Notes under the pieces: generated by a model | The model's database searches: none | The model's input: the letters and a program-made list of their open reading frames with translations, nothing else | What the model was told of the DNA's origin: nothing | In this document: positions 1 to 64,000 of the stretch, in pieces | Position numbering within the stretch: position 1 is the first letter of the stretch | How the letters are laid out: the number at the start of each line of letters is the position of its first letter | Source: Parcubacteria group bacterium GW2011_GWC1_36_108 | Lineage (GTDB): Bacteria; Patescibacteriota; Minisyncoccia; Moranbacterales; GWC2-37-73 | Length of the DNA: 64,000 nt | Direction of reading: 5' to 3' | Assembly: GCA_000991245.1 (NCBI GenBank) | Contig: LBRD01000007.1 | Coordinates: 37,539-101,538, forward strand | Translations under genes and position numbers: made by a program

Positions 1-1784
1 CGCTTGAAAAAAAATGGTTTGATTTTCTGTGGATTTTTATGGTTGCGTTTGTTGTGATTCTTGGTGTGCGAGTTTTTTTCTTGATTGTTATACGAGGAGC
101 ATATTATCAAGATGTTTCAAAAGGCAACAGTGTTCGTTCTGTTGTGATTAAAGCTCCACGTGGTAGGATTTTTGATCGCGCCGGTGTGCCGTTGGTTAAC
201 AATGTGCCGAGTATTGATGCGGTAGTAATTCCAGTGGATATTCCTAGAGATAGTGCAAAAACAAAAGAAATTGCCGAAGATGTTTCAAAAATTTTGAATA
301 TGAATGTTGAAGAAGTTTGGGTTGTGCTTGAAAAAAATGCCACTTCCAAATCGCTCAATCCTGTTTTATTGAAAGAGCACATTGAACATAATCAAGCCTT
401 GTCACTTCTTGAAAAAGGAAATGATCTTCCAGGAATTGGTATTGAAAAAACGGCAATCAGAGATTATACGGATGGACCTATATTTTCACACATTCTTGGT
501 TATGAAGGAAAAATTGAACAAAAAGAACTTGATCGTGATCAGAGCTATTTGCTTACTGATTATATTGGAAAGCAAGGAATTGAAAAATCTTATGAAAAAT
601 ATTTGCGAGGAGTTCACGGTGCGGATCAGGCAGAGGTTGATTCAATGGGCAACACCAAAAGAGAGGTGGGTATTATAAACCCAAAACCGGGTAGTGATTT
701 GATTATGAGTATTGATGCAGGACTTCAGAAAAAAATTTATGACAGCATTAATGGTATTTTGGAAAAAACAGGAACAAAAACCGCAGCAGCCGTGGCTATT
801 GATCCAAAAACTGGTCAAGTGTTGGCAATGGTTAATGTGCCAAGTTTTGATAACAACTTGTTTGCTAATAAAATTTCGGGCGATCAATATGCAAATTTGA
901 TAAATGATCCAAACAATCCACTTTTTGACAGGGCAATTTCAGGAGAATATCCTCCCGGTTCAACAATTAAGCCTGCAATTGCATCAGGTGCGCTTTCCGA
1001 AGGCGTTATAAATCCATCCACAATCATTGATGGACTTGGAGGAATGCTCCGAATAGGAAGTTATACTTTCGGAGACTGGAAAACTCACGGGCCAAGCGAT
1101 GTGCGCACGGCAATAGCTGAAAGTAATGATATTTTTTTCTATACAATTGGTGGTGGATATGGAAACGTAAGTGGACTTGGAATGACTCGAATGAAAAAAT
1201 GGTACAATTTGTTTGGATTTGGAGAACCTTCAGGTATTGATATTGGCGGGGAAGCAAGTGGATTTATTCCAGATGAAAAATGGAAACTGGATAAAATCAA
1301 GGAAAAGTGGTCAGTTGGGAATAGTTATCACGCATCAATTGGTCAAGGATATGTGACGGCAACTCCACTTCAAGTTGCAAATTATACTGCGGCAGTTGCC
1401 AATGGCGGAACATTGTATAAACCATATTTGGTTTCTCAAATAAAAAAAAGCAATGGAGAAAATATTGTTATTCAGCCAGAAATAATTCATTCTGATTTTG
1501 TTTCTTCAGATGTGCTTTCTGTTGTGCGCGAAGGTATGCGGCAAACCGTCTTGGCTGGGACAGCGCAGACACTTAAAGATATGCCAGTTGAGATTGCTGG
1601 GAAAACAGGTACTGCCGAATTTGGTAGTGAGGACAAAACTCACGCTTGGTTTGTTTCTTTTGCTCCGTATAATGATCCAGAAATTGCTATGGCAGTTTTG
1701 GTGGAAGGTGGTGGAGAGGGTCACTCCAGTGCGTTGCCCGTTACTAAGGAAGTTTATCAATGGTATTTTGGAGGCAGGCAATAG
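1..1784 (+). CDS. penicillin-binding protein 2 / FtsI-class peptidoglycan D,D-transpeptidase (5' end runs off window)
   Basis: ORF open back to base 3; N-terminal TM then 'RGRIFDRAGVPLVNN' PBP dimerisation region; transpeptidase motifs 'GSTIKP' (SxxK) and 'KTGTA'. Confidence 0.85.
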   Translation, partial: LEKKWFDFLWIFMVAFVVILGVRVFFLIVIRGAYYQDVSKGNSVRSVVIKAPRGRIFDRAGVPLVNNVPSIDAVVIPVDIPRDSAKTKEIAEDVSKILNMNVEEVWVVLEKNATSKSLNPVLLKEHIEHNQALSLLEKGNDLPGIGIEKTAIRDYTDGPIFSHILGYEGKIEQKELDRDQSYLLTDYIGKQGIEKSYEKYLRGVHGADQAEVDSMGNTKREVGIINPKPGSDLIMSIDAGLQKKIYDSINGILEKTGTKTAAAVAIDPKTGQVLAMVNVPSFDNNLFANKISGDQYANLINDPNNPLFDRAISGEYPPGSTIKPAIASGALSEGVINPSTIIDGLGGMLRIGSYTFGDWKTHGPSDVRTAIAESNDIFFYTIGGGYGNVSGLGMTRMKKWYNLFGFGEPSGIDIGGEASGFIPDEKWKLDKIKEKWSVGNSYHASIGQGYVTATPLQVANYTAAVANGGTLYKPYLVSQIKKSNGENIVIQPEIIHSDFVSSDVLSVVREGMRQTVLAGTAQTLKDMPVEIAGKTGTAEFGSEDKTHAWFVSFAPYNDPEIAMAVLVEGGGEGHSSALPVTKEVYQWYFGGRQ

Positions 1785-1789
1785 GCTTG

Positions 1790-1890
1790 ACCCCGTTAGA
1801 AATTTCACAAGTATGCATTCTTAAATATTTTGAATTAAGAAAAAAGTCTAAATACAAGTTAAAAGTAGTTTTTTGAAATTTCTAACGGGG
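1790..1890. repeat. 16-bp perfect inverted repeat (ccccgttagaaatttc / gaaatttctaacgggg) with ~69-nt loop, between PBP stop and rnpB promoter
   Basis: read directly; right arm abuts the -35 TTGACA. Confidence 0.6.
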
Positions 1891-1919
1891 TTGACAAAAT
1901 GGCTTAAAATAGCTATACT
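1891..1919 (+). promoter_or_regulatory. sigma70-type promoter TTGACA-17-TATACT driving RNase P RNA
   Basis: consensus -35/-10 with 17-bp spacer ~50 nt upstream of rnpB 5' end. Confidence 0.6.
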
Positions 1920-1968
1920 GCATCGGTTGTGCTATAATAGATAAGTTCATTGAAATTGTGGTATATCA

Positions 1969-2290
1969 AAGTAATTGAGTGGTTACCCTGATTTTTATTG
2001 GGGAGGAAAGTCCGGACATTTAGCTTCAATTTATTTTGGAGTAAAGGTAGCGGGTAACGCCCGTCCGCAGTGATGCGAGAGGTGCGAGCAGAGACGCTTT
2101 GATTCGAAAGAGTCGAGCACCCTTCGGGGTGAGTTCTTATAGTAATATGAGAAGTGAAACGGCCAAATCCTTACCTGAATGCAAGACCGTATTCCAATGC
2201 TTTGCATTGGTTTGTGTCGCTCGAGCTTGTCAGTAATGGCAAGCCCAGATAAATGATCACTAATACAGAATCCGGCTTATAGATTACTTT
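1969..2290 (+). ncRNA. rnpB: RNase P RNA (bacterial type A)
   Basis: 'GGAGGAAAGTCCGGAC' P4 region, 'ACAGAATCCGGCTTA' 3' conserved region, 5'/3' ends pair (aaagtaat / attacttt) as P1. Confidence 0.85.
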
Positions 2291-2330
2291 GATATGCTAT
2301 GAATTTAATGAGATAATTTTATTCAAAAAA

Positions 2331-3764
2331 ATGAAAAAACGCAGCGAATTATTTTTTAGTGCTATTCAGGTTCCAATGGATGCGGCAATGATATTGTTGG
2401 CAGCGCTAAGTGCTTTTGCAATTCGAAATATTCCTGAACTTTTGGCATTAAAACCAAAGTTGTATAACTTTCCATTGGAAAGTTATTTGAATATTATTTT
2501 AACGATAATTCCACTTGCATTATTTATTTATGCTATTGAGGGGCTTTATAATATTAAAGTTACTAGAAAATTTTGGCAGGAAGCTGTGAAGGTTTTTTCT
2601 GCCACTTCTATTGTTTTGGTTGTGATTATTGTGACCATCTTTCTTAAACGAGAATGGTTTTCGTCTCGTTTTATAATTCTTGCAGGATGGGTTTTGACTG
2701 TTGTATATGTGACAATCGGAAGATATGCTTTGCAAAAAATACAGAGATATCTTTTGGAAACAAGAGGTGTGGGTGTGCACAGACTTCTTTTGATAGGTAG
2801 AAATGGCAAGATGGATCAAATCTTAAATTTAATCAAACACAACGCAGCCCTGGGTTATAAAATTGTCGGACATATGGAAGCTGGCAGCATCAGAGCTGTG
2901 CGCGAGCTCAAAGAAAGAAGAGGTGTTGATGAAATTATTGTTTGCGACGCACTGCTTACGGATGAGGAACAAGAAAAATTAATCGATTATTGCGCAATTA
3001 ATAATATTTCATATAAATTTATTCCGACAAAATTGCAGACCGCAAAATTCGAAGCAGGAATTTTCAATGGGGAACCGATTATTGAAATCAGGCATACTCC
3101 ACTTGAGGGTTGGGGAAAAATATTAAAACGTACTTTTGATATAATCAGCTCAAGCATTTTAATTGTAATTCTTTCTCCATTGATGCTGCTGGTTTCATTG
3201 CTTATAAAATTCGAATCACTTTTTGAAAACAGAAAAGGGGCGCCTATTATTTATAAAAATGAGCGCATCGGAAGTGACGGAAAGAAATTTAATGTGTTCA
3301 AGTTTCGATATATGAAATGGGAGTTTTGCACAGACCCTAATACAAAAGAAGGAAAAAAGGCGTTGGAATATGAAAAAGAGTTAATTGAAAAATTAAGCAT
3401 CAAAAAAGGTCCGCTTTACAAAATTAAAAATGATCCTCGCAAAACAAAAGTGGGTGCATTTATTGAGAAATTTTCTATCGACGAGCTCCCGCAGTTTTTC
3501 AATGTATTGTTTGGGGATATGAGTTTGGTGGGTCCTCGTCCACATCAGGAAAGGGAAGTTGAAAAATATAATGAATATCACAGGCGCTTGCTTACCATTA
3601 AGCCGGGGGTTACAGGAATGGCTCAGGTTTCAGGGCGCAGCGACCTCGAGTTTGAAGATGAATATAAGCTTGATGTGTTTTATATTGAAAATTGGTCACT
3701 TTGGCAGGATATTCAAATTTGCCTCAAGACAGCCTTAGTTTTGTTTAAAAAAAGGAAGAATTGA
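2331..3764 (+). CDS. undecaprenyl-phosphate sugar phosphotransferase (WbaP / bacterial sugar transferase family)
   Basis: N-terminal TMs; C-terminal 'DELPQFFNVLFGDMSLVGPRPH...KPGVTGMAQVSGR' sugar-transferase domain; ATG at 2331 chosen because 2289 would overlap rnpB. Confidence 0.85.
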   Translation: MKKRSELFFSAIQVPMDAAMILLAALSAFAIRNIPELLALKPKLYNFPLESYLNIILTIIPLALFIYAIEGLYNIKVTRKFWQEAVKVFSATSIVLVVIIVTIFLKREWFSSRFIILAGWVLTVVYVTIGRYALQKIQRYLLETRGVGVHRLLLIGRNGKMDQILNLIKHNAALGYKIVGHMEAGSIRAVRELKERRGVDEIIVCDALLTDEEQEKLIDYCAINNISYKFIPTKLQTAKFEAGIFNGEPIIEIRHTPLEGWGKILKRTFDIISSSILIVILSPLMLLVSLLIKFESLFENRKGAPIIYKNERIGSDGKKFNVFKFRYMKWEFCTDPNTKEGKKALEYEKELIEKLSIKKGPLYKIKNDPRKTKVGAFIEKFSIDELPQFFNVLFGDMSLVGPRPHQEREVEKYNEYHRRLLTIKPGVTGMAQVSGRSDLEFEDEYKLDVFYIENWSLWQDIQICLKTALVLFKKRKN

Positions 3765-3789
3765 CAAAAACTGTAAAATAGACTATAAT
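3761..3789 (+). promoter_or_regulatory. sigma70-type promoter TTGACA-17-TATAAT
   Basis: consensus hexamers ~95 nt upstream of KH-protein gene. Confidence 0.5.
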
Positions 3790-3882
3790 TAGAGGTAGAG
3801 AAGATTAAAAATAAAATGGTTTGGTCGACTGTTTTGAACAATCTTTCTCGGTATTATAACCAGTAATTAATGAAACACAATT

Positions 3883-4236
3883 ATGACAGATGTAAGACCC
3901 ACAGACCAGGAATTTTTAGAGTTCGCTGTTAAGGCGCTCGTTGATAACCCTGGAGATGTAAAGGTAGAAAGGAAAATTGATGAAATGGGAGTTCTCATCA
4001 CGTTGGATGTAAATCCTGCAGATATGGGAATGGTAATCGGCCGAGAAGGTCAGACCGCAAAAGCCCTTCGTACAATTTTGAGAGTAATCGGTGCAAGAAA
4101 CAATGCACGCGTTAACCTTAAGATTAATGAACCAGAAGGTTCTCTTCGCGGAGAGCGAACACCAAGACCAGAGGCAGCACCAGCTCCAGAAGTAAAAAAG
4201 AGCATTGATGATGTGCTTGGAGATATGAACATCTAA
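3883..4236 (+). CDS. KH-domain RNA-binding protein (KhpA/YlqC-like) with charged C-terminal tail
   Basis: 'VIGREGQTAKALRTIL' KH GxxG-type core. Confidence 0.7.
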   Translation: MTDVRPTDQEFLEFAVKALVDNPGDVKVERKIDEMGVLITLDVNPADMGMVIGREGQTAKALRTILRVIGARNNARVNLKINEPEGSLRGERTPRPEAAPAPEVKKSIDDVLGDMNI

Positions 4237-4253
4237 TATCACTTTCGATATAA

Positions 4254-4283
4254 TAAAAACCCCGATGAAAGTCGGGGTTTTTA
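4254..4283. terminator. bidirectional intrinsic terminator (A-run, ccccga/tcgggg stem, T-run) shared by converging KH gene and folC
   Basis: stem-loop flanked by A5 and T5. Confidence 0.7.
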
Positions 4284-5780
4284 TATTTTTAAAAATGGAT
4301 AAATTGATGAAATCAAGTATAGCGATCCAGTTATTACAACTGGTTCTTTTGACGTTCTGATATTCTTAAGAATGTCAGAACGTTTGTTTTTTATGATGGA
4401 AAAGTTTTTGAAGTTTTGGGATTGCAAAAATGTTGCGATTTCTTGGTTGTCGATTGAACTCCAGTGATTGTCCATTCCTGAGGTTGAAAATTGTGTGAGC
4501 AGGATTTTGTCTGCGAGCGGGATGATATATTTCAGCATTACTTTAAAATCTTTGCCCTTTTTGAAAGCGATAACGAAAGTAAATTTTTGTGAGGGATAAA
4601 TTTTGGCAAGATTATTGCTAAGAGTTTTCATTTTTTGCGGATTGTGCGCACCATCAATAATGAGTGTTTGCCCGCCCGCAACGCTTCGCAAGTGAGCTTG
4701 CTCGCGTAGCGATGCGGGCGGGGCGCCAATCTTGCGAATTTCTAGGCGACCAGGAATTGTGATTTTTTCCAGTGCGCCTCGCAGTTTTGTTTCGTTGATT
4801 TCAATATTATCCCGCTTGGATAATATTGAAAGACAGGCAAGTGCGAGTGAGCAATTTTCGGCTTGATGAATTCCAATCAAGCCTAAATGGATATTTTTTA
4901 AAGATAGTTTTTTTTCTTTGTCATTCCGGGCTTGACCCGGAATCCAGCCGGACTTTATATCTTTAGTTATATTGCTAACTGATGATTTTAATAGGGGCTG
5001 GATTCCCGTTTTCACGGGAATGACAAGGTGAAAATCAAAAATTGTTTCTTGTGTCGTTGAAGAAATGATGGAATAATTTTTATTATTGATGATATGTAAT
5101 ACTGAATTTTTTTCTTCGCATTTATTTTTGATGACGGTTTGTGCTGCAGGCGTTTGTTGTGTGTTGATTGTTGTATTTTGGCTGTTAATTATCCCAGCTT
5201 TCTCAAGGGCGATTTCGGAAATAGTCTTTCCAAGAATTTGAGTGTGATCCAGTCCAAGTTTTGTGATGATGCAAATTTTGTTTTTGTTTGTCACGGTGTT
5301 GGTTGCATCAAGTCTTCCACCAAGCCCTGTTTCCATCACGGCGTAGTCTAGTTTTTCTTTGGCAAACATATAGAAAGCTAGCGCCACATTTATTTCAAAA
5401 AAAGTTGGCATTCCATATGAACTCTTTTCCATTTTCAAAATTGTTGGCAGGATTTGGTTGAAATATTTAAGAATCAGTTTTTCATTCGGCAGTTGATTGT
5501 TGATTTGCATTCTTTCGCGGATATCAAAAATATGTGGAGAAATTGACATTCCAACTGAAAATTCTTGGCTTTGCAGGATATGGCTGGTCAAATGGGCAGT
5601 AGAGCCTTTGCCAGAAGTCCCAGCAATGTGGATAACTTTAATTTTGTTTTGAGGATTTCCGAGCAATTTCATGAAATATTTGGCTCTTTTAAGACCAATA
5701 TCTCCCATAAACAAAGCCTCCCTCGTTGGAATGCGAGTTAGTAAAAAATCTTCAAATTGTTCCAATGTGGTAATTTTCAT
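4281..5780 (-). CDS. folC: folylpolyglutamate synthase / Mur-ligase family protein, with ~90-aa low-complexity insertion containing an in-frame repeat element
   Basis: 'IAGTSGKGST' P-loop, 'LGLDHT', 'IIDGAHNP' Mur ligase motifs; residues ~249-291 are translated repeat element. Confidence 0.75.
   Translation of the reverse strand: MKITTLEQFEDFLLTRIPTREALFMGDIGLKRAKYFMKLLGNPQNKIKVIHIAGTSGKGSTAHLTSHILQSQEFSVGMSISPHIFDIRERMQINNQLPNEKLILKYFNQILPTILKMEKSSYGMPTFFEINVALAFYMFAKEKLDYAVMETGLGGRLDATNTVTNKNKICIITKLGLDHTQILGKTISEIALEKAGIINSQNTTINTQQTPAAQTVIKNKCEEKNSVLHIINNKNYSIISSTTQETIFDFHLVIPVKTGIQPLLKSSVSNITKDIKSGWIPGQARNDKEKKLSLKNIHLGLIGIHQAENCSLALACLSILSKRDNIEINETKLRGALEKITIPGRLEIRKIGAPPASLREQAHLRSVAGGQTLIIDGAHNPQKMKTLSNNLAKIYPSQKFTFVIAFKKGKDFKVMLKYIIPLADKILLTQFSTSGMDNHWSSIDNQEIATFLQSQNFKNFSIIKNKRSDILKNIRTSKEPVVITGSLYLISSIYPFLKI
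4918..5028. repeat. MITE-like palindromic element copy A (double-hairpin ends TGTCATTCC...GGAATCCAGCC / GGCTGGATTCC...GGAATGACA), inside folC in-frame
   Basis: second copy at 29944-30043; terminal modules are inverted copies, each itself a hairpin. Confidence 0.6.
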
Positions 5781-5839
5781 GTCCTGCTATCATAGCGTTT
5801 CAATCAAAAAAAGACAAATTTCGATCGTTATTAATTTTT

Positions 5840-5883
5840 TTGGCAAATACTATCACACTCGATAGTGTGATAGTATTTGCCAA
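5840..5883. promoter_or_regulatory. perfect 19-bp-arm palindrome (ttggcaaatactatcacac-tcgata-gtgtgatagtatttgccaa), candidate operator in folC / Zn-finger-phosphatase divergent region
   Basis: read directly; no flanking U-run on either strand so not an intrinsic terminator. Confidence 0.4.
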
Positions 5884-6024
5884 TCATTGCAAACATCTTT
5901 GTGTATTGACTTATTTTGTTTTTGGTGTTAATTTGGTTTCAATCGAAGGAAGGCTTGTTGATACGGTGTTTTGCGCGAATATCGTTCAGCATTAACCTGT
6001 CCTTTTGTTTTGCTCCAGGGTAGA

Positions 6025-6102
6025 CCCCGCCATGTAACCCGAAATCCTGGAGCGAACCGAATGGTTGCGTGAGGGAGTCGCATTTTATGCGACCATGGCG
6101 GG
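6025..6102 (+). promoter_or_regulatory. structured 5' leader (ccccgccatg ... catggcggg stem enclosing a gtcgca/tgcgac hairpin) upstream of 6143 CDS
   Basis: nested complementary segments 40 nt upstream of a GGAGG RBS. Confidence 0.3.
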
Positions 6103-6142
6103 AATTCTTTAAAAATCCAAAAAATTGGAGAAAGGAGGCATT

Positions 6143-7231
6143 ATGTTTGATGACAATCGGTATCCTGACTATGTGCAAATTGAATTTGAAAAATATTTCA
6201 AGCGCTTGCGGGAAGAACTTACTTGGAATATGGTGCTTCCAAAATATTTCCGAAAAGATCAATTAAAAAAAGCGCACGAAGCTATTTATGTGAGATGTTC
6301 ATTTCACAAGGAAAGAACCGCCTCAATGCGCTTCTCTTTTTCCAGAAATATTTTTCATTGTTATGGGTGTGGTTCCGGAGGAAGTTTGTTCTCTTTTATT
6401 TCGAAAAAGGAGGGAGGGGCTTTTGAGGCGATGCTTTTTATTAGGAAGCATTTTCAAATCCTTCTGCCATTTTCCAGAAAACAGTGGCGAGCAATAAAAA
6501 CAGAAATGGCGATGATGGAAACACTGGGATTGAATTCCGATTTTCAGGCGATTGCTCTTGATGGATGGGGGGAATCTTATGTGCTTGAAGATGAGGATTG
6601 GGAAGAAATTGAAACCGAGCGGTTAAATTTTGAGTTGTCCTGTATTGATCCCGTGGAAGCTTTTTTTGATTTGAGAGATGATTGTTTTTTTCATCCCACC
6701 ACTCAAATAAAGGAAGTAAAAAAGGTTAATGTTCAAAAAAAAGAAGAGCAAATCTTGTTGGACGTAAGTGGGTTACGCTTAGAAAAGTTTATAATTATAA
6801 GGCACGGTATGTACGGTTTTGATGATCGTTTAAATGAACGTGGTCGTCAACAGATGGAGGAATTATCAAAAAAAATAGATCCACTGCTGAAAGGTGGAAA
6901 AAGTAGTCTGTTGATTTCCTCAACTGCACCCAGAGCATTGGACAGTGCGGATGTGCTTGAAGAAAAATTGTTTTTTAAGCGGCGCGAAGACCTCGAATTA
7001 TTTTGGTCAGATAATAGCCATAATTGGGATATTACAGCTGCCATAGAAGTAATTCTTGAAAAAGGAATTGATTACGAAGTGGTAATTATTGTATCTCATC
7101 TGGAATATTGCGAATATCTCCCGTGGCGTTTTATGAAAAAAGTTTTCGGTTTAGATTCTCAAAGTTTTTCTATGAATAAAGGTGATGCATGTATGTGTAA
7201 CCTAGTAGAAAAAACTTTGATAAAGTTATAA
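6143..7231 (+). CDS. fusion protein: N-terminal CHC2 (DnaG-type) zinc finger + C-terminal histidine-phosphatase (SixA/PGAM-like) domain
   Basis: 'CSFHKERTASMRFSFSRNIFHCYGCGSGG' C-x-H-x17-C-x2-C; 'IIIRHGMYGF' RHG motif; ATG at 6143 preceded by AAAGGAGG. Confidence 0.7.
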   Translation: MFDDNRYPDYVQIEFEKYFKRLREELTWNMVLPKYFRKDQLKKAHEAIYVRCSFHKERTASMRFSFSRNIFHCYGCGSGGSLFSFISKKEGGAFEAMLFIRKHFQILLPFSRKQWRAIKTEMAMMETLGLNSDFQAIALDGWGESYVLEDEDWEEIETERLNFELSCIDPVEAFFDLRDDCFFHPTTQIKEVKKVNVQKKEEQILLDVSGLRLEKFIIIRHGMYGFDDRLNERGRQQMEELSKKIDPLLKGGKSSLLISSTAPRALDSADVLEEKLFFKRREDLELFWSDNSHNWDITAAIEVILEKGIDYEVVIIVSHLEYCEYLPWRFMKKVFGLDSQSFSMNKGDACMCNLVEKTLIKL

Positions 7232-7420
7232 AATTAGGCAGTCCTTGTATTCAAGGTCTGCCTTTTTCTTTTATTTGAGCTCTTTTTTATTTTAAAAAAC
7301 CGTGGTAAAATGATAATAGCTATAAAGTTCATAAAGTTGCAAGTTATAAAGTAAAGAGCTTGTGATTTTTGTGTTCCTACCTTATGAACTTTAAGAACTT
7401 TTAACATTACAAACTTTCAT

Positions 7421-8068
7421 ATGCGATTTGATATTATCACAATTTTTCCGAAGATTTTCGATAGCTATTTTGGCGAGTCGATTGTTAAGCGTGCTAGAGA
7501 AAAGAAAATCGTGGAAATTAACGTTCATAATTTGCGGGATTATTCAGTAAACAAGCATCATAATATTGATGACACTCCATATGGCGGAGGCGCTGGAATG
7601 GTGATGCAAGTCGAGCCGATTTATCGGGCAGTGGCTGATATTCAAAAAGCTAATTTAAAAACCAGAACGATTTTGTTTTCTGCCAAAGGAAAGCGATATA
7701 AACAAAAAGATGCAAAAAGATTATCCGAGTATGATCAGCTCATTTTTGTTTGTGGAAGATATGAAGGTGTTGATGAAAGAGTGGCTGAGTTTGTTGTTGA
7801 TGAAGAAATTTCTATTGGAGACTTTGTCCTGACTGGCGGCGAAATTCCGGCAATGCTGGTGGTGGACAGTGTCACGAGATTGCTGCCGGGAGTTTTGGGT
7901 AATGATCAAAGCGCGATTGAAGAATCACATAGCGAGGAAGGATATTTGGAATTTCCACAGTACACTAAACCGGAAAAGTTTTTAAAGTGGGAAGTGCCTA
8001 GCGTGCTGCTTAGTGGAAATCATAGTGAAATTGAAAGATGGAGAAAGGAGCATTCAGGACTCAAATAA
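7421..8068 (+). CDS. trmD: tRNA (guanine37-N1)-methyltransferase
   Basis: 'MRFDIITIFPKIF', 'DDTPYGGGAGMVM' TrmD signatures. Confidence 0.9.
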   Translation: MRFDIITIFPKIFDSYFGESIVKRAREKKIVEINVHNLRDYSVNKHHNIDDTPYGGGAGMVMQVEPIYRAVADIQKANLKTRTILFSAKGKRYKQKDAKRLSEYDQLIFVCGRYEGVDERVAEFVVDEEISIGDFVLTGGEIPAMLVVDSVTRLLPGVLGNDQSAIEESHSEEGYLEFPQYTKPEKFLKWEVPSVLLSGNHSEIERWRKEHSGLK

Positions 8069-8270
8069 TTTTAAGTTTTAAATTTTAAATTTAAAATCAA
8101 TTTCCAATAAATAAATTTGAAATGTTTAAAAATTAAGACATTGAAAAATTTGGATTTGATTAAAAACTTAAAACTTAAAATTTAAAATTTGATAGTCAAA
8201 AATAAAAAGATAAAATTTTATTATTTAGTGATACTGAGATAAATCAAATTGCTATATAAACTTGACCGGT

Positions 8271-9377
8271 ATGCAAACAAAATTGGGGGATAGGACATTG
8301 CTGATAGTCGTTTCGTCATTGCTTGTTTTTGGGCTTATTATGATTGCAAGTGCTGGTGTGATTTATTCAGAGACCAGATTTGCTGACGAATACTATTTTT
8401 TTAAGCATCAATTGATCTACGGAGTTATTCCTGGTATTTTTGCACTGTATTTTTTTTCTAAGCTTGATTATCATTTTTGGAAAAAAGTTGCCGTGCCATT
8501 GTTTTTTCTTGCGGTTGTTTTTTTGATTTTGGTTTTTGTCCCTGGGGTTGGGTCGCGAGTGTATGGCGCAAGTCGTTGGCTTCAACTTGGTCCATTTTCT
8601 TTTCAACCTTCTGAAATGACAAAATTAGCAGTAATAATATATCTTGCTGCTTGGCTTGAAAGTCGAGGAATTCAAAGAATCAAGGATGTTTTTGAAGGGA
8701 TGTTACCGTTTTTGGGGATAATAGGTCTGCTCGCTTTTTTGATTATGAAGCAACCAGACACGGGAACACTGGGTGTTATTGTGCTTACTTCTTTTGCTAT
8801 TTTTTTTATTGCGGGAGCTCGTCTTTCGCATCTTGCTTCAATGGGAGCATTGGGAATGGTAGCGCTTTGGATTCTTGTTAAGATTGAACCATATCGATTC
8901 AATCGTATTTTGGCATTTCTTGACCCGAGCGCTGATCCACAAGGAATCGGTTATCAAATAAGTCAGGCATTGCTGGCGGTTGGTAGTGGCGGTTTTTTTG
9001 GAGTTGGTCTTGGTCATTCCAGGCAGAAATTTAATTATTTGCCAGAACCAGTTGGAGACAGTATTTTTGCAGTTTTGGGCGAAGAAATTGGAATGGTGGG
9101 TGCGATGATTTTGATTGCACTGTTTGTTACTTTGGCGATGAGGGGCATTAAGATTGCTAAAAACGCTCCTGATATGTTTGGCAGACTTATGGCGACAGGA
9201 ATCACATCTTGGATAATATTGCAGGCATTTATTAATATTAGTGCTAACATTGCGTTGGTTCCACTTACTGGAATTCCACTTCCATTTATCAGTTATGGCG
9301 GAACATCGCTTGTATTTTTGATGGCAGCGGTTGGTATTTTGCTTAATATATCCAAACATTCAAATTTGAATAACTAG
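8271..9377 (+). CDS. ftsW: SEDS-family peptidoglycan glycosyltransferase FtsW/RodA
   Basis: 10-TM protein, 'GASRWLQLGPFSFQPSEMTKLAVIIYLAAWL', adjacent to murG-murC. Confidence 0.85.
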   Translation: MQTKLGDRTLLIVVSSLLVFGLIMIASAGVIYSETRFADEYYFFKHQLIYGVIPGIFALYFFSKLDYHFWKKVAVPLFFLAVVFLILVFVPGVGSRVYGASRWLQLGPFSFQPSEMTKLAVIIYLAAWLESRGIQRIKDVFEGMLPFLGIIGLLAFLIMKQPDTGTLGVIVLTSFAIFFIAGARLSHLASMGALGMVALWILVKIEPYRFNRILAFLDPSADPQGIGYQISQALLAVGSGGFFGVGLGHSRQKFNYLPEPVGDSIFAVLGEEIGMVGAMILIALFVTLAMRGIKIAKNAPDMFGRLMATGITSWIILQAFINISANIALVPLTGIPLPFISYGGTSLVFLMAAVGILLNISKHSNLNN

Positions 9378-9582
9378 TAAATTATGCTGGATTTATTGCA
9401 CGTTTATTGTTATGCTTAGACTGTAAATACAATTTTCAATGATCAATTTCCAATTTTCATATAAATCCTAATGACTCAATGACTAAATTCGCATTTTGTT
9501 TTGAAAATTAAGAAATTGAAAATTAAATGAAAATTGAGAACTGAAAATTGTAAATTAAATAATTTTACTAAATTATTCTATT

Positions 9583-10695
9583 ATGCGAATAGTATTAACT
9601 GGTGGAGGCACGGGAGGACATTTAACACCGCTTGTCGCAGTGGCTGACAAATTAAAAGCGAAACTTGGCAGTGAGGCCAATATTCTTTATATTGGTTCGG
9701 GAGCTGAAATGGAAAAAAAAATAATGTCTGAAGAAGGAATTCCAACAAAATTTGTTATTAGTGGAAAAATGCGACGATATTTTTCCTTTCAAAATTTTAT
9801 TGATTTTTTCAAAGTGCCAATTGGCTTTGTGCAATCATTATGGATATTGCTTCGTTTTATGCCGGACGTTATTTTTTCTAAGGGCGGTTATGTGGCAGTG
9901 CCAATTGTGCTGGCAGGTTGGATATATCGTATTCCGATTATGATTCACGAGTCTGACAGTGCACCCGGAATCGCAAATCAATTTTTGTCTAAATTTGCCA
10001 ACAGGATTGCAGTGGCATATCCAAGCGCTGAAGAATATTTTCCTAAGGAAAAAACGGCATTGGTTGGAAATCCAATACGATTTCAAGTAACTCAAGGTGA
10101 TGCCAAAATATTGCGACAAGAAATTGGCTTTACTGAGTCGCGAAAAACACTCTTGATATTGGGTGGTTCACAAGGATCACGGATTATTAATGAAGCAATT
10201 GTTAAAATCCTTCCGCAACTTTTGCAGCATTTTCAAATTATTCATCAAACCGGACAAGAGCATTATGACAATGTTTTGCGTGAAGCGGCTTTTGTTGGTG
10301 TTAAAGCTGGGCACAATGGATATTATGCTGCGCCGTTTATGAATGCCAATAAACTTCGAGATGCTTTTGCCTTAAGCGATTTGGTTATTAGCAGAGCTGG
10401 CGCAACATTTATCACAGAAATAGCAGCAAACGGAAAGCCAGCAATTTTAATTCCAATTTCTGAAAGTGCAAATGATCATCAGCGTATGAACGCTTATGCG
10501 CTTGCACAAATTGGAGCAGCGCTAGTGCTTGAAGAAGCAAATCTTGGAGAACATATTTTGCTTGAAAAAATAAATCATATTTTGAATGACAATGAACTTC
10601 AAATGAATATGGTTGAAAAAATTAAAACTTTTTATCATCCAACTGCTGCAGACGTTATTGCTAATGGTATTATTGAAATCGCTGAGGCAAACTAA
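9583..10695 (+). CDS. murG: undecaprenyldiphospho-muramoylpentapeptide beta-N-acetylglucosaminyltransferase
   Basis: 'MRIVLTGGGTGGHLTPLVAVADKL' N-terminal signature, GT28 C-terminal domain. Confidence 0.9.
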   Translation: MRIVLTGGGTGGHLTPLVAVADKLKAKLGSEANILYIGSGAEMEKKIMSEEGIPTKFVISGKMRRYFSFQNFIDFFKVPIGFVQSLWILLRFMPDVIFSKGGYVAVPIVLAGWIYRIPIMIHESDSAPGIANQFLSKFANRIAVAYPSAEEYFPKEKTALVGNPIRFQVTQGDAKILRQEIGFTESRKTLLILGGSQGSRIINEAIVKILPQLLQHFQIIHQTGQEHYDNVLREAAFVGVKAGHNGYYAAPFMNANKLRDAFALSDLVISRAGATFITEIAANGKPAILIPISESANDHQRMNAYALAQIGAALVLEEANLGEHILLEKINHILNDNELQMNMVEKIKTFYHPTAADVIANGIIEIAEAN

Positions 10696-10753
10696 TTAAC
10701 ACGAATACAAAACGGATTTTCACGAATAATTATTGTTGTCTACTTTTATATAT

Positions 10754-12139
10754 ATGAATATTAAAGATATTAAAAAAGCTTATTTTGTGGGTATTAAGGG
10801 TGCGGGTATGACTGCTGTGGCTCAAATTTTGCAAAGCAGGAATATTGAAATTTCCGGCTCTGATACGGGCGAGGTTTTTTATACTGACGCAATACTAAAA
10901 CGTTTGAATATTCCATATTATGAAGAATTCATAGCGCGGCACGTTCCAAATGATGCTACTGTTGTTATTTATTCAACTGCTTATAATGAGGGAAATAATG
11001 TTGAAATGGCTGAGGCTAAAAAGATGGGTGTTTTAATGCTGAGTTATCCTGAAATTTTGGGACTTTTGTTTGCTGAAAAACTTGGTATTGCAGTTTGTGG
11101 AACGCACGGAAAAACAACCACCTCGGCGATGCTTGCCAGTGCTCTTACTGAAGCAGAATTGGAGCCTAGTGCAATTGTTGGGAGCAATGTTATTTCATGG
11201 GAGGGTAGTGCACTTTCTGGAAACGGAGAATATTTTGTGGCTGAAGCTGATGAATATCAAAACAAGCTTCGTTTTTACCAGCCGTGGTCTGTGATTCTCA
11301 CAAGTGTTGATTGGGATCATCCTGATTTTTTTCCGGATTTTGTTGAATATAAGAAAGTGTTTAAAGAATTTGTGAAAAAAATTCCCAAAACAGGTTTTTT
11401 GGTGGTTTGGGGTGATAGCAGTGACACATTGGAAGTTGCCGAGAGCGCAAATTGCAATTTGATTACCTATGGTTTTGGGGAAGACAATGAGTATAGAATT
11501 ACAAATTACAAATTACAAATTATAAATGAAAATACGATGCAGTTTTTTGAAGTTGAATATGATGGAAAAAATTTGGGAGAATTTATTTCGCCACTTTCTG
11601 GTAAGCACAATATTTTAAACGCCGCTTCTGTAATTGCACTTTCTCATAAAATGGGATTGGATTTAAGTAAAATAGGAAAATCACTGAATGAATTCAAAGG
11701 GACCACGAGACGTTTTGAATATATTGGAAAATATAAGCAAGCTTTGCTGATTGATGATTATGCTCATCATCCAGATGAAATCAAAGCAACACTTGCTGGC
11801 GCTAAAGATCGCTTCGAAGGAAAAAAAATCTGGACAGTTTTTCATCCGCACACTTTCTCCAGAACCAAAGCGCTGCTCCAAGATTTTGCTCAAAGTTTTG
11901 ATAACACCGAACGTGTGATTGTTATTGATACATATGGAAGTGCACGCGAATCTGGCGGGGAGGCCACTTCTGAAGACTTGGTAACATTGATTAATAAATA
12001 TAACTATAATAAGGCTGAGTATATTCCAACCATTGATGAAGCTACGCAGTATTTGAAAGAAAAGTCAGGAGAATATGACGTGCTTATTACAATGGGCGCA
12101 GGAGATGTTTGGAGAGTCGGACAAGCGCTTAAGGAATAA
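10754..12139 (+). CDS. murC: UDP-N-acetylmuramate--L-alanine ligase
   Basis: 'YFVGIKGAGMTAVAQIL', 'CGTHGKTTTSAM' Mur ligase motifs. Confidence 0.9.
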   Translation: MNIKDIKKAYFVGIKGAGMTAVAQILQSRNIEISGSDTGEVFYTDAILKRLNIPYYEEFIARHVPNDATVVIYSTAYNEGNNVEMAEAKKMGVLMLSYPEILGLLFAEKLGIAVCGTHGKTTTSAMLASALTEAELEPSAIVGSNVISWEGSALSGNGEYFVAEADEYQNKLRFYQPWSVILTSVDWDHPDFFPDFVEYKKVFKEFVKKIPKTGFLVVWGDSSDTLEVAESANCNLITYGFGEDNEYRITNYKLQIINENTMQFFEVEYDGKNLGEFISPLSGKHNILNAASVIALSHKMGLDLSKIGKSLNEFKGTTRRFEYIGKYKQALLIDDYAHHPDEIKATLAGAKDRFEGKKIWTVFHPHTFSRTKALLQDFAQSFDNTERVIVIDTYGSARESGGEATSEDLVTLINKYNYNKAEYIPTIDEATQYLKEKSGEYDVLITMGAGDVWRVGQALKE

Positions 12140-12217
12140 ATTTAAAATTGCTTTTATCTTGGAAAATGTTAAAATTGGGTTAGTAGTGATAATTTTTCTG
12201 AATAATAAATTGAATTT

Positions 12218-12649
12218 ATGCAGCAAAAAATAATAATGTATACAGATGGCGGTTCAAGGGGAAATCCGGGACCAGCGGCAGTTGGTGTGTATATTGAAAC
12301 TTTGAATAAAAAAATTGGACAGTGCATCGGAAACAGGACAAATAATGATGCTGAATATGAAGCTTTGATTTTGGGTTTGCAAAAAGCTAAAATATTTTTA
12401 GGCAAAGAGAAGGCAAAGAAAACTGAAGTGGAATGTTTTTTGGATAGTGAGCTGGTTGTAAAACAATTGAATCATGAATATAAATTAAAAGAACCACGTA
12501 TACAACAATATTTTATTGAAATTTGGAATCTGATGTTGGAATACGGCAAAGTTACCTTTGTGCATATTCCGCGAGAGAAAAATAAAGTTGCAGACGCACT
12601 GGTTAATGAAGCGTTGGATAATCAATGTAAACAAACAAATTTATTGTAA
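12218..12649 (+). CDS. rnhA: ribonuclease HI
   Basis: 'MYTDGGSRGNPGPAAVGVYIE' RNase H fold start, DEDD residues. Confidence 0.8.
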   Translation: MQQKIIMYTDGGSRGNPGPAAVGVYIETLNKKIGQCIGNRTNNDAEYEALILGLQKAKIFLGKEKAKKTEVECFLDSELVVKQLNHEYKLKEPRIQQYFIEIWNLMLEYGKVTFVHIPREKNKVADALVNEALDNQCKQTNLL

Positions 12650-12766
12650 ACAAAAGTTACGCGTTTCGAAACATTTCTTTTTTGGCCAATTGCCTGCCTG
12701 CCGGTAGGCAGGTTGGCGACAGCAACTCTTTGAGCTTTTGGATACTCGCCCCGTCAAATTGTATTT

Positions 12767-14071
12767 ATGTCTAAGAAAAAAAAGTGGATTATCTGGGGCG
12801 TTATTCTTGTTGTCGTTATTGGTGGTGTTATTTTTTATTTTAAAAATAAAAAACCAGTAATAACATATACGACCGCGGATGCAACAAAAGGAACTCTTGC
12901 GCAAACTGTTTCAGTGACAGGGGATTTGGTGGCAAAAGATGAAATTACTCTTAACTTTGAAATTGGCGGGCGAGTGAGTAAAGTTTTTGTCAAAGAAAGT
13001 AATCAAGTTGCAGCAGGCGACAAGATTGCAACACTGACTGACTCAACACTTCAAAAACAAGTTGATCAGGCAAAGGCTGGTCTTGATCAGGCGATTGCAA
13101 CATCTGGTTCAAATAGTGACACTTTGCGCGAAGCAAAAGTAGGTCTTGATAATGCAGAGGATTCATTGGATCAAACAAAAAAATTAAACGATGAAACGGT
13201 TGCTTCTGCAGAGCAGACAGTTGAAAATGCGCAAAAAGCTTATGACGATACCCTGGATTTTTATAATAGCAATATTTCAAAACAAAATAAAATTACACTT
13301 ACAAATGCTGAAAATGCACTTGCAAGTGCCAAGCAAGCGCTTAAAACTGCCAAAGAACAAACAGACCTTTCTGAAATTTCAGCAGACAATGCTGTTTCTA
13401 GCGCTAAGGCCAGAGTTAAAACAGTTGAATCAGATTTCGCCAGAAATGCTCGCAATGCTCAGGTTGCAAGTGCGCGAGCAGTATATGATATGGCTTTGCT
13501 TAATTTGAACAAGGCTGTGCTCATCTCTCCTGTAAATGGCATCATTACGGAAGTTAACAATAAACCAGGGGAAATTCTTGGCACAGGTGTTATCAAGGAA
13601 GCATTTTCACGTGTGATGTCGCTCGATATGATTATTCAATCGCAGGTTCCTGAATCAGACATTGTGAAAGTGAAACTCGGACAACACGCTAGCGTCACAT
13701 TTGACGCGCTCACACCCGAAGATATTTTCGATGCTGATATTATTGAAATAAACCCAGCCTCCACAAATGTGCAAGGTGTTGTGTATTATGATATTAAACT
13801 CAAACTTAACACTCTTGATGCCAGAGTAAAACCGGGGATGAGTTTAAATGTTGATATTAAAACTGCTGAAAAAAGTGAAGTAGTTATGATCCCAAGTCGC
13901 GCAATTAAAATTGAAGAAAATAAAAAGTATACAGAAGTTTTGAAAGCTGACAATGTTACGATAGAAAAAGTTTACGTTGAAACTGGTTTGGAAGGGGATG
14001 ATGGAATGGTGGAAGTTAAAAAGGGTTTGAATGGCGGAGAGAAAGTCGTGACGTTTCAAGTGACGAAGTAG
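12767..14071 (+). CDS. HlyD-family periplasmic adaptor (MacA-like membrane fusion protein)
   Basis: N-terminal TM, biotinyl-lipoyl-like 'ITLNFEIGGRVSKVFVKESNQVAAGDKIATL', long coiled coil, beta-barrel C-terminus. Confidence 0.8.
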   Translation: MSKKKKWIIWGVILVVVIGGVIFYFKNKKPVITYTTADATKGTLAQTVSVTGDLVAKDEITLNFEIGGRVSKVFVKESNQVAAGDKIATLTDSTLQKQVDQAKAGLDQAIATSGSNSDTLREAKVGLDNAEDSLDQTKKLNDETVASAEQTVENAQKAYDDTLDFYNSNISKQNKITLTNAENALASAKQALKTAKEQTDLSEISADNAVSSAKARVKTVESDFARNARNAQVASARAVYDMALLNLNKAVLISPVNGIITEVNNKPGEILGTGVIKEAFSRVMSLDMIIQSQVPESDIVKVKLGQHASVTFDALTPEDIFDADIIEINPASTNVQGVVYYDIKLKLNTLDARVKPGMSLNVDIKTAEKSEVVMIPSRAIKIEENKKYTEVLKADNVTIEKVYVETGLEGDDGMVEVKKGLNGGEKVVTFQVTK

Positions 14072-14100
14072 GTATTAGGTTCTAGGTGTTAGGTGTTAGG
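14069..14100. repeat. TAGGTRTTAGG tandem-like repeats (related inverted copy at 17940-18041)
   Basis: read directly. Confidence 0.4.
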
Positions 14101-14167
14101 AGATACGAATAAAAAAGCCCACAACGTTGATAGCTGCAGACTTTAGTTAGGAGTAAAAGTTGATTGA

Positions 14168-14365
14168 TCATTCATCAGTTTCTTTTTGTTTCTCTAAATG
14201 CATGCCGACACTTGAGCCAATATAGAGACCCATGGCTAGTAAGGCGGCCATGTCTACGAGTGCCGCTGCTGACAGATCTGGTTTATGGCCGAGACTTTTG
14301 TTGATAAACTGAATAATAGTATAGAGACCAGATGAAATAGCTATTCTGATTATTATTTCACTCAT
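14168..14365 (-). CDS. small hydrophobic hypothetical protein (65 aa)
   Basis: preceded by GGGAGGAAAATG RBS on minus strand. Confidence 0.35.
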   Translation of the reverse strand: MSEIIIRIAISSGLYTIIQFINKSLGHKPDLSAAALVDMAALLAMGLYIGSSVGMHLEKQKETDE

Positions 14366-14521
14366 TTTTCCTCCCTTGGCTTCCTTGAGCCATTTGTGAT
14401 ATTTGATTGCTAACGAACCACGATAGTCTATTATACTCTAAAATAATAAAAAAGTCAAGCACGCGCTAAGGCGCGAGTAAAAAGGTTCTAAAGTTTGTAA
14501 AGTTCATAAAGTAAATAAGAT

Positions 14522-15247
14522 ATGAAATTAATAGAAGTTGAAAATTTGGTTAAGACTTATGATAGTGAGGGCGTGCAGACTCAGGCGATGAGGGGTCTTA
14601 ATTTTACGATTGAAAAAGGCGAGTTTGTTTCGATTATGGGACCGAGTGGCAGCGGCAAATCAACGTTGATGCAAATTTTAGGAATGCTTGATCGTCCCAC
14701 GACGGGAGCTTATTTGTTTGAAGGAAAAAATATCAACTCCTATTCTGACGATGAATTGTCAAAACTTCGCAATAAAAAAATTGGTTTTGTTTTTCAATCA
14801 TTCAATTTACTTCCGCGTACTACGGTATATGAAAATACGGAGCTGCCACTTCTTTATGACGAAGATCATTTGGAAGTACATAATAAAGAAAAAATAAACA
14901 AAGCCTTGGCCGCTGTGGGAATGAGCCATCGCATCCAATATCTTTCAAATCAGCTTTCTGGCGGAGAAAAACAACGCGTGGCCATTGCGCGTGCTCTTGT
15001 GAATGACCCAGAAGTTATTTTTGCTGACGAGCCAACTGGAAACCTTGATTCAAAATCAGGACTTGCTGTGATGCGAATTTTGCAAAAACTTAACGACGAT
15101 GGGCACACTGTTATCTTGGTAACTCACGAAACATATACTGCTCAACACGCCAAGCGAATTTTGAATATGAAAGACGGGCAAATTATTTCCGATGAACTTG
15201 TAAAAAATCGCTTAGTGGCAGATGGGGAAGGAGAACTCTTAAAGTAA
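14522..15247 (+). CDS. ABC transporter ATP-binding protein (MacB/LolD type)
   Basis: Walker A 'GPSGSGKST', signature '[15 protein letters not shown]', Walker B '[11 protein letters not shown]'. Confidence 0.9.
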
Positions 15248-15403
15248 TTTCCAATAACCAATTTCCAATTTCCAATAAATTCGCCATCCGGCGAAATTGC
15301 AATACAGCGAAGTGGTTTTTATTTTGGTTTGAAAATTTAAAGAATTGAAAATTGTGAATTGAAAATTATAAATTCAATAAAATGCGCAAAACTCTAAGAT
15401 TTT

Positions 15404-16645
15404 ATGAAACTTACTTCTCCAATTAAAATTTCCTATAAAAACCTAATGGCGGCCAAGTTCCGCTCATTTTTGACGATTCTGGGAATTATTATTGGAATTG
15501 CGAGTGTGATTATTGTGATGGCAATTGGGGCAAGTGCTCAGCAACTTATTATTGCGCAAGTTTCAGGTGTTGGTTCGAATCTTGTTGGCGTTTTGCCGGG
15601 AGCTTCTGATGAAAAAGGTCCTCCCGCATCTGTGCTTGGAATTGTGACAACAACATTAAAGCAATCAGATCTTGATGCGGTTTTGCTCAAAAAAAATGTT
15701 CCAAATGCTGTGGCAGCCTCTGGATATGTAAGTGGAATAGGAACTGCAAAATACAAAAACAATTCTCGGCAGAACAATTTTCAAGGTGTTTCTGCGGATT
15801 TTATTGATGTTGAAAAAAATGATTTAAGTTCGGGAAGATTTTTTACAGACGAGGAAGATTCAGGTTTGGCGCGCGTGGCAGTTTTGGGATCAAACACTGC
15901 AAAGGAACTTTTTGAAAACGAAGATCCAATTGGGAAAATGTTTTCGCTCAAAGATGTGAATTTCACGGTGGTTGGTGTTTTGGCACTGAAGGGAGGATCA
16001 GCAGTTTCTAATCCTGATGAGCTTGTGTATATGCCACTTTCTACTGCTCAAAAAATTCTGCTCGGAATCGATTATCTCAATTTTATGCGTGTAAAAATTG
16101 ATAATCCTGAAAACATAACTCGCGCTGTTGCGGATATAAAATATACCATCAGAACTCAGCATAGAATTAAAAATCCAAATGACGATGATTTTTCAGTTCG
16201 TGACACTGCGCAAGCTCTTAATATGATTACTAATATTACCAATGTGCTTAAATATTTCCTAGCTGGAATTGCGGCGATTTCACTACTGGTTGGCGGTGTT
16301 GGTATTATGAATATTATGCTTATTTCTGTTACGCAGCGTATTCGCGAAGTCGGTCTGCGAAAAGCTGTTGGCGCGCGCAATCGTCACATTATTACGCAGT
16401 TTTTGATTGAAGCTGTTTTTATTACTTTGGTTGGCGGTATAATCGGAATTATTTTTGGGATCTTGATTTCACTTCTGGCTGCAGTTGTTATTAATGCTTT
16501 GGGATATGAATGGGAATTTTTGATTTCATTTAGTTCGATTGTGGTTGCAACAATGGTATCGGCAGCTATTGGTCTTTTGTTTGGTTTATATCCTGCTCGC
16601 AAGGCCGCGAGAATAAGCCCAATGGAGGCGTTGAGATATGAATAA
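15404..16645 (+). CDS. ABC transporter permease, MacB/FtsX family
   Basis: N-terminal TM + periplasmic domain + C-terminal FtsX 4-TM with 'REVGLRKAVGA'. Confidence 0.85.
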   Translation: MKLTSPIKISYKNLMAAKFRSFLTILGIIIGIASVIIVMAIGASAQQLIIAQVSGVGSNLVGVLPGASDEKGPPASVLGIVTTTLKQSDLDAVLLKKNVPNAVAASGYVSGIGTAKYKNNSRQNNFQGVSADFIDVEKNDLSSGRFFTDEEDSGLARVAVLGSNTAKELFENEDPIGKMFSLKDVNFTVVGVLALKGGSAVSNPDELVYMPLSTAQKILLGIDYLNFMRVKIDNPENITRAVADIKYTIRTQHRIKNPNDDDFSVRDTAQALNMITNITNVLKYFLAGIAAISLLVGGVGIMNIMLISVTQRIREVGLRKAVGARNRHIITQFLIEAVFITLVGGIIGIIFGILISLLAAVVINALGYEWEFLISFSSIVVATMVSAAIGLLFGLYPARKAARISPMEALRYE

Positions 16646-16688
16646 TGGTTCATAAAGTTTGTAAAGTTCATAAGGTTTGTAAAGTAAA

Positions 16689-17942
16689 ATGAGAAGATTA
16701 TTTTTATCAATAAGATTAGCTTTTGGAAATCTGCGTAATAATAAAGGCAGGACTGTTTTGACATTGGTTGGAATTGTAATTGGGATTATGTCGGTTATTG
16801 TGGTTTCTTCTAGTGGACAAGGACTTAAAAATTATGTGCTTGGACAATTTGATAGTTTTGGAACTGATGTGATTCAAATTGAAACAAAGGTTCCCGCAAC
16901 AGGAAAAACTTCAGCTGCAAATGCAGAAGGTCAAGCAACAGGAATTCAAATAACAACTCTGAAAGTTTCAGATGGAGAAGCGCTGGCTAAAATTCCAAAT
17001 GTGGCAAGTTTTGCAGCAGGAACAATGGGTCAAGAGCTGACAAGTTATAAAAATGAAAATAAAAGAGCGATGCTTTTTGGGGTTGGTGCTAATTATCCCC
17101 AGGTGGACAGTGCTGTGAAGGTTCAGGAAGGAATTTTTTATGATCAGGCTGCTGATGATAGTTTGGGACAAGTTGCGGTTATCGGACCTGATATTAAAGA
17201 AACTCTTTTTGGCACTGAAGATGCCATTGGAAAGTCAATCAAAATTAAAAATATGGATTTCCGTGTGATTGGAGTTTTGGAAGAAAGAGGTGCAGTTACA
17301 TTTTTTAATTATGATGAACTCATTTATATTCCCGTGCAAACATTGCAAAAGAAAATTTTAGGAATTGATTATGTGCGTTTTATTACTGTTAAAGTTAAAG
17401 ATCAAAATCTTATTGAGGTAACCGTGGCTGATATTGATGATACATTAAAAAGAATTCATCGTACTTATAAACCAGAGCAAGAAGATTATTCAATTACAAC
17501 TATTCAGGAGGCGCAAAAAATAATTGAGGATGTTTTTGGCACGATTAATATTTTGTTGTTGGCGCTCACTTCCATCTCTTTGATTGTGGGTGGGGTGGGA
17601 ATTATGAATGTTATGTATGTGGCGGTGTCTGAGAGAACATTTGAAATAGGTTTGCGAAAAGCTGTTGGCGCAAAAGAGAACGACATTCGCAATCAGTTTT
17701 TGTTTGAAGCGGTTTTTCTGACCATTGTTGGCGGTGTGGTGGGTATTATATTGGGGTATTTGATTTCTCTTGGATTTTCTTATGTTATAAGTTTGTTGGG
17801 TTATACGCTTAACTTTTCTCTTACCTTAAATTCTATTTTAATAGCGGTTGGCTTTTCCGCTACTACCGGAATAATTTTTGGTTATTATCCTGCTTACAAA
17901 GCTTCAAAATTAAGTCCGATGGAAGCGCTAAGAAAAGAATAG
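16689..17942 (+). CDS. ABC transporter permease, MacB/FtsX family (second copy)
   Basis: same architecture, 'FEIGLRKAVGA'. Confidence 0.85.
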   Translation: MRRLFLSIRLAFGNLRNNKGRTVLTLVGIVIGIMSVIVVSSSGQGLKNYVLGQFDSFGTDVIQIETKVPATGKTSAANAEGQATGIQITTLKVSDGEALAKIPNVASFAAGTMGQELTSYKNENKRAMLFGVGANYPQVDSAVKVQEGIFYDQAADDSLGQVAVIGPDIKETLFGTEDAIGKSIKIKNMDFRVIGVLEERGAVTFFNYDELIYIPVQTLQKKILGIDYVRFITVKVKDQNLIEVTVADIDDTLKRIHRTYKPEQEDYSITTIQEAQKIIEDVFGTINILLLALTSISLIVGGVGIMNVMYVAVSERTFEIGLRKAVGAKENDIRNQFLFEAVFLTIVGGVVGIILGYLISLGFSYVISLLGYTLNFSLTLNSILIAVGFSATTGIIFGYYPAYKASKLSPMEALRKE

Positions 17943-18041
17943 GTAATTAGGTGCTAGATATTAGGTATTAGGTGTTAGGAAATGCCAGATATGTAGCTTA
18001 AAATTTGTTAAGACCTAATACTTATAACCTAGAACCTAGCC
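17940..18041. repeat. imperfect long palindrome built from TAGGTRTTAGG units (ggtgttagg ... cctaatac)
   Basis: read directly; immediately after permease stop, could act as terminator-like hairpin. Confidence 0.4.
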
Positions 18042-18280
18042 AAATACTACACAATATTTTATGCAACCTTGCAAGTTGTAGGTTTTATGCGGTTGTGGTA
18101 ACATATAGGGACAAATTAACCAGTAAAAAAGAGGTTCACCCTGTTAAATAATTTTAAATTTCTTAAAAAATTTAAAATTAAGATTTGGCAAGGTGGATTG
18201 ATGTATAAAGAATAATAACCTAATCTAGGGTAAGTTGGTTCTAAATAACTTGTAGGGCCAAATCTTATTTAACAGGGTAA

Positions 18281-18715
18281 ATGCATCAAGACAAAAAAAG
18301 AGAAGAGCTTGAACAAAAAAAGGAATTCGAACGACTTCAACAAGAAGAATTGTTTGAACTTGAACAAGAAGAAGATTTGTCTGAAGTAGAAACAGAAGAA
18401 GATCAGCAAAATAAAAATCTAGAACAAACACAAGAAAGCCAACCAATCGAAAATGAAATGGAACGTGCAAAAAAAAGAAGAAGGGAAGTTATCTTTGAAA
18501 TGGCATTGTTCTTTATTCTAGGTGTTCTTTTGGGAGTGACAATTAAAACGGAGGCAGTGAAAAAAATCACAATAGGATTTAATGATTATCAAATAACCAA
18601 ATCATCGCAGAAATATGACATTGCTGAATTGAAGAAAGCTCTTGATGAACAAGCAGCAGAGCAAGCCGCACAAGAACAAATACAAATGGAAAACCAGAAT
18701 CAACCACAACAGTAA
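18281..18715 (+). CDS. hypothetical single-TM protein with acidic coiled-coil N-terminus
   Basis: ORF with one TM (FEMALFFILGVLLGVTI); start codon embedded in TTTAACAGGGTAAAT motif. Confidence 0.5.
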   Translation: MHQDKKREELEQKKEFERLQQEELFELEQEEDLSEVETEEDQQNKNLEQTQESQPIENEMERAKKRRREVIFEMALFFILGVLLGVTIKTEAVKKITIGFNDYQITKSSQKYDIAELKKALDEQAAEQAAQEQIQMENQNQPQQ

Positions 18716-18752
18716 ACATACAACATTTAACATTTAACACTCGAAAAATCCT

Positions 18753-19928
18753 ATGGATGAAGAAAAAAATGAAATTTACCCAGTGCAATCCAGCAAAGCT
18801 GGAATTTCGCAAAACGAAATTATTGCACCGGGTGAAGATGCTTCTATAGAGGAAGTTGTTGAGGAACAAGAAATCGATTCATCTGTTGAAGAAGTTGAAG
18901 AAACAGAAGAAGAAAAAAAGGATAAAAAAATCAAAAACTTAATTTCAGCAGTGATCCTGCTCGCTGGTTTGTTTGTTGGAAGTTTGTTTGTTGATGCAAT
19001 CCAAATGATTAGAGGCGGTGGTTTTTCTCAGCGCGTGCTGAATGAGGCTGATGTCTTTGCGTTAGGTGGAAAAACTTGGGTTGCTTACAATGAACCGTTG
19101 GTAAAAGTCCAAGTGATTTCTGATGATACTTGCGAAGCTTGTGCTCCAGATGAGGTGTTGGTCGGTCTCAAACAAGCACTGCCAACAATGCAAAATGAAA
19201 AAATAGATGCAAATTCTGCTGTTGGCCAAAAGCTTATTGCTGATTTCAAGATTAAAACAATTCCGGCATTTATTTTCTCAAAGGAAATAGAAAAAACAGA
19301 ATTGTTTGCAAAAGCTGAGCCATTTTTGGATAAACAAGGAGGTTCCTATGCAATTAAAAGCGCAGAAGCTGGATTTCCAGTAGGGAAATATGTTTCAGCT
19401 CCACAAATTTCAGATAAAGATATTTCAATTGGTTCTACTGAATCAACGGTAAAAGTTATTGCGTTTAGTAACTTTCAAAGTCCTAGTGATAAGAAAGCAT
19501 ATGCTGATATTATCACTCCAATGTTGAAAGAGTATGGTGATCGCATTCAGGTTGTTTTCAAGAGTTATGTTCCACCAACAGCAACGCAAGGAATTAGTGC
19601 AGCTTTGGCTGCAGCTTGTGCAAATGAACAAGGAAAATTTGTTGATTATGCTGGTAAACTTTTTGCTTCTCAAGATGTCTGGGGAAAAGCCAAAGACGCT
19701 GCTCCAATTTTGAAAGGATATGCAGCAACTCTCGGGCTTAATGCTCAAGATTTTAACAAATGTCTTGATGATAAAAAATATCAAGATCAAATCACTGCAA
19801 CTGTTGCAGAGGGTCAAAGTTTTGGATTGCAAACAACACCTTCAATTTTTGTTGGAACAGATTTGCAACTTCCAACCGCAAAATATGACGATATGAAAAA
19901 GGTTATTGAACAGCAGCTAGCAAAATAA
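18753..19928 (+). CDS. membrane-anchored DsbA-family thioredoxin-fold protein (thiol:disulfide oxidoreductase-like)
   Basis: TM anchor; 'CEAC' CxxC; C-terminal DsbA-like domain. Confidence 0.65.
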   Translation: MDEEKNEIYPVQSSKAGISQNEIIAPGEDASIEEVVEEQEIDSSVEEVEETEEEKKDKKIKNLISAVILLAGLFVGSLFVDAIQMIRGGGFSQRVLNEADVFALGGKTWVAYNEPLVKVQVISDDTCEACAPDEVLVGLKQALPTMQNEKIDANSAVGQKLIADFKIKTIPAFIFSKEIEKTELFAKAEPFLDKQGGSYAIKSAEAGFPVGKYVSAPQISDKDISIGSTESTVKVIAFSNFQSPSDKKAYADIITPMLKEYGDRIQVVFKSYVPPTATQGISAALAAACANEQGKFVDYAGKLFASQDVWGKAKDAAPILKGYAATLGLNAQDFNKCLDDKKYQDQITATVAEGQSFGLQTTPSIFVGTDLQLPTAKYDDMKKVIEQQLAK

Positions 19929-20034
19929 CAAACAACTTACAACAAACAACTTACAATGGAAGGTGATTAGCTGTCACCCTCCATTTGCATTTCCTGGTTG
20001 TTTGTTGTCGGTAATTAGTTGTTGGTTGATATTA

Positions 20035-20062
20035 TTGACAACATCTCTTGAGCTGCTATAAT
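20035..20062 (+). promoter_or_regulatory. sigma70-type promoter TTGACA-16-TATAAT
   Basis: consensus hexamers, no ORF downstream before terminator. Confidence 0.55.
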
Positions 20063-20068
20063 CAACAT

Positions 20069-20217
20069 ATGAGTATAAACAAACCAAACCACAATTTAAT
20101 ACAGTTTATGTATTTTTGGTTTACGGGCCTTCATGGTCGGTTTGTTTTTGCTAATTGTGAATAAAAGATAAATTCACAATGTGCTCAAATAATCCCGACC
20201 TCGGTCGGGTTTTTTGT
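20069..20217 (+). ncRNA. candidate small RNA (~150 nt) between consensus promoter and intrinsic terminator
   Basis: promoter 20035-20062, terminator cccgacc..ggtcggg+T6 at 20192-20217, no plausible ORF; identity unknown. Confidence 0.35.
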
Positions 20218-20263
20218 TATTTAAAAACAGCATACAAAATAAAATAGGAAAGGAGAAATTCTC

Positions 20264-20572
20264 ATGTTGGAACTAGCCCTGAATGTTTTTAGTGTTCAAA
20301 GTGGAATTCATGGTTTTAGGTTGGTTGGCGAGAGTAACACTGCTTCTGCTGATTTTTGCAGATCCATCGGAGATGGCATACGCAAAAAAAATGTTGGTAT
20401 CGGTCTTGATGAAAAAGAATGCGTAGTAAGCATTTTAGGTAACAATGTTTCTATTAATTTTACTCAAAAGCCAAAAGAAATGGAAAAAATTTCCAGTGTA
20501 TTGCGCGGGAGTATAAGCGTAGAGGACTATGATGACGGAGAATTTTCCGGTTGTATGGTAATAGACAGGTAA
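20264..20572 (+). CDS. hypothetical protein (102 aa)
   Basis: strong RBS AAAGGAGAAATTCTCATG. Confidence 0.5.
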   Translation: MLELALNVFSVQSGIHGFRLVGESNTASADFCRSIGDGIRKKNVGIGLDEKECVVSILGNNVSINFTQKPKEMEKISSVLRGSISVEDYDDGEFSGCMVIDR

Positions 20573-20626
20573 GATTGTGGCGTTTGTTTTTTAAGGGATT
20601 TGTATGATTCAATGCAAATCCTTTTT

Positions 20627-21961
20627 TTATTGAAAATCTTTCTCGAAAGCTTCTTTGTTGAAAGAATATTTTCCGTCGAAAAAGGCAATTATTTTGTTGA
20701 CAGTTTTGGCGGCATTTTTTATGCAAGCGGTTGCCCCAGGGGATGGTGTGATGTTAAAGAGAATGTTTTTACCTTCAATTTCAATTTCTCCCATTTGCAA
20801 TTTTTGAGTTTGGTTGTTGATCAATTGCGGTCTGATGCCAGCCTTGGTTTTGCTATTTTTAAAATCTGAATATTTCAAAGTCGGAATTATTTTCTGGCAC
20901 ATTTTTGCATATGCTCTGGGGCCAAAATATGGAATTTCGTAAATTAAATTTTTCAATAAAAATGTGAGCAATGTATTTTCTGAAAGTACTTTTAACAATG
21001 CAATGGCAGATTTTTTGTCACAAAGTGTTGATTTGAAAAAATCTCCAAATGTTGCAATGTTATTTCTTTCAAGAAATGGCATAACATTTGCAGTTGGTCC
21101 AAAGCGAGTTTCGTTTTCATTGTGAACATTGGGATCGCCGTGAACCCCAGCAAAGGGGAGTTTGCCGCTCTGCATTGTATAAACCTTGCCGTTTAAAACC
21201 TTTCTTGAAGATGTGTAAAAATTTCCGCCAACAGGGAGTATTGAATATTCTTTGCCGTATCCAAGCTCTTTGGCAAACATCAAACTGTGAGAACACATTG
21301 CAACCACAACAGCTTTTGCAAAAAAAGTTTCTTTGTTGGTAGTTATTTTAAAGCCATCTTCTTTTTCAATTATTTTTATAACTTTTGTGTCAACAAAAAT
21401 TTTTGCTCCTGCTTTAATTTTTTTAGCTTCTGTTGCTAAATTTTTAGCTAGGGCTCCAAAATCAACAGTGAATCCGTCCTTGCTGTATCCCGCCATTATT
21501 TTTTCAGATTTTTTTCTTCCATTTACAATTCCTGGTTCAATCTCGGCAATTTCCTCCCTGGTTATTTTTTTGAAATTTGGAAATATTTTTTCAAATTCAT
21601 TTTGTCTTTTTTCAAATTCTGCAATTTCTTTTTTCCCAACCGCCAATAACATTTTGTGAGATTTTTTATAAATCCCAGCGCCATCTTCTCCTAGTCTTTC
21701 AAGATAGCGTACAACCATTTGCGAAGCTTCTTTTGATGATAATGCTTTCTCAACGGAATAATTGGCTTCGATATCGCCGAAGTGCAATGTTTGGCTGTTG
21801 TTATTTTCTTTGGAATTTATTTCTCCCAATTTTCCATCTTTTTCTATCAGCGCAATGGAATCAATATTTGTGTATTTGCTTAAAATGTGAAAAATTGAAC
21901 TGCCAGTGATGCCGCCCCCCAATATTGCTATTTGAAATTTTTTTGGTTTACATTGTTCCAT
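20627..21961 (-). CDS. FAD-dependent oxidoreductase, malate:quinone oxidoreductase (Mqo)-like
   Basis: 'IAILGGGITGSS' dinucleotide-binding motif, 'LPVGGNFY', 'SPGATACI' resembling Mqo family. Confidence 0.55.
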   Translation of the reverse strand: MEQCKPKKFQIAILGGGITGSSIFHILSKYTNIDSIALIEKDGKLGEINSKENNNSQTLHFGDIEANYSVEKALSSKEASQMVVRYLERLGEDGAGIYKKSHKMLLAVGKKEIAEFEKRQNEFEKIFPNFKKITREEIAEIEPGIVNGRKKSEKIMAGYSKDGFTVDFGALAKNLATEAKKIKAGAKIFVDTKVIKIIEKEDGFKITTNKETFFAKAVVVAMCSHSLMFAKELGYGKEYSILPVGGNFYTSSRKVLNGKVYTMQSGKLPFAGVHGDPNVHNENETRFGPTANVMPFLERNNIATFGDFFKSTLCDKKSAIALLKVLSENTLLTFLLKNLIYEIPYFGPRAYAKMCQKIIPTLKYSDFKNSKTKAGIRPQLINNQTQKLQMGEIEIEGKNILFNITPSPGATACIKNAAKTVNKIIAFFDGKYSFNKEAFEKDFQ

Positions 21962-22204
21962 ATATATAATAAATAAAAAATAAAAAAATCGGCTCTGTGT
22001 GAGTCGATCTTGTTTTGCAAATTCAAATCAAAACCGACGATAATCAATCACAATTATCGTCATTATTCAAGGTTGTAATTTGTGCAAAATGCATATTCAT
22101 ATGATTCAGTTTAGCAGAGTTATAAAATTTGTCCAGCCCTTGCAGGATGCTTATTTTTTGTTATAGTGACGAAATGGCAATATCATTATAATCGTAAAAT
22201 ATAT

Positions 22205-23344
22205 ATGCAACAAATTTCAAAAAGAGCAACGAGTCTGACATCTTCGCCGTTGTACGAATTTGCAAAAAAGGTGAAAGAGCAAGAAGCTCAAGGCAGGAAA
22301 ATAATTTCACTTGGACTGGGAGAGCCATATTATGACACGCCTGAGATTATTAAACAGGCGGGAATTGAGGCAATCAAGAATGACAAAACACATTATAACC
22401 CAGCGCAAGGTTCGATGACGCTAAGAAAAAAAATTGCTGAAAAATATCAAGTTGAGGTACAGTGCGTTTCTGTTTCAACTGGTGCTAAACCATTTTTGGG
22501 AAGTATTTTGTGGTCACTGGTTGATGATGGAGATTTGATTTTTATGACAGGTCCATATTATCCGCCGTTTTTTCAAATTGCGCAGTCTTGCGGAGGCAAA
22601 GTTGTTTTGATTGACACCAAGCCAACAGATTTCCAATTGAAAGCGGATGTTCTTGATGAAATTTTTGCAAACAACAATACTGCAGAAAAAAAATCATTTA
22701 TAATAATAAATTCGCCAAACAATCCCAGTGGTGTTACGTATGAAAAAAATGAATTGAAAAAAATCGTTGAAGTTTGCAAAAAAAATAATGTAACAATAAT
22801 TTCAGATGAATGTTATAGCAATTTTTCTCCTGATCCGCAGTTTAGTTTGCGCCAATTTAACTCTGAAATTATTGTGATAAATTCACTTTCCAAATCACAT
22901 GCGATGACAGGTTGGAGAATTGGATACGCAATTTGCCCGAGTGATTTGAATGTTACAATCGGAAGATTTTTGGAAAATTATATTGGTTGTCCATCTTCCA
23001 TTTCAGACGCAGCGGCAGTTGTGGCACTTGAAAGTGAGTCCACTTTGCCTGACCTTGTTTCACAAAGAGAAATTATGCACAGTTGGCTTGCTGAAATGAA
23101 AATTTCTTATGCCAAATCAACAGGAGGAATTTTCATTTTTCCGGATTTTGTCGATGTTATGGAAAAACTTAATCTCAAAAATTCAGTGGAGTTGGCAACT
23201 TATTTCTTGGAAAAGGCTGGAGTGGCAACAACCCCTGGAGTTTCTTTCGGTGAAAAATATGACACTCATCTGCGTTTGTCATATTGCATCAAACCTGATG
23301 AGCTCAAATTGGCATTGCAGGAACTCGAAAAAGTTATCATCTAG
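22205..23344 (+). CDS. class I/II pyridoxal-phosphate aminotransferase (aspartate aminotransferase-like)
   Basis: 'SLSKSHAMTGWRIGY' PLP-lysine region, 'NSPNNPSG'. Confidence 0.85.
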   Translation: MQQISKRATSLTSSPLYEFAKKVKEQEAQGRKIISLGLGEPYYDTPEIIKQAGIEAIKNDKTHYNPAQGSMTLRKKIAEKYQVEVQCVSVSTGAKPFLGSILWSLVDDGDLIFMTGPYYPPFFQIAQSCGGKVVLIDTKPTDFQLKADVLDEIFANNNTAEKKSFIIINSPNNPSGVTYEKNELKKIVEVCKKNNVTIISDECYSNFSPDPQFSLRQFNSEIIVINSLSKSHAMTGWRIGYAICPSDLNVTIGRFLENYIGCPSSISDAAAVVALESESTLPDLVSQREIMHSWLAEMKISYAKSTGGIFIFPDFVDVMEKLNLKNSVELATYFLEKAGVATTPGVSFGEKYDTHLRLSYCIKPDELKLALQELEKVII

Positions 23345-23393
23345 GGCTGGCTGTGAAGGTTGATGTGTGATAAAATAATTTTATATTGGAGAA

Positions 23394-23987
23394 TTGAAAA
23401 TTTATAAATATAGTATGAAATTAAATAAAGATACATTTGAAATAATCTTTTTTGCACGAGGAGGGCAGGGTGCAAAAACTGCCTCTGAGCTTATTGCGCA
23501 TAGCGCGGTGCGTGAAGGGAAATTTGTGAAAGCTTTTCCATTTTTTGGACCGGAAAGAAGTGGCGCTCCAACCAAAATGTTTTTGCGTGTGTCAGACAAG
23601 GAAATCAGAACACAAGAACCCGTGACTGATCCCGATATTGTTTTGGTGTTGGATGAAACTGTGATGGATTCTCAGGATGTGGCGAGAAACTTGGACAAGC
23701 ATGAAATTCTCATTGTAAATTCGGCAAATTCAAAAGAAGATGTCAGGAAAAGAGTCCCACATTTTAAAGGTTCAATTCACTGCATTGATGGCAACAAGAT
23801 TTCTGCTGATATTATTGGAAAACCAAATCCTAATATGGTTTTGATGGGACACTTGATTAAAGTTACTGAAATTGTGGATTTGGAAACTGCTGGCGAAATT
23901 TTTCGCGAAGTTTTCACTGAAAAAATCGGCAAGGATTTAACTGAAAAAAATATACGCGCGATGCAAGCCGGTTACGATGAATTGTAA
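23394..23987 (+). CDS. porC: pyruvate/2-oxoacid:ferredoxin oxidoreductase gamma subunit
   Basis: 'FFARGGQGAKTASELIA' signature. Confidence 0.85.
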   Translation: MKIYKYSMKLNKDTFEIIFFARGGQGAKTASELIAHSAVREGKFVKAFPFFGPERSGAPTKMFLRVSDKEIRTQEPVTDPDIVLVLDETVMDSQDVARNLDKHEILIVNSANSKEDVRKRVPHFKGSIHCIDGNKISADIIGKPNPNMVLMGHLIKVTEIVDLETAGEIFREVFTEKIGKDLTEKNIRAMQAGYDEL

Positions 23988-24036
23988 TAAGTTATATGAC
24001 GGATATTTGTGATTTGTGAAAATTCGTTAATAATTA

Positions 24037-24315
24037 GTGAAAATTAGTATGAGTTTAGAAAAAGGAGGAATTATAAAACATGACATTTCCAAGTCTCCCA
24101 AAACAGGGGATTGGGCATATTCAAAACCCCAGGTTGATAAGGATAAATGTATTGGTTGCGAGACCTGTGTTCAATATTGTCCAGACGCTTGCATTGAGAT
24201 GGTTAAACATAAAAAGGATATTAAGAAAAAAGCTGACATCGATTATGATTTTTGCAAAGGCTGCGGTGTCTGCGCTCAAGTTTGCCCAGTCAAAGCAATT
24301 GTTATGAAAAAATAA
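24037..24315 (+). CDS. porD: pyruvate:ferredoxin oxidoreductase delta subunit (2x[4Fe-4S] ferredoxin)
   Basis: 'CIGCETCVQYCP' and 'CKGCGVCAQVCP'. Confidence 0.85.
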   Translation: MKISMSLEKGGIIKHDISKSPKTGDWAYSKPQVDKDKCIGCETCVQYCPDACIEMVKHKKDIKKKADIDYDFCKGCGVCAQVCPVKAIVMKK

Positions 24316-24327
24316 AAAATATTCGTT

Positions 24328-25506
24328 ATGGAAAATAAAACTATAAAAAACAAAACAACTGTTAAGGCCTTGAATGGTGGTTATGCGATGGCGGAGGCTT
24401 TGCGGCAAATTCATCCGGATGTGATGGCAGTGTATCCGATCACGCCGCAGACAACTATTATTGAAACATATGCTAAGTTCAAAGCTGACGGATTGGTGGA
24501 TACTGAAATTGTGCAAGTTGAATCTGAACATTCTGCAATGAGCGCAACGATTGGTGCTTGCACTGCTGGAGCTAGGGCAGTTACCGCTTCCAGCTCTCAA
24601 GGGCTTTTGCATATGGCGGAAACTTTGCCGGTTGTTAGTGGTCTTGGACTTCCAATTGTAATGTGTGTGAGTTCTAGGGCTCTTTCTGCACCGCTTAATA
24701 TTCATGGCGAACATGGAGATGTGATGGCAATTCGTGACCTCGGGTGGGTGCAAATATTCAGTGAGCAGGCCCAGGATGCCTATGATAACACGATAATTGC
24801 CCTCAGGTTGGCCGAAATGGCAGGGGTGCCAGTTATGCCCATTATGGATGGATTCCATACCTCGCACACCACAGAGCGTGTGGAGGTGCTTGGGGATGAA
24901 ATTATCCAGAGTTTTGTCGGACAATTCAAGCCAGAAAACGCCCTGGTGGATCAAAAAAACCCCATAACCATCGGAACTTTGGCTCTACAAAACACTTATT
25001 TTGACTTTAAAATAGATCAAGAAAAGGCTTTTCAAAAAGTGAAGAGTTTGTATAAGAAAATCTGCGTTGAATATGGCAAAATTTCTGGTCGCAAATATGG
25101 TTTTTTTGAGGAATATAAAACCAAAGATGCTGATTTTGTGATTGTGATGATGGGAGCAACTGCTGGAACCACCAAGGATGCAGTGGATAAACTTCGCATC
25201 GATGGAAAAAAAGTTGGATTGCTCAAGATAAACTTATTCAGACCATTCCCATATAAAGAAGTTGGAGTTGCACTGTCTCATGCTGAAAATATTGCTGTGC
25301 TTGATCGTGCGATGTCCTTTGGATCATTCCCACCACTATATCAAGACATTGTAACCAGTATGCAAAGTGCCGGCTCTCGCAAACATGATATTGCTAGCTA
25401 TGTTTATGGAATCGGTGGACGTGACACAATGCAATCCCATATCATTTCTGTTTTTAAAGATTTGGAAGAAGGGGAAATCGGCAATAAAATTAAATACCTA
25501 CAGTAA
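24328..25506 (+). CDS. porA: pyruvate:ferredoxin oxidoreductase alpha subunit
   Basis: PorA-like N-terminus 'LNGGYAMAEALRQIHPDVMAVYPITPQT'. Confidence 0.9.
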   Translation: MENKTIKNKTTVKALNGGYAMAEALRQIHPDVMAVYPITPQTTIIETYAKFKADGLVDTEIVQVESEHSAMSATIGACTAGARAVTASSSQGLLHMAETLPVVSGLGLPIVMCVSSRALSAPLNIHGEHGDVMAIRDLGWVQIFSEQAQDAYDNTIIALRLAEMAGVPVMPIMDGFHTSHTTERVEVLGDEIIQSFVGQFKPENALVDQKNPITIGTLALQNTYFDFKIDQEKAFQKVKSLYKKICVEYGKISGRKYGFFEEYKTKDADFVIVMMGATAGTTKDAVDKLRIDGKKVGLLKINLFRPFPYKEVGVALSHAENIAVLDRAMSFGSFPPLYQDIVTSMQSAGSRKHDIASYVYGIGGRDTMQSHIISVFKDLEEGEIGNKIKYLQ

Positions 25507-25691
25507 ATCAGATCTTATAATTTCGAAGTCCGAATTTCGAATTTCGAATCAAATCTAAATGACATAATGTTTCAAATTGACTTTACAAACTTTATGAACT
25601 TTATTTTCAAATGAAGCGAGTGAAATGAGAAACGTTTTCATTTCCGAGCGAATGCAGAAAATATCTAATATAACTTTAAGAACTTAGTTTT

Positions 25692-26600
25692 ATGAATAAA
25701 GAATTAACTAAAAAATTATCGTCGGGTCATGCGACTTGTCAGGGATGTGGAATTCCGGCAATTGTTCGAACTGTATTGGGTGCAACGGATGAACCTGTGA
25801 TCGTGGCTAATGCGACGGGATGTCTTGAGGTGACAACCACAATATATCCATATACAGCTTGGAAGGTGCCATACGTTCATAGTGTTTTTGGAAATGCTGC
25901 AGCCACTGCGGCTGGGATTGATGCTGCTCAAAAAGCTCTAATGAAAAGTGGAAAAATAAAAAAGAAAGCTAAGGTTGTGGTTTTTGGTGGAGATGGTGGA
26001 ACATATGATATTGGACTCCAAGCACTTTCAGGTGCACTTGAGCGAGGTCATGATTTTTTGTATGTTTGTTATGATAATGAAGGATATATGAACACGGGAG
26101 GACAACGCTCTGGCGGCACTCCATATGGTGCCAACACTGAAACTGCACCAGCGGGCGAGACTTCTTTTGGAAAGTCGCAGCAACGAAAAGATTTAATGGA
26201 AATTGTGAATGCGCATCATATTAAATACCTTGCTCAATCAAATGTGGCTTATGTAAATGATCTTAAGATGAAAGCCAAAAAAGCTCTGAAAACAACGGGT
26301 CCCTCTTTTCTTTTGGTTTTGCAACCTTGCACGCAACTTTGGAAATTTCCAACATCGGAATATGTGGCGGTTGGAAAACTTGCAACAGAAACAAATTTTT
26401 GGCCACTGTATGAAATTGAGGATGGAAAATATACGATTAATAATATTGTAAAAACTCCAAAACCAATTGAGGAATTTTTGAAAGTTCAAGGACGCTTCAA
26501 GCATCTTTTTACTGATAAAAATAAGCAGGTTATTGTGGATATTCAAAACAAGGTGGATGAGAATCTGTCCAAACTTGTCAAAAGAGCTGAAAAAAGCTAA
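25692..26600 (+). CDS. porB: pyruvate:ferredoxin oxidoreductase beta subunit (TPP-binding)
   Basis: 'CQGCGIPA', 'GGDGGTYDIG' TPP motif. Confidence 0.9.
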   Translation: MNKELTKKLSSGHATCQGCGIPAIVRTVLGATDEPVIVANATGCLEVTTTIYPYTAWKVPYVHSVFGNAAATAAGIDAAQKALMKSGKIKKKAKVVVFGGDGGTYDIGLQALSGALERGHDFLYVCYDNEGYMNTGGQRSGGTPYGANTETAPAGETSFGKSQQRKDLMEIVNAHHIKYLAQSNVAYVNDLKMKAKKALKTTGPSFLLVLQPCTQLWKFPTSEYVAVGKLATETNFWPLYEIEDGKYTINNIVKTPKPIEEFLKVQGRFKHLFTDKNKQVIVDIQNKVDENLSKLVKRAEKS

Positions 26601-26828
26601 CATAAAGCAAAAGAATAAAATTTTTCTGCGAAATTAAACTCGAGCTCTTTATTTTTTAACTTCACCCTCCGGGTATATGTTATCCGGACAAAATCATAGA
26701 TTTTGAAGGATAACTAAAATTTTTTGTGGTCACACGCGTATACCGCGCAAGGGACAAAAAATTTCAGAAAAAATATTAGTTCTCAAACAGTAATTTCTCG
26801 AAAAATTTTATTCTTTAGCTTTATTAAG

Positions 26829-26901
26829 GCCGATGTAGCTCACTTGGTAGAGCAATACACTCGTAACGTATAGGTAGCCGGTTCGATTCCGGCCATCGGC
26901 T
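26829..26901 (+). tRNA. tRNA-Thr (anticodon CGT)
   Basis: cloverleaf: acceptor GCCGATG/CATCGGC, D-arm GCTC..GAGC, anticodon loop CTCGTAA, T-arm GCCGG TTCGATT CCGGC; close to E. coli thrW. Confidence 0.85.
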
Positions 26902-26930
26902 CATTTTATAATTTCTAAATTTGTAATGCG

Positions 26931-27188
26931 ATGAATTTTACTGTAAGAAAATTTTTAGCCTTAATTTTGACAATAGGAAATGTTTTTTTAGCTGTATTTC
27001 TTCATGGTTATGAATACGGGTTAATTGTTTTAGTGTTGTCATTGTTGATGCTGGTTGCGTTTATTTGGTTCAAAGATTTTTTCGCTAAAGTGGTTACTGG
27101 TTTTTATCGTAATAATCCTGTGTTGCTTGAATTTACTGGTTGGATTTTTTTGATTTTATTTTTGATTTTTTCTATAATTGCCAAATGA
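26931..27188 (+). CDS. small hypothetical membrane protein (85 aa)
   Basis: two or three TM segments; no other support. Confidence 0.35.
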   Translation: MNFTVRKFLALILTIGNVFLAVFLHGYEYGLIVLVLSLLMLVAFIWFKDFFAKVVTGFYRNNPVLLEFTGWIFLILFLIFSIIAK

Positions 27189-27227
27189 TTTTGTATTTTT
27201 GTATAATTTTTTAATTTTGTAGACCTT

Positions 27228-27746
27228 ATGAAAACATTTATTTGTGAAATTTGTGGAGATGCATATTTGGGAGAAGGAAAACCAACCAATTGTCCTTTTT
27301 GTGGAGCGCGCAGTGCTTTTATACGAGAAGGAAAAGATGCTCATCCTGTCACTGAAGTGAAAACCGAGTTATCTGAATTGACTTTAAAAAATTTGCAAGA
27401 AACTTTGCAATTGGAATTGGATGCCAATGCGATTTATTTGTGTATGGCAGCAAAAACTGATTCATATGAAATAATGAAGATGTATAAACGTTTGGCTAAA
27501 GTTGAAATGGAACATGCAATTATTTGTACAAAAATAATGCAGATTGCAATGCCCGAAGCTGAAACAAAAGAATGCAGTGATGATGATATTGCAAATTTTC
27601 AAAAAACACTTGAACTTGAAGATCATGCCGCTGGCTTGTATGCAAAATTTGCCAGAGAGGCAAATGAAAAGCATGTAAAAATTATGTTTACCGCTCTTAA
27701 CCAAGTGGAAGTTGATCATATTGAACTCATAAAGAGTTACTTGTGA
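27228..27746 (+). CDS. rubrerythrin-family protein (N-terminal rubredoxin-like Cys4 ribbon + ferritin-like diiron domain)
   Basis: 'CEICGD...CPFCGA' and ExxH-containing four-helix region. Confidence 0.7.
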   Translation: MKTFICEICGDAYLGEGKPTNCPFCGARSAFIREGKDAHPVTEVKTELSELTLKNLQETLQLELDANAIYLCMAAKTDSYEIMKMYKRLAKVEMEHAIICTKIMQIAMPEAETKECSDDDIANFQKTLELEDHAAGLYAKFAREANEKHVKIMFTALNQVEVDHIELIKSYL

Positions 27747-27748
27747 GA

Positions 27749-27905
27749 GTCGCTTGAGCATATTCTTATTTTTGATCACAGAAAAACAATTGCAACTTTT
27801 GACACAACACCAATGAGACTTGTTTTAATTGTCATTCAAAATCTTTGATTTTATCCTGACAATATATACCCAGAGGGTGCAAGTGACAAAAATAAGAATA
27901 TGCTC
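27749..27905. repeat. ~157-bp element with 19-bp perfect inverted arms (gagcatattcttatttttg / caaaaataagaatatgctc); its first ~80 bp is repeated at 28700-28779
   Basis: direct comparison of the two copies flanking the ZIP transporter gene. Confidence 0.55.
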
Positions 27906-27937
27906 TCGCTCTGTTTTATTTCTTCAAAGTCTATCTT

Positions 27938-28681
27938 ATGGAAATTTGGATTTACACAATAGTAAGTGTTTTGATTGTTAGCTTGCTTTCTCTCTTGGGA
28001 TTGGCGGCTTTTCCATTTGGCGAAGAAAAAATTAAAAAGTTTTTGATTTGGGCGGTTGCTTTCGCTGGCGGAACTCTTTTAGGCGATGCTTTTTTGCATT
28101 TGATTCCAGAGGCATATAGCGAAGGAGCTGGAATTGGAATTTCATTTTCCATTTTAGCTGGAATGCTAGCTTTTTTTGTGCTAGAAAAATTTATTCATTG
28201 GCATCATTGTCATGATATTGATTGCACTGAGCATAACTCTGCTTTTTCTTATGTGATCTTAATTGGAGATGGCGCGCATAATTTTATTGATGGGATGATA
28301 ATTGCTGCAAGCTATATGGTTAGCATTCCAATTGGAATCGCCACAACTTTGGCAGTTATTTTTCATGAAATTCCTCACGAGATTGGTGATTTTGCGTCAA
28401 TGCTATATGGTGGTTTTTCAAAAATAAAAGCCCTTTGGTATAATTTTTTGGCAGGAATCGTGGCTATTTTTGGAGCGCTAATAGTTTTGGTGGTGGGTCA
28501 AAATTTTGCTGATTTAACTTATTATCTTATTCCATTTGCGGCTGGTGGTTTTATTTATGTGGCTAGTGCTGATATTATTCCAGAACTTCACAAATCAACA
28601 AAAATTTCACATTCATTTTTGCAGCTCTTGTTTATTATTGCAGGAATCGCTATTATGTATGGACTGCTTGTTTTTGGGTAA
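27938..28681 (+). CDS. ZIP-family divalent metal (zinc) transporter, ZupT-like
   Basis: 'HEIPHEIGDF' ZIP signature, 8 TMs. Confidence 0.85.
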   Translation: MEIWIYTIVSVLIVSLLSLLGLAAFPFGEEKIKKFLIWAVAFAGGTLLGDAFLHLIPEAYSEGAGIGISFSILAGMLAFFVLEKFIHWHHCHDIDCTEHNSAFSYVILIGDGAHNFIDGMIIAASYMVSIPIGIATTLAVIFHEIPHEIGDFASMLYGGFSKIKALWYNFLAGIVAIFGALIVLVVGQNFADLTYYLIPFAAGGFIYVASADIIPELHKSTKISHSFLQLLFIIAGIAIMYGLLVFG

Positions 28682-28699
28682 TTTATATTTTTTGTGCAT

Positions 28700-28779
28700 G
28701 AGTCGTTCGCATACATTTTTCTTTTTGTCACAGAGAAACAATTGCAACTTTTGACATAACACTAAGGAGACTTGTTTCT
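28700..28779. repeat. second (half-length) copy of the 27749 element
   Basis: ~85% identity over ~80 nt incl. 'aaacaattgcaacttttgaca'. Confidence 0.55.
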
Positions 28780-28833
28780 AGTGAAAAAAGAAAAAGTATA
28801 CTCACTTCCATCTGTAAGTTTGTGGAATCTATT

Positions 28834-29935
28834 ATGAAAGAAATACTGGACAAATTATTTGAAATAAAAAATAAGCTCCCGCTTTTGCGGGACTATCTTT
28901 GACGTTGCTGGGAAGATGCGGAAGATAACAGACTTGACACGGACTAGCTCGGAAAAAGATTTCTGGAACGATACGCAGAAGGCTGCTAAAATTTCGCAGG
29001 AACTTGAACTTTTGAAAAATGAAGTTACGGGACTTGAAAATATTGAAAAAAAAGTTGATGAACTTATTGAATTGATTGGTCTTTTTGAAAATTCCGAAAA
29101 TGAAGAAAAGCAAGAAGTTGAAAAACAATTTTTACAATTACAAAAAGAATTCGACGACTTAGAATTTAAATCATTGCTGGGAGGGGAATATGACAAAAGT
29201 GATGTGATTTTGGCAATTCGCAGTGGCGCTGGTGGCGTTGATGCACAAGATTGGGCGCAAATGCTTGAAAAAATGTATTTGAAGTGGTCAGAAAAAAATG
29301 GTTTCAAAGCTGTGATGGTTGAGGAAACGCGTGGAGCAGAAGCTGGGATCAAAAGTGCGACAATTGAAATATCAGGTCCTTATGCATATGGATATTTGCA
29401 AAGCGAAGCTGGCGTGCATCGGTTAGTCAGACTTTCTCCTTTTAATTCTGACAATTTGCGTCAGACATCATTTGCGATTGTGGAAGTTTTGCCAGTAATC
29501 GAAGAAATTGCTGAAGTGATTATAAACCCACAGGATCTTGTGATTGACACATATCGAGCCTCAGGTGCTGGCGGGCAACATGTGAACACGACCGATAGTG
29601 CAGTGCGCATCACGCATACGCCAACAAACATTGTTGTTACCTGTCAAAGTGAGCGTTCTCAACTTCAAAACAAAGAGCAGGCAATGAAAGTTTTGAAAGC
29701 TCGAATTCATCAGCGATATTTGGAAGAGCAAAAAGCTGAAAAAGAAAAATTGCGCGGAGAGTATAAAAGTGCGGAATGGGGAAGTCAAATTCGATCATAT
29801 GTGATCCATCCGTATAAGATGGTTAAAGATCATCGCACAAAATTTGAAACTTCTGATGCGGAAAAAGTGCTTGAGGGAGAGTTGCAAGGATTTATGGAAA
29901 GTTTTCTGCGCTGGCAGGCTAGCAATGGCGAATAA
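28834..29935 (+). CDS. prfB: peptide chain release factor 2 with programmed +1 ribosomal frameshift (ORF0 28834-28899 'MKEILDKLFEIKNKLPLLRDYL' then skip T28900, continue 28901-29935)
   Basis: CTT TGA C shift site at 28897-28903; 'SPF' and 'GGQ' motifs downstream. Confidence 0.9.
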
Positions 29936-29943
29936 TTTTTTTC

Positions 29944-30043
29944 CTTGTCATTCCCGTGGAAACGGGAATCCAGGTTACGTATAAATATACATAATGGTGA
30001 TATTGAGTAGGGCTGGATTCCCAATCAAGTTGGGAATGACAAG
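29944..30043. repeat. MITE-like palindromic element copy B (same family as 4918-5028), intergenic after prfB
   Basis: tgtcattcccgtggaaacgggaatccagg ... ggctggattcccaatcaagttgggaatgacaag. Confidence 0.6.
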
Positions 30044-30165
30044 TGAACAAATGCTCTATGCTCTATGTTTTATGTTTTATGATTTGTGTGATATAATATA
30101 AAAGTAAAAAAACAAAAGTGCATTCGGATTTAATTTGAATTTAATTCGTGTGTGCAAATTCGTAT

Positions 30166-30852
30166 ATGCCAATATTAAAATTTGAAAATGTTTCCAAGAC
30201 ATATCCCGGAAATTTTGTCGCACTGGAAGAAATAAACCTTGTCATTGAAGGCGGAGAGTTTTTGTCGATTGTTGGTCACAGTGGATCTGGGAAATCAACA
30301 TTGCTCAAGCTTATCTATGCTGAAGAACAGGCCACTATTGGTCACGTGTATTTCAATGATCGCTCAATAGATTCAATCAATCGCAAACATTTGCCATATT
30401 ATCGTCGCAACATCGGAACGGTTTTTCAAGATTTTAAATTGCTTCCGCAAAAAACAGCTTTTGAAAATGTGGCTTATGCATTAGAAGTCTCAGATGAAAC
30501 CGAAGAAGAAATTAATGAACTCGTGCCTGAGATATTAGAAATTGTCGGGATGAATGATAAAGCCAACAAATATCCTCGTCAACTTTCTGGCGGAGAGCAG
30601 CAAAAAATTTGTTTGGCTAGGGCTTTGGTGCGTAAGCCCATGGTTATTATTGCTGATGAGCCGACTGGAAATCTTGATCCTGTTGCAACCTGGGAAATTA
30701 TTCAACTTTTGTTGAAAATAAACAGTATGGGCACTACAATAATTCTTGCTACTCATAATAAAGATATTGTGGATAAATTGAATCGTAGAGTTATTGCTCT
30801 TGATAACGGAAGAGTGATCAGGGATCATATGAAGGGAAGGTATGCGATATAG
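30166..30852 (+). CDS. ftsE: cell-division ABC transporter ATP-binding protein FtsE
   Basis: '[15 protein letters not shown]', 'LSGGEQQKICLARAL'; followed by ftsX. Confidence 0.9.
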   Translation: MPILKFENVSKTYPGNFVALEEINLVIEGGEFLSIVGHSGSGKSTLLKLIYAEEQATIGHVYFNDRSIDSINRKHLPYYRRNIGTVFQDFKLLPQKTAFENVAYALEVSDETEEEINELVPEILEIVGMNDKANKYPRQLSGGEQQKICLARALVRKPMVIIADEPTGNLDPVATWEIIQLLLKINSMGTTIILATHNKDIVDKLNRRVIALDNGRVIRDHMKGRYAI

Positions 30853-30959
30853 TTCATAAAGTTAAAAGTTATAAAGTTATAAAGTTAAATACAAAAATAG
30901 AAACTAATTTTTTCTAAAAGCTAAAAAGCTGAGAAGCTAATGCCTAAGAAGCTGTTATT

Positions 30960-31871
30960 ATGAAATTTACAAAACTCAAGAGAACATTTAAAGAAGGATT
31001 GGATAATTTTCGTCGCAACGGGTGGCTTAGTTTTGCCACTGTCAGCGTGCTCGCCATTTCGCTATATGTTATTAGTGTCACAATAATTTTGGGAGTGACG
31101 GCAAACATCGTGCTTAAAAATATTCAAGACAAGATTAATGTGAGTATGTATTTTAATTCTGATGTTGAGGAAAGTAGGATTTTAGAAATAAAAGACAAGC
31201 TCGTGGGATATCAGGAAATTGCCTCGATTGAATATGTTTCAAAAGACCAAGCATTGGAACAATTTAAAAAGTTGGGAGACAAGAATCCTTCAATAACACA
31301 AGCACTTGATGAAATCGGGGAAAATCCATTGCTTGCAGCGTTGGTTGTGAAAGCAAAAAGCCCAAATCAATATGACATCATCACGAAAGCAATTTCAAAT
31401 GCCAGTTTTTCTGCGGACATTAGCCGCATTGATTATGAAGAAAACAAAACAGCCATCGATCGTCTCACGAATATAATGAAATTGGTTGAGCAAGTTGGAC
31501 TGACACTCGGGATAATCTTTGTTTTTATTGGTGTGCTCATCACGTTTAATGCAATTCGTCTTACGATGTATGCTCACAAGCAGGAATTTGAAATTATGCG
31601 ACTCGTTGGCGCATCAAACACTTATATTAAAATGCCGTTTGTTTTTGAGGGAATTTTTTACGGAGTAGTTTCTGCATTTGTCGTTATGATTTGTCTTTAT
31701 GCTACTTCAAAATTTCTCGCACCAATCACGCAAGGCAGCATCGGCGGCGGCGACATTGTAACATTTTATTTTTCAAATTTCTTCATTATTTTTGGTGGAC
31801 TTCTTCTCTCTGGAATTTTCCTCGGAACATTAAGTGGTGTTATTGCGATTAGGAGATACCTTAAGGTTTAA
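30960..31871 (+). CDS. ftsX: cell-division permease-like protein FtsX
   Basis: N-terminal TM, periplasmic domain, C-terminal 3 TMs. Confidence 0.85.
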   Translation: MKFTKLKRTFKEGLDNFRRNGWLSFATVSVLAISLYVISVTIILGVTANIVLKNIQDKINVSMYFNSDVEESRILEIKDKLVGYQEIASIEYVSKDQALEQFKKLGDKNPSITQALDEIGENPLLAALVVKAKSPNQYDIITKAISNASFSADISRIDYEENKTAIDRLTNIMKLVEQVGLTLGIIFVFIGVLITFNAIRLTMYAHKQEFEIMRLVGASNTYIKMPFVFEGIFYGVVSAFVVMICLYATSKFLAPITQGSIGGGDIVTFYFSNFFIIFGGLLLSGIFLGTLSGVIAIRRYLKV

Positions 31872-31888
31872 AACTTCAGATTAGCAAA

Positions 31889-31924
31889 TAAAAAAATTAC
31901 GTAACTAGTTACGTAATTTTTTTA
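31889..31924. terminator. bidirectional intrinsic terminator (A-run, attacgtaact/agttacgtaat, T-run) between ftsX and tRNA-Gln
   Basis: perfect palindrome with A/T flanks. Confidence 0.75.
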
Positions 31925-31927
31925 ATG

Positions 31928-31999
31928 TTGGAGTGCTAGGATTCGAACCTAGGGATGGCGGTACCAGAAACCGCTGCCTTACCGCTTGGCTACACTCCA
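31928..31999 (-). tRNA. tRNA-Gln (anticodon CTG)
   Basis: minus-strand cloverleaf TGGAGTG..GCCAAGCGGTAAGGCA..GCGGT TTCTGGT ACCGC..CTAGG TTCGAAT CCTAG..CACTCCA. Confidence 0.85.
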
Positions 32000-32089
32000 A
32001 TTTAAACACCAAACAAGATTCAGTATATCATTTTTGACCAAAAAATCAAGGCTTGACTTTGGGTTGATTTGCTTTTATAATAATTCGAT

Positions 32090-32809
32090 ATGGAAGAAAT
32101 AATATATCCAATACGAATAAATCGATATCTGGCGCTGAATAATTATTGTTCGCGCAGGGAAGCAGACGCCTTGATTGAAAAAGGTGTTGTTTTGGTTAAT
32201 GGCAAAAAGGCCAAAATAGGGGACAAAGTTAATGAAACTGACAAAGTGACGGTGAATGCAAAAGATGCCAGTGTGATGAAAAAATATGTTTATTTTGCTT
32301 TCAATAAACCGCGAGGAATCGTGACTAATTCGCCGAAAGATGGTCAAAAAAGCATCAAAGACATCACATATTCAGCAGACGATGTTTTTCCGGTTGGACG
32401 TTTGGACAAAAATTCTCGTGGGCTTATTATTCTTACAAACGATGGAAGAGTTAATGATAAAATGCTTAATCCTGAATATAATCACGAGAAGGAATATGTC
32501 GTTGAGGTTAACAAGCCAATCACTAACATATTTCTGAAAGTAATGCGCCAAGGTGTGCAGTTGGAAGATTTCAAAACCAAACCTGCTATTGTTGAGCAAA
32601 AAGATGAAATAACTTTTCACATCACTTTGACCGAAGGAAAAAAACATCAAATTCGTCGTATGTGCACAAATCTTGGTTGGGAAGTGGTGGATTTGAAACG
32701 TATCCGAGTTATGAGTATAAAAATGGGAACACTTGGCTCAGGACAACAACGCAAAATTCAAGGAGCAGAGCTTCTTGAATTGCTTACAAGTCTAGGATTG
32801 AATGGCTAG
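32090..32809 (+). CDS. pseudouridine synthase, RsuA/RluB family, with S4 RNA-binding domain
   Basis: S4 'RINRYLALNNYCSRREADALIEKGVVLVNGKK', catalytic 'GRLDKNSRGLIILTNDG'. Confidence 0.85.
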   Translation: MEEIIYPIRINRYLALNNYCSRREADALIEKGVVLVNGKKAKIGDKVNETDKVTVNAKDASVMKKYVYFAFNKPRGIVTNSPKDGQKSIKDITYSADDVFPVGRLDKNSRGLIILTNDGRVNDKMLNPEYNHEKEYVVEVNKPITNIFLKVMRQGVQLEDFKTKPAIVEQKDEITFHITLTEGKKHQIRRMCTNLGWEVVDLKRIRVMSIKMGTLGSGQQRKIQGAELLELLTSLGLNG

Positions 32810-32830
32810 TTTTTATGTGTTTGAAAAATT

Positions 32831-32864
32831 TTAAAGGGCAACGAATTTATCGTTGCCCTTTTTG
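32831..32864 (+). terminator. intrinsic terminator gggcaacga-loop-tcgttgccc + T5
   Basis: read directly. Confidence 0.7.
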
Positions 32865-32886
32865 GTAGGTACCGTGCCGTTATTTG

Positions 32887-33378
32887 TTAGATGACTTTTA
32901 AGATTTCTACAGTCATCTTGCGTTTGCCCCAAGCGTCAGCTTGTTTTTGGGACATTTTAGAAAAGACGTCAAACTGAACAATTTTTTCGTCTTTCCATAA
33001 TTCTTCTGCAGCAACACAACGATCATCAACTTTTCCAATGAGATTTATTCCATCTCCTTTTATTCTGATGATTGTTCCGCGTCTGAAGCCATGCTTGCGA
33101 GTTACATTTGCCGCAATTGTGAAATCTGCTTGCGGCTTTGTTCCAAAAAATGTTTCCTTTCCTTTGCCATTGAGTTTTATGGCGTCGAGATAGGCTCTTT
33201 TGGATTTGTAATACTCCCTTTTTGGTTCTATGTATCGAGACACAATAACCGGAAGGGTTTTTACAACTTTGTACCGCTTGGCGGGCGGTTGTGGTGGAAC
33301 GTACTTGAAGTACGCTCGCGAGGAAGTAGGCTGTGCGCACGCTAATATTATAAAAAGCGCGCATATCCATCCTTTCAC
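32887..33378 (-). CDS. secreted DPBB-fold (3D/RlpA-like) domain protein, putative cell-wall lytic enzyme
   Basis: signal peptide; C-terminal 'FTIAANV...GTIIRIKGDG...IVQFDVF...ADAWGKRKMTVEIL' resembles 3D-domain pattern. Confidence 0.45.
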   Translation of the reverse strand: MKGWICALFIILACAQPTSSRAYFKYVPPQPPAKRYKVVKTLPVIVSRYIEPKREYYKSKRAYLDAIKLNGKGKETFFGTKPQADFTIAANVTRKHGFRRGTIIRIKGDGINLIGKVDDRCVAAEELWKDEKIVQFDVFSKMSQKQADAWGKRKMTVEILKVI

Positions 33379-33647
33379 GTGGGCTTTCTCCTTTCAGTTT
33401 CGCCACGATACCTTTTATTTTAACAAAAAACAGGTCCTTGCGGGATCGTTTTTTGGAAATGTCCAATGCGTCACTCGTGACAACTTTTGGACCTCATTTT
33501 ATAATACTAGATAAAAACTTTTTTGTTTCATTTTCAGTTTTGGTTTTTTAACCAGAGCTGATATAATGAAATTAAGAAATCTTTTTAAGGCTTTATTAAG
33601 AGAATAAGTTGCCGTGCCAGCACGGATTTATAGGATAACACATATTT

Positions 33648-34847
33648 ATGAAAATAGCAATACATTGCGCCGACCTTGATCACAAACGCATTGATGGAAC
33701 AAGGGTATACCTTTATAATATGCTGAAAAACTTCGGAATTTTGGACAAAAAAGACGTTTTTGAGATTTATCATCGAAGCGATTTTAATCCACGGCTCACT
33801 CCGCCAACATTTTCAAATTATGCGGTTAAAAAGCTTTCATTTCCGTTTCTTTGGACGCAAACTTGTTTTGCTTGGAAATTGCTTTTTGATAAACCGGATG
33901 TGCTTTGGATGGCTGTGCATAATGCGCCAATTGTAAGGAGGAAAAATCTCAAAGTGGTAGTGACAATTCATGATTTGGCTTTCAAAATATTTCCGCAGTA
34001 TTTTCCCAAGAAAGATTTGACGAAGCTTAACATTCTTAGTGACTTGGCGATTAAAAATGCTGATCGTATCATTGCAGTTTCGCAGTCGACAAAGAAAGAT
34101 ATTTTAAAATTTTATCCTCAAGTTTCTTCAGAAAAAATTACCGTCATCCATCACGGTTTCGACACGCAATTATTTCAAAATAAAGTTTCCCAAGAAGAGC
34201 TTGAAAAAGTACTAGCAACCTATAACCTTTACCCTGTTAAATCCGACGAAGTCGGTGCGAAGCAATTTAACGGGGTGAAACCTAAAACCTATCTTCTGTA
34301 TGTCGGTGCAATTCAACCGCGAAAAAATCTGGGAGTTTTGATTGAGGCATTTGAAAAAATAAAAATTAATAACCCGGAGCTTAAATTGGTTTTTGCGGGA
34401 GCCCCTGCGTGGCAATATGAGGACACTTTGGAAAAAATTTCCCAAAGTAAATTCAGCGGCGACATTATTGTTACAGGCACAATTCCGTTTTCTGATTTGC
34501 CAGTGCTATATCAAAACGCAGCGGCTTTTGTTTTTCCATCTTTATATGAGGGTTTTGGTATTCCAGTGCTTGAGGCGTTTGCCTCGGGCACGCCGGTTAT
34601 TTTGGCAAACAATTCTAGTCTGCCTGAAGTTGGAGGAGAGGCGGCTTTATATTTTGAAACTGAAAGTAGTGATAATCTTGCTGGTTGTCTCGAGCGTGTT
34701 TTGACAGACAAAGATTTGAGCGCAACTATGATTCAAAAAGGGAAGAGTCGCGCAGCAAATTTTTCCTGGGAAAAATGCGCGCAAATAACACTTAACAGTA
34801 TTAGAAAAACACAGGGTTATTCTTCGGAAGAAAAGATGATTTCGTAA
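33648..34847 (+). CDS. GT4-family glycosyltransferase
   Basis: 'FPSLYEGFGIPVLEAFASGTPVI' GT4 C-terminal motif. Confidence 0.85.
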   Translation: MKIAIHCADLDHKRIDGTRVYLYNMLKNFGILDKKDVFEIYHRSDFNPRLTPPTFSNYAVKKLSFPFLWTQTCFAWKLLFDKPDVLWMAVHNAPIVRRKNLKVVVTIHDLAFKIFPQYFPKKDLTKLNILSDLAIKNADRIIAVSQSTKKDILKFYPQVSSEKITVIHHGFDTQLFQNKVSQEELEKVLATYNLYPVKSDEVGAKQFNGVKPKTYLLYVGAIQPRKNLGVLIEAFEKIKINNPELKLVFAGAPAWQYEDTLEKISQSKFSGDIIVTGTIPFSDLPVLYQNAAAFVFPSLYEGFGIPVLEAFASGTPVILANNSSLPEVGGEAALYFETESSDNLAGCLERVLTDKDLSATMIQKGKSRAANFSWEKCAQITLNSIRKTQGYSSEEKMIS

Positions 34848-35218
34848 AGCAAAAAGAAAACAAAAAGTGTGATAAGCGCAATTGTGATGTTTTCCCAAAG
34901 ACTAAATTTAAGCATTGAACTTCCGATTAGCAAAAAAGAAAATAAGATAATCATCGGCAAAAATTTCGTTTTGCTGATTTTTATTTTGTCGTACGTAATG
35001 TCTAGTTTCTTGCCGAGATATGCAATAAGTGCCAGTACTAAAAAAAGTGAGATGGTTGTTTTGCTGAAACTTATTTTGCTTGAAACAAGTCCGGGGAGCA
35101 ATCCTTCTGCTGCAAGTGTTGCTGCAAATGTGAGGAGCAAAAGCAATAAGAGATCATAAGCGAGTTTATATGAAATCAATAACGCATTCTTGCTGATGGT
35201 AATTTTTTTTAATCGCAT
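34817..35218 (-). CDS. hypothetical small polytopic membrane protein
   Basis: 3-4 TM segments; tail-end of minus-strand operon. Confidence 0.4.
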   Translation of the reverse strand: MRLKKITISKNALLISYKLAYDLLLLLLLTFAATLAAEGLLPGLVSSKISFSKTTISLFLVLALIAYLGKKLDITYDKIKISKTKFLPMIILFSFLLIGSSMLKFSLWENITIALITLFVFFLLYEIIFSSEE

Positions 35219-35228
35219 ATTTTTAATG

Positions 35229-36554
35229 TTATCTGTTTTTCAGCTTATTTTTTATGGTAGAGAGGGAATTTCGAAGACTGTGAAATGTCATCGGGGTTGA
35301 GAATGTCGTGTCGATTGTGTTTACTTTGGCATTCTTGGAAAAGGTTGCACTTATTTGATAATCATTACCAATAAGCAGTGCCAAATCTTCGAGCGGCACA
35401 TCGCACTGATATGTGTTTGAGCTGAGCATTTTCTTTTTCAGTGTGCAAGTCGATTCTTTTGCAGCTTGTGCTGCGCTGGCGATTATTGGTTTTTGTTTGG
35501 CATATGTTTTTACAAGGACAGAACTGTTCATTGGTCTTTTCTTTTCATCTTTGATAATAAAATGGTTATTTGTTTCTTGATCGAAGAAAATTGTTCCATT
35601 GGGATGAGAGGAATTGCGTGTAAATTGTTTTTGTTTTTTGTACATTCCAATTTCATTGGAAGTGACTGCAATTACGTCGTTCCAATCAAATCCCATTGCC
35701 AAGAATGTCACATCATTTTCGATAGGATAACTTTTTTCTTCGCTCAAGATGAAAACTGATTCAGCTGATGAGACAAGTGTTCCGTCAGCAAAACCCAAAT
35801 ATGTTTCAGACACGGGATAACGAGAAAGAAAATCTTTTTCTTTCACAACTGTTGATGTCATATCAAACTGCGTCAAAAAAGCTCGCGCGCTGACAAAAGG
35901 GAAAAGTTGTTGGTTTTTTAATCTATAAAAATTATCATCGATAACAAAAAGTGTATCGTTGGGATAATTTTCGGCATTGGCAATTTCGTCTCCTGTTTTG
36001 TTTAATTTCAAATCATCTTGCGAAACTTCGACAAATGCGCTTTTGGGATAACCAAGATCAAGAATGATGTTGGTGCTGGAAAATTTGCGCAGCAATCCAT
36101 CAGAAACAATGTAATATTCTCCAGTTGGGGTTGTCAGCAATGTTCCATCTTTGAAATCAGCAGGCTTGCCAATTGGAAAGAAAAAGGCTTGATATGACTT
36201 GCTTATTTTCACTGAAGTGTTTTCAATGTCGTTGGAATTTTTTTCCAAAGTAAATGCGATGTTTGCTTTGGAAAATTGGCCTATTGGATTTGCATTGAAT
36301 ATTAATGTTTCGTTTGAACTGATTGATTTTTCAACTGGAAATCCTCCGGTTTGATTCAAGCGAGGGGAAACTAGCGTGTTTTTGTTTGAATTGGGCGTGT
36401 TCATCGAAAAATTTAGAGGAACAATAGGGAACAGGATTCGATACAAAATAAAAAACATCGCTATTAAAAAAACAAAATGAAGAAGCGCCCGCAGAACGGT
36501 ATATCTTTTTTGCAAAGTTGGTTCTAGTGTGACGTTTTTAGTAAGATCAAACAT
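35229..36554 (-). CDS. hypothetical N-terminally anchored extracytoplasmic protein (441 aa)
   Basis: single N-terminal TM then large soluble domain; no recognisable motif. Confidence 0.5.
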   Translation of the reverse strand: MFDLTKNVTLEPTLQKRYTVLRALLHFVFLIAMFFILYRILFPIVPLNFSMNTPNSNKNTLVSPRLNQTGGFPVEKSISSNETLIFNANPIGQFSKANIAFTLEKNSNDIENTSVKISKSYQAFFFPIGKPADFKDGTLLTTPTGEYYIVSDGLLRKFSSTNIILDLGYPKSAFVEVSQDDLKLNKTGDEIANAENYPNDTLFVIDDNFYRLKNQQLFPFVSARAFLTQFDMTSTVVKEKDFLSRYPVSETYLGFADGTLVSSAESVFILSEEKSYPIENDVTFLAMGFDWNDVIAVTSNEIGMYKKQKQFTRNSSHPNGTIFFDQETNNHFIIKDEKKRPMNSSVLVKTYAKQKPIIASAAQAAKESTCTLKKKMLSSNTYQCDVPLEDLALLIGNDYQISATFSKNAKVNTIDTTFSTPMTFHSLRNSLSTIKNKLKNR

Positions 36555-36634
36555 AGTTAATATAACATTTTAAATTTTAAATTCTAAGTTTTAAATTTTA
36601 AATGACAGGGCGGGAGTCCAGAATGACACGAGGC

Positions 36635-38419
36635 TTATTTGTTTACTTTAAATATTTTTCCTGACACTGAGATTTCTTTTTTTTCGGGAAGGGAAATTTT
36701 GTCGAGCTTATTGCTACGCTCAACGTCCAGCCTGGTGGTGGTAAGCGTGTATGAATCTGTTTCAGACAAGCTGCTTCCAATCGTGCTGTTTAAATAAAAT
36801 GGCACTTGCTTGTTGGGCGCAATCAAATAAACATTGGAAAAATTTTCAGTATCAAGTTTTGACAGGTCTTGATTATTGAAAAAGTACACAGCATTTTTGC
36901 TAAATAAATAATTCATCGGACCGCCCAGCATTGACCAGCCATCGCCTGAAGCCTCGCGGTCTATTAAAATTAAATCGTTGTCGGAAAATTTTGAGCTAAG
37001 TGTTTGAGTTTGAGCAAGGAGACTTTCGTTTTCATTGTAGGAAATATATTTTAAAAATGCCGGCAAATTCATTGCAAGTAATGCTAGGCTGATAAGGGCA
37101 GCTAATGTTTTTGTTTTAATATTTTTTCCTTCAAACCATTTGCCGAGCAGTATTCCTGAATAAAAAATTGCGCAAGGGAGAAGGGAAAACATAAAGCGTC
37201 TGAGCATCCAAGGATGATCCGGTGTGATTTGAGAATCAAAAAAATAAACAAAAGTAGGAAGAATTATAAAAAACGGAGTGAGTTTGTAGAATTCTTTTTT
37301 CCACAAAGCGTAAAGTGTTCCAAATCCGCCAACAATAAAAAATCCAAGCAAGCCGTAGAGATAAAATACTTTCAAGCTGTAAAAATCTGGCAGAATACTA
37401 TTTTTGATTTCTCCTAGATATTTTGCTTGAGGCGAGGTTACTGTGGGCAAAATAGCTTTTAAAATTTCTTTGTAAAAATACACATCAACATATACATTGG
37501 TTATAAAAATCAAAAACAATGCAATTGCTGGCAGAAAAAATCTGGATGACATTTTTTCCTTAACGAATGTGCGAGTATTTTTGTTGAGCAAGATCACCGC
37601 GATTGAAGCAAGAAGAAAAGCGAAGCCTTCAATTCTGGCAAAGCAAAGAAGGAAAGATGAAAAAAGAAAAACAAAATAAAATAATTTGCGTTGGTCTTTC
37701 AAGAAAAGCATCAATGAAAGAATCGTCAGCCACACGAGTGGCAGCGCAATATTTTCGCTAAGAGTGAATTTGGAAAACCACATAAAGACAAATGATGTTG
37801 AAGTCAGCAGCATTATTGGCAGAGCCGATGATGTTTTCAAAAATAAGCGCAGTGTCATATAAAATGACAAAAGGAACGTGAAAAACAAAACTGCATTTGC
37901 AACAAGAAATCCAGTTATTCCAAAAACAGCAAAAAACAAAGCAAGCCATGCAATATAGACTAGGGAAAATTGAGTGATGAGCAAGCCATCTTTGGTATAA
38001 TAAAAACCGGGGAAATTTTGAGCGCGTCCTGGCTCGTGCAATTTGAAAAATTCTTTGGAGGCAGGAGTGGAAAATTCAAGTTTGTGATTTTGAGCAAGTC
38101 TGGCTGCAGCTTCACTGAAAGAACCTTGATCTCTGCCTGTGAAAACAGAAGGCTGAGAGAGAAAGGAGAAAGAAATTGCAATAAAGATAAAGAGTATGCT
38201 TGTGAAAAAAAATTCGCGGGAAATTTTAAATGATATGCCAAAAGAAGTTGCTTTTCTTGCAAGCCAAATTCCGCCAATTGCCACTATTGTCCAAACCAAA
38301 GAGGCGTAGAAAAAACCGACAAGTGCCAAGGCGAAACTTCCCCAAGCTAAACTTAGCCAAACAAGGGCTTTAAACAGAAATATTTGATAATCTTTGGACG
38401 ACATTTTGTTGTTATTCAT
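36635..38419 (-). CDS. polytopic membrane protein, putative GT-C-fold glycosyltransferase (PMT/ArnT-like)
   Basis: ~12 TMs with large C-terminal extracytoplasmic domain; start at internal ATG 38419. Confidence 0.5.
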   Translation of the reverse strand: MNNNKMSSKDYQIFLFKALVWLSLAWGSFALALVGFFYASLVWTIVAIGGIWLARKATSFGISFKISREFFFTSILFIFIAISFSFLSQPSVFTGRDQGSFSEAAARLAQNHKLEFSTPASKEFFKLHEPGRAQNFPGFYYTKDGLLITQFSLVYIAWLALFFAVFGITGFLVANAVLFFTFLLSFYMTLRLFLKTSSALPIMLLTSTSFVFMWFSKFTLSENIALPLVWLTILSLMLFLKDQRKLFYFVFLFSSFLLCFARIEGFAFLLASIAVILLNKNTRTFVKEKMSSRFFLPAIALFLIFITNVYVDVYFYKEILKAILPTVTSPQAKYLGEIKNSILPDFYSLKVFYLYGLLGFFIVGGFGTLYALWKKEFYKLTPFFIILPTFVYFFDSQITPDHPWMLRRFMFSLLPCAIFYSGILLGKWFEGKNIKTKTLAALISLALLAMNLPAFLKYISYNENESLLAQTQTLSSKFSDNDLILIDREASGDGWSMLGGPMNYLFSKNAVYFFNNQDLSKLDTENFSNVYLIAPNKQVPFYLNSTIGSSLSETDSYTLTTTRLDVERSNKLDKISLPEKKEISVSGKIFKVNK

Positions 38420-38573
38420 ATTTTTAATTATACCGACTATTTTCGTATTTGCAAAGCACTTTTTGATGGTGTAAAATGAAATAAATAGATGCTCTATTAC
38501 TGAGAAATTGAAATACAAAAATATAACCCCAGTTAAATATTGCGGATTACCGCAATTTAACGGGGCAAGAAAA

Positions 38574-41027
38574 ATGCAAAAAAATCCTAATTTTATACAT
38601 TGGTATTATAATGAAGCAGTTTGTGATCTCTTGGAAATCTGGAAGAATTTTTTGTTTTTTGCTTGGCAACATTTTTCAATATCCGAACTTACAAAAACTC
38701 TTTTGTCTCCGTGGAGGCGCGATGTGGTTTTTTCCACTTGGGTGGGAATTCATCCGATCAAGATGCTGACAGCTCTTTTTGAAAATATTGTTTCAAGATT
38801 TTTAGGTGCGATTGTTCGCACTTTTGTTATTTTTGCGGGACTGGCTTTTTTTCTGCTGGTGCTTGTTTTTGGATTGATAATTAATATCGTCTGGCTTGGC
38901 GCTCCGCTTTTGTTGGTAGTCTTTTTCTTCTATGCTTTTAATCTTGGGATAGATTTTTATTATTCTATTGGCTTGGCGCTTGTCTGGATTGTTGGAGCGA
39001 TTTTTTTGTATTATCAAGATTCAAAGCCGCCAATGCTGCTTATGAATTTCCAGCATTTGCTCAGACACTCCGTTTTCGAAAGAATTTGTGGTCGACTTGG
39101 CATTGGACGCAAGCGTTTTCCAAAGGAGATTTTTGGCAATCAAGATCTTTTTAATGAATTTTTAAAAGCCAGGAATCTGACTGAAAAAGAATATTTGCGT
39201 CTTACTTCGATTGAATTGAAAAGACAGCAGGAAATAAATGATATGCCAAAATTTTGGCGTTGGGAATATTTGAATAAAATTCCCGCTATTGGAATGCAAT
39301 GGCGCTATGCGTATACTGTTCATTTGGATAAATATGGTTTGGATTTGTCGACAAATGATTGGAGTGAATATGCAAAGGCTGATCTTGTTGGCAGAGCAGA
39401 TGAATATGAAGTTTTGAAACTTGTGCTGGAAAGGCCTGATCAAAATTGTGCACTCTTGGTTGGAAATGCTGGAATTGGTAAAAAAACATTGATTCACTGT
39501 TTGGCCAAAAAAGTTCGTTTTAATGAAGAGATGGGAATTCTTTCCAACAAAAGAATGATCGTGCTTGATTTGGGGAGAGTGATTTCAGATGCCGTCAGCA
39601 AAGGCGAAGATGTGGAAAATTCATTGCGCAGACTTTTTTATGAGGCAAGTTATGCGGGTAATGTTGTTTTGATTATTGAACATTTTGAATATTTCTTAGG
39701 CAAAGAGGGAAGTTCTTTCCATCCTGACATTTCGGCAGTGCTTGCAGAGTTTTTGCATATTCCTACTTTTCAAATAATTGCAATATCAACACCCAAGGAA
39801 TATCATCATTTGATTGAAAAACAAGAAGAAATTGCAAAATATTTTGAAGTTATTGAAATGCGAGAGCCGTCTGAAGAGGAAACGATTGAGATTTTGCTGA
39901 ATCAACTTGAAAAATATGAACATAGGCGAGTGCTTTTTACTTTCAAGGCATTAGAGAAGATTGTGCGTGACAGTGCAAAGCATAATTGGGAGTTTCCTTT
40001 GCCGGAAAGAGCAATTGATTTGGCAATGGGTGTGCTGATGTTTTGGGAGAAAAAATCTGTCGAGCAATTTGTCACTGAAAAAACCGTGGCAGACTATTTG
40101 TCATTAAAAACTGGTGTTCCACAAGGGGAGATTGAGGGCGGAGAGAGAAAGAAATTGTTGAACCTTGAATCAATGCTGCATAGACAGGTTATTGGACAGC
40201 AAGAGGCAATCTCTCAGGTTTCTCAGGCGATGCGAAGAGCGCGCAGTGGAATTGGAAATTCTCAAAAACCAGTTGGAAGCTTTTTGTTTTTGGGACCAAC
40301 GGGAGTGGGAAAAACGGAAACTGCCAAAGCACTTGCCAAAACTTATTTCGGCGATGAAAATAAGATGATTCGTTTGGATATGAGCGAATTTCAAACTCCG
40401 AATTCTATTGATAGGCTGTTGGGTTCTAGTCAACTCAATCAACCAGGGAGATTGGTCACACAAATTAAAGACAATCCATACTCTTTGCTTTTGCTTGATG
40501 AAATAGAAAAAGCTTATCCGGAAATTCTGAATATATTTTTGCAAATCTTGGATGAAGGATATGTTAATGATGCTTTCGGCGAGAAGATAAATTTTCGCAA
40601 CACGATGATTATTGCAACTTCAAATGCAGGAGCTTCGCTTATCAAGGAGATGGTGGAGCAGGAGCGTCCGGCAGAAGAAATCAAGCAAGCTGTTATTGAT
40701 TGGACGATTAAAAATAACATTTTCCGCACTGAATTTCTGAATCGTTTTGAAGGAGTGATTTTCTTCCGACCGCTTAATGAAATTGAATTAAAAAGCGTTG
40801 TGCGTTTGCAATTGCAAAAATTTGTTCGCAGATTGGCAAAAGAAAAAAATATCGAGCTGGTTTATCAAGAAAATATTATTGAGAAGATTATTCAAAAAGG
40901 ATACAATCCAATTTTTGGAGCAAGATCGCTTAATCGATATATCGAAGATGAAATTGAAAGCATCGTGGCTAAAAAAATAATCTCTGGTGAAACATTGAGC
41001 GGGGAGAAAATCACGCTGTCACTTTGA
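38574..41027 (+). CDS. membrane-anchored Clp/Hsp100-family AAA+ ATPase (degenerate D1, intact D2)
   Basis: N-terminal multi-TM segment; degenerate Walker A 'GNAGIGKKT'; D2 'GPTGVGKTE', 'LLLLDEIEKA', 'ATSNAG', ClpB small D2 domain; alternative start 38508. Confidence 0.75.
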   Translation: MQKNPNFIHWYYNEAVCDLLEIWKNFLFFAWQHFSISELTKTLLSPWRRDVVFSTWVGIHPIKMLTALFENIVSRFLGAIVRTFVIFAGLAFFLLVLVFGLIINIVWLGAPLLLVVFFFYAFNLGIDFYYSIGLALVWIVGAIFLYYQDSKPPMLLMNFQHLLRHSVFERICGRLGIGRKRFPKEIFGNQDLFNEFLKARNLTEKEYLRLTSIELKRQQEINDMPKFWRWEYLNKIPAIGMQWRYAYTVHLDKYGLDLSTNDWSEYAKADLVGRADEYEVLKLVLERPDQNCALLVGNAGIGKKTLIHCLAKKVRFNEEMGILSNKRMIVLDLGRVISDAVSKGEDVENSLRRLFYEASYAGNVVLIIEHFEYFLGKEGSSFHPDISAVLAEFLHIPTFQIIAISTPKEYHHLIEKQEEIAKYFEVIEMREPSEEETIEILLNQLEKYEHRRVLFTFKALEKIVRDSAKHNWEFPLPERAIDLAMGVLMFWEKKSVEQFVTEKTVADYLSLKTGVPQGEIEGGERKKLLNLESMLHRQVIGQQEAISQVSQAMRRARSGIGNSQKPVGSFLFLGPTGVGKTETAKALAKTYFGDENKMIRLDMSEFQTPNSIDRLLGSSQLNQPGRLVTQIKDNPYSLLLLDEIEKAYPEILNIFLQILDEGYVNDAFGEKINFRNTMIIATSNAGASLIKEMVEQERPAEEIKQAVIDWTIKNNIFRTEFLNRFEGVIFFRPLNEIELKSVVRLQLQKFVRRLAKEKNIELVYQENIIEKIIQKGYNPIFGARSLNRYIEDEIESIVAKKIISGETLSGEKITLSL

Positions 41028-41040
41028 AATCATATAACAT

Positions 41041-41078
41041 ATAACATATAGCATATAACAAAAATGCTTAAAACTGGC
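41041..41078. repeat. CATATAACATATAGCATATAACA(AAAATG) locus-specific repeat (5 copies between 41.0 and 47.4 kb)
   Basis: copies at 41041, 43848(rc, degenerate), 46149, 46551(rc), 47357. Confidence 0.55.
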
Positions 41079-41112
41079 GTAAGAGTTTTTTATATTGTAT
41101 GATATATGGTAT

Positions 41113-42288
41113 ATGAAAATATTAGTCATCGCGCCTACACCGTTTTTTGCGGATCGTGGGACACATATTCGAATATTGGAAGAATCGCTGGCTTTGGAAA
41201 AGCGTGGGCATCAAATTACGATAGCAACGTATCATATTGGAAGGGATATTCATTCGGATGTCGAAACCAACATCGACGTTCGTCGCATCAGGAGGCTTCT
41301 TTTTTGGTATAAAAAGCTGGAAGCTGGACCTGATTGGCAAAAGATTTTTCTTGATATTATGCTTATTCGAAAAGCCTTTTATTTGGCGCGCACTCAAAAG
41401 CCGGATGTTATTCACGGGCATTTGCACGAAGGAGTTTTGATTGGTTGGATTGTGAAAAAAGCTCTTTTTTGGAGAAAAATGAAATTGGTCGCAGATTTTC
41501 ACGGAAGTCTTACCAAAGAAATGGCATCGCATAGCTATCTGAAAGGAGGAATTCTTAAAAAGATATTTTTTGAAATTGAAAAATGGATTGATAATTTGGG
41601 AGACAGTGCGCTGACTAGTAGTGAAGAAAACACCAAGGACATTGCAAAGCTTCGCGAGGATCATAACGTGACAACTGTTTTGGATGGAGTTAACCTTGCT
41701 TGCTATGAAAATAATTTGAGCAAAATTGAACTTAAAAAAGAATTTGAATTATCCTTGGACAAAACAATAGTGACATACGCTGGTGCTCTTATCTTTAATA
41801 AAGGCATTGAATATTTGATGGACGCAATTCCGAAAGTGCTTGAGAAAAATAAAAATGTGTATTTTGTTATTGCGGGATTTCCAATCGAGGATGTGACAAA
41901 ATTTGTGAAAGTAAATAGATTATCAGAAAATGTGCGCATAATAAGCCCGCTCAACTATTTTGATTTGCCAAAGGTGTTAATGGCTAGTGATATTGGCGTA
42001 GATCCAAAAGACTCAATGACGCTTCAGGCTAGTGGAAAAATTTTGCAATATATGGCAGCAGGATTGCCAGTCGTTTGTTTTGATCGTCCAAACAATCGAG
42101 CATATTTGGGAGAGGGTGGGGAATACTCAAGAGAAATTTCTGCCGTATGCTTGGCTGACAGTATTCTCTCTCTTGCAAATGAACCGCAAAAAATGGAATA
42201 TAAAGGACAATTGAACAAGCAGCAGATAAAAAAATTCAGTTGGGATATCTCAGCACAAAAAATTGAAGAAATTTATAATAATATTTAA
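41113..42288 (+). CDS. GT4-family glycosyltransferase
   Basis: 'MKILVIAPTPFFADRGTHIRIL' N-terminus, GT-B C-terminal domain. Confidence 0.85.
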   Translation: MKILVIAPTPFFADRGTHIRILEESLALEKRGHQITIATYHIGRDIHSDVETNIDVRRIRRLLFWYKKLEAGPDWQKIFLDIMLIRKAFYLARTQKPDVIHGHLHEGVLIGWIVKKALFWRKMKLVADFHGSLTKEMASHSYLKGGILKKIFFEIEKWIDNLGDSALTSSEENTKDIAKLREDHNVTTVLDGVNLACYENNLSKIELKKEFELSLDKTIVTYAGALIFNKGIEYLMDAIPKVLEKNKNVYFVIAGFPIEDVTKFVKVNRLSENVRIISPLNYFDLPKVLMASDIGVDPKDSMTLQASGKILQYMAAGLPVVCFDRPNNRAYLGEGGEYSREISAVCLADSILSLANEPQKMEYKGQLNKQQIKKFSWDISAQKIEEIYNNI

Positions 42289-42297
42289 AAATAAAAA

Positions 42298-43785
42298 ATG
42301 AGTAATAAAGACCAATACAAAATTAACCGTTTAGATAATAATGGAATTGATCAACTTGCGCACCTAAATCCTTCAAAAAAACAAAAAATATCAAAATTAA
42401 AAACATTTAATCGTAAAAAAATCATAATAATCAGTATTATTGTTTTTGTATGTGTTGGTGGATATTATGCCTTCTCTTATGCTGCTGCAAATAAGCGTAT
42501 TATTGCGATATCTTCTTTTTCTGCATTGAGTAATGTATCCAAGTTTCTTCCGATAGGGCAGGATGAAAAAAAGGAAATCGAGGTTTTAAATGCTATTGTG
42601 ACAGAATTTACCAAAAATGATGATCAGGAAAAAAGTTTCTTGATTATGCTGCAAAATGAAGCAGAACTTCGTCCGGGCGGTGGATTTTTGGGCCAATATG
42701 CGATTGTGAAAACGAAAAATGGTGAAATTATTTCGACATTTGTTGAAGACGCAAATCTTTTGGATCAACGCATTTCGGCAAAAATTCCAGCCCCGTTTCC
42801 TTTCAAGAGAATGATGCAAATTAAAAATTGGAAATTTCGCGACTCAAACTTTTCGCCGGATTTTCCAACTAATGTTGAAAAGGCAAAATATTTTTTCAGA
42901 TTAGCAGGAAGAAGTTCAGCTGGTTTTGATGGTGTGGTGGCTGTTAATTCGGAAGTTTTTGATAATGTTATTGGACTCACTGGTCCAATAACCGTCCCAG
43001 GATATTCCGGAGAATATACTCAGGAAAATGCTTCACGCAAATTGGAAGAACAAGTTGAAAAAGCCTACATTATGAATCCTGAAATTGATACCCAGAATCG
43101 TAAGGCGATTATAAAAAAAATGGCGCCAATAATTTTGGATAAGTTGCTCACGGTTGGAAATATCACAAAGGTTGCAGATCTTTTTCATAATGAATTGAAA
43201 AATAGAAATGTGATGATTAATTTTTCTGATCCAAATTTGCAAAAGATGGTCGAAAGTGTTCATTGGGATGGTGCTATGCCAAAAGACTGGGGAGGGGATT
43301 ATCTAATGGCAGTTGATGCAAATATGGGCGCACTCAAATCAGATTTTTATGTTAAGCGTGAAATGATTTATGATATTGATTTGACTCAGCCAAAGCCCCT
43401 GGTAACGTTGAATATAAAATATAAACACACCGCTCCATATGGCGATTGGCGCACGAGCGATTATCATTCCTATTTAAGGGTATATGCACCGCAAGGTTCA
43501 AATTTTTTGGAGAGCAATATGGTAAGTCATTTGAGCACTGCTGATGAATTTGGTAAAACATATTTTGGTTTTATGTGTCACGTGCTTATTGGGCAAGAAA
43601 CAAATGCGACAATAAAATATGAATTGCCAGAATCTTTCAGTAATATTGCTGATTATAAATTGCTCATTCAAAAACAATCAGGCGCTGGAGATGTTCCTAT
43701 TTCAGTTAATGTGAAAACAAAAGACGAACAATATTCTCAACAGCAAACACTTACCAATGACATTAGATTTGAATATGAAAAATAG
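42298..43785 (+). CDS. DUF4012-like membrane-anchored protein (polysaccharide-locus associated)
   Basis: N-terminal TM; 'MLQNEAELRPGGGFLGQYA' motif. Confidence 0.55.
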   Translation: MSNKDQYKINRLDNNGIDQLAHLNPSKKQKISKLKTFNRKKIIIISIIVFVCVGGYYAFSYAAANKRIIAISSFSALSNVSKFLPIGQDEKKEIEVLNAIVTEFTKNDDQEKSFLIMLQNEAELRPGGGFLGQYAIVKTKNGEIISTFVEDANLLDQRISAKIPAPFPFKRMMQIKNWKFRDSNFSPDFPTNVEKAKYFFRLAGRSSAGFDGVVAVNSEVFDNVIGLTGPITVPGYSGEYTQENASRKLEEQVEKAYIMNPEIDTQNRKAIIKKMAPIILDKLLTVGNITKVADLFHNELKNRNVMINFSDPNLQKMVESVHWDGAMPKDWGGDYLMAVDANMGALKSDFYVKREMIYDIDLTQPKPLVTLNIKYKHTAPYGDWRTSDYHSYLRVYAPQGSNFLESNMVSHLSTADEFGKTYFGFMCHVLIGQETNATIKYELPESFSNIADYKLLIQKQSGAGDVPISVNVKTKDEQYSQQQTLTNDIRFEYEK

Positions 43786-43885
43786 TTTATAAGGTTTGTA
43801 AAGTTAAATACGAAATACTTGCTACAAAGAAGCTTATACGGCATTTATGTTGTATGTTATATGCTATGTGGTACAATGAATTCAT

Positions 43886-45064
43886 ATGAAATTGCTACTA
43901 ATTAAGGCTGGAAAAATCTTTAAAACAATTCAAAGGGAAGGTATTTTTAGGGGCGGAAAACGGGTTATTCTAGCTATTTTTGCTATGTTTCGTTTCGTAG
44001 GAAGTGGCGATGTTTTGTTTATTGCCGGAGGCGTTGGAGACAGTGCTCGCTATCGTGATCATCACGTGGCTGAAGAATTAGAGATTCAAGGTTTAAAATG
44101 TTCAATTACTGTTCAAGATAATCCATTTTTGCCAAATTATGCTGACAAATTCAAGGTGTTTGTTTTTCATCGAGTTTTATTTTCTCCAAGCGTAAAAAAG
44201 CTGATTGAAAAAATAAAAGAGCAGAAAAAAGAGATCATTTTTGAGACAGACGATTTGGTTTATGATCCAAAATTTTTAGAGTATATGGATGGGTTCAAAA
44301 CAATGAATTATCTTGAAAAAAAATTATACGAAAATGGAGTTGGAGGAGAAATTTTGGCTGATCCATATGTTAAGGTTTGCAGCACAACCACAACTTATCT
44401 TGCTGACAAATTGCGCCAGCAGAATAAAAAAGTTTTTATTGTTCCAAACAAGCTTTCAAGAAGGGATGTGGAAGTCGCAGATATAGTAACAAACAACAAA
44501 CAACAAACAACTGACAACAAAATCAATCTGGGATATTTCTCAGGAACACTTTCGCATAATAAAGATTTTGCTACCATCACTGAGGCTCTTGTGCAGATAA
44601 TGGAGAAAAATGAAAATGTTGAATTATTCTTGGTTGGACCACTTGATATTGAAAATGAACTGAACAAATTTGCTAGCAGAATAAAACAGTTGCCATATGT
44701 GACGCGCGAAAAACATTTTGGCAACTTGGCAAGTGTTGATATTAATTTGGTACCACTGGAAATTGGCAATCCATTTTGCGAATCAAAATCAGAACTGAAA
44801 TTTTTTGAAGCAGGAATTGTGGGCGTGCCAACAGTGGCAGCTGCCACAGCGCCTTTTGTTGAGGCCATCGCTGATGGCGTTGATGGTTTTGTTGCTAATG
44901 GCACCGAGCAATGGATTGAAAAAATAGAAAATCTTATTCTGGATGAAAATTTGCGAATTGAAATCGGAGAAAAAGCCCGCGAAAAAGCACTGAGTCGATA
45001 TACAACGACTAATGCCACAAATAAGAATTACTATGATTATTTGAAGAGCAAGATAAAAAGATAA
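43886..45064 (+). CDS. glycosyltransferase (GT4-like GT-B)
   Basis: 'LVPLEIGNPFCESKSELKFFEAGIVGVPTVAA'. Confidence 0.8.
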   Translation: MKLLLIKAGKIFKTIQREGIFRGGKRVILAIFAMFRFVGSGDVLFIAGGVGDSARYRDHHVAEELEIQGLKCSITVQDNPFLPNYADKFKVFVFHRVLFSPSVKKLIEKIKEQKKEIIFETDDLVYDPKFLEYMDGFKTMNYLEKKLYENGVGGEILADPYVKVCSTTTTYLADKLRQQNKKVFIVPNKLSRRDVEVADIVTNNKQQTTDNKINLGYFSGTLSHNKDFATITEALVQIMEKNENVELFLVGPLDIENELNKFASRIKQLPYVTREKHFGNLASVDINLVPLEIGNPFCESKSELKFFEAGIVGVPTVAAATAPFVEAIADGVDGFVANGTEQWIEKIENLILDENLRIEIGEKAREKALSRYTTTNATNKNYYDYLKSKIKR

Positions 45065-45182
45065 GACAATGCCAAATTAAAAATTAAAAATTTCAAATGA
45101 ATGACCAATGATAAAATGTTTAAAATTGGAAATTTGAGAATTTGAAATTGATTTGTAATTTGATATTTGTAATTTGAAATTT

Positions 45183-46139
45183 ATGCAAATTCTCGTTACT
45201 GGTGGTGCTGGCTTTATTGGAAGTAATGTTACAAAAAAATTATTGGAGCGCGGAGACTCTGTTGTTTGCGTGGATGAGTTTAATGATTATTATTCTCCAA
45301 AAATAAAGGAACTTAATGTTGCTCAATTTGCTGATAATCCAAATTTTACATTGTATCGTGGAAGCATTACGGATTATGAATTTTTGAAAACTGTTTTTGA
45401 AAAAGAAAACATTCAAAGAGTTGTGCACGCAGCAGCTCGAGCGGGTGTGCGACCGAGCATTGAAAATCCTTTCATATATGAAGACACGAACGTGAAAGGC
45501 ACGCTTAATCTTTTGCATTTAGCTAAGGAATTTAAGATTGAAAATTTTGTATTGTTTAGTTCATCTTCGGTGTATGGAAATTCCTCAAAAGTGCCATTTT
45601 CCGAAAATGAGGTGGTAGATTGTCCCATTTCACCCTATGCGGCCACCAAGAAGGCCACAGAGCTTCTAGGATACACATACCACCATTTATACCACCTCAA
45701 TGTAAATGTTGTACGTCCCTTCACAGTCTACGGGCCCGGTGGACGGCCTGATATGTTTCCATTTTTAGCCACCAAATTGATTGATGAAGGCTTGGAAGTG
45801 AAGCGTTTTGGAGACGGCTCAACTCGCAGAGATTACACTTTTATTGATGATTTGGTTGATGGGGTGGTGGCTGCACTCGACACGATTTTGGGATATGAAA
45901 TTTTCAACCTTGGAAATTCAAACACTGTCGAGCTTAATTATTTTATCTCCACGGTGGAAAAAATTCTTGGCAAAAACGCCAACATCAAAGAATATCCAAT
46001 GCAACCAGGGGATGTCCTGATCACAAACGCCGACCTCACCAAATCTCGAAAACTTCTCGGCTACAATCCGAAGGTAAAGATTGAAGAGGGAATGAGTATT
46101 TTTATAAAGTGGTATCAAGAAAACAAAAATCTTTACTAA
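45183..46139 (+). CDS. NAD-dependent nucleotide-sugar epimerase/dehydratase (extended SDR)
   Basis: 'ILVTGGAGFIGSN', 'YAATKKATE' YxxxK. Confidence 0.85.
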   Translation: MQILVTGGAGFIGSNVTKKLLERGDSVVCVDEFNDYYSPKIKELNVAQFADNPNFTLYRGSITDYEFLKTVFEKENIQRVVHAAARAGVRPSIENPFIYEDTNVKGTLNLLHLAKEFKIENFVLFSSSSVYGNSSKVPFSENEVVDCPISPYAATKKATELLGYTYHHLYHLNVNVVRPFTVYGPGGRPDMFPFLATKLIDEGLEVKRFGDGSTRRDYTFIDDLVDGVVAALDTILGYEIFNLGNSNTVELNYFISTVEKILGKNANIKEYPMQPGDVLITNADLTKSRKLLGYNPKVKIEEGMSIFIKWYQENKNLY

Positions 46140-46176
46140 GATTTTTGTAACATGTAACATATAACATGTAACAAAA

Positions 46177-46539
46177 ATGCAAAACAAAAAATTTCACGAT
46201 GAATTAAAGAGAAAAATGGATGATTACGCTTTTGGTGTTTATGCTATAACTAAAAAATTTCCTAAGGACGAGATTTATGGCATAACATCACAACTGCGTA
46301 GATCTGCATTATCTGTTATACTGAACTATATAGAAGGATTTGCTAGAACTGGAGATAAGCAATTGAAAAATTTCCTAAATATTTCTTATGGCTCTCTTAA
46401 GGAGTCAAAATATTTACTTTATTTCTCAAAAAGAGAAGGATATATTGAAAATTTGGAATATGAAAAATTAATTAATTTATCTGAAGAAATTGGGGCAATG
46501 CTATGGACAACAATAAATGGTCTCAAGGAAAAATGTTGA
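46177..46539 (+). CDS. four-helix-bundle protein (23S rRNA intervening-sequence protein family)
   Basis: 'DELKRKMDDYAFGVYAITKKFPKDEIYGITSQLRRSALSV...EGFAR' family pattern; start codon embedded in repeat motif. Confidence 0.65.
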   Translation: MQNKKFHDELKRKMDDYAFGVYAITKKFPKDEIYGITSQLRRSALSVILNYIEGFARTGDKQLKNFLNISYGSLKESKYLLYFSKREGYIENLEYEKLINLSEEIGAMLWTTINGLKEKC

Positions 46540-46576
46540 GCCAGAAAGTTGTTATATGTTATATGCTATATGTTAT

Positions 46577-47353
46577 ATGTTGAAACATGAAAACTATAAG
46601 GAACTCATCTGGGCGCTTGCAAAAACTGATTTTAAACTTCGTTATCACGGAAGTGTTTTGGGATATTTGTGGGCGCTGCTCAAGCCGCTGCTGACTTTCG
46701 CGGTGATGAATTTTGTTTTTTCTTCAATGTTTAACCCTCGGGGAACAGGGATGAGTACATATTCATTGCAGTTGTTGGTTGCGCTTATGATGTTTTATTT
46801 TTTCTCTGAAGGAACGACAGCAGGAATGAGTTCACTTTTATCAAAAGCTCAACTTGTAACCAAAATTTATGTCCCACGCTGGACGATTATTATTGCTTCT
46901 ACAATCAACGCAACTCTAATATTCCTGATGAATCTTGTCGTGATTGTTTTTTTCTTTGCGCTTAAAGGTTTCATGCCGAGCATTCCAGCAATCCTTTTGT
47001 TTTTAATGTTTTCAATTTTCATATATATCATCGTTCTTTCTTTTTCACTCATTACTGCACCGCTCTATGTCAAATTTCGCGACCTGGCGATGATCTGGGA
47101 AGTTCTTTTAATGATAATTTTGTACGCGTCGCCGATTATTTATCCTTTAGTAACTTTGCCGGCAGCATATCATAAATTTATTCTGCTTAATCCTCTGGCT
47201 TTTATTATTCACTTTACCAAGGAATCGCTCATCAACAATCATTTTGCTAGCCCTTCACAATATGTAGTGTTTGTCGCCATAGTTTTTGGCGCCTTCGCCC
47301 TAAGCATCTTTTCATATCGTAAATTTATTCCAAAAGTTGCCGAAGAAATCTAG
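46577..47353 (+). CDS. ABC-2 type polysaccharide/teichoic-acid export permease (Wzm/TagG-like)
   Basis: 'ELIWALAKTDFKLRYHGSVLGYLWALLKPL' N-terminal signature, 6 TMs. Confidence 0.8.
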   Translation: MLKHENYKELIWALAKTDFKLRYHGSVLGYLWALLKPLLTFAVMNFVFSSMFNPRGTGMSTYSLQLLVALMMFYFFSEGTTAGMSSLLSKAQLVTKIYVPRWTIIIASTINATLIFLMNLVVIVFFFALKGFMPSIPAILLFLMFSIFIYIIVLSFSLITAPLYVKFRDLAMIWEVLLMIILYASPIIYPLVTLPAAYHKFILLNPLAFIIHFTKESLINNHFASPSQYVVFVAIVFGAFALSIFSYRKFIPKVAEEI

Positions 47354-47393
47354 AAACCATATAACATATAGCATAAAACATATAACACTTGTA

Positions 47394-47431
47394 AAAACAA
47401 AACCTTGTCGCGCTGACAAGGTTTTTGTTTT
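47394..47431. terminator. bidirectional intrinsic terminator (aaccttgtc-loop-gacaaggtt with A/T flanks)
   Basis: read directly after wzm stop. Confidence 0.75.
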
Positions 47432-47436
47432 GTGAT

Positions 47437-47448
47437 ATAATATCAATG
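47437..47448 (+). promoter_or_regulatory. extended -10 promoter element TGTGATATAAT (identical element at 30086-30096 upstream of ftsE)
   Basis: TGn-TATAAT match. Confidence 0.4.
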
Positions 47449-47529
47449 TTGGTAGTTTATAAATATTAATCACCCAGAGTTAAATAATATTTTGATTACA
47501 AAATAATTTAACAGGGTAAATAAAAAAAT

Positions 47530-47805
47530 ATGTTTTCATTAAGTCCAGATATTGAAATAGGAGCCATGCTTTTTTTGATAGGCATCGCTTTTATTTGCTC
47601 ACTCGTGTACGCTTTTTTTGCCAAAGAAAAAATTAAAGCATTAGTGGTTTTTTCAGTGCTTAGTAATATGATTTTATGGTTGTTTATTTTGATAGGATCA
47701 AGACTTTTTTATTTTTATGATATCCTATGGTTCAGAGTTTTTTCTGTTTTCTTTTGGCCGGTTATTAACATCTATTTAATCATTAAAGTGTTTTCAAAAA
47801 AATGA
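47530..47805 (+). CDS. small hypothetical membrane protein (91 aa), translationally coupled (ATGA) to lipase gene
   Basis: 3 TMs; preceded by TTTAACAGGGTAAAT motif. Confidence 0.5.
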   Translation: MFSLSPDIEIGAMLFLIGIAFICSLVYAFFAKEKIKALVVFSVLSNMILWLFILIGSRLFYFYDILWFRVFSVFFWPVINIYLIIKVFSKK

Positions 47806-50768
47806 AAATCAAATTTAAATTGGCGATTGTATCGCTGATTTTTTTTATCACTATCTCCCCAATTTCTTTTCCGGCTCTGCTTGATCATTCTCAAGCAGCT
47901 GATTATGAAGAAATCAGTGAGGATCAAGAGTGGACAATCGACAAAACTGTTGATAAGAACGTGGTTATTAAATCAGGCGTAACTTTGACGATTAAAAAAG
48001 GAGTTACCGTAACCTTTAAGAGCACATATATCGACGTTTATGGCAAAATGATTATTGCCGGCACATTGAAAAGCCCTGTGATATTTAAAAAAGCAGAAGA
48101 TTCGGAAAATTATGCAGTTTCAGTCTGGCAAGGAGGTAATTTGATTATGCGAAATGCTGATTTTAGCGGTGGCGGAGGTTTTTATTTTAATGTTTTGCAG
48201 AATGATTCAATTGTGAATAAAGCATATGCGTATGGAACATATTCTGCCGCAGTTCATGCACGTGGTGGAATTGTGAATATACAGGGAAGTAATTTTCACA
48301 ATAATGATGTTGCAGTGTATGTTGATAGCTCTAGTGCTGGAAAAGTTGTTGTCAGTAGGTCAAAATTTTTGAATAATTCACGGATTGACATTGCCTATGC
48401 CGGATATGGTCAACTAAGCAAGGTAGATGCCAGATATAATTGGTGGGGAAATATAGCGGGTCCATCCAATGTGTGTGTTGATCATAGTGATCCTTTTGGC
48501 GATTGTAAGATTGCAGGATCAGTCGATGTTTCAAATTGGCTCACGAGTGAAAATTTTCACGACCCAGTTGTTATCATTCCGGGAATTTTTGGTTCGCAAA
48601 AAGAAGACGAAATTTGGAAAATAGATCCGATTTTTCATACTTATGATAATTTGATTGATGAATTTAAAAATAATGGATATACGATTGGAAAAGATCTATT
48701 CCTTTTTCCGTATGAATGGCGTGACAGTAATAGTGTGAATGCCACAAAATTGAAATATAGAATAGCTGAAATAAAAACCATTGCCAAATGGCCAAAGGTT
48801 GATGTGGTGGCTCATTCGATGGGCGGTCTTTTGGCGCGCAAATATATTGAATCCAACATATATCAAAATGATGTTGATCAATTGATAACACTTGGAACTC
48901 CTAATTATGGTTCGCCAGAAATTTATCCTCTTTGGGAAGCAGGTGGAGCTATTGGCATGTCTCAGGTTATTATGAAAAAATTTCTTGCACAAGAAATGGA
49001 AGAGGCTGGATACGAGACTATGTTTGAATATATCCGAAAGCGTCCAATTTCTTCAGCTCAAGAGCTTTTGCCAAATTATGAATATTTGTATGACACTGAT
49101 GCAAACAAGCCTTTGATTTATCCAGCTGATTATCCCGTTAATGTTTTTTTGGACAATCTGAACAGTGAAGATAATGTTGAAAAATTAACCAATGTTGAAT
49201 ACATAAAGATTATAGGCAAGGTGGATAGTGATAAAAGTACAATTGTTGGATTTGATATTATTAAAACAGATATGGGAGAATTGTGGCAACACGGTTATCC
49301 TGTTGGTTTTGAAATTCCTTTAATTGGAGATAGAGGTGCTATAAGTGGGGATGGGGATGGAACTGTCCCACTTTCATCAGCCAAGAGTGTTGAAATTCCA
49401 TCAGACAATTATCTTGAATTGAATTTTTCTCATTCTGATTTGCCAACAAAAGCACAAAAAGATGTGTTGGAGACTCTGACAAACGTTCGTCCAACGTCAG
49501 AGGTTACTGACTGGTTAATAAAAAACATATTGCAAACCTGGGCGCACTCTCCAGTAGATATCCAAATCATTTCTCCAACCAACAAAAAATATGGAAAGGA
49601 TTTTGAAAACAACAAAAATTTTGAAAGCATTGACGGTTCATTCTATACTGGCTTTAAAACTGAAAATGAGTTTATCACAATTCCAAATCCTGAAGACGGA
49701 GAATACAAAGTTTTAACACAAGGAACTGAAAATGGAGGAGCGTATCGTATTGAAATGGTTAATCTTTCTCAGAATGAATCCAATGAAGCTTTAGAGTCCA
49801 CAGTTGAAATCGCTGGTTCTTCAATTCCCGATGAAACTGAAGAACTGAGAGTTGAAATTAATGATGGGGAGATAATAGAAAAAAATCAAGATGAAATTGC
49901 GCCAGTGACTGAGTCTTCTATTACTGGGACACAAGGAAGTAATGATTGGTGCACAGGTGACGTTGAATTAACATTGTCTGCAACTGACAACGTTAATGGA
50001 AGTGGCGTCGCAAAAACCGAATATTCTCTGGATGACGGAAAGACTTGGACAACATATGAAAGCCCAGTCGTTTTCTCGCAAGAAGGAATTTTTGATGTTT
50101 CATATCGTTCTGTTGATAAAAAAGACAACATCGAAGAAATAAAAAAAGTCACGATTAAAATTGACAAAACTTCCCCCGAAGCAAAAATGACTTTCAATTC
50201 AATAACTCAAAAACTTGAGGTGCTTGGCACAGATAATCTTTTGCAAAATGTTTCCGTGGAAACGAGAGAACAAACTATTTTCGTCGATAATAATCAAGAC
50301 GAGAAAAAGCAAAAATCCTGGGCTTGGGGATGGTTTCAAAAAGAAAAACCGAAAGAAAAGAAAATAATCGTAACTGCAACATTGACTGATCAAGCAGGGC
50401 ACAAAACTGAACTTGTTTGGGAAAAGAAAAAGAACAAAGACCGACGCATTGACCTTGCAATATCTTCAATTTCATATGATGGTCAAAAGACAAACATTGA
50501 TAAGGGAATTTTGCAATATAAGTGGTTACAAGATTGGAAAAGGAATAAATATCTTATTTTTGCTTCACATCTTAGCACTGAGTCAATGTCATTAGAATCT
50601 CATTATTTTCCAAACAAAAATCAAACGTGGCTTATGGAAAAACCGAATGAAATTGCTGATGATGACAAAAATGACAATGCTGAAAAACGTCCAGTTTGGA
50701 AAAAAATGACGGGAATGATAATCCCGAGTATACTAATAGAAAAGGGTGCTATTAAAATAAGTTATTAA
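47802..50768 (+). CDS. large secreted multidomain protein: N-terminal parallel beta-helix, central alpha/beta-hydrolase lipase/esterase, C-terminal Ig-like domains
   Basis: signal peptide; 'VDVVAHSMGGLLARKYIE' lipase GxSxG; 'TEYSLDDGKTWTTYESPV' Ig-like/chitobiase-C-type motif. Confidence 0.7.
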   Translation: MKIKFKLAIVSLIFFITISPISFPALLDHSQAADYEEISEDQEWTIDKTVDKNVVIKSGVTLTIKKGVTVTFKSTYIDVYGKMIIAGTLKSPVIFKKAEDSENYAVSVWQGGNLIMRNADFSGGGGFYFNVLQNDSIVNKAYAYGTYSAAVHARGGIVNIQGSNFHNNDVAVYVDSSSAGKVVVSRSKFLNNSRIDIAYAGYGQLSKVDARYNWWGNIAGPSNVCVDHSDPFGDCKIAGSVDVSNWLTSENFHDPVVIIPGIFGSQKEDEIWKIDPIFHTYDNLIDEFKNNGYTIGKDLFLFPYEWRDSNSVNATKLKYRIAEIKTIAKWPKVDVVAHSMGGLLARKYIESNIYQNDVDQLITLGTPNYGSPEIYPLWEAGGAIGMSQVIMKKFLAQEMEEAGYETMFEYIRKRPISSAQELLPNYEYLYDTDANKPLIYPADYPVNVFLDNLNSEDNVEKLTNVEYIKIIGKVDSDKSTIVGFDIIKTDMGELWQHGYPVGFEIPLIGDRGAISGDGDGTVPLSSAKSVEIPSDNYLELNFSHSDLPTKAQKDVLETLTNVRPTSEVTDWLIKNILQTWAHSPVDIQIISPTNKKYGKDFENNKNFESIDGSFYTGFKTENEFITIPNPEDGEYKVLTQGTENGGAYRIEMVNLSQNESNEALESTVEIAGSSIPDETEELRVEINDGEIIEKNQDEIAPVTESSITGTQGSNDWCTGDVELTLSATDNVNGSGVAKTEYSLDDGKTWTTYESPVVFSQEGIFDVSYRSVDKKDNIEEIKKVTIKIDKTSPEAKMTFNSITQKLEVLGTDNLLQNVSVETREQTIFVDNNQDEKKQKSWAWGWFQKEKPKEKKIIVTATLTDQAGHKTELVWEKKKNKDRRIDLAISSISYDGQKTNIDKGILQYKWLQDWKRNKYLIFASHLSTESMSLESHYFPNKNQTWLMEKPNEIADDDKNDNAEKRPVWKKMTGMIIPSILIEKGAIKISY

Positions 50769-50793
50769 TTTTAATAAATATTAATAAAAATAT

Positions 50794-51189
50794 ATGACAA
50801 AAAAAAGAGCATTATTTCTTAGTGTTTGCGGGGCAATAATTTTTAGTGTTGCGATAACTATTTCAGTGAAAGGTTTTTGTTTGATAGATTTAATTTGCAG
50901 TAGATCACATGATGATTCGGTGGCATTTATTTTTTTTCCAACAATTACTCTTTTTATTTTCTCTCTCATTACATATCCAATGCAGGATAAAATTTTCCAA
51001 TCTTGGTGGCGTTTTGCTCGCATCTGGATTCCGCTTTCAATGTTAGCAATTTTGATATCACCTTCATATTCGCATAATTTTATTTTTCCAATTGAAAAGG
51101 GAGCCGTAGCATTTTTCTCTTCAGCACTTTTCGTCATAATTAGCCTTGTTCAAATAATTTTGACTTCCCGAAAATTAAAGAGAAGCTAA
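50794..51189 (+). CDS. hypothetical 4-TM membrane protein (131 aa)
   Basis: hydrophobic segments only. Confidence 0.45.
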   Translation: MTKKRALFLSVCGAIIFSVAITISVKGFCLIDLICSRSHDDSVAFIFFPTITLFIFSLITYPMQDKIFQSWWRFARIWIPLSMLAILISPSYSHNFIFPIEKGAVAFFSSALFVIISLVQIILTSRKLKRS

Positions 51190-51301
51190 TAAAAGTAAGG
51201 CGTAATCTTTCGCGTAGTGTTGCGCTGTTTCCATTATTTTTTTTAAAAGTAGTTTTAGCTGTGAGGTAATATAGATATAGCAGCAATGGAATTATATTAA
51301 C

Positions 51302-51342
51302 TTGGCGCCAATAGAATGCGGTCGTCAGCTACTGGCGCCGGG
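51302..51342. repeat. GC-rich palindromic repeat TTGGCGCCA-N-AATGCGGTCGTCAG-N-TGGCGCCGGG, copy 1
   Basis: three near-identical copies (51302, 52036, 52144) in an AT-rich background. Confidence 0.7.
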
Positions 51343-51390
51343 TAGTGTTTAATATAATATAAAAGAGATAATTTAATTGATAAAAATATT

Positions 51391-51957
51391 GTGAACAAGG
51401 GTAAGAAAAAATTTAAAAGTCCAATAAAGAAAAAGGCACTGTTGCTTCTTGCAGGTGGTGTTGCTCTTGGTCTTGCACGAAATCCTAGGTCGCAGCAATA
51501 TATATTTAAAACACTAAAAAGGGATTGGAAGGAAATAAATAAAAAATATTTATATAAAATTGTCAAAGAATTTAGAGAGGAAAGGTTGGTTGATTATATT
51601 GAGAAAGCGGACGGTAGCGTGAAGATTGTGCTTACTGAAAAAGGAAAAAATATTATTCTTAATTTTGATATAGATAGAATAAAAATAAAAAAACCAATTC
51701 GTTGGGATAAAAAATGGCGATTTGTATTTTTTGATATACCTGAAAAACGAAGATCCGAAAGAAATGTTTTGAGAAATAAATTAAAAGATTTGAAATTTTA
51801 TGAAATTCAAAAATCAATTTTCGTGCATCCTTATCCGTGTTTAGATGAAGTTAATTTTGTTATTGAATATTTTAATTTGAGAAATATGGTTCGTTATGGG
51901 GAAGTGACAAATATTTCAAATGAGGAGGAATTAAAATTGAAATGTAATCTTTTTTAA
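51391..51957 (+). CDS. PaaX-like transcriptional regulator (short wHTH + PaaX core domain), GTG start
   Basis: 'WDKKWRFVFFDIPEKRRSERNVLRNKLKDLKFYEIQKSIFVHPYP' parallels PaaX 'WDGKWLLLLSEGLDK..LIWQGFGAL..S.MASP'; N-terminal wHTH-like 'LVDYIEKADGSVKIVLTEKGK'. Confidence 0.5.
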   Translation: MNKGKKKFKSPIKKKALLLLAGGVALGLARNPRSQQYIFKTLKRDWKEINKKYLYKIVKEFREERLVDYIEKADGSVKIVLTEKGKNIILNFDIDRIKIKKPIRWDKKWRFVFFDIPEKRRSERNVLRNKLKDLKFYEIQKSIFVHPYPCLDEVNFVIEYFNLRNMVRYGEVTNISNEEELKLKCNLF

Positions 51958-52035
51958 AAAGGCACTTTTCTTTTTAGCTCGTTTATGTTTTGCTTGCTCG
52001 TGTTTCTTGTTTGCTGCGGCACTATTTTATTTTAA

Positions 52036-52076
52036 TTGGCGCCACTTTTGTGCGGTCGTCAGTTAGTGGCGCCAGG
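52036..52076. repeat. GC-rich palindromic repeat, copy 2
   Basis: ttggcgccacttttgtgcggtcgtcagttagtggcgccagg. Confidence 0.7.
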
Positions 52077-52143
52077 CTTATTATGGTGAAATAGTATTTT
52101 AAATTGCAAAAAAATACATATCTTTTATAATGTATTTATTTTA

Positions 52144-52184
52144 TTGGCGCCAGTAGAATGCGGTCGTCAGTTAGTGGCGCCGGG
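52144..52184. repeat. GC-rich palindromic repeat, copy 3
   Basis: ttggcgccagtagaatgcggtcgtcagttagtggcgccggg. Confidence 0.7.
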
Positions 52185-52273
52185 CTTCTTGATGGTGGAG
52201 CTTATAAAAAGCTTGAATTATTGGAAAAATAAATAATAAAAGCTAAATCCAGAAATTTCGGAATTTGTTAAGG

Positions 52274-52357
52274 CAGTAACCTGTGCAAAAATTGCACATG
52301 TTACTGTGTATGGAAAAGTTAGAAAAATCAACCTGTTCCATTTTGGAACAGGTTGAT
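52274..52357. promoter_or_regulatory. two long hairpins (cagtaacctgtgcaa-aaa-ttgcacatgttactg; atcaacctgttcca-ttt-tggaacaggttgat) in a non-coding segment
   Basis: 13-15-bp stems read directly. Confidence 0.45.
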
Positions 52358-52535
52358 GTAGATAAGAAAACAAGAAAGAATAATTTAGTAAAGTGTTACC
52401 TATGTGCTCATCTAGTTAAAATACTTGACAAGATCTTAAAAATACTGTACAAAAAGGGATGGTAGTATGGTAATTTTAACAATTCAAGAATCTGCAAATT
52501 TGCAGAAAAAATAACCCAGAAAAAGGAGAAAAAAG

Positions 52536-53009
52536 ATGCCAGTTCCAATGAAAAAGTCGTCAGATGAAGTTTTTCGGTCAAACGGTGAGGATTTGGAGTA
52601 CAGAAGTGCTCAAGGTTCGCCTCATGTCACAGGGGAGATTGAAAAACCAGTTCCCAGTTGTAAACAGAGTATTTTTTTGAAGATAAAGGGTGAAGCTGGC
52701 GGAAGACAGGCCTTGGGCGCGCGAATCTCGGAAATTTTGCTGAAAATTTTCGGCAAAACAAACCAAAAATGTAAAATTGAGGATCTATCCATCTTGGATG
52801 GACAATATCTCTCGGAGTTTTTTGAAGTATTGACTAAGATCTTTAAGGAAGGACGCGTGGAAGATGTGGAGCCACTCAACCTTTTCTTGTCAGGGTTTAG
52901 TGAACCAGACCTTTCCAGATTGCAGAACCTGTCAACTCATGACAAAATCGGCAATAACATTCTGAGTGAGGGTATAGGCAACTCACTAAAAACCAAAAGA
53001 AGGAGATAG
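52536..53009 (+). CDS. hypothetical protein (157 aa), visibly GC-richer than surroundings
   Basis: strong RBS AAAAGGAGAAAAAAGATG; terminator 53043-53075 downstream. Confidence 0.5.
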   Translation: MPVPMKKSSDEVFRSNGEDLEYRSAQGSPHVTGEIEKPVPSCKQSIFLKIKGEAGGRQALGARISEILLKIFGKTNQKCKIEDLSILDGQYLSEFFEVLTKIFKEGRVEDVEPLNLFLSGFSEPDLSRLQNLSTHDKIGNNILSEGIGNSLKTKRRR

Positions 53010-53042
53010 CCTGGGGGATGAGAATTAATATGAAGGGGGAAC

Positions 53043-53075
53043 GAATTTTCGTTCTCCCTTTTTTCTTGTCCTTTA
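53043..53075 (+). terminator. intrinsic terminator gggggaacgaa-loop-ttcgttctccc + T6
   Basis: read directly. Confidence 0.7.
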
Positions 53076-53127
53076 TGTTGTATCTTTAGCTTGCAAAGTA
53101 GCTCTTTTTGTTATATGATGGGATTGT

Positions 53128-53415
53128 ATGGTTACAGAAATATACATAAATAGGATCAAGGAAATTTTACAAAAACATCTCACTAATAATGAGAAAGTTT
53201 TTATTTTTGGCTCAAGTGTGGACGGTGAAAAGTTTGGTGATGTGGATTTGGCAGTAGTTTCTGAGCAATCAGTGGATGAAAGAATAATGCGCCAAATTAG
53301 AGAGGATTTGGAGGAATCAACACTGCCGTATAAATTTGATTTGGTGGATATTAATCAAACTAATGATCCATTTCGCACCCGCGTGCTGAATGGTCCAAAA
53401 TTATGGATTATCTAG
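53128..53415 (+). CDS. minimal nucleotidyltransferase (MNT) antitoxin of a HepT/MNT pair
   Basis: 'FGSSVDGEKFGDVDLAV' GSx9DxD motif. Confidence 0.75.
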   Translation: MVTEIYINRIKEILQKHLTNNEKVFIFGSSVDGEKFGDVDLAVVSEQSVDERIMRQIREDLEESTLPYKFDLVDINQTNDPFRTRVLNGPKLWII

Positions 53416-53798
53416 AAGAAAAACATACACAACTTGAGCAAGCATTAAAAAAATGGAAGCAAGTGCTGGATATGCCTTTTTCGGATATAAATAGAGACGC
53501 ATCAATTCAGAGATATGAATTTTCTTTTGAATTGCTTTGGAAAGTAGTTAAAAAATATCTCAAAGAGATTGAAGGTTTTGAATGTAATTCACCTAAATCA
53601 TGTTTTCGAGAAATTCGTATGACATTGGATTTAAATGAATCTGACATTGAAATATGCATAAGTATGACGGAGGATAGAAATTTGTCAGTGCACACATATT
53701 CAGAGGAGATGGCGAACAATTTATATGCAAAACTGCCAGAATATGCCAGAGTTTCAAAATTAATTGCAAAAAAAATAAAAGAAAAAGCAAAAATATAA
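53403..53798 (+). CDS. HepT-like (DUF86/HEPN) toxin
   Basis: 'RNLSVHTY' Rx4HxY HEPN motif; 13-nt overlap with MNT gene. Confidence 0.75.
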   Translation: MDYLEEKHTQLEQALKKWKQVLDMPFSDINRDASIQRYEFSFELLWKVVKKYLKEIEGFECNSPKSCFREIRMTLDLNESDIEICISMTEDRNLSVHTYSEEMANNLYAKLPEYARVSKLIAKKIKEKAKI

Positions 53799-53870
53799 AA
53801 AATTTACAATGACTAAGGAAGTTCAAAATTTATTTATTATTTAGTTAACGTGTTGACGGGTTAACGAGTT

Positions 53871-53939
53871 ATGAAAATACAAAAATTTGATTCTATTGTG
53901 AAATTTTCTGAATTGGAACGCTTTATTGATCAAAAATAA
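53871..53939 (+). pseudogene. duplicated internal fragment of the wzt/tagH ABC ATPase gene (matches 56214-56274)
   Basis: ~53/56 nt identical to 'KKFDSIVKFSELERFIDQK' coding segment of 55833 gene. Confidence 0.6.
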
Positions 53940-53993
53940 AAAAACTTTTAACTTTTAATTATGGCGAATTTGCCATAATTACCAGCTTAAATT

Positions 53994-54023
53994 AAAAAAA
54001 CCAGTTTGATACTGGTTTTTTTG
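53994..54023. terminator. bidirectional terminator aaaaaaaccagt-ttgat-actggttttttt
   Basis: read directly. Confidence 0.6.
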
Positions 54024-54037
54024 CTACCCCCTGTTCG

Positions 54038-54232
54038 TTATTTACAAGAGTTGGTTTGAAGTTCGCCAAATTTACGCTCATATTCCTTCAAGAGATCTTT
54101 TTGGTCTTGTGCTGAAAGATCTGCAGCCTTCCGTATGATTTTTTGCTGCTCTGCCACAGGAAGATCAAAGAAATTAATTTTTTCTTTGTTCGTATCTTTT
54201 TTGCTGATGTGTGATATGATTTTTTTTAACAT
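54038..54232 (-). CDS. small hypothetical protein (64 aa)
   Basis: ORF only. Confidence 0.3.
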   Translation of the reverse strand: MLKKIISHISKKDTNKEKINFFDLPVAEQQKIIRKAADLSAQDQKDLLKEYERKFGELQTNSCK

Positions 54233-54520
54233 AATATTGTATTTAATGATTCTTTATTATATATAATTTTGATGTAATTGTCAATATTGCAATCAATATT
54301 TTTGCTTCCTCTGCTATTTGTATTTCATCTGTTTGTATCATGCTTTGATTTTACCATTTTTTCATTTTCAGTACAATGCATGCCCAATGCGTTAAGCGTT
54401 GTATTTTTGCATTTAAAATGATAAAATTGATTAGTAAAATATACTCAATTAATATTGATTTAAATAATCACATAAAAATAAAAATAGATATCAAAAACTA
54501 AGATAAAAAGAAAAAAATAT

Positions 54521-55081
54521 ATGCACATATTTGTTGATGAATCTGGAATACATAAAGAAACTGGAAAATCTTCAGTTGCGTTGGTTTATGTTTTAACAGA
54601 AGATGTAAAATTTCTTAATGAAGCCATAATTAGGGCTGAAAAATCATTAAGAATAAAAAATTTTCATTGGACTGATTGTTCGTGGAAAATAAGGATTGAA
54701 TTTTTCAAGCTTATATTGAAGGAAAATTTTTCTGTAAGAGTTTCAATTATACGAAATCCTTTCAGTAAAAACGATTTTGAAGAGTCAATCAAGCTGCTGT
54801 TGTTGGAAAAGAAATTTAAAAAAGTTGTAATAGATGGCAAGAAGCCAAAATGGTATGCATTAAAAATGAAAAAGCTGTTGCGAGATTCTGGAATTTCTGT
54901 AAAAAAAATAAATATGGCCAATGACGAAGCGCATCCATGTTTGAGGTTGGCTGATGCTTATGCTGGTTTGTCTAGGGCATACTGGGAAGGGAGGGAAAAT
55001 AAGAATGTGGATAGTTTGTATGAAATAGCTCGGAAGAAAATAAAAACCACCCAACTGGTGGATGGTCAGACAGTCCAGTAG
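54521..55081 (+). CDS. DUF3800-family protein
   Basis: 'MHIFVDESGIHKE' N-terminal DESG motif characteristic of DUF3800. Confidence 0.55.
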   Translation: MHIFVDESGIHKETGKSSVALVYVLTEDVKFLNEAIIRAEKSLRIKNFHWTDCSWKIRIEFFKLILKENFSVRVSIIRNPFSKNDFEESIKLLLLEKKFKKVVIDGKKPKWYALKMKKLLRDSGISVKKINMANDEAHPCLRLADAYAGLSRAYWEGRENKNVDSLYEIARKKIKTTQLVDGQTVQ

Positions 55082-55218
55082 CTATTGCTAGCTTTCTCGC
55101 ACGGAGATTTGTCCTGGGTATCTAGTTATATTCAAAGCATAGCATAAAGACTAAAATACGTCAATAGCGCTATGCATCATTATATACGGATTATATTAGA
55201 AAAATATTTCAAAAAACA

Positions 55219-55243
55219 AAAACCCCCGTTTATAGGGGGAATA
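55219..55243 (-). terminator. hairpin ccccc-gtttata-ggggg with U-run only on minus-strand reading
   Basis: orientation implies minus-strand transcription from the 55.25-55.8 kb non-coding segment. Confidence 0.35.
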
Positions 55244-55832
55244 GCCTATCCCTTTCGAGAAACCCGCCATACGGTCGGTGTTCGGCTAACATTTGACTTT
55301 ATTATAGACAATTTTTACAATGCTGTCAATGGTTAATACTCCTTCCGCTATTATTAATTTCAAAAATGAAATGTTACGGATAGAGTGGCTATTTTAAGCC
55401 ATTTTTTATTATATAATTGTGTTGCAAATTTACCCATATAATGATAAACTTTATTAGTGAAAAAAAGTGAAGAAGATGTACTTTTTTGTTTATTTGAATG
55501 ATGCAAGGGCAATTTTCCACATTTCTTTTTCCCGCAAAAAGAAACCTGGAGGAAAGAAAAGCTCACACCTGATGAAGATACTGTGGCAAAAACTTCGCTC
55601 TTCGCTAGAATTTACACTTCGCTCGTAGTCTGCTGACTCTCGCTACGTTTCAAAATTCCTTAACGCTCATCACTCGTTTTTTGCCTACGTACTTCATATG
55701 GTGCAAAGGGAATGCGGAATGCGAATACTGAAGAATACAGAGAGGGGTAGAGAGAATGGAAGAATTAGTTTAAAATTAAATAATTGAAAAATTAAGATTT
55801 GAATCGAAATTCAAAATTCAAAATTCGAAATT

Positions 55833-57131
55833 ATGAACAACGACATCGCGATCAGCGTTAAGAATGTGTCAAAGACCTTCAAGATACCACATGAAAAAAT
55901 CTCCTCTCTTCGTGGGGCGGCGGTTTCGATTTTTTCGAAAAAGAGGGGTTATGAAGAATTTAAGGCGTTGGATGATGTTAGTTTTGAGGTGAAGAAGGGG
56001 GAGTTTTTTGGGATTATTGGGAGAAATGGGAGTGGAAAAAGCACACTTTTGAAAATTCTGGCGGGAATATATCAGACTGACAAGGGAAGTGTGGAAATCG
56101 ACGGGCGGATTTCGCCGTTTTTGGAATTGGGGATTGGGTTTAATCCAGAACTTAGTGGTCGGGATAATGTGTATCTTAATGCAACTGTATTGGGACTGAC
56201 GAAAAAAGAAATCGATAAAAAATTTGATTCAATTGTGAAATTTTCTGAATTGGAAAGATTTATTGATCAAAAACTCAAAAATTATTCCTCCGGCATGCAA
56301 GTGCGACTAGCCTTTTCCGTTTCAATCCATGCCAACCGCGAGATTCTGCTCATGGATGAAGTGCTGGCGGTTGGAGATTCGAATTTCCAGAGTAAATGTT
56401 TGGAAGAATTTAATAAATATCGGGACGCGGGAAGAACTGTTATTATTGTTACTCATGATATTTCAGTAGTTCAGAGATATTGTGATCGAGCGATGCTTCT
56501 TAGAAATGGCAAAATAATGAAAATGGGAAAAGCAGAAGATGTGGCAAACGCATATGTTTATGATAATATGTCAGATGAAGAAAAAAGGTTTACTGATGAA
56601 GAAAGGCAAAAAATAATTGATGCCGAAAAAAATCTTGAAAATTTAAAAGGGAAAGAATTGGAGGATGAAAAAAGAAGAATTAAAGAGGAAAAAATAAAAC
56701 AAGCAGAAGAAAGAAAAAATAAAGTTGTGGAGATTATGAAGGTTGAACTTCTGGACAAAGACGGAATAGATAAGAATGTTTTTGAGACAGGGGAATCGCT
56801 CGATATTAAAATTAATTTTGAGGTGTACAAAGAAATTGAAAATTTAAATTTTGGGATAGGTCTGCATGCAATTTCAGGCGGACAAGTTTTTGGATATAAT
56901 ACTCAAATGGATGAGATAATTGTTGACAAAAATAAAAAAAGTATAACACTGCATTTTGATAAACTGCCAATTTTAAAGGGTGAATACACCATGAATATTG
57001 CATGCTGGAATGATATTGTTCAAGATCCATATGATCTCAAAATGGGTTATAGAATAGTGAGAATGTTTTCTAAAGGTTTAAAGAATAATTACGGTGGTTT
57101 TTGTGATATTGAGCATGCTTGGAAGAATTAA
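55833..57131 (+). CDS. ABC transporter ATP-binding protein Wzt/TagH-like with C-terminal extension (coiled coil + beta-rich domain)
   Basis: 'GRNGSGKSTLLKILAG', 'YSSGMQVRLAFSV' signature. Confidence 0.85.
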   Translation: MNNDIAISVKNVSKTFKIPHEKISSLRGAAVSIFSKKRGYEEFKALDDVSFEVKKGEFFGIIGRNGSGKSTLLKILAGIYQTDKGSVEIDGRISPFLELGIGFNPELSGRDNVYLNATVLGLTKKEIDKKFDSIVKFSELERFIDQKLKNYSSGMQVRLAFSVSIHANREILLMDEVLAVGDSNFQSKCLEEFNKYRDAGRTVIIVTHDISVVQRYCDRAMLLRNGKIMKMGKAEDVANAYVYDNMSDEEKRFTDEERQKIIDAEKNLENLKGKELEDEKRRIKEEKIKQAEERKNKVVEIMKVELLDKDGIDKNVFETGESLDIKINFEVYKEIENLNFGIGLHAISGGQVFGYNTQMDEIIVDKNKKSITLHFDKLPILKGEYTMNIACWNDIVQDPYDLKMGYRIVRMFSKGLKNNYGGFCDIEHAWKN

Positions 57132-57157
57132 CCGTGTTTTAAAAATAAAATTAAAAT

Positions 57158-58093
57158 ATGAGCGAAAAAAAATTTATTTCAGTGGTTACCCCTGTCTATA
57201 AATGTGAAAAGTGTATAGATGCTCTTTGTGCGCGATTGAAAAGTGTTATTGAAAAAATCACAGATAATTTCGAAATAATACTTGTAAATGATGCAAGTCC
57301 AGACAATGCTTGGGATGTTATAATGAAAAATTCAAAAAATGATCCCAGAATTAAGGGTATTAATCTTTCTCGCAATTTTGGACAGCATTATGCAATTACT
57401 GCGGGCATTGATTCTGCAGAAGGTGATTGGGTTGTAGTTATGGATTGTGACTTGCAAGACAAGCCTGAGGAAATTAGTAAGCTTTACAACAAAGCAATTG
57501 AGGGTGAATTCGATATAGTTTTTGGTAGAAGAATTATGCGCAAAGATGGTTTTTTAAAAAGAATGGCATCCAGATTTTTTTATAAGGTTTTTGAATATCT
57601 GTCTGGAATAAAATTTGATTATACTGTTGCAAATTTTAGCATTAGTAAGCGATTAGTTATCGAAAGCTTTAAAGATCTTAGAGAACAAAATAGATCATTC
57701 CCATATTTTATTAATTGGTTAGGATTTAATAGGGGTTATGTGGATATTGATCATGGAAAAAGAGATAATGGTGAATCAGCATATACTATAAAAAAGTTAT
57801 TAAAATTTGCTCTGGATAATATAATTGCTTATTCAAATAAGCCACTTATCCTTTCTATTTGGGTTGGATTGTTCTTTTCTTTTCTTTCAATTGCTTACGT
57901 TTTATATTTAATATTAAGATACATAAGTTACGGAGTTGTTATTGAAGGGTGGACAAGCGTTATTGTTTCAATATGGTTTATTGGTGGATTAATTTTTGCA
58001 AATCTTGGTGTAATTGGTTTGTATATTGGAAAAATTTTTAATGAAACTAAAAATCGCCCCTTGTACATAATAAAAGAAAAAATTGGTTTTTAA
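57158..58093 (+). CDS. GT2 polyprenyl-phosphate glycosyltransferase (GtrB/ArnC/DPM1-like) with two C-terminal TMs
   Basis: 'ILVNDASPDN', 'VVMDCDLQD' DxD, C-terminal TM pair. Confidence 0.85.
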   Translation: MSEKKFISVVTPVYKCEKCIDALCARLKSVIEKITDNFEIILVNDASPDNAWDVIMKNSKNDPRIKGINLSRNFGQHYAITAGIDSAEGDWVVVMDCDLQDKPEEISKLYNKAIEGEFDIVFGRRIMRKDGFLKRMASRFFYKVFEYLSGIKFDYTVANFSISKRLVIESFKDLREQNRSFPYFINWLGFNRGYVDIDHGKRDNGESAYTIKKLLKFALDNIIAYSNKPLILSIWVGLFFSFLSIAYVLYLILRYISYGVVIEGWTSVIVSIWFIGGLIFANLGVIGLYIGKIFNETKNRPLYIIKEKIGF

Positions 58094-58111
58094 TTTTATT
58101 TTTGAAATCGT

Positions 58112-58816
58112 ATGATTAAAAAAAATGAATGGGATTCAAATCATTTCGGCATTAATATTGCAGAAGTTGATATTGCAGAACTAGAGAGAGACATGAAAAT
58201 GATCTCTTTGTTTGCTGAAAAGGAAAATATTTCTGTAATTCAATCGTGTTGTGATATTTCAGATATTAAATCGATAAATTTACTTGAAAAAAATGGCTTT
58301 TACTTTGCTGATTTGAAGATGACATATTTTTTGGATTTAGAAAATATAAATATTGAAAAAGCAGAAGTTGTATTTGCTGTTGCCAAGGATGTTTTTTTGT
58401 TGAAAAAAATAGCTGCCAAGTCATTTGTTGATAAAAGTCGGTACTATCATGATTTTTTTGAAAAAGAAAAGGCGGATAAACTTTTTGAAATTTGGATAGA
58501 AAAGGCGGTCAATGGAACATTTGATGATTTTTGCATAAAAACTGAAAAAGATGGAGTTGTTGCTGGTTTTATTACTGGAAAAAAAATAGATGATTTGAGT
58601 GCAAGGATTGGAATAATAGGTGTAGATGATAGCTTCCAGAGTAGGGGCGCTGGAACAAAACTCTTGGAATCACTTTTTTATTTTTATAAATCAGAGGGTG
58701 TAAAAAGCGTGTATGTTTCTACACAAGGAAAAAACATAGGTGCTAATAACTTTTATATAAAAAATGGCTTTAAAATTAAAAATATTGAGGCATGGTTTTA
58801 TAAGAAATATAATTAA
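58112..58816 (+). CDS. GNAT-fold N-acetyltransferase (WecD-like sugar N-acetyltransferase candidate)
   Basis: 'GIIGVDDSFQSRGAGTKLLESL' acetyl-CoA binding motif A. Confidence 0.5.
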   Translation: MIKKNEWDSNHFGINIAEVDIAELERDMKMISLFAEKENISVIQSCCDISDIKSINLLEKNGFYFADLKMTYFLDLENINIEKAEVVFAVAKDVFLLKKIAAKSFVDKSRYYHDFFEKEKADKLFEIWIEKAVNGTFDDFCIKTEKDGVVAGFITGKKIDDLSARIGIIGVDDSFQSRGAGTKLLESLFYFYKSEGVKSVYVSTQGKNIGANNFYIKNGFKIKNIEAWFYKKYN

Positions 58817-58831
58817 TATTATTAAATAAAA

Positions 58832-59200
58832 ATGGCGTATCTATATATTTTAGGCACTATAATCTTTACAGTGTATGGTCAATTGATATTGAAATGGCGC
58901 ATACCTTTTTATGGATCACTCCCGGCTTCCTTTTTTGATAAAATATTGTTTTTATTTAAATTATTATTGGATCCTTTTATCTTTTCTGGTTTTGCTGCAG
59001 CATTTATTGCATCATTTTTTTGGATGGCAGCAGTGACAAATAAGATAGAACTCAGCAGGGCATATCCCATGACTACGATTGGTTTGGTGTTGGTATTTGT
59101 TTTTTCGATTATTTTTTTTAAAGAAGCACTGACGGTGTATAAGGTTATTGGAATGTTTTTAATAATTTCAGGCGTTTTATTTATCAGTAAATCATTATGA
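58832..59200 (+). CDS. small 4-TM membrane protein (GtrA/ArnE-like candidate lipid-linked sugar flippase)
   Basis: 122 aa, four TMs, position next to GtrB-like gene. Confidence 0.5.
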   Translation: MAYLYILGTIIFTVYGQLILKWRIPFYGSLPASFFDKILFLFKLLLDPFIFSGFAAAFIASFFWMAAVTNKIELSRAYPMTTIGLVLVFVFSIIFFKEALTVYKVIGMFLIISGVLFISKSL

Positions 59201-60072
59201 TAATATGTCTAAAGTGTAAAAGTGAATTAAGAAAGGAGAATGAACGTTATCTTTGTAATTCCTGTGGCTTTCGGGCTGATATTATAAATGGGGTTGTTTA
59301 TTTTAAGCCAGAAATTGATGAAACATTTGAAAGTTATAATCCCAATGCATTGGATGTCTTTTATAAATATGAAAAGGAACACTTTTGGTTTAAAATCAGA
59401 AGAGATTTTATTCTTAAAATATTTAGTAAATATGTAAAAAAAAGTAGTTTGGTTATGGAGGTGGGCACAGGAACGGGAAATATTGCTAGAGAATTAAAAA
59501 ATAACGGATACGACGTTGTGATTTCTGATGTGCATAAACAATTTCTTGATTTTGAAAAAAATAAAATAATAGAAAAAAGATATCAGTTTGATGTCAATGA
59601 ACCACCATTCGAAGATCACTTCAATGCAATTGGAATGTTTGATGTTCTTGAGCATACTGAGGAAGATGAACAAGTTTTGAAAAATATTAGAAAAATGTTA
59701 AAGGATGATGGTAAAATTATCATAACAGTTCCTGCGCATAGTTGGTTGTGGAATAAGTATGATTATTCGCATAAACGAAGATATAATTTAAAAAGAATTA
59801 GGGAGATATTTAAAAACAGCGGTTTTGATATACTTGAGGCTAAACATTTTTTTGTTTCTATTATGCCGCTTTTATTTATAAGAGCTTTGATAGAGAGAGA
59901 TAATGGTAACAAAGATTCTGCCGATGATTTAGCGGAGCAGCAGATGGCTATTAATCCCATCATAAATAAAATTTTGTATACTATTCTTTCCTTAGAATGT
60001 AAATTGATTGCAAATATTTCTCCGAAAATCGGAGGCAGCATTATTGTTGTTGCGCAAAAAAGTAAAAATTAA
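59197..60072 (+). CDS. class I SAM-dependent methyltransferase with N-terminal Cys4 zinc ribbon
   Basis: 'CLKCKSEL..CNSCGF'; motif I 'MEVGTGTGNIAREL'. Confidence 0.75.
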   Translation: MIICLKCKSELRKENERYLCNSCGFRADIINGVVYFKPEIDETFESYNPNALDVFYKYEKEHFWFKIRRDFILKIFSKYVKKSSLVMEVGTGTGNIARELKNNGYDVVISDVHKQFLDFEKNKIIEKRYQFDVNEPPFEDHFNAIGMFDVLEHTEEDEQVLKNIRKMLKDDGKIIITVPAHSWLWNKYDYSHKRRYNLKRIREIFKNSGFDILEAKHFFVSIMPLLFIRALIERDNGNKDSADDLAEQQMAINPIINKILYTILSLECKLIANISPKIGGSIIVVAQKSKN

Positions 60073-60084
60073 TTTTTTGTTTTT

Positions 60085-61233
60085 ATGATACCATTTAATA
60101 TTCCTCCATTTACTGGCAAAGAAGAAAAATATCTAAAAGAAGTTATCGCAAAAAGAAAATTATCTGGCGATGGTGAATTTACAAAAAAATGTAATCAGTG
60201 GTTCGAAGATAATTTTAAGTGTAAAAAGGCTCTTCTGACTACCTCATGTTCTCATGCTCTTGATATGGCTGCTATTTTGATAGATATAAAGGAGGGGGAT
60301 GAAGTTATTATGCCATCTTATACTTTTGTTTCAACTGCCAATGCTTTTGCCTTGAGAGGAGCAAAGATTGTATTTGTTGATATTCGTCCTGATACGATGA
60401 ATATAGACGAGAGTCTTATTGAAAAAGCTATTACGAATAAGACCAAGGTTATTGTGGTTGTTCATTATGCTGGAATTTCATGTGAAATGGACACCATTAT
60501 GGAAATTGCTAGAAAGCATAATTTGCTGGTAATTGAGGATGCGGCACAAGGGGTAATGTCGAAATATAAAGGAAAATTTTTAGGAACAATTGGAGATATT
60601 GGATGCTACAGTTTTCATGAAACAAAAAACTATTCGTCAGGAGAAGGTGGTGCTATTGTTTTAAATAATGAAAAATTTGTAGAAAGAGCTGAGATTATTA
60701 GAGAAAAGGGAACAAATAGATCAAAATTTTTGAGAGGGCAAGTTGATAAGTATACATGGGTTGATATCGGTTCTTCATATTTGCCAAGTGAATTAAATGC
60801 TGCGTATTTATTTGCTCAGCTTGAGGTTGCTGAAAATATAAACACAAAAAGACTAACGTTGTGGAATTTATATTTCAAATTATTAAAGAAATTAAGTGAA
60901 GAAGGTTTATTGGAATTGCCAACCATTCCTGATGATTGCGAACATAATGCACATATGTTTTACATAAAAACGAAGAATTTAGCGGAACGAACCGAGTTGA
61001 TAGATTATCTTAAAAGCAAGGATATTTTAAGTGTATTTCATTATGTTCCATTGCATTCTTCATCTGCAGGTATTAAATACGGTGTTTTTTCTGGCGAGGA
61101 TAAATATACAACGCAAGATAGTGATAGATTGATAAGATTGCCTATGTACTATGAGTTATCAGCGGATGAAGTTGAAAAAATTGTTTCTGATATATTCTTA
61201 TTTTATGAATTGAAAAATAATAAAAAATTATAA
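60085..61233 (+). CDS. DegT/DnrJ/EryC1-family PLP-dependent sugar aminotransferase
   Basis: 'SFHETKNYSSGEGGAIV' PLP lysine motif. Confidence 0.9.
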   Translation: MIPFNIPPFTGKEEKYLKEVIAKRKLSGDGEFTKKCNQWFEDNFKCKKALLTTSCSHALDMAAILIDIKEGDEVIMPSYTFVSTANAFALRGAKIVFVDIRPDTMNIDESLIEKAITNKTKVIVVVHYAGISCEMDTIMEIARKHNLLVIEDAAQGVMSKYKGKFLGTIGDIGCYSFHETKNYSSGEGGAIVLNNEKFVERAEIIREKGTNRSKFLRGQVDKYTWVDIGSSYLPSELNAAYLFAQLEVAENINTKRLTLWNLYFKLLKKLSEEGLLELPTIPDDCEHNAHMFYIKTKNLAERTELIDYLKSKDILSVFHYVPLHSSSAGIKYGVFSGEDKYTTQDSDRLIRLPMYYELSADEVEKIVSDIFLFYELKNNKKL

Positions 61234-61237
61234 CAAA

Positions 61238-62671
61238 ATGATAAAAAATAATATTATAAGGCTGTTAGATAATAAGATATCCTTGTTTGTTTTTGCTTTT
61301 TTGTTAATGGCGAGTTATTTATTCCCTGCTAAGGATTTAATTACGGGTAGTATGGATGCCTCTGAAACTTGGAAAGTAGTGACAACATTTTTTAGTCACG
61401 ATCCCTATAGTTCGTATGTGATGTATAAGGGTTTTTTAGCCTTTATCCCAAACATTGCTTTGTATGAGTTAGCTATTTTTTTTGATGTGGACCTATTCTT
61501 TTTTGTAAAAATTTTTAATTGTATTAGTTTTGCATATATAACAACTATTGGAATCCCATATTTCTTTGCATATATTTTTGGCAATAAAATTAAATACTAT
61601 AAAATTTATATTTTAACTCTAATATTGTACTTTGGCATAAGGCCCAACTTCTCTTTTATAAGCGTTGATTTTCCAAGTATTGTTTTGATGATGCTTACTA
61701 TGAATAGCGCTATAAAAATCAAAATTAGTGAAAAAAAATTGCCCATTTTTTATTATATTTACGCTGGTATTATTTTTTCGATGGGCTTATTGCTTAGCGG
61801 ACAGTATATCCCTGCAGTTATCTTTACACTAGCGTTCCTATTTTTTTCAGAAGTTATTCCTGTTATTAGACAAAAAAAAATTAATTTTAGATCGTTTGTT
61901 ATTTTAGCTTGCTTTATTTTAGGCTTTTTTGTTATAAATGTTTCAAATAATTATTTTATTGAAACTAGGGTGCAGCCAGTTAGGGAGGCAGGAGAATGGC
62001 TTCCAACTGCAAATGATTGGTTTAAATTTGCTTTGACAAATAATATGTTATTTTCTAAACTTAGTTCAGTGATGATACCTGATAATAGGGGTAAGGCTAT
62101 ACTTATAAGTGAAAATGCTGATATGCAGGCAATTAGTGGTGGTGGTGGTGCTTATAATTATGATGATTATGCAATGCTGGTATTAAAATATCCCATAGAT
62201 TTTATAGTGAGGTGGGCGAATAGATTATTTCTTGGAATAAGTATTGATAGTGATAAATTAAAATTTATCTATTTGTTTATCTCGTATACCTTGTTATTTT
62301 TATCATTGCTTACAATAAAAAAGAAATGTGAAAAATTAAAAGATTTTTTAGATTTGCGTATATTTTTAATATTAGCAATGGCTACACCGTCTCTGATACC
62401 GTGTTTCATACATGTCGAAATGAGATATTTCATGTCAATTCAGATTCTTATTGCAGGCATAGCTTTATTGTCGGATACTTTATGGAAATCATTACTAAAC
62501 TTTAAAGATTTTGTAAGTCTAATAATTGTTAGTAGGGGGAAAATAATAAGTAAAATGCGCATTAATTATTTATTCATCAGTTACATTATTTTTGTAACAT
62601 TGTGCTTTATGTTGCTTGCAACCCAATATGAGCTTTTGGGTCCAATTCCAAATATCCTTTTTAAATTCTAA
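61238..62671 (+). CDS. polytopic integral membrane protein (477 aa), candidate GT-C glycosyltransferase/polymerase
   Basis: >10 TM segments, in operon with GtrB-like and flippase-like genes. Confidence 0.4.
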   Translation: MIKNNIIRLLDNKISLFVFAFLLMASYLFPAKDLITGSMDASETWKVVTTFFSHDPYSSYVMYKGFLAFIPNIALYELAIFFDVDLFFFVKIFNCISFAYITTIGIPYFFAYIFGNKIKYYKIYILTLILYFGIRPNFSFISVDFPSIVLMMLTMNSAIKIKISEKKLPIFYYIYAGIIFSMGLLLSGQYIPAVIFTLAFLFFSEVIPVIRQKKINFRSFVILACFILGFFVINVSNNYFIETRVQPVREAGEWLPTANDWFKFALTNNMLFSKLSSVMIPDNRGKAILISENADMQAISGGGGAYNYDDYAMLVLKYPIDFIVRWANRLFLGISIDSDKLKFIYLFISYTLLFLSLLTIKKKCEKLKDFLDLRIFLILAMATPSLIPCFIHVEMRYFMSIQILIAGIALLSDTLWKSLLNFKDFVSLIIVSRGKIISKMRINYLFISYIIFVTLCFMLLATQYELLGPIPNILFKF

Positions 62672-62681
62672 TTAAATCAAG

Positions 62682-63104
62682 ATGAAATATTCGCAAAAAA
62701 TAGAAACACTAAAATTATCAGTCAATGGAGATGAGACCGGGCAGTTAATTGCGCTAGAGTCTAATAAGGCAGTTGTTCCATTTGACATTAAAAGGGTTTA
62801 TTATATATATGATACAACACCAGGAACAGTGCGAGGTCACCATGCTCATAAAAAATTGAAACAGCTCCTAGTGGCAACTAGTGGCTCTTGTACTATTGTG
62901 TGTGATGATGGGAAGGAAAAAAGGGAATTCATTCTTGATTGGCCAAATAAGGCACTTTACGTTGAGGGCATGATATGGCGTGATATGAAAAATTTTTCTA
63001 AAGGAGCTGTTTTGATGGTTTTGGCAAGTGAATATTATGATGAAAATGATTATATTAGGGATTATAATGTATTTTTGAAAGAATTAAAAAATATTAAAAA
63101 GTAG
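62682..63104 (+). CDS. cupin-fold dTDP-sugar 3,4-ketoisomerase (FdtA/WxcM-C-like)
   Basis: 'RVYYIYDTTPGTVRGHHAHKKLKQLLVATSGSCTIV' with paired His. Confidence 0.65.
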   Translation: MKYSQKIETLKLSVNGDETGQLIALESNKAVVPFDIKRVYYIYDTTPGTVRGHHAHKKLKQLLVATSGSCTIVCDDGKEKREFILDWPNKALYVEGMIWRDMKNFSKGAVLMVLASEYYDENDYIRDYNVFLKELKNIKK

Positions 63105-63114
63105 TTGATTTTTT

Positions 63115-64000
63115 ATGGCAAATATAGTAATTATTCATTATGGTGGAGTTAAGGTTGAAGGGAAGTATAAAACCTTTGTTTTTTATGAAGGTTTAATTGA
63201 GTCTTTGCGAAAAAATGGTAATAATGTGATGGAAATAATTACTAATGATTTTTTAGTGCAACCATGGGGTGGAACAAATAAACTTAAATTAAAGATAAAT
63301 AGAAACAAGCTTATTAATGACGTGGTTGTTTTTAATCCAGATTTAGTAATTTCTTTTAATAATTCTTCTATTGATGGGTTAGAAAAAATTCTTAAGTGCC
63401 CAATAGCTATTTGGAGTGCGGATCACTTTTATCATTTTAATGACCTAGAAAAACTGAAAACTAATAAAGATAGGTTTATATTTTTTTGTGCTCAGTCTGG
63501 CGATGTGGCTGATTGTCAAAGAATAGTAGGGGCTAGCCCTGATAAATGTTTTCGTGTTAAGCCAGCAACATCGGTGCAATCTGATTTTATTCATGAAAAA
63601 GTGAACAACATTATTTTTATAGGTAGTCCATTTGGAAGTCATGGAGAAAAGGAAAATTTGCACAAACATAAAAAAGAATTTGTTGAGCTTGGAAAAAAAC
63701 TTATAAAAAAGGATGGAAATGTGGAGGATCTTGTTAGACAATATGAGGAAATTAGTGATATACAACAAACTATTTTGGATTTTGGTTCGGCAGCTAATCG
63801 TACTAGTGTTTTAAGCCATATTGCTTCGTTGGGGTTAAATATTCATGGAGGAGATGGATGGTTAGACATTGGATTAGATTCTTCATTGGATATTTTTAAT
63901 TCCTATAATCCGAAACAAATATATTCAGTCTCCCAAACACAAGATGCCTACAATAGTTCAAAAATAGGCATTAATATAAATCATTCTCAGGCAAAAACAG
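63115..64000 (+). CDS. hypothetical protein, 3' end beyond window (possibly glycosyltransferase-associated, CgeB-like)
   Basis: open reading frame from ATG 63115 to window end. Confidence 0.4.
   Translation, partial: MANIVIIHYGGVKVEGKYKTFVFYEGLIESLRKNGNNVMEIITNDFLVQPWGGTNKLKLKINRNKLINDVVVFNPDLVISFNNSSIDGLEKILKCPIAIWSADHFYHFNDLEKLKTNKDRFIFFCAQSGDVADCQRIVGASPDKCFRVKPATSVQSDFIHEKVNNIIFIGSPFGSHGEKENLHKHKKEFVELGKKLIKKDGNVEDLVRQYEEISDIQQTILDFGSAANRTSVLSHIASLGLNIHGGDGWLDIGLDSSLDIFNSYNPKQIYSVSQTQDAYNSSKIGININHSQAKT

What the first reader, a model, noticed from the sequence alone, without database searches (positions are those of the whole stretch)
4918..5028. MITE-like double-hairpin element inserted in-frame into folC, with a second copy after prfB
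A ~100-110-bp element occurs at 4918-5028 and 29944-30043. Its ends are mutually inverted modules (TGTCATTCC[C]-hairpin-GGAATCCAGCC), each a hairpin of the form TTCCCnn-loop-nnGGGAA. Copy A lies inside the Mur-ligase/FolC ORF and is read through without a stop; it encodes '...FHLVIPVKTGIQPL...SGWIPGQARNDKEKK...' on the minus strand. Copy B is intergenic, and a spurious minus ORF there translates to the similar 'SRFHGNDKEKN'. A mobile element that inserts in-frame into coding sequence is the behaviour described for Rickettsia palindromic elements, and would be worth documenting in this lineage.
Basis: seen in the sequence. Interest (0 to 1): 0.7.

Follow-up and report, generated by a model that had tools for sequence, protein, structure and literature searches.

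The report
REP-hairpin pair inserted in-frame in folC
A small repeated DNA element made of two inverted hairpins, of the same class as the Rickettsia RPE-4/RPE-6 and Neisseria dRS3 repeats, sits in-frame inside the folC gene of a Candidatus Moranbacteria genome and adds 37 amino acids to a surface loop. This extends a known kind of selfish repeat to the Candidate Phyla Radiation; it is not a new kind of system.

Summary
Two about 100-bp elements (4918-5026 and 29945-30042) each consist of two inverted hairpin modules around an AT-rich spacer that is not conserved. These four modules are the only ones in the 64-kb window (covariance model 39-43 bits; next hit 11 bits).

Each module has a TGTC tag, an 8-bp stem starting AT, a loop of GAAA/GGAA or CTTGA, and a CCAG tail. 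That is the published definition of CGTC-tagged REPs (Di Nocera 2013), the class that includes Neisseria dRS3 and Rickettsia RPE-4/RPE-6.

Copy A is a true insertion of 37 codons in folC. Syntenic orthologues, including all outgroups, lack it. It maps to a low-confidence turn between two beta-strands. Copy B starts 10 nt after the prfB stop codon.

The same FolC loop carries at least three other repeat families in other Moranbacteria, so it has been hit repeatedly.

I found no target-site duplication and no associated transposase, so it is not a classical MITE.

The module occurs almost unchanged in more than 20 phyla and in viral contigs, with covarying stems.

Verdict: a new member of a known kind, in a phylum where the paper library I searched held no report of it. 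How it moves remains unknown.

The parts
4918..5026 (.). Copy A: a dimer of two inverted CGTC-type REP hairpins around an AT-rich spacer. It lies in-frame inside folC and is read on the minus strand as V253-D287 plus flanking codons.
4918..4947 (+). Module A1: TT-GTC tag, stem ATTCCGGG/CCCGGAAT, 5-nt loop CTTGA, tail CCAG.
   Evidence: 42.6 bits
4948..4997 (.). Spacer of copy A: AT-rich, with a small internal hairpin. It is not conserved with copy B or with spacers of other dimers.
4998..5026 (-). Module A2: TT-GTC tag, stem ATTCCCGT/ACGGGAAT, loop GAAA, tail CCAG. It has the exact ATTCCC-N8-GGGAAT form.
   Evidence: 40.5 bits
4281..5780 (-). folC-family gene (folylpolyglutamate/dihydrofolate synthase-like Mur ligase), 499 aa. 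It hosts copy A and a second palindrome.
4671..4727 (-). A second, unrelated GC-rich palindrome, also in-frame in folC. Arms are CCGCCCGCA/TGCGGGCGG at 4672-4680 and 4713-4721. It encodes about GAPPASLREQAHLRSVAGG. Of the 26 orthologues aligned, only P0002 shares it; P0005 has a different, longer insert at the same site.
29945..30042 (.). Copy B: intergenic dimer starting 10 nt after the prfB stop codon, upstream of the ftsE-like ABC ATPase gene.
29945..29973 (+). Module B1: stem ATTCCCGT/ACGGGAAT, loop GGAA, tail CCAG.
   Evidence: 39 bits
30013..30042 (-). Module B2: stem ATTCCCAA/TTGGGAAT, loop CTTGA, tail CCAG.
   Evidence: 43.4 bits
28916..29935 (+). prfB (RF2) main ORF. Copy B follows its stop codon.

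Best explanation
The element is a dimer of CGTC-tagged REP hairpins. This is the class that contains Neisseria dRS3 and Rickettsia RPE-4/RPE-6.

Architecture: two modules, each 5'-(T)TGTC tag, 8-bp stem beginning AT, 4- or 5-nt loop, CCAG tail. They lie in inverted orientation, tags outward and tails inward, around a variable AT-rich spacer. The layout matches an isolated Neisseria dRS3-RS-dRS3 (NIME) unit.

It is a non-coding, non-autonomous repeat that normally sits between genes, typically just after a stop codon, as copy B does.

Copy A entered the turn of a beta-hairpin of FolC in the ancestor of a small Moranbacteria clade. It survived because the inserted length is a multiple of three (111 bp, 37 codons), the one frame in use has no stop, and the loop tolerates extra residues. 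The gene therefore still encodes a full-length enzyme with an extra, probably disordered, surface loop.

Shown here: the repeat identity and architecture, the insertion relative to orthologues, the loop location, repeated gains at the same loop, the absence of target-site duplications, and the absence of a neighbouring transposase.

Inferred: modules are recognised as hairpins, by sequence and structure together, by a trans-acting enzyme that leaves no duplication. A single-strand HUH-type or a dRS3-type site-specific recombinase are the candidates. Spread is selfish, with selection only filtering where copies persist.
For: Module anatomy meets every published CGTC-REP criterion.

Two of the four modules are exactly ATTCCC-N8-GGGAAT, the dRS3 consensus.

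Tag-outward dimers with 13-95-nt gaps are the dominant arrangement elsewhere: 52 of 67 neighbouring pairs. GAAA + CTTGA heterodimers recur there.

Evidence that copy A is an insertion:
- Five of the 26 aligned FolC orthologues (P0006, P0007, P0021, P0047, P0070) have no extra residues at the site. In the 67-sequence set, every outgroup (P0062-P0070) has the short 6-7-aa state, against 44 aa here.
- The loci are syntenic.
- At DNA level the element starts right after the F-x-F-x-x codons.
- The AlphaFold2 model has pLDDT below 50 at residues 258-287, between strands 246-254 and 290-299.

No target-site duplication was found in 56 dimers. No recurrent neighbouring gene family was found in about 2.3 Mb around modules. 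No transposase was found among the window's ORFs of 150 aa or more.

Only about 1-4% of 105 metagenomic dimers lie deep inside long ORFs, so the folC copy is the exception that survived.

Modules are open in 5 of 6 frames, but the whole of copy A is open only in the folC frame.

Relatives carry extra modules downstream of folC that this genome lacks, which shows turnover.
Against: No enzyme that moves these repeats is known or was found. No empty/filled pair is close enough to read the junction base by base; the nearest empty allele is about 67% identical in protein.

Only two dimers occur in 64 kb, and the rest of this genome could not be censused.

A and B differ in spacer sequence and at three stem pairs, so they are not recent copies of one another. 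Current activity is therefore unproven.

Expression of the decorated FolC was not tested.
Confidence: 0.8

Rival explanations
1. It is a classical MITE: a deletion derivative of an insertion sequence, moved by a DDE transposase that recognises the terminal inverted repeats and creates target-site duplications.
For: It has about 30-nt terminal inverted repeats, is about 100 bp long, is non-coding, and occurs in several copies.
Against: 56 dimers show no direct repeats at their flanks beyond the shuffled control. Each 'TIR' is itself a hairpin whose stem covaries while its sequence changes; this points to structure-based recognition. No IS or transposase with these ends was found near 490 modules in genomes, metagenomes and viral contigs or in the window. 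Spacers are unrelated between copies.
Confidence: 0.05
2. The hairpin modules are maintained for a host or phage function rather than as purely selfish DNA. Candidate functions are a recombinase target as proposed for dRS3, a 3'-end mRNA stabiliser or terminator, or a nucleoid-protein site. On this view the folC copy is a by-product.
For: Copy B lies 10 nt after a stop codon, the typical REP position. Orthologous folC copies in P0001 and P0004 differ by 1 + 3 fully compensatory stem pairs. Stem covariation across phyla gives 96-98% Watson-Crick pairs against 52-70% expected. The near-invariant tag, G-N-A-R loop and CCAG tail across more than 20 phyla and in viral contigs imply a conserved reader. 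dRS3 is the integration site of Neisseria filamentous phages (PMC1797815).
Against: No canonical terminator follows either copy and there is no Rfam match. Decayed copies exist (P0016, L123). Compensatory differences could equally arise by replacement or conversion from other genomic copies. This rival does not exclude the main explanation.
Confidence: 0.25
3. The 37 residues are an ancestral, functional FolC loop that most lineages have lost. The resemblance to copy B is secondary.
For: The closest orthologues (P0002, P0003, P0004) share the segment. It is at least as conserved as the rest of the gene between P0001 and P0003.
Against: All outgroups and many interspersed lineages have the short 6-7-aa state. 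The same DNA module occurs intergenically in this genome and in more than 20 phyla. Other lineages carry unrelated repeat families at the same loop, at slightly different codons. The segment is predicted to be unstructured.
Confidence: 0.02

Closest known systems
CGTC-tagged REPs (Di Nocera, De Gregorio & Rocco 2013, BMC Genomics 14:522; families CGTC-1 and CGTC-2)
   Same: The features match: the tag (CGTC, 'changed to TGTC in many repeats'), an 8-bp stem with A-T in the first two positions, a 4-nt loop (family 1) or 5-nt loop (family 2), a CCA tail, mostly inverted dimers with 20-100-bp spacers, a position just after the 3' ends of genes, occasional in-frame copies inside genes, and no dedicated transposase.
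   Different: [quoted passage not shown] Here it is in Patescibacteria/CPR, and my scans find it in more than 20 phyla and in viral contigs. The gaps between stems here (58 and 47 nt) are at the long end. Each dimer pairs a 4-nt-loop module with a 5-nt-loop module.
Rickettsia palindromic elements RPE-4 and RPE-6 (Ogata et al.; equated with CGTC-4 and CGTC-1 by Di Nocera 2013)
   Same: Short palindromic repeats are found in-frame inside genes for conserved proteins. They add a peptide that does not destroy the protein.
   Different: The host lineage is different: free-living or episymbiotic CPR, not Rickettsiales. Most copies of this family seen in metagenomes are intergenic. I did not compare sequences directly with R. 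conorii RPEs; the link rests on the 2013 classification. RPE-1 is longer and unrelated.
Neisseria dRS3 / NIME units (dRS3-RS-dRS3)
   Same: It has the ATTCCC-N8-GGGAAT hairpin (exact in two of the four modules), two inverted hairpins flanking a lower-GC spacer of variable sequence, and GC peaks at the hairpins.
   Different: Neisseria NIMEs are intergenic and often form long arrays. Here the units are isolated and one is coding. Phage or IS110-type integration at these sites was not tested.
REPINs mobilised by RAYT (GTAG-tagged REP doublets)
   Same: It is a doublet of inverted REP hairpins that can fold into one long hairpin, is non-autonomous, has no target duplication, and is inferred to be recognised by hairpin structure plus a tag.
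   Different: The tag is TGTC/CGTC, not GTAG. No RAYT or other Y1 gene flanked by modules was found.
Coxiella burnetii MITEs (PMC5896051, title and abstract only) and other bacterial MITEs
   Same: These are small non-autonomous repeats. By its title, the Coxiella paper discusses implications for protein evolution.
   Different: Those are TIR-defined, transposase-derived elements. This one lacks target duplications and any cognate IS.

Membership tests
CGTC-tagged REP superfamily (Di Nocera 2013) | Unpaired 5' tag CGTC (variants TGTC, CCTC) | tested here: met
   All four modules begin TGTC. Elsewhere the tag is T/C-GTC.
CGTC-tagged REP superfamily (Di Nocera 2013) | Stem of 8-9 bp with complementary A-T in the first and second positions | tested here: met
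   The 8-bp perfect stems are ATTCCGGG, ATTCCCGT (twice) and ATTCCCAA.
CGTC-tagged REP superfamily (Di Nocera 2013) | Loop of 4 nt (family 1) or 5 nt (families 2-4) | tested here: met
   The loops are GAAA, GGAA (4 nt) and CTTGA twice (5 nt). The same loops dominate in other phyla.
CGTC-tagged REP superfamily (Di Nocera 2013) | Short unpaired 3' tail fitting CCA | tested here: met
   The tail is CCAG in all four modules, and in 176 of 223 modules elsewhere.
CGTC-tagged REP superfamily (Di Nocera 2013) | Mostly inverted dimers with spacers of about 20-100 bp | tested here: met
   Both copies are dimers with 58 and 47 nt between stems. 52 of 67 close pairs elsewhere have the same orientation.
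CGTC-tagged REP superfamily (Di Nocera 2013) | Multi-copy family dispersed in the genome | tested here: inconclusive
   There are two dimers in 64 kb and extra copies in relatives' folC loci. The rest of this genome was not available.
Rickettsia palindromic elements (RPE) | Palindromic repeat inserted in-frame in a conserved protein gene and absent from orthologues | tested here: met
Rickettsia palindromic elements (RPE) | Inserted peptide lies on the protein surface, away from the core fold | tested here: met
   The AF2 model has pLDDT below 50 at residues 258-287, in the turn between strands 246-254 and 290-299. This is a prediction only.
Rickettsia palindromic elements (RPE) | Sequence homology to a named RPE family of Rickettsia | not tested
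   I made no direct alignment to R. conorii RPE-4 or RPE-6. The link is through the classification in PMC3733652. The same module occurs in Rickettsiales MAGs L081 and L111.
Neisseria dRS3 / NIME | 20-bp inverted repeat ATTCCC-N8-GGGAAT | tested here: met
   It is exact at 5002-5021 and 29950-29969. The other two modules are ATTCCG-N9-CGGAAT and ATTCCC-N9-GGGAAT. The consensus comes from PMC1797815.
Neisseria dRS3 / NIME | dRS3 copies flank 50-150-bp RS elements, often in long intergenic arrays | tested here: not met
   Single dRS3-spacer-dRS3 units are present, but there are no arrays. The spacers are about 36-47 bp and one unit is intragenic.
MITE (transposase-derived) | Target-site duplication flanking each copy | tested here: not met
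   56 dimers, offsets 0-4, k = 3-9: counts equal the shuffled control.
MITE (transposase-derived) | Terminal repeats shared with an autonomous IS that encodes a transposase | tested here: not met
   There is no recurrent transposase near the modules and none in the window.
REPIN / RAYT | GTAG tag and a single-copy RAYT gene flanked by the REPs | tested here: not met
   The tag is TGTC. No Y1-transposase-like cluster was found next to the modules.

The most novel reading that the evidence does not exclude
In Candidate Phyla Radiation bacteria, several families of small hairpin repeats may repeatedly insert in-frame at the turns of beta-hairpins of housekeeping enzymes. The families seen here are CGTC-type REPs, GC-rich palindromes and a TGCGGTCGTC-core hairpin. 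FolC alone shows at least four decorated sites and several independent gains at one loop, which would make such repeats a systematic source of protein length variation in these streamlined genomes. The CGTC module itself, nearly invariant across more than 20 phyla and carried on viral contigs, would be read by a still unidentified, widely distributed sequence-and-structure-specific enzyme. The breadth of the distribution could now expose that enzyme through phylogenetic profiling.
Probability: 0.3. Interest if true: 0.65.

Novelty: new member of a known kind. Interest (0 to 1): 0.4.

Why it matters
This places the RPE/dRS3 class of hairpin repeats in the Candidate Phyla Radiation. The paper library I could search held no report of REP, MITE or palindromic-element insertions in that group.

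It gives a clean natural example of a tolerated 37-residue insertion in an essential-type enzyme. The empty, filled, decayed and collapsed states are all available in relatives.

The wider observations bear on an old open question: what moves or reads CGTC-type REPs, dRS3 and RPE-4/6. Those observations are recurrent hits on one FolC loop by unrelated repeat families, and a 29-nt module conserved with covarying stems across more than 20 phyla and in viral contigs. They do not answer the question.

There is a practical point too. Such insertions inflate and fragment protein families and create spurious small ORFs (VIPAKAGIQ, LDSRFRGND, WIPAFAGMT) in MAG annotation.

Tried and rejected
- Target-site duplications: 56 dimers tested at offsets 0-4 and k = 3-9 gave nothing above the shuffled control.
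- Associated enzyme: I clustered all ORFs of 110 aa or more within 1.2-1.5 kb of modules in about 2.3 Mb of genome, metagenome and viral loci. Only unrelated housekeeping or phage structural families recurred.
- Mobilising enzyme in the window: a Pfam scan of 43 ORFs found no transposase, integrase or HUH protein.
- Known RNA family: no Rfam hit on either copy at gathering thresholds.
- Intrinsic terminator or promoter at copy B: none by consensus scan.
- Conserved spacer family: the spacers of A and B match neither each other nor the spacers of 500+ other dimers.
- Decayed solo modules in the window: a covariance model with filters off finds only the four.
- Exact junction from filled versus empty alleles: the nearest empty folC alleles are too divergent (about 67% protein identity). 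Intergenic comparisons downstream of folC are unalignable.
- Recent recombination of the element between the P0001 and P0003 lineages: identity in the element (about 94-100% per 60-nt window) is only moderately above the gene average of about 85%, so I make no claim.
- HH/TT nomenclature of the 2013 paper: the text held gives no definition, so I describe orientation as tags outward, tails inward.
Full report
**What is in the sequence**

- Copy A runs from GTC at 4920 to GAC at 5024 (105 bp). With the TT/AA that extend the inverted repeat it spans 4918-5026.
- Copy B runs from 29947 to 30040 (94 bp), or 29945-30042 with TT/AA.

Each element consists of two inverted modules around an AT-rich spacer. 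The four ends align as (C/T)TTGTCATTCC[C]-hairpin-GGAATCCAG.

The pattern is far above chance:
- GTCATTCC occurs 6 times against 1.67 expected.
- The ATTCC...GGAAT hairpins occur 4 times against 0.59 expected.
- A scan for 'GTC + 8-bp stem starting AT' finds exactly these four, against 0.28 in shuffles.
- A covariance model built from modules of other organisms scores them at 39-43 bits, with nothing else in the window above 11 bits.

Either strand of each element folds into one long hairpin, -42 to -52 kcal/mol, z about -7.

A and B are 71% identical. The identity is in the modules. The spacers resemble neither each other nor the spacers of about 500 other dimers.

**Host and gene context**

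The 499-aa ORF 4281-5780 (-) is a FolC-family Mur ligase:
- Pfam finds Mur_ligase_M and Mur_ligase_C.
- The best solved relative is Thermotoga maritima FolC 1o5z, E = 4e-50.
- An identical protein is on record as Candidatus Moranbacteria, on 18 contigs of up to 221 kb. The sequence is therefore not a one-off assembly artefact.

The window holds ordinary cell-wall, translation and sugar-metabolism genes and no transposase.

Copy B starts 10 nt after the prfB stop codon (29933-29935). It lies upstream of an ftsE-like ABC ATPase gene.

**Copy A is an insertion**

In an alignment of 26 orthologues, five have nothing at the site (P0006, P0007, P0021, P0047, P0070). They read FNFSF|RGIDLKNINLGLIG where this protein has 44 residues between F250 and K295.

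The loci are syntenic: trmD, ftsW, murG and murC lie on one side, and the KH-domain gene and a sugar transferase on the other.

In a neighbour-joining tree of 67 orthologues with the variable columns masked, the short 6-7-residue state is found in all outgroups and is scattered through the ingroup. The long state is therefore derived.

At DNA level the element begins immediately after the F-x-F-x-x codons (…TTT GAT TTT CAC CTT|GTC ATT CCC…). It adds 37 codons relative to empty alleles.

The AlphaFold2 model (mean pLDDT 79.6) has pLDDT below 50 at residues 258-287. This is the turn between strands 246-254 and 290-299.

**What the element is**

Each module has a TGTC tag, an 8-bp stem beginning AT (ATTCCnnn), a loop of 4 nt (GAAA, GGAA) or 5 nt (CTTGA), and a CCAG tail.

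This matches, feature for feature, the CGTC-tagged REPs of Di Nocera et al. 2013 (PMC3733652):
[quoted passage not shown] - loops are 4 or 5 nt;
- tails fit CCA;
- the repeats occur mostly as inverted dimers with 20-100-bp spacers;
- they usually lie within 20 bp of the 3' end of the upstream gene;
- they are occasionally found inside genes;
- they have no dedicated transposase.

That paper equates CGTC-1 with Neisseria dRS3, and CGTC-1 and CGTC-4 of R. conorii with RPE-6 and RPE-4. The dRS3 consensus ATTCCC-N8-GGGAAT (PMC1797815) is met exactly by two of the four modules. The hairpin-spacer-hairpin layout with a lower-GC spacer is that of an isolated NIME unit.

I did not align directly to Rickettsia sequences.

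**It is not a classical MITE**

56 tag-outward dimers, from the loci held at that point plus the window's own two, show no flanking direct repeats above a shuffled control.

No gene family recurs next to about 490 modules in about 2.3 Mb of genomic, metagenomic and viral sequence.

The terminal 'repeats' are hairpins whose inner stem positions covary. In modules selected only by their outer sequence, the three unconstrained pairs are Watson-Crick in 92-98% of cases. For the two variable pairs the expectation from base frequencies is 52-70%, and up to four pair types are seen.

By contrast, the tag, the first five stem pairs, the G-N-A-R or CTTGA loop and the CCAG tail are conserved in sequence.

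That combination is what a protein reading a hairpin plus flanking bases would leave. REP/RAYT and IS200/IS605 work this way (established knowledge). For this class it is an inference only.

**Distribution**

The hosts included:
- Campylobacterota, Zixibacteria, Planctomycetota and Chloroflexota;
- Desulfobacterota, Nitrospirota, Ignavibacteriota and Elusimicrobiota;
- Acidobacteriota, Actinomycetes and Bacteroidota;
- Rickettsiales;
- many Patescibacteria classes.

There the modules lie between phage structural genes.

A stricter full-dimer pattern gave 104 metagenomic loci. Only about 1-4% of those dimers lie deep inside long ORFs. The family is therefore normally intergenic, and the folC copy is a rare survivor.

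A module is open in 5 of 6 reading frames. Copy A as a whole is open only in the folC frame, because the AT-rich spacer carries stops in the other frames.

**The FolC loop is hit repeatedly**

In other Moranbacteria the same loop carries a range of inserts:
- the same kind of dimer (P0002, P0003, P0004, P0016);
- a dimer with different stems (TGTC-ATCCTGAA-CTTGT-TTCAGGAT-CCA, read as CHPELVSGS…; P0015, P0019, P0023);
- a single long hairpin with a tag at both ends (P0014), which looks like a collapsed dimer;
- a different family read as LFQNQTTASKW (P0005, P0009 and others);
- serine/glutamate-rich tandem repeats.

Sister lineages differ in state, and the insertion points differ by up to three codons. 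These are therefore independent events, not one ancestral insertion.

Whether this reflects target preference or only survivorship in a tolerant loop is open.

The orthologous copies in P0001 and P0004 differ by one and three fully compensatory stem pairs. P0016 and a copy downstream of folC in L123 are decayed. The relatives with loci L002 and L123 carry modules downstream of folC where this genome has only a 45-bp spacer with a bidirectional terminator.

**Mechanism, with confidence**

I hold with about 0.8 confidence that this is a CGTC-class REP dimer. It entered a FolC beta-hairpin turn and persisted because it is 3n long, stop-free in the used frame, and in a tolerant loop.

The mode of spread is inferred: hairpin-dependent, without target duplication, and driven by an unidentified trans-acting enzyme. 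A maintained host or phage function for the hairpins is not excluded and is compatible with this. Candidate functions are a recombinase site, as proposed for dRS3, or a 3'-end RNA structure.

**Novelty**

The kind is known. The lineage appears new: no paper in the searchable library combines CPR or Patescibacteria with REP, MITE, REPIN or palindromic elements. I rate it a new member of a known kind, interest 0.4.

The more novel reading has about 0.3 probability. It is systematic in-frame decoration of CPR proteins by several hairpin-repeat families, together with a pan-bacterial module that implies an undiscovered reader enzyme.

Noticed in passing
window 4671-4727 (- strand, inside folC): A second, unrelated GC-rich perfect palindrome (arms CCGCCCGCA/TGCGGGCGG; -41 kcal/mol, z = -4.3) is also read in-frame as about GAPPASLREQAHLRSVAGG. 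Of the 26 orthologues aligned, only P0002 shares it; P0005 has a different, longer insert at the same site. It lies in a low-confidence turn between strands 347-351 and 371-375 (pLDDT below 50 at residues 361-369).
   Followed up: partly
FolC orthologues P0002, P0019, P0023, P0050 (after RERMQV); P0011, P0016, P0050 (near the C-terminus); P0028 (SLPAGQAGH): Further in-frame inserts with a palindromic, GC-rich look occur at at least two other FolC sites in other Moranbacteria. FolC lengths range from 444 to 543 aa among close relatives.
   Followed up: partly
window 51297-51348, 52031-52082, 52139-52190: Three copies of a 52-nt hairpin (TTGGCGCCA…TGCGGTCGTCAG…TGGCGCC) flank ORF 51391-51957, which has a PaaX_M 'Cas2-like' domain. 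The core TGCGGTCGTC also appears, reversed, in the 'LFQNQTTASKW' insert of FolC in P0009 and P0005. No Rfam family matches.
   Followed up: partly
loci L003-L122 (GTDB genomes) and L234-L353 (IMG/VR): The module TTGTC-ATTCCCGC-GAAR-GCGGGAAT-CCAG is found nearly unchanged in more than 20 bacterial phyla and in viral contigs. This is far wider than the five phyla reported in 2013.
   Followed up: partly
L124 about 1160-1300 (folC of P0002): The left module of the orthologous element is itself split by another palindromic insert (…GTCATTCCCGC|CAGCCTCGACTCGCAAGACG…GTGAGGCGG|GTGAAAAC…). This is a nested insertion inside a hairpin.
   Followed up: no
L126 1766-1792 (folC of P0014): The insert is a single hairpin, GTCATTCCGGA-CTCGA-TCCGGAATGAC, with a tag at both ends. 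It is read as VIPDSIRND and looks like a dimer collapsed by deletion between its two stems.
   Followed up: no
window 4237-4280: A bidirectional intrinsic-terminator-like hairpin (AAAACCCCGACTTTCATCGGGGTTTTT) lies between the convergent folC and KH-domain genes. Relatives (L002, L123) have 190-300 bp here, including CGTC modules.
   Followed up: partly
window 28897-28903: CTTTGAC, the canonical prfB +1 frameshift site, lies just upstream of the long RF2 ORF that starts at 28916.
   Followed up: no
window 12700-12725: A small GC-rich hairpin (CCTGCCTGCCGGTAGGCAGG) lies in the intergenic region upstream of ORF 12767. A similar sequence appears to encode the 'LPAGQAG' insert in FolC of P0028.
   Followed up: no
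window 8067-8190, 11492-11527, 15338-15373, 36559-36603, 41026-41065, 45063-45181, 46139-46192, 47353-47392, 55762-55832: Many intergenic regions carry AT-rich short tandem or interspersed repeats (AATTACAAATTACAAAT, CATATAACATATAAC, AAATTTTAAATT). Their significance is unknown.
   Followed up: no
window 1967-2295 (+) and 55064-55129 (-): Rfam finds RNase P RNA (class A; 130 bits) and a DUF3800-II sRNA (68 bits). The TTG-start ORF 2289-3764 overlaps the end of the RNase P RNA by a few bases, so its true start is probably downstream.
   Followed up: no
window 35229-36554 (-), 36635-38518 (-), 61238-62671 (+), 52536-53009 (+), 54521-55081 (+): These large ORFs have no Pfam match at E <= 1e-5.
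   Followed up: no

What the first reader, a model, noticed from the sequence alone, without database searches (positions are those of the whole stretch)
6025..7231. CHC2 zinc-finger / histidine-phosphatase fusion protein behind a structured leader
The 363-aa product joins a DnaG-primase-type CHC2 zinc finger (C-x-H-x17-C-x2-C) to a SixA/phosphoglycerate-mutase-type histidine phosphatase ('IIIRHGMYGF'). A nucleic-acid-binding zinc ribbon fused to a phosphatase is an unusual architecture. It may be a nucleic-acid-targeted phosphatase or a regulator. A nested stem-loop leader (6025-6102) precedes the strong RBS, hinting at cis-regulation.
Basis: partly seen in the sequence, partly recalled or inferred. 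Interest (0 to 1): 0.6.

Follow-up and report, generated by a model that had tools for sequence, protein, structure and literature searches.

The report
Novel pseudoknot RNA leading zinc-ribbon phosphatase gene
A rare gene from a candidate-phyla-radiation bacterium joins a primase-type zinc ribbon to a small histidine phosphatase, and it is always preceded by a conserved, pseudoknotted leader RNA that matches no catalogued RNA family and probably partners with the zinc-ribbon half of the protein.

Summary
ORF 6143-7231 encodes 362 aa. Its N-terminus is a DnaG-type CHC2 zinc ribbon (Pfam E=4.5e-14; fold match to 1d0q). Its C-terminus is a SixA-like histidine phosphatase (fold match; invariant R220/H221/R264/H319), joined by a disordered linker. 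It is not a primase, because there is no TOPRIM/polymerase domain. The architecture is very rare: about 6 clusters among 1.84 billion representative proteins.

The leader is real but is an H-type pseudoknot spanning 6012-6102, not a nested stem-loop. It has three helices: P1 6012-6020/6045-6053, P2 6026-6034/6094-6102 and hairpin P4 6077-6093. A covariance model finds it upstream of every family member with DNA available (8 distinct sequences, protein identity down to 31%). It finds it nowhere else in about 1 Mb of control loci. In the 8 sequences, 97% of cells pair and 10 of 25 pairs show compensatory changes. There is no Rfam match.

The RNA is kept in a lineage where the gene encodes only the zinc-ribbon half. 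One standalone phosphatase relative was checked and lacks it. The best reading (about 0.4) is that the RNA is the cis-acting binding partner of the zinc-ribbon domain, giving autogenous control. A new riboswitch class (about 0.3) or a ribozyme/RNP is not excluded.

The parts
5906..5934 (+). Putative promoter: -35 TTGACT (5906-5911), 17-nt spacer, -10 TAATTT (5929-5934)
   Evidence: A TTGAC(T/A)-17-TAnnTT motif is found at a comparable position, 78-126 nt upstream of P1, in 7 of 8 loci. The generic scan does not list it, because its -10 matches only 3 of 6 consensus bases. The call therefore rests on positional conservation and is an inference.
5940..6011 (+). 5' domain of the leader: conserved 5' end CAAUCGAAGG, then a long-range stem (AAGGAAGG / CCUGUCCUU) closing an inner hairpin, then a U-rich 3' strand
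   Evidence: Per-locus MFE folds all give a long-range closing stem around 1-3 hairpins. The sequence is conserved among window, L001 and L004. The stem sequence differs between clades (AAGGA/UCCUU versus AAGAC/GUCUU in L063/L064). Covariation was not formally tested.
6012..6102 (+). Core pseudoknot RNA motif. P1 6012-6020 / 6045-6053. J1/2 6021-6025. P2 6026-6034 / 6094-6102. Conserved single strand AACCCGAAA 6036-6044. Conserved junction J1/4 GAACCGAAUGGUUGCGUGAGGGA 6054-6076. Hairpin P4 6077-6083 / 6087-6093, abutting the P2 3' strand.
   Evidence: Alignments A1, A3 and A6. Covariance model R1 scores 43-123 bits in all 8 distinct loci. The count of structure pairs gives 97% paired cells, 10 of 25 pairs with changes on both sides, 0 of 500 shuffles reaching the observed score, and 34-44% pairing in slid controls. 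RNAalifold independently recovers P2 and P4. No Rfam family matches.
6103..6112 (+). Conserved 3' tail AAUUCUUUAA. UUCUUU (6105-6110) is complementary to AAAGGA of the SD region.
   Evidence: The tail is conserved in 6 of 8 loci and is replaced by GCACAUUNAA in L005/L006. Local folds pair it with the SD region in window, L001, L004, L065 and L064, but not in L005, L006 or L063. It is therefore only a possible expression platform.
6132..6138 (+). Shine-Dalgarno AAGGAGG, 5 nt before the ATG
   Evidence: Read directly from the sequence. It is conserved in the homologous loci.
6143..7231 (+). ORF of 362 aa. Zinc-ribbon domain aa 9-104 (nt 6167-6454). Family-specific HFxIPLPFxxxxW helix, aa 104 to about 135. 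Disordered acidic linker aa 128-204. SixA-like histidine phosphatase aa 205-362 (nt 6755-7228).
   Evidence: Translation. Pfam and NCBIfam scans. AlphaFold2 model with confident domains and a linker at pLDDT <50. Foldseek against PDB. Family alignments. PDB profile search.
7236..7273 (+). Intrinsic terminator: AGGCAGTCCTTG-TATT-CAAGGTCTGCCT followed by TTTTTCTTTT
   Evidence: The terminator scan reports the inner stem at 7243-7256. The outer pairs were read from the sequence. Together with the promoter, this makes the unit monocistronic.

Best explanation
The locus is a self-contained two-part module transcribed as one mRNA running from the promoter near 5906 to the terminator near 7273. A ~200-nt structured 5' UTR has as its conserved core a 91-nt H-type pseudoknot (6012-6102). 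Behind it lies the gene for a zinc-ribbon/histidine-phosphatase protein.

The most likely mechanism is that the pseudoknot is the cis-acting RNA partner of the protein's own DnaG-type zinc-ribbon domain. When the protein is in excess, the zinc ribbon binds its own leader and lowers (or otherwise tunes) translation or stability of the message. This would be autogenous control of the kind used by T4 gene 32 protein and by ribosomal proteins S15 and S4, which also recognise leader pseudoknots.

The phosphatase half is a catalytically intact SixA-like enzyme. The zinc ribbon would tether it to a nucleic-acid target that the leader may mimic.

Shown here: the RNA fold, its covariation, its strict linkage to the gene family, the two protein folds and the intact catalytic residues. 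Inferred: the protein-RNA binding, its regulatory sign, and the phosphatase substrate.
For: (1) Strict linkage. R1 finds the motif 25-45 nt upstream of the SD of all 8 distinct family loci whose DNA could be fetched. Flanking genes differ among these loci and protein identity falls to 31%. There is no credible hit in about 110 other loci (roughly 1 Mb) carrying DnaG or phage-primase zinc ribbons, and no other hit in the 64-kb window.

(2) The RNA follows the zinc-ribbon half, not the phosphatase. In L065/L066 (two samples, syntenic with the window) the gene encodes only the N-terminal domain: 173 aa, Zn ligands and the IPLPF motif intact. No phosphatase remnant is present in the locus, yet the RNA scores 93.9 bits. 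Conversely, the one standalone phosphatase relative whose locus could be fetched (P0154, L067) has no such RNA.

(3) The N-domain is a bona fide nucleic-acid-binding fold.

(4) The RNA is more conserved than the protein. It has invariant unpaired nucleotides in J1/4 and in the AAYCC strand, as expected for a specific recognition surface.

(5) G-U wobbles occur only when the + strand is read, and no terminator lies between the motif and the ORF. The element therefore acts as sense RNA on the mRNA.
Against: Nothing here tests protein-RNA binding directly. DnaG zinc ribbons are known (general knowledge) to read single-stranded DNA trinucleotides, not folded RNA. The motif ends 30-40 nt before the SD, and no SD-occluding structure is conserved in all loci, so how binding would change expression is unclear. 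The N-only argument rests on one lineage. A more distant N-only relative (L010) has no detectable motif. Only 8 distinct sequences are available.
Confidence: 0.4

Rival explanations
1. The pseudoknot is the aptamer of a new riboswitch class. It would sense a small phosphorylated metabolite or nucleotide derivative that the downstream phosphatase acts on, and switch translation of the gene.
For: The motif is about 91 nt, pseudoknotted, and carries highly conserved junction nucleotides with covarying stems in a 5' UTR ahead of an enzyme gene. RNAalifold proposes a mutually exclusive alternative pairing of the P1 3' strand with the J1/4 GGG region, which is the kind of competition a switch needs. 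A UUCUUU tail complementary to the SD region is present in 6 of 8 loci and pairs with it in several local folds.
Against: The motif is tied to a single rare gene family, whereas riboswitches usually control several gene types. It is retained where the phosphatase domain is absent. It is absent from the one standalone phosphatase relative checked. No terminator or SD-sequestering platform is conserved in all loci. The alternative helix shows almost no covariation.
Confidence: 0.3
2. The RNA is a functional RNA in its own right. It could be a self-cleaving ribozyme processing the 5' UTR, or a stable RNA cofactor/scaffold that forms an RNP with the zinc-ribbon protein and directs the phosphatase. 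In that case it is not primarily a regulator.
For: The strand order P1-P2-(optional hairpin)-P1'-P4-P2' is the same as in HDV-like ribozymes. L063 and L064 carry a 29-42-nt hairpin insertion exactly at the P3 position. The whole UTR is about 200 nt with a conserved 5' terminus. The 1:1 linkage of RNA and nucleic-acid-binding protein recalls RNA-protein pairs such as HEARO/IscB (general knowledge).
Against: No Rfam ribozyme model matches, even at E<=10. There is no J4/2 strand that could carry a catalytic C, because P4 abuts P2' directly. The conserved CC lies 3' of the inserted hairpin, not in its loop. No terminator separates the RNA from the ORF. Cleavage and RNP formation cannot be tested with these tools.
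Confidence: 0.15
3. The stems are fortuitous, or reflect only recent common ancestry of the intergenic DNA. The protein would then be a degraded primase fragment fused by chance, with no special function.
For: Only 8 distinct sequences exist, and three of them (window, L001, L004) are close relatives. The shuffle controls in the count of structure pairs can be exceeded by relatedness alone, as the tool documentation notes.
Against: Compensatory changes occur between clades whose proteins are only 31-40% identical and whose flanking DNA is unalignable. Slid controls, which preserve relatedness, fall to 34-44% pairing. Both protein domains keep every catalytic or ligand residue. The architecture recurs in different genomic contexts.
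Confidence: 0.03

Closest known systems
Zinc-binding domain of bacterial DnaG primase (Pfam PF01807; PDB 1d0q, 2au3)
   Same: The CHC2 ligand spacing, the preceding helices and the fold are the same. Support: Pfam 52.5 bits, profile E=6.9e-15, TMt 0.75, 31% identity.
   Different: There is no TOPRIM/RNA-polymerase domain and no DnaB-binding domain: TIGR01391 scores 49.6 bits against a cutoff of 283.6. A family-specific HFxIPLPFxxxxW helix follows the ribbon. The domain is fused to a phosphatase.
SixA-type small histidine phosphatases (PDB 1ujb, 2rfl, 3f2i alr0221; histidine phosphatase superfamily branch 1)
   Same: It is a ~150-aa minimal fold with RH(G/A), a second Arg and a second His, all invariant. 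Foldseek probability is 1.0 and TMt is 0.60-0.70.
   Different: Sequence scores fall below the Pfam and TIGR00249 cutoffs. The substrate is unknown. It belongs to a large uncharacterised clade of ~150-aa standalone proteins that the family profile recovers at E 1e-35 to 1e-23. The one such relative with a source name comes from a Woesearchaeota (DPANN) archaeon.
Histidine-phosphatase fusions to nucleic-acid or nucleotide enzymes: bifunctional RNase H/acid phosphatase (NCBIfam NF005567, Rv2228c type) and mycobacterial MutT1 (Nudix + histidine phosphatase, PDB 5gg5-5gg9)
   Same: These are precedents for a branch-1 histidine phosphatase tethered to a domain that handles primers, hybrids or nucleotides. 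The MutT1 C-terminal domain is among the fold hits. NF005567 gives weak hits to the standalone relatives.
   Different: The partner domain here is a non-catalytic zinc ribbon. None of those proteins is known (general knowledge) to carry a dedicated leader RNA.
Autoregulatory leader pseudoknots bound by their own gene product (T4 gene 32 mRNA; E. coli rpsO/S15 and alpha-operon/S4 leaders). Comparison from general knowledge.
   Same: A pseudoknot in the 5' UTR of the gene for a nucleic-acid-binding protein (a zinc-containing one in the case of gp32), with strict gene-RNA linkage.
   Different: There is no sequence or model similarity. The motif here lies further from the SD. Binding is untested.
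H-type pseudoknot riboswitches with an inserted hairpin (preQ1-II, SAM-II/V), and HDV-like ribozymes. Comparison from general knowledge plus Rfam searches.
   Same: Two interleaved helices of 9-11 bp with a hairpin in the third loop. The strand order is as in HDV-like ribozymes.
   Different: No Rfam hit. The motif lacks the J4/2 strand that carries the catalytic C in HDV-like ribozymes, and lacks an L3/P1.1 layout. The SD is not part of the pseudoknot.

Membership tests
CHC2 DnaG-type zinc ribbon (PF01807) | Profile match above the curated cutoff | tested here: met
   52.5 bits against 24.9, aa 39-103. PDB profile hit to 1d0q at E=6.9e-15.
CHC2 DnaG-type zinc ribbon (PF01807) | Four zinc ligands C-x2-H-x17-C-x2-C | tested here: met
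   C52, H55, C73 and C76 are invariant in 11 sequences.
CHC2 DnaG-type zinc ribbon (PF01807) | Zinc-ribbon fold | tested here: met
   AlphaFold2 N-domain pLDDT 69-89. Foldseek to 1d0q_A gives TMt 0.75 and rmsd 2.1 A.
DnaG primase (TIGR01391) | TOPRIM/RNA-polymerase catalytic domain and full-length profile score | tested here: not met
   49.6 bits against a cutoff of 283.6, covering only profile positions 25-104. No Toprim family hit. The public name 'primase protein' is not justified.
Histidine phosphatase superfamily, branch 1 (PF00300) | Profile match above the curated cutoff | tested here: inconclusive
   15.4 bits against 21.7 for this protein. Standalone proteins recovered by the family profile at E 1e-35 score 27.5-28 bits, which passes.
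Histidine phosphatase superfamily, branch 1 (PF00300) | Catalytic core: RHG-type Arg-His, second Arg, second His | tested here: met
   R220, H221, R264 and H319 are invariant in all full-length members.
Histidine phosphatase superfamily, branch 1 (PF00300) | Alpha/beta phosphoglycerate-mutase-like fold | tested here: met
   C-domain pLDDT mostly 80-92. Foldseek probability 1.0 to 3f2i, 2rfl, 1ujb (TMt 0.70), PGAM5 and the MutT1 C-terminal domain.
SixA phosphohistidine phosphatase (TIGR00249 equivalog) | Equivalog score; activity on phospho-His HPt/NPr proteins | tested here: not met
   There is no TIGR00249 hit for the window C-domain. The relatives score 20-24 bits against a cutoff of 74.5. 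Activity is not testable here.
Any Rfam 15 RNA family | Covariance-model match | tested here: not met
   No hit overlaps 6012-6102 at gathering score or at E<=10. There are no hits at E<=0.1 in six homologous loci.
HDV-like self-cleaving ribozyme | Nested double pseudoknot with P3/L3-P1.1 and a J4/2 strand carrying the catalytic C | tested here: not met
   The P1/P2 interleaving and the P4 position match. However, P4 abuts P2' with no J4/2, the conserved CC lies outside the optional hairpin, and the Rfam HDV models do not hit.
Riboswitch | Conserved structured aptamer with covariation | tested here: met
   97% of cells paired and 10 compensatory pairs.
Riboswitch | Expression platform coupled to the aptamer | tested here: inconclusive
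   No terminator is present. The anti-SD-like tail is found in only 6 of 8 loci. The alternative helix has little covariation.
Riboswitch | Specific small-molecule binding | not testable with these tools
   Needs in-line probing or ITC.
Autogenous protein-binding leader | Strict co-occurrence of the RNA with the gene for the binding protein | tested here: met
   Present in 8 of 8 family loci, including the N-domain-only variant. Absent from about 110 control loci.
Autogenous protein-binding leader | Direct binding of the product to its leader and a resulting change in expression | not testable with these tools
   Needs EMSA and reporter assays.

The most novel reading that the evidence does not exclude
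The pseudoknot RNA and the zinc-ribbon protein form a previously unknown dedicated RNA-protein system of candidate-phyla-radiation bacteria. Either it is a new riboswitch or ribozyme class, or it is an RNP in which a structured RNA recruits or guides a histidine phosphatase. In either case a primase zinc ribbon would have been repurposed from reading single-stranded DNA to recognising a folded RNA.
Probability: 0.3. Interest if true: 0.8.

Novelty: new variant of a known kind. Interest (0 to 1): 0.62.

Why it matters
Three points make this worth following up.

- **A new structured RNA family.** Strong comparative support was obtained from only eight sequences, in a bacterial group (Patescibacteria/CPR) whose regulation is almost unexplored. 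The motif is absent from Rfam 15.
- **A defined protein partner.** The RNA is tied to a single, very rare protein that couples a primase-type nucleic-acid reader to a phosphatase. If the zinc ribbon binds the RNA, the known repertoire of this domain extends from ssDNA template recognition to structured RNA. It would also give a concrete handle on what a large clade of uncharacterised small SixA-like phosphatases does.
- **A simple test system.** If the RNA instead binds a metabolite or cleaves itself, it would be a new riboswitch or ribozyme class. Either way the module is small (a ~200-nt RNA plus a 362-aa protein) and directly testable in vitro.

The work also corrects the public annotations, which read 'primase protein' and 'phosphoglycerate mutase // nucleotidyltransferase'.

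Tried and rejected
- **Rfam.** Searches at gathering score and at E<=10 on the window leader, and at E<=0.1 on six homologous loci, found nothing relevant. The only hits were hairpin-like miRNA models on the 5840-5883 palindrome.
- **HDV-like ribozyme.** The strand order matches, but the J4/2 strand and the L3/P1.1 layout are missing.
- **Attenuator or terminator between motif and ORF.** None was found.
- **Conserved SD-sequestering hairpin.** Present in some loci only.
- **Extended P1.** The 19-nt imperfect inverted repeat 6001-6019 / 6046-6064 is not conserved outside the window clade.
- **Mini-hairpin ACC-GAAU-GGU in J1/4.** Not conserved in L005, L006 or L065.
- **Mini-ORF from the invariant AUG in the P2 3' strand.** It reads MAGIL* in the window, but the stop is lost in 2 of 8 loci, so the conservation is probably at the RNA level.
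- **Metagenome pattern scan.** It returned only two further copies of the L001 type.
- **GTDB genome scan.** The only full-length relative found was L009, which is the L001 contig.
- **IMG/VR scans by protein and by RNA pattern.** They returned only ordinary phage-primase ribbons and chance pattern matches, with no R1 hit.
- **The 176-aa ORF downstream of the N-only gene in L065/L066.** It was tested as a displaced phosphatase and is unrelated, with no Pfam or NCBIfam hit.
- **The gene next to the standalone phosphatase in L067.** It was tested as a split-off zinc ribbon and is unrelated.
- **Literature.** Three full-text searches found no paper on this architecture or motif.
- **AFDB fold search.** The library was unavailable.
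Full report
**What is at the coordinates.** The window is from a Candidatus Moranbacteria genome (Parcubacteria/CPR). The product is 100% identical to P0001, 'primase protein [Candidatus Moranbacteria bacterium GW2011_GWC2_37_73]'. The ORF runs from ATG 6143 to the stop at 7229-7231 and encodes 362 aa. AAGGAGG (6132-6138) precedes it. The gene lies between a divergent FolC/Mur-ligase-like gene (4281-5780, minus strand) and trmD (7421-8068), inside a cell-wall/division cluster containing ftsI, ftsW, murG and murC. A strong hairpin plus T-run follows the stop (7236-7273).

**The protein.** Pfam gives Zn_ribbon_DnaG at E=4.5e-14 (52.5 bits, aa 39-103). It gives only a sub-threshold His_Phos_1 hit (15.4 bits against 21.7). 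NCBIfam's dnaG model matches only positions 25-104 (49.6 bits against 283.6), so this is not a primase.

An AlphaFold2 model built on the six-member family alignment has two confident domains, aa 9-127 and aa 205-362. A linker at aa 128-204 has pLDDT <50 and is variable in length and partly deleted in homologues. Foldseek against the PDB matches the C-domain to small histidine phosphatases: alr0221 3f2i, SixA 2rfl/1ujb (TMt up to 0.70), PGAM5 and the MutT1 C-terminal domain, all at probability 1.0. It matches the N-domain to the DnaG zinc-binding domain 1d0q (TMt 0.75, rmsd 2.1 A, 31% identity). A profile search of PDB sequences agrees: 1d0q at 6.9e-15, 2au3 at 2e-9 and a PGM-family protein 3eoz at 1e-4.

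The zinc ligands C52/H55/C73/C76 are invariant. So are the phosphatase residues R220, H221 (RHG/RHA), R264 and H319. Both halves therefore look functional. A family-specific motif, HFxIPLPF(S/T)(R/K)xxW, follows the ribbon.

**Rarity.** A word-indexed search of 5.8 billion proteins found only six proteins with this architecture, at 37-100% identity. A full HMMER scan of 1.84 billion representatives added one more full-length cluster (P0008) and a few N-domain-only proteins. The C-domain, by contrast, has many standalone ~150-aa relatives at E 1e-35 to 1e-23, some of which pass the Pfam His_Phos_1 cutoff. None of them reaches the SixA equivalog cutoff. Among 185,579 GTDB species representatives, only one locus has the full architecture (L009, which is the L001 contig). 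IMG/VR holds only ordinary phage-primase ribbons.

**The leader RNA.** Every locus has a 300-470-nt gap upstream of the gene. Aligning five of these gaps showed that the segment 6012-6102 is conserved even where the proteins are under 40% identical and the rest of the spacer is unalignable.
- P1 (6012-6020 GCUCCAGGG with 6045-6053 UCCUGGAGC) encloses in its loop the 5' strand of P2.
- P2 (6026-6034 CCCGCCAUG) pairs with 6094-6102 (CAUGGCGGG), which makes an H-type pseudoknot.
- Hairpin P4 (6077-6093) abuts the P2 3' strand.
- Two unpaired stretches are highly conserved: AAYCCNNAR (6036-6044) and J1/4, GA-N-CGANU-N5-CGU-NN-GGG (6054-6076).

A covariance model from five sequences (R1) found the motif upstream of all further family loci obtained afterwards: L063, L064 and L065/L066, at 43-94 bits. 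It found it nowhere else in the window. Among roughly 110 control loci carrying other CHC2 ribbons it gave only noise (21.5 and 15.5 bits).

On the eight distinct sequences, 97% of cells form standard pairs. Ten of 25 pairs show changes on both sides: 4 in P1, 3 in P2 and 3 in P4. No shuffle out of 500 reaches the observed score. Sliding the partners by 1-3 columns drops pairing to 34-44%. RNAalifold independently recovers P2 and P4. G-U pairs appear only when the + strand is read, so the element works as sense RNA.

L063 and L064 carry a 29-42-nt hairpin inserted between the P2 5' strand and the AAUCC segment. This shows where the fold tolerates expansion. Rfam 15 has no matching family, and three literature searches found nothing.

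**The wider UTR.** A TTGAC(T/A)-17-TAnnTT promoter-like motif sits 78-126 nt upstream of P1 in seven of eight loci (window 5906-5934). It falls below the generic scan's -10 rule, so the call rests on positional conservation. The predicted transcript starts with a conserved (C/U)AAUCGA(A/C)GG. It then folds into a long-range stem closing one to three hairpins, with a U-rich 3' strand just before P1. No terminator lies between the motif and the ORF. The unit is thus one mRNA with a ~200-nt structured leader.

After P2, a tail (AAUUCUUUAA) is conserved in six of eight loci. It can pair with the SD region in several of them, but not in L005, L006 or L063. No universal expression platform was identified.

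**Which half of the protein does the RNA go with?** In L065/L066 the gene encodes only the N-domain. These are two independent samples, one a 121-kb contig, and both are syntenic with the window. The ORF is 173 aa with ligands and IPLPF motif intact. tblastn finds no phosphatase remnant, and the next ORF is unrelated. The RNA is nevertheless fully retained at 93.9 bits. Conversely, the only standalone phosphatase relative that could be traced to DNA (P0154, a Woesearchaeota archaeon) has no such RNA and no ribbon gene next to it. L064 has the full architecture with a frameshift between the domains. The RNA therefore tracks the zinc-ribbon domain. That inference rests on one N-only lineage.

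**Mechanism.** I commit, at about 0.4, to the RNA being the cis-acting binding partner of the zinc-ribbon domain. This would be autogenous control, as for T4 gp32 or ribosomal proteins S15 and S4 (analogy from general knowledge). The phosphatase would then be an effector tethered to a nucleic-acid target that the leader may mimic.

A new riboswitch class comes next, at about 0.3. Supporting it are the conserved junctions, a possible alternative pairing of the P1 3' strand with the J1/4 GGG, and the partial anti-SD tail. Against it are the single-gene association and the retention of the RNA without the phosphatase.

A ribozyme or stable RNP cofactor stands at about 0.15. The strand order matches HDV-like ribozymes, but the J4/2 strand and the L3/P1.1 layout are absent. 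Chance or mere shared ancestry is about 0.03 and is contradicted by the compensatory changes across distant clades.

**Comparison and novelty.** Each protein domain belongs to a known superfamily. The membership tests are met for the zinc ribbon and, on fold and catalytic residues, for the histidine phosphatase superfamily. They are not met for DnaG primase or for the SixA equivalog. The combination is new and very rare. The nearest precedents for a histidine phosphatase fused to nucleic-acid or nucleotide machinery are the RNase H/acid-phosphatase proteins and MutT1. The RNA is a new family. Its general kind, a structured 5' leader with an H-type pseudoknot, is known. I therefore rate the finding a new variant of a known kind, with interest 0.62. 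It is a compact, experimentally tractable RNA-protein module from an under-studied phylum, but it is known from only eight sequences and its function is unresolved.

Noticed in passing
window 5840-5883: A perfect 20+20-nt palindrome (TTGGCAAATACTATCACACT cgat AGTGTGATAGTATTTGCCAA) lies in the divergent intergenic region, about 25 nt upstream of the -35 of the leader promoter. It is present with a few changes in L001 and was not seen in the other loci. It could be an operator for a dimeric regulator. It caused spurious miRNA-model hits in Rfam.
   Followed up: partly
window 6095-6112: The invariant CAUG in the P2 3' strand can be read as a start codon. It opens a mini-ORF: MAGIL* in window and L065, MTGIL* in L004, MVGNAH* in L005 and MTRRFF* in L063. 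An SD-like GGG sits just 5' of hairpin P4. In L006 (and apparently in P0004) this reading frame runs into the main ORF, which explains their annotated N-terminal extensions. In L064 there is no early stop. It is probably RNA-level conservation, but a regulatory uORF is not excluded.
   Followed up: partly
window 5940-5949 and 6058-6062: The conserved 5' end of the predicted transcript (AAUCG) is complementary to the conserved CGAUU of J1/4. All 5 of 5 positions pair in L004, L065 and L064 (AAUCA/UGAUU, a compensatory change). The count is 4 of 5 in window, L001, L063 and L005, and 3 of 5 in L006. This is a possible long-range contact tying the 5' domain to the pseudoknot core, but the evidence is weak.
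   Followed up: partly
L065 5553-6083 and L066 2691-3221: In the lineage where the gene encodes only the zinc-ribbon half, an unrelated 176-aa ORF (MQIYKGTTRVVFVFKRYVVKIPRF...) occupies the place of the phosphatase. It has no Pfam or NCBIfam hit. It might be an alternative effector.
   Followed up: partly
window 1967-2295: Bacterial RNase P RNA class A (130 bits), with several reduced helices as is typical of CPR genomes. The mechanical ORF 2289-3764 (sugar transferase) overlaps its 3' end, so the real start of that ORF is probably later.
   Followed up: no
window 55064-55129 (- strand): DUF3800-II RNA motif (RF02961), 68.4 bits against a gathering score of 43.2. It is an orphan structured RNA of unknown function.
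   Followed up: no
L064 508-1498: In this Logan contig the family gene is split by a frameshift between the N-domain and C-domain, while the leader RNA is intact. It is either an assembly error or a pseudogene.
   Followed up: no
L010 2758-3315: A more distant Patescibacteria protein consists only of the zinc ribbon plus a KFKIPSPF version of the family-specific motif. It has no detectable R1 motif upstream. This suggests the RNA arose within, or diverged beyond recognition outside, a narrow clade.
   Followed up: no

Follow-up and report, generated by a model that had tools for sequence, protein, structure and literature searches.

Heptamer repeats in a Parcubacteria polysaccharide cluster as probable arms of a gene cassette around a PF05635 four-helix-bundle gene

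A short repeat recurs at the gene junctions of a polysaccharide cluster in a 64,000-nt stretch of Parcubacteria DNA (the window). Does it serve the cluster as a whole, as a common operator or RNA element, which is how the first-pass annotation read it, or does it belong to one of the genes? We consider it probable that these repeats, built from CATATAR heptamers, form the terminal arms of a gene cassette of the intervening-sequence type around a PF05635 four-helix-bundle (4HB) gene.

The arrays and the gene they bracket

The repeat consists of heptamers in tandem, (CATATAR) x 4-4.6. Five copies at 41031-47387 are clear, and a sixth is degenerate. The features of the locus are as follows.

41031-41060 (with tail to 41067), plus strand: first array copy, 4.3 CATATAR units, directly after the ClpC-like stop (41027)
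41086-41116, minus strand: degenerate sixth copy, TATGATA-type, with a period-7 array at 41098-41116; 77% to the 43848 copy
43846-43870 (with tail from 43841), minus strand: degenerate array copy, 81% complementary to 46145-46180
46146-46173 (part 46146-46176), plus strand: upstream arm of the cassette, (TGTAACA)x4, with CATGTAA/CATATAA units
46177-46539, plus strand: 4HB protein gene, 120 aa, PF05635 (23S_rRNA_IVP)
46549/46550-46581, minus strand: cassette arm on the downstream side; complementarity 89% with the upstream arm, 97% with the 47358 copy
47358-47387, plus strand: solo copy, 5 nt beyond the wzm stop (47353) and followed by the operon terminator
47399-47435, plus strand: intrinsic terminator (12-bp stem and T tract) that ends the ClpC-to-wzm gene string

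The repeat observation is confirmed. All five copies annotated earlier are present to within ~10 nt, and the degenerate minus-strand copy at 41086-41116 is added here. Allowing up to 3 mismatches, the 23-mer has 7 overlapping matches in the window vs 0 in 100 dinucleotide shuffles. The copies all occupy gene junctions, in both orientations, and the earlier claim that they lie nowhere else was borne out, as no further CATATAR copy was found in the window or in the 10 kb past its right end. Related CAT-type arrays with other units lie at 18714-18740 (CATTTAA) and 30051-30089 (minus strand, CATAGAG/CATAAAA). Altogether 17/20 arrays in the window are intergenic, though non-coding DNA makes up 14% of it. 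Five arrays are identical across five independent assemblies (L125-L129; 99.4-100% identity, up to 74 substitutions per 12.3 kb), and are therefore not assembly artefacts. A phase-variable SSR contingency locus was considered and rejected, as these assemblies show no unit-number polymorphism.

Period-7 arrays number 13-17 in the window, vs 0-1 for other periods, and related genomes have the same excess. Replication slippage could account for this if heptamer microsatellites arose independently in A/T-rich spacers as a neutral by-product; slippage has been put forward to explain why heptameric SSRs are generally in excess in bacteria, a hypothesis cited in PMC4692102, and copy number varies among Coxiella strains (PMC4990558). 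However, slippage would not repeat one unit order (A/G/A: CATATAA-CATATAG-CATATAA) at five sites and in distant genomes, nor would it hold the unit number near 4 or put reverse-complement arrays on both sides of one gene family (128/157 loci, see below), and the arrays are invariant in the five assemblies. We regard this origin as very improbable.

Two of the copies enclose a gene. The 4HB cassette lies in a string of co-directional genes, with epimerase on one side and wzm on the other; its upstream array ends 3 nt before the 4HB start (ATG 46177) and its reverse array begins 10 nt after the 4HB stop. In both the MFE and centroid folds predicted for 46130-46600, arms 46148-46174 and 46549-46575 close a ~27-bp stem (z = -4.6). 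The encoded protein matches PF05635 with E 4e-28 (98 bits, cut-off 33.8) and carries the family motif RxxxSxxxNxxE (PMC3936711). Among solved structures its nearest match is the XCC0516 pentamer (2gsc, E 1e-11), from a family reported as pentameric (PMC4990558, citing Lin 2006). No nuclease or recombinase motif is recognisable in the protein, and therefore its own ability to move the element is not obvious.

Some of the remaining copies may carry traces of such a gene. The tail of the 41031 copy, AAAAATGC, resembles the start of a deleted 4HB ORF, and in the predicted fold this copy pairs with 41086-41116 around a small inner hairpin, which makes the pair a gene-less hairpin just 5' of the GT4 start (ATG 41109). 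At 43846-43870 the tail GCATTTAT is the reverse complement of ATAAATGC; the second glycosyltransferase starts at 43886, 16 nt downstream of this reverse copy, and a 9-mer array (43784-43805) shares the junction. The tail AAAATGC follows 3/5 copies in the window, and an AAATGC remnant follows 6 of the ~14 copies inspected. Under the cassette reading, the other copies would be gene-less derivatives of the same arms: the ClpC/GT4 hairpin a decayed copy that keeps the first bases (AAAATGC) of a lost ORF, the copy before the second glycosyltransferase a solo reverse arm, and the copy after wzm a solo forward arm.

Arrays do supply start codons here, as the first-pass annotation held, with two corrections: the mini-ORF opened by the first copy has 12 codons and begins at 41064 rather than 41074, and the 4HB start lies past its array rather than in it. 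For wzm, translation from ATG 46577, the last ATG of the reverse array, yields MLKHENYKEL (MKQHENYKEL in the orthologue). This is most likely the wzm start, so the reverse copy overlaps and supplies it, in agreement with the overlap proposed earlier. No array scores as a sigma-70 promoter; a strong TG-TATAAT promoter (47413-47441) follows the terminator.

Polysaccharide loci are classic phase-variable targets. Long inverted repeats surround both the 4HB gene and wzm (the latter formed by the 46550 and 47358 copies, 97% complementary), and they could in principle be recombination sites at which the 4HB gene or wzm is flipped, giving a phase-variable surface polysaccharide. Against such a DNA-level switch, the identical 4HB protein occurs on 23 contigs from many samples in a single arrangement, no alternative orientation appears there or in L125-L129, the window holds no invertase or recombinase gene, and the 4HB gene is co-oriented with both neighbours at 57/67 loci (median gaps 47 and 42 nt). 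We give this explanation almost no credence, and the locus was not assigned to the invertible-segment switches. With one context across the 23 contigs, they likewise gave no direct evidence of mobility.

The motif in the nearest genomes

The nearest genome, UBA12142 (L001, ~93% nucleotide identity), has an orthologous cluster whose epimerase and wzm are 95-98% identical at the amino acid level. This cluster has no CATATAR arrays at the matching junctions and no 4HB gene; at its empty site there is no clean excision scar but an unrelated 9-mer array. STA_10 (L012/L045), on the other hand, carries a cassette at the same junction (4HB protein 92% identical, CATATAG arms). Apart from these STA_10 arms, the motif is absent from L002-L011. 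Elsewhere in UBA12142, the exact 23-mer occurs at six other sites over ~890 kb, by genes for MetRS, IF3, DnaX, GtrA and hypothetical proteins, with no 4HB gene within ~4 kb of any of the six. It is found in other Parcubacteria as well. Dispersed 23-mers often form gene-less hairpins whose loops are unrelated (z -3.8 to -7.9), or stand alone ahead of a terminator; inverted doublets or hairpins were seen in the sister genome and other Parcubacteria at L037, L038, L039/41, L040, L043, L133, L141 and L150.

These observations bear on the proposal that the repeat is a cluster-specific operator or RNA element coordinating the GT4, DUF4012, epimerase and wzm genes. In its favour, the copies are confined to the junctions of this gene string within the 64 kb and the adjoining 10 kb, two of them supply start codons, and in different Moranbacteria this same cluster repeatedly houses a 4HB cassette (6 of ~10 loci, four subfamilies). 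However, the orthologous cluster of the closest genome does without the motif, the exact 23-mer adjoins housekeeping genes elsewhere in that genome, and the ~17.7 kb downstream wzt/glycosyltransferase/aminotransferase cluster has zero CATATAR copies. In addition, no Rfam family was matched and solo arms are unstructured on their own. The motif tracks the 4HB family rather than the gene class, and we conclude that the element does not serve as a dedicated polysaccharide-gene regulator; a coordinating operator is, in our judgement, highly unlikely. Dispersal without a link to the gene class, which the first-pass annotation had named as evidence against its operator, was found in the ~93% identical sister genome UBA12142, while the window's own genome was covered over ~74 kb. 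The annotation's suggestion of an RNA element fares better outside the coordinating role, as an RNA-level role of the arms is physically plausible given the predicted ~27-bp stem.

Copies are ~30-90x denser around the cassette than across the sister genome. The cassette model leaves this local clustering, 5-6 copies in 6.3 kb, unexplained.

Recurrence across the 4HB family

The inverted-array architecture was found at 128/157 homologous 4HB loci in Patescibacteria, made up of subfamily A (proteins 53-92% identical; significant flanking inverted arrays at 55/78 loci) and the L004-type subfamily B (73/79 loci). As a control, 29/391 other genes in the same loci were flagged, ~19 of which are themselves 4HB or 4HB-sized; ordinary genes with such arms thus number ~10/~370 (<3%). 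On cyanobacterial plasmids, inverted heptamer arms surround 9/12 PF05635 genes, as G-rich arrays of the kind described for Nostoc. Arms have a period of 7 (or 8) and a median of ~4 units per side, and the unit differs by subfamily: TAACAT-N1-2 in A, AATTTYR in B, TCATCAG in C and the 9-mer AGTTCATCA in D. The nearest protein neighbour has an equal arm period in 54/58 cases (0/1000 permutations). The architecture is thus specific to the 4HB gene family and recurs in Patescibacteria and cyanobacteria with subfamily-specific units.

This specificity would also fit a second explanation, which overlaps the cassette reading and would rescue part of the operator idea. The arrays may be candidate binding sites for the 4HB protein, with one heptamer per subunit of the pentamer on single- or double-stranded nucleic acid (TRAP/HutP-like), so that the cluster's own 4HB protein tunes transcription, processing or translation at nearby junctions. 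Arm unit and period co-vary with protein subfamily, and the unit number is tight (~4 to 4.6) in a family whose solved member is pentameric. About half of the loci have extra cognate arm copies within 3 kb of the 4HB gene, and the 5-6 window copies surround its only A-type 4HB gene, with none elsewhere. Forward and reverse arms from different families can meet at a junction (the 9-mer at 43784 and CATATAR at 43846), which suggests that arms can act singly. However, simple inheritance or movement of ORF and arms together would predict the co-variation just as well. None of the six sites in UBA12142 has a 4HB gene nearby, B-type (AATTTCG) arms are present in the window with no B-type gene in the 64 kb, and four units fit a pentamer loosely. 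We therefore hold the binding-site explanation only tentatively and think it rather unlikely to be the correct one, while the arrays may still act locally through the 4HB protein.

Isolated mismatches between paired arms comprise 43 G.U-compatible pairs, 45 A.C and 77 transversions, and so look like the neutral decay of DNA inverted repeats, not like a selected RNA helix.

Relation to intervening sequences and other repeats

Among known systems, the 23S rRNA intervening sequence of Coxiella is the closest relative. In Coxiella burnetii, 2-3 tandem GACAGAT heptamers lie just before the S23p ATG, within an inverted-repeat stem that RNase III cuts at the first heptamer repeat (PMC4990558). Intervening sequences with an S23p ORF are known in Coxiella burnetii, Leptospira, Brucella and Xanthomonas, as are rRNA insertions in CPR bacteria. 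They share with the window cassette the ORF family (PF05635/S23p), inverted ends that form a long ORF-enclosing stem, tandem heptamers directly 5' of the ORF start (four in the window) and a sporadic distribution that includes ORF-less versions; AACAGAT-type arms occur in CPR homologues (L059). The window element differs in that it lies in an mRNA operon, between epimerase and wzm (ABC-2 permease), rather than in an rRNA helix, and no rRNA was found in the window using Rfam. In the window element the reverse arm most likely provides the start codon of the following gene, and extra solo or hairpin copies lie at neighbouring junctions and, in the sister genome, at unrelated loci.

Other systems are less similar. 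The STRR arrays of cyanobacteria, TAACTGA of Beggiatoaceae, GGGAATC of Xanthomonas and GGGGAYT of Nostoc are 2-6 (mostly four) intergenic tandem heptamers, often a few nt 5' of starts, sometimes in inverted pairs and variable between close relatives (PMC4679880, PMC4692102). The window arrays share the number of units and the position near gene starts or stops; the published arrays are described without an associated gene, whereas those of the window are tied to PF05635 genes. Our literature search found no paper linking such intergenic heptamer arrays to PF05635 genes. REP/REPIN sequences are likewise extragenic and short (~30 nt), and they often pair as inverted doublets, which fold into hairpins at gene ends; REPIN-RAYT systems have one small protein gene between inverted copies of a genome-dispersed repeat whose type matches the protein clade. 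The window protein, however, is a 120-aa four-helix bundle that matches PF05635 only, without HUH/Y1 transposase features, and its repeats are tandem heptamer arrays, not imperfect palindromes. JUMPstart/ops (RfaH-dependent antitermination) is a short conserved non-coding element of polysaccharide clusters; the ops core GGCGGTAG has 0 matches in the window, and the window motif is multi-copy, in both orientations, not conserved with the cluster and present at housekeeping genes of the sister genome. DGR Avd has a related four-helix-bundle pentamer fold, and the bAvd-like match of the 4HB ORF (30.5 bits) falls short of the cut-off (40). Neither a reverse transcriptase nor a template/variable repeat pair lies near the locus, and the sole RT-like match in the window is an RNase H (12218-12649). 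Rfam 15 gave no gathering-score match in the window and nothing at E<=1 in 40900-47600.

How the cassette works is a matter of inference: the arms may act as a duplex or processing site in RNA, mark the ends of a mobile element, or be candidate sites for a pentameric protein. As ends of a mobile or recombining unit, they would be near-perfect inverted copies at first and undergo neutral decay later. In a transcript shared with the operon, they would form a ~27-30 bp A/U-rich duplex, by analogy with rRNA intervening sequences a natural RNase III substrate, and cleavage of the kind known for Coxiella would release the cassette from the host transcript. The arms may also be an adapter, with TAA every 7 nt in the forward arm closing all three frames and the reverse arm offering ATG in all three. 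Of the forward arms, 30/54 have stops in all three frames, and of the reverse arms 24/54 have ATG in all three; subfamily-B arms (AATTTCG) have neither ATG nor stop codons, and therefore the adapter idea does not hold for every subfamily. Where it does hold, such arms would make insertion into an operon nearly harmless and would give the downstream gene its start codon.

Heptamer arrays at the polysaccharide cluster

The window belongs to a Candidatus Moranbacteria (Patescibacteria/CPR) genome, for which the closest reference is MAG UBA12142 (ClpC 97% protein identity, DNA ~93% identity). The genes at the motif run ClpC-like ATPase, GT4 glycosyltransferase, DUF4012, second glycosyltransferase, NAD-dependent epimerase, PF05635 and wzm, where the 120-aa ORF before the ABC-2 permease (wzm) is a PF05635 '23S rRNA intervening-sequence protein' (E 4e-28), called here the four-helix-bundle (4HB) gene. 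We searched for the 23-mer CATATAACATATAGCATATAACA with ≤3 mismatches; 100 dinucleotide-preserving shuffles gave 0 matches, and the matches in the window are far beyond chance. The five-copy repeat reported in the first-pass annotation is therefore real, with minor coordinate corrections.

Copies of the CATATAR array in the window
41031–41060, +, CATATAR copy (23-mer search)
46151–46173, +, CATATAR copy (23-mer search; the array itself begins at 46146)
46550–46579, −, CATATAR copy (23-mer search)
47358–47387, +, CATATAR copy (23-mer search)
43846–43870, −, more degenerate CATATAR copy (recovered by a 16-mer search)
41086–41116, −, sixth copy, decayed, which pairs with the 41031 copy

Tandem Repeats Finder resolves the repeat into heptamers in tandem, (CATATAR) x 4.0–4.6, and beyond the array the copies are alike only in a short tail, (A)AAATGC (3 copies), and a RAAAY lead-in. 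The first-pass remarks on start codons stand with small changes: the ATG of the 4HB gene at 46177 lies 3 nt past its array, and the reverse copy overlaps the wzm start. Judging by the orthologue, which reads MKQHENYKEL, and by independent gene calls, wzm most probably starts at 46577, the final ATG in that array (MLKHENYKEL). The mini-ORF behind the 41031 copy is present as well, but it starts at 41064 rather than 41074.

Several established explanations for such a repeat were considered and rejected. A promoter consensus scan of 40900–47700 gave 18 promoter-like sites against 27 in shuffles, none of them in the arrays; the sole strong promoter/terminator pair (47399–47441) lies behind wzm, where a promoter comes after a clean terminator. 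No Rfam family matched, even at E≤1, and the ops/JUMPstart element is absent from the window. Single arms (that is, arrays of ~4 heptamers) taken alone were unstructured in predicted folding. Phase variation was rejected as the arrays are unchanged across five independent, near-identical assemblies, and an inversion switch as one arrangement only was seen. For an integron attC site or a MITE, conservation is limited to the arms, loops are unrelated and no integrase is present.

Extended −10-like boxes (TGnTATAAT/TACAAT) occur at 41090–41111, 43866–43888 and 47430–47441 of the window and at 13095–13110 of L001, the UBA12142 cluster. No more than 4–9 nt separate them from start codons, and a Shine-Dalgarno sequence is not evident, which suggests leaderless or very-short-leader mRNAs in this lineage. 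Separately, wzm (46577–47353) is ~8.5 kb apart from its usual partner wzt (55833–57131, Wzt_C domain), with accessory genes between them, including a 988-aa lipase/LCAT-like gene, a PaaX_M/Cas2-like gene, a DUF3800 protein and a nucleotidyltransferase/HEPN-like pair (53128–53798), along with a DUF3800-II RNA (55064–55129, minus strand, Rfam 68 bits).

Comparison with UBA12142 and dispersal of the motif

The ClpC-GT4-DUF4012-GT-epimerase-wzm cluster is conserved in Moranbacteria, and the 4HB gene within it shows a presence/absence polymorphism: UBA12142 has wzm (98% aa) directly next to the epimerase gene (95% aa), with no 4HB gene between them. No CATATAR array was found at the UBA12142 cluster junctions. 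What stands there is a 9-mer array, an AGTCRAA array, whose terminator differs too, and 450 nt of unrelated inserted sequence. At the ClpC-GT4 junction, where the window has a CATATAR hairpin, L001 carries a ~640-nt insertion (12458–13100) with a reverse-strand 150-aa ORF (no Pfam match) and repeated CAGTTGCGTGTG.

The exact 23-mer does occur at six other UBA12142 sites, beside MetRS, IF3, DnaX, GtrA and hypothetical genes, spread over contigs totalling ~890 kb; none of the six is orthologous to window sequence. This dispersal is seen in a ~93% identical relative, the window's own genome being covered for ~74 kb. The first-pass annotation had read the motif as an operator or RNA element coordinating the polysaccharide cluster, a reading left mostly unsupported by an orthologous cluster free of CATATAR and a 23-mer dispersed elsewhere. 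Nor was CATATAR found in the larger wzt/glycosyltransferase/aminotransferase cluster, which was followed from 55833 to 10 kb past the end of the window.

Many of the 23-mer sites (in UBA12142, other Parcubacteria and metagenomes) are gene-less hairpins with conserved arms and unrelated loops (z −3.8 to −7.9), and others are solo arms followed by a terminator. No 4HB gene was detected by tblastn beside these other sites (comparison loci L033–L044 and L130–L153). Of ~14 inspected copies, 6 keep AAATGC, the opening bases of the 4HB ORF, which suggests that these gene-less copies descend from ORF-containing cassettes. The exact 23-mer was also met inside very long (100–200 nt or more) CATATAA-type microsatellites (L033/L147, L130, L132, L144, L146, L152), on contigs of other or uncertain origin such as a MAG labelled Ignavibacteria; these are probably not related to the ~4-unit arms.

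The four-helix-bundle cassette in homologous loci

The arms at 46146 (+) and 46550 (−) tightly enclose the 4HB gene, and in the predicted fold of 46130–46600 (z = −4.6) their pairing makes the closing stem. We surveyed 80 loci encoding homologues of the window protein (subfamily A, 53–92% identity, many Patescibacteria lineages), chosen by protein homology and screened with crude ORF calls and ungapped inverted-repeat tests against mononucleotide shuffles. An upstream tandem array and its downstream reverse complement flank the 4HB gene in 55 of the 78 testable loci, and these arms abut the ORF (arm-to-ATG mostly −3 to +15 nt, stop-to-arm 0–20 nt). The units vary by locus (CATGAAA, CATGTAA, CATATTAA, CATTTAAA, AACAGAT, CTTGAAA and others) and have in common a TAACAT-like core and a forward strand that is A-rich and G-poor. 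The architecture is specific to the gene family: when the same test was applied to 391 other genes of those loci, 29 were flagged, of which ~19 are further 4HB or 4HB-sized ORFs, so that ~10 of ~370 ordinary genes remain.

A second group of proteins, subfamily B (~35% identity to the window protein), occupies the identical epimerase-wzm junction in another Moranbacterium (L004), and inverted AATTTYR-heptamer arms flank its gene in 73/79 loci. Overall, PF05635 genes and heptamer arrays are associated in 128/157 Patescibacteria loci, with subfamily-specific units. The arm period is 7 (or 8), and each side has ~4 units (median). The nearest protein neighbour has the same period in 54/58 cases, a value reached by 0/1000 permutations; arm type follows protein relatedness. 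The association extends to cyanobacterial plasmids, where 9/12 PF05635 genes have inverted heptamer arms and several lie inside cas operons.

Considering the tight bracketing of the 4HB gene and the same design in homologous loci, the CATATAR arrays of the window are the arms of a 4HB cassette. The element is a four-helix-bundle cassette of the IVS (rRNA intervening sequence) type that sits in an mRNA operon and has arm copies without a gene around it. Some points favour a local role of the arrays around the polysaccharide cluster in addition: the density of CATATAR copies is much higher near the cassette than elsewhere; additional copies of a locus's own arm lie within 3 kb in about half of the homologous loci, some of which repeat the window layout [arm]-4HB-[arm']-gene-[arm]; and across Moranbacteria this cluster houses four 4HB subfamilies (32–38% mutual identity) that differ in arm type. 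Either the cluster is a hot spot for cassettes or it benefits from them.

Further layouts were observed. At the epimerase-wzm junction of L006 (17660–18175) and L007 (17570–18090) the arms are nested: a TCATCAG/TAATCAG pair hugs the 4HB gene, and an AGTTTTA/AAACTTT pair surrounds both. In a Peribacteraceae MAG (L073, 1300–3900; also L067), near-identical heptamer-array hairpins (CATGAAACTTGAAACATAAAGCTTGAAGCA ... reverse) occupy all junctions of an accessory-gene island, whose small genes include two 4HB genes along with a nucleotidyltransferase/HEPN toxin-antitoxin pair, a layout like a cassette array. The cyanobacterial 4HB genes L242 (Pseudanabaena plasmid, cas6-4HB-cas4), L243 and L244 lie within CRISPR-cas operons with heptamer arrays alongside; the L242 arrays are direct, not inverted, with (AAAAGCT)n upstream and (AAAAGCC)n downstream.

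Period-7 arrays are in excess throughout the window (13–17, against 0–1 for each other period from 4 to 12), as in related genomes, and are built from several units (AATTTCS, TTTTAAR, TAGGTRT, CATATAR). Of 20 window arrays, 17 fall in non-coding DNA (14% of the sequence), and most begin 0–16 nt from a stop codon. The units of arrays 15246, 25519, 55807 (−), 8067/8159 and 36567 are those of subfamily B arms, and most of the window's heptamer arrays other than CATATAR are gene-less arms of other 4HB subfamilies. Arrays of the AATTTYR/TTTTAAR type lie at 8067–8190, 15246–15276, 25519–25549, 36567–36603, 45074–45182 and 55807–55832, at housekeeping-operon junctions (TrmD/FtsW, with a hairpin pair; ABC/MacB; PFOR subunits; GT/epimerase; directly before wzt); they match subfamily B arms, yet no L004-type 4HB gene is present within the window. 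TAGGTRT arrays begin at the stop codons of an HlyD-like gene (14069–14100) and a second MacB-like gene (17940–18043), the latter a gene-less hairpin with partner CCTAATACTTATAACCTAGAACCTAGCC. No cognate 4HB subfamily was found for them; the cyanobacterial plasmid 4HB gene L245 has GGGTGTA arms. A second class of junction array, of period 8–9 (AAAGTTYRT), occurs at 14481–14512, 16648–16685, 25580–25604, 30847–30887 and 43784–43805 of the window and at 16706–16745 of L001, and in L003 a fourth 4HB subfamily has inverted arms built from the same type of unit (12876–12920 / 13275–13320). Two arrays lie within ORFs, (AATTACA)x4.4 in a Mur-ligase gene (11497–11527) and (AACAAAC)x4.9 in the second glycosyltransferase gene (44488–44521); they may be insertions that the genes tolerate, or reflect wrong gene calls.

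Related systems, possible mechanism and meaning

The nearest described system is the S23p-encoding rRNA IVS, which is alike in ORF family, enclosing inverted repeats and heptamers ahead of the ATG; the window cassette differs in lacking the defining rRNA location. In the Coxiella IVS, 2–3 GACAGAT heptamers precede the S23p ATG within a stem, the first of them being the RNase III cleavage site (PMC4990558). By analogy, the arms of the cassette, once transcribed together with the operon, would pair as a ~27–30 bp duplex, which RNase III could cut, freeing the cassette from the operon transcript. Isolated inter-arm mismatches (100 loci) comprised 43 G.U-compatible against 45 A.C, and 77 transversions; with G.U and A.C so even, the counts do not demonstrate selection for an RNA helix, and the pattern is the one expected if DNA inverted repeats, i.e. 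element ends, decay neutrally.

The arms also carry codons that may matter for the host operon. Forward arms have one stop codon per unit, closing all three frames in 30/54 arms, and reverse arms have one ATG per unit, with an ATG in all three frames in 24/54; the wzm start is probably the last ATG of the reverse arm both in the window and in STA_10. Judged from the sequence, a cassette with such stops and ATGs would have almost no polar effect on the operon it enters. This supply is not universal, as subfamily B arms have no such codons. The 4HB protein shows no nuclease or recombinase signature; one possibility for movement is homologous exchange between identical arms, for which gene-less hairpins would serve as landing pads.

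REPIN-RAYT systems have a similar layout, but the cassette protein is no transposase. Similar heptamer repeats have been described as STRR in cyanobacteria, as TAACTGA in Beggiatoaceae and in Xanthomonas/Nostoc, in each case without linking them to a gene (PMC4679880, PMC4692102). PF05635 genes have been reported within rRNA insertions of CPR bacteria and within cas operons (PMC11270868, PMC3936711). In the literature searched, we found no link of heptamer repeats to PF05635 apart from the Coxiella IVS, and no claim that inverted heptamer arrays bracket free-standing PF05635 genes or that arrays derive from them.

We tentatively propose, as a generalization that may well prove too broad, a phylum-spanning partnership (Patescibacteria, cyanobacteria, Coxiella IVS) of PF05635 4HB proteins with ~4-unit heptamer arrays, in which each subfamily has its own array as inverted arms, possibly recognised by the protein, and gene-less arms spread to other junctions. 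To our knowledge, no function has been assigned to S23p/"23S rRNA intervening-sequence" proteins since 1993, and we know of no explanation for intergenic heptamer repeats, noted since 1990; the Patescibacteria and cyanobacterial plasmid loci tie the two together. If true, the partnership would be a source for the long-unexplained excess of these repeats (STRR, TAACTGA, GGGAATC) and would offer a first functional clue to the S23p/IVS family, which would then be a REPIN/RAYT-like or TRAP-like system. The loci show an IVS design that appears to be at work inside ordinary mRNA operons, cas operons included. As an apparent cluster-specific regulator turns out to be an instance of a general element, a wrong regulatory annotation is avoided, and annotators gain a simple rule for much of the non-coding DNA of streamlined genomes like the window's and its relatives'.
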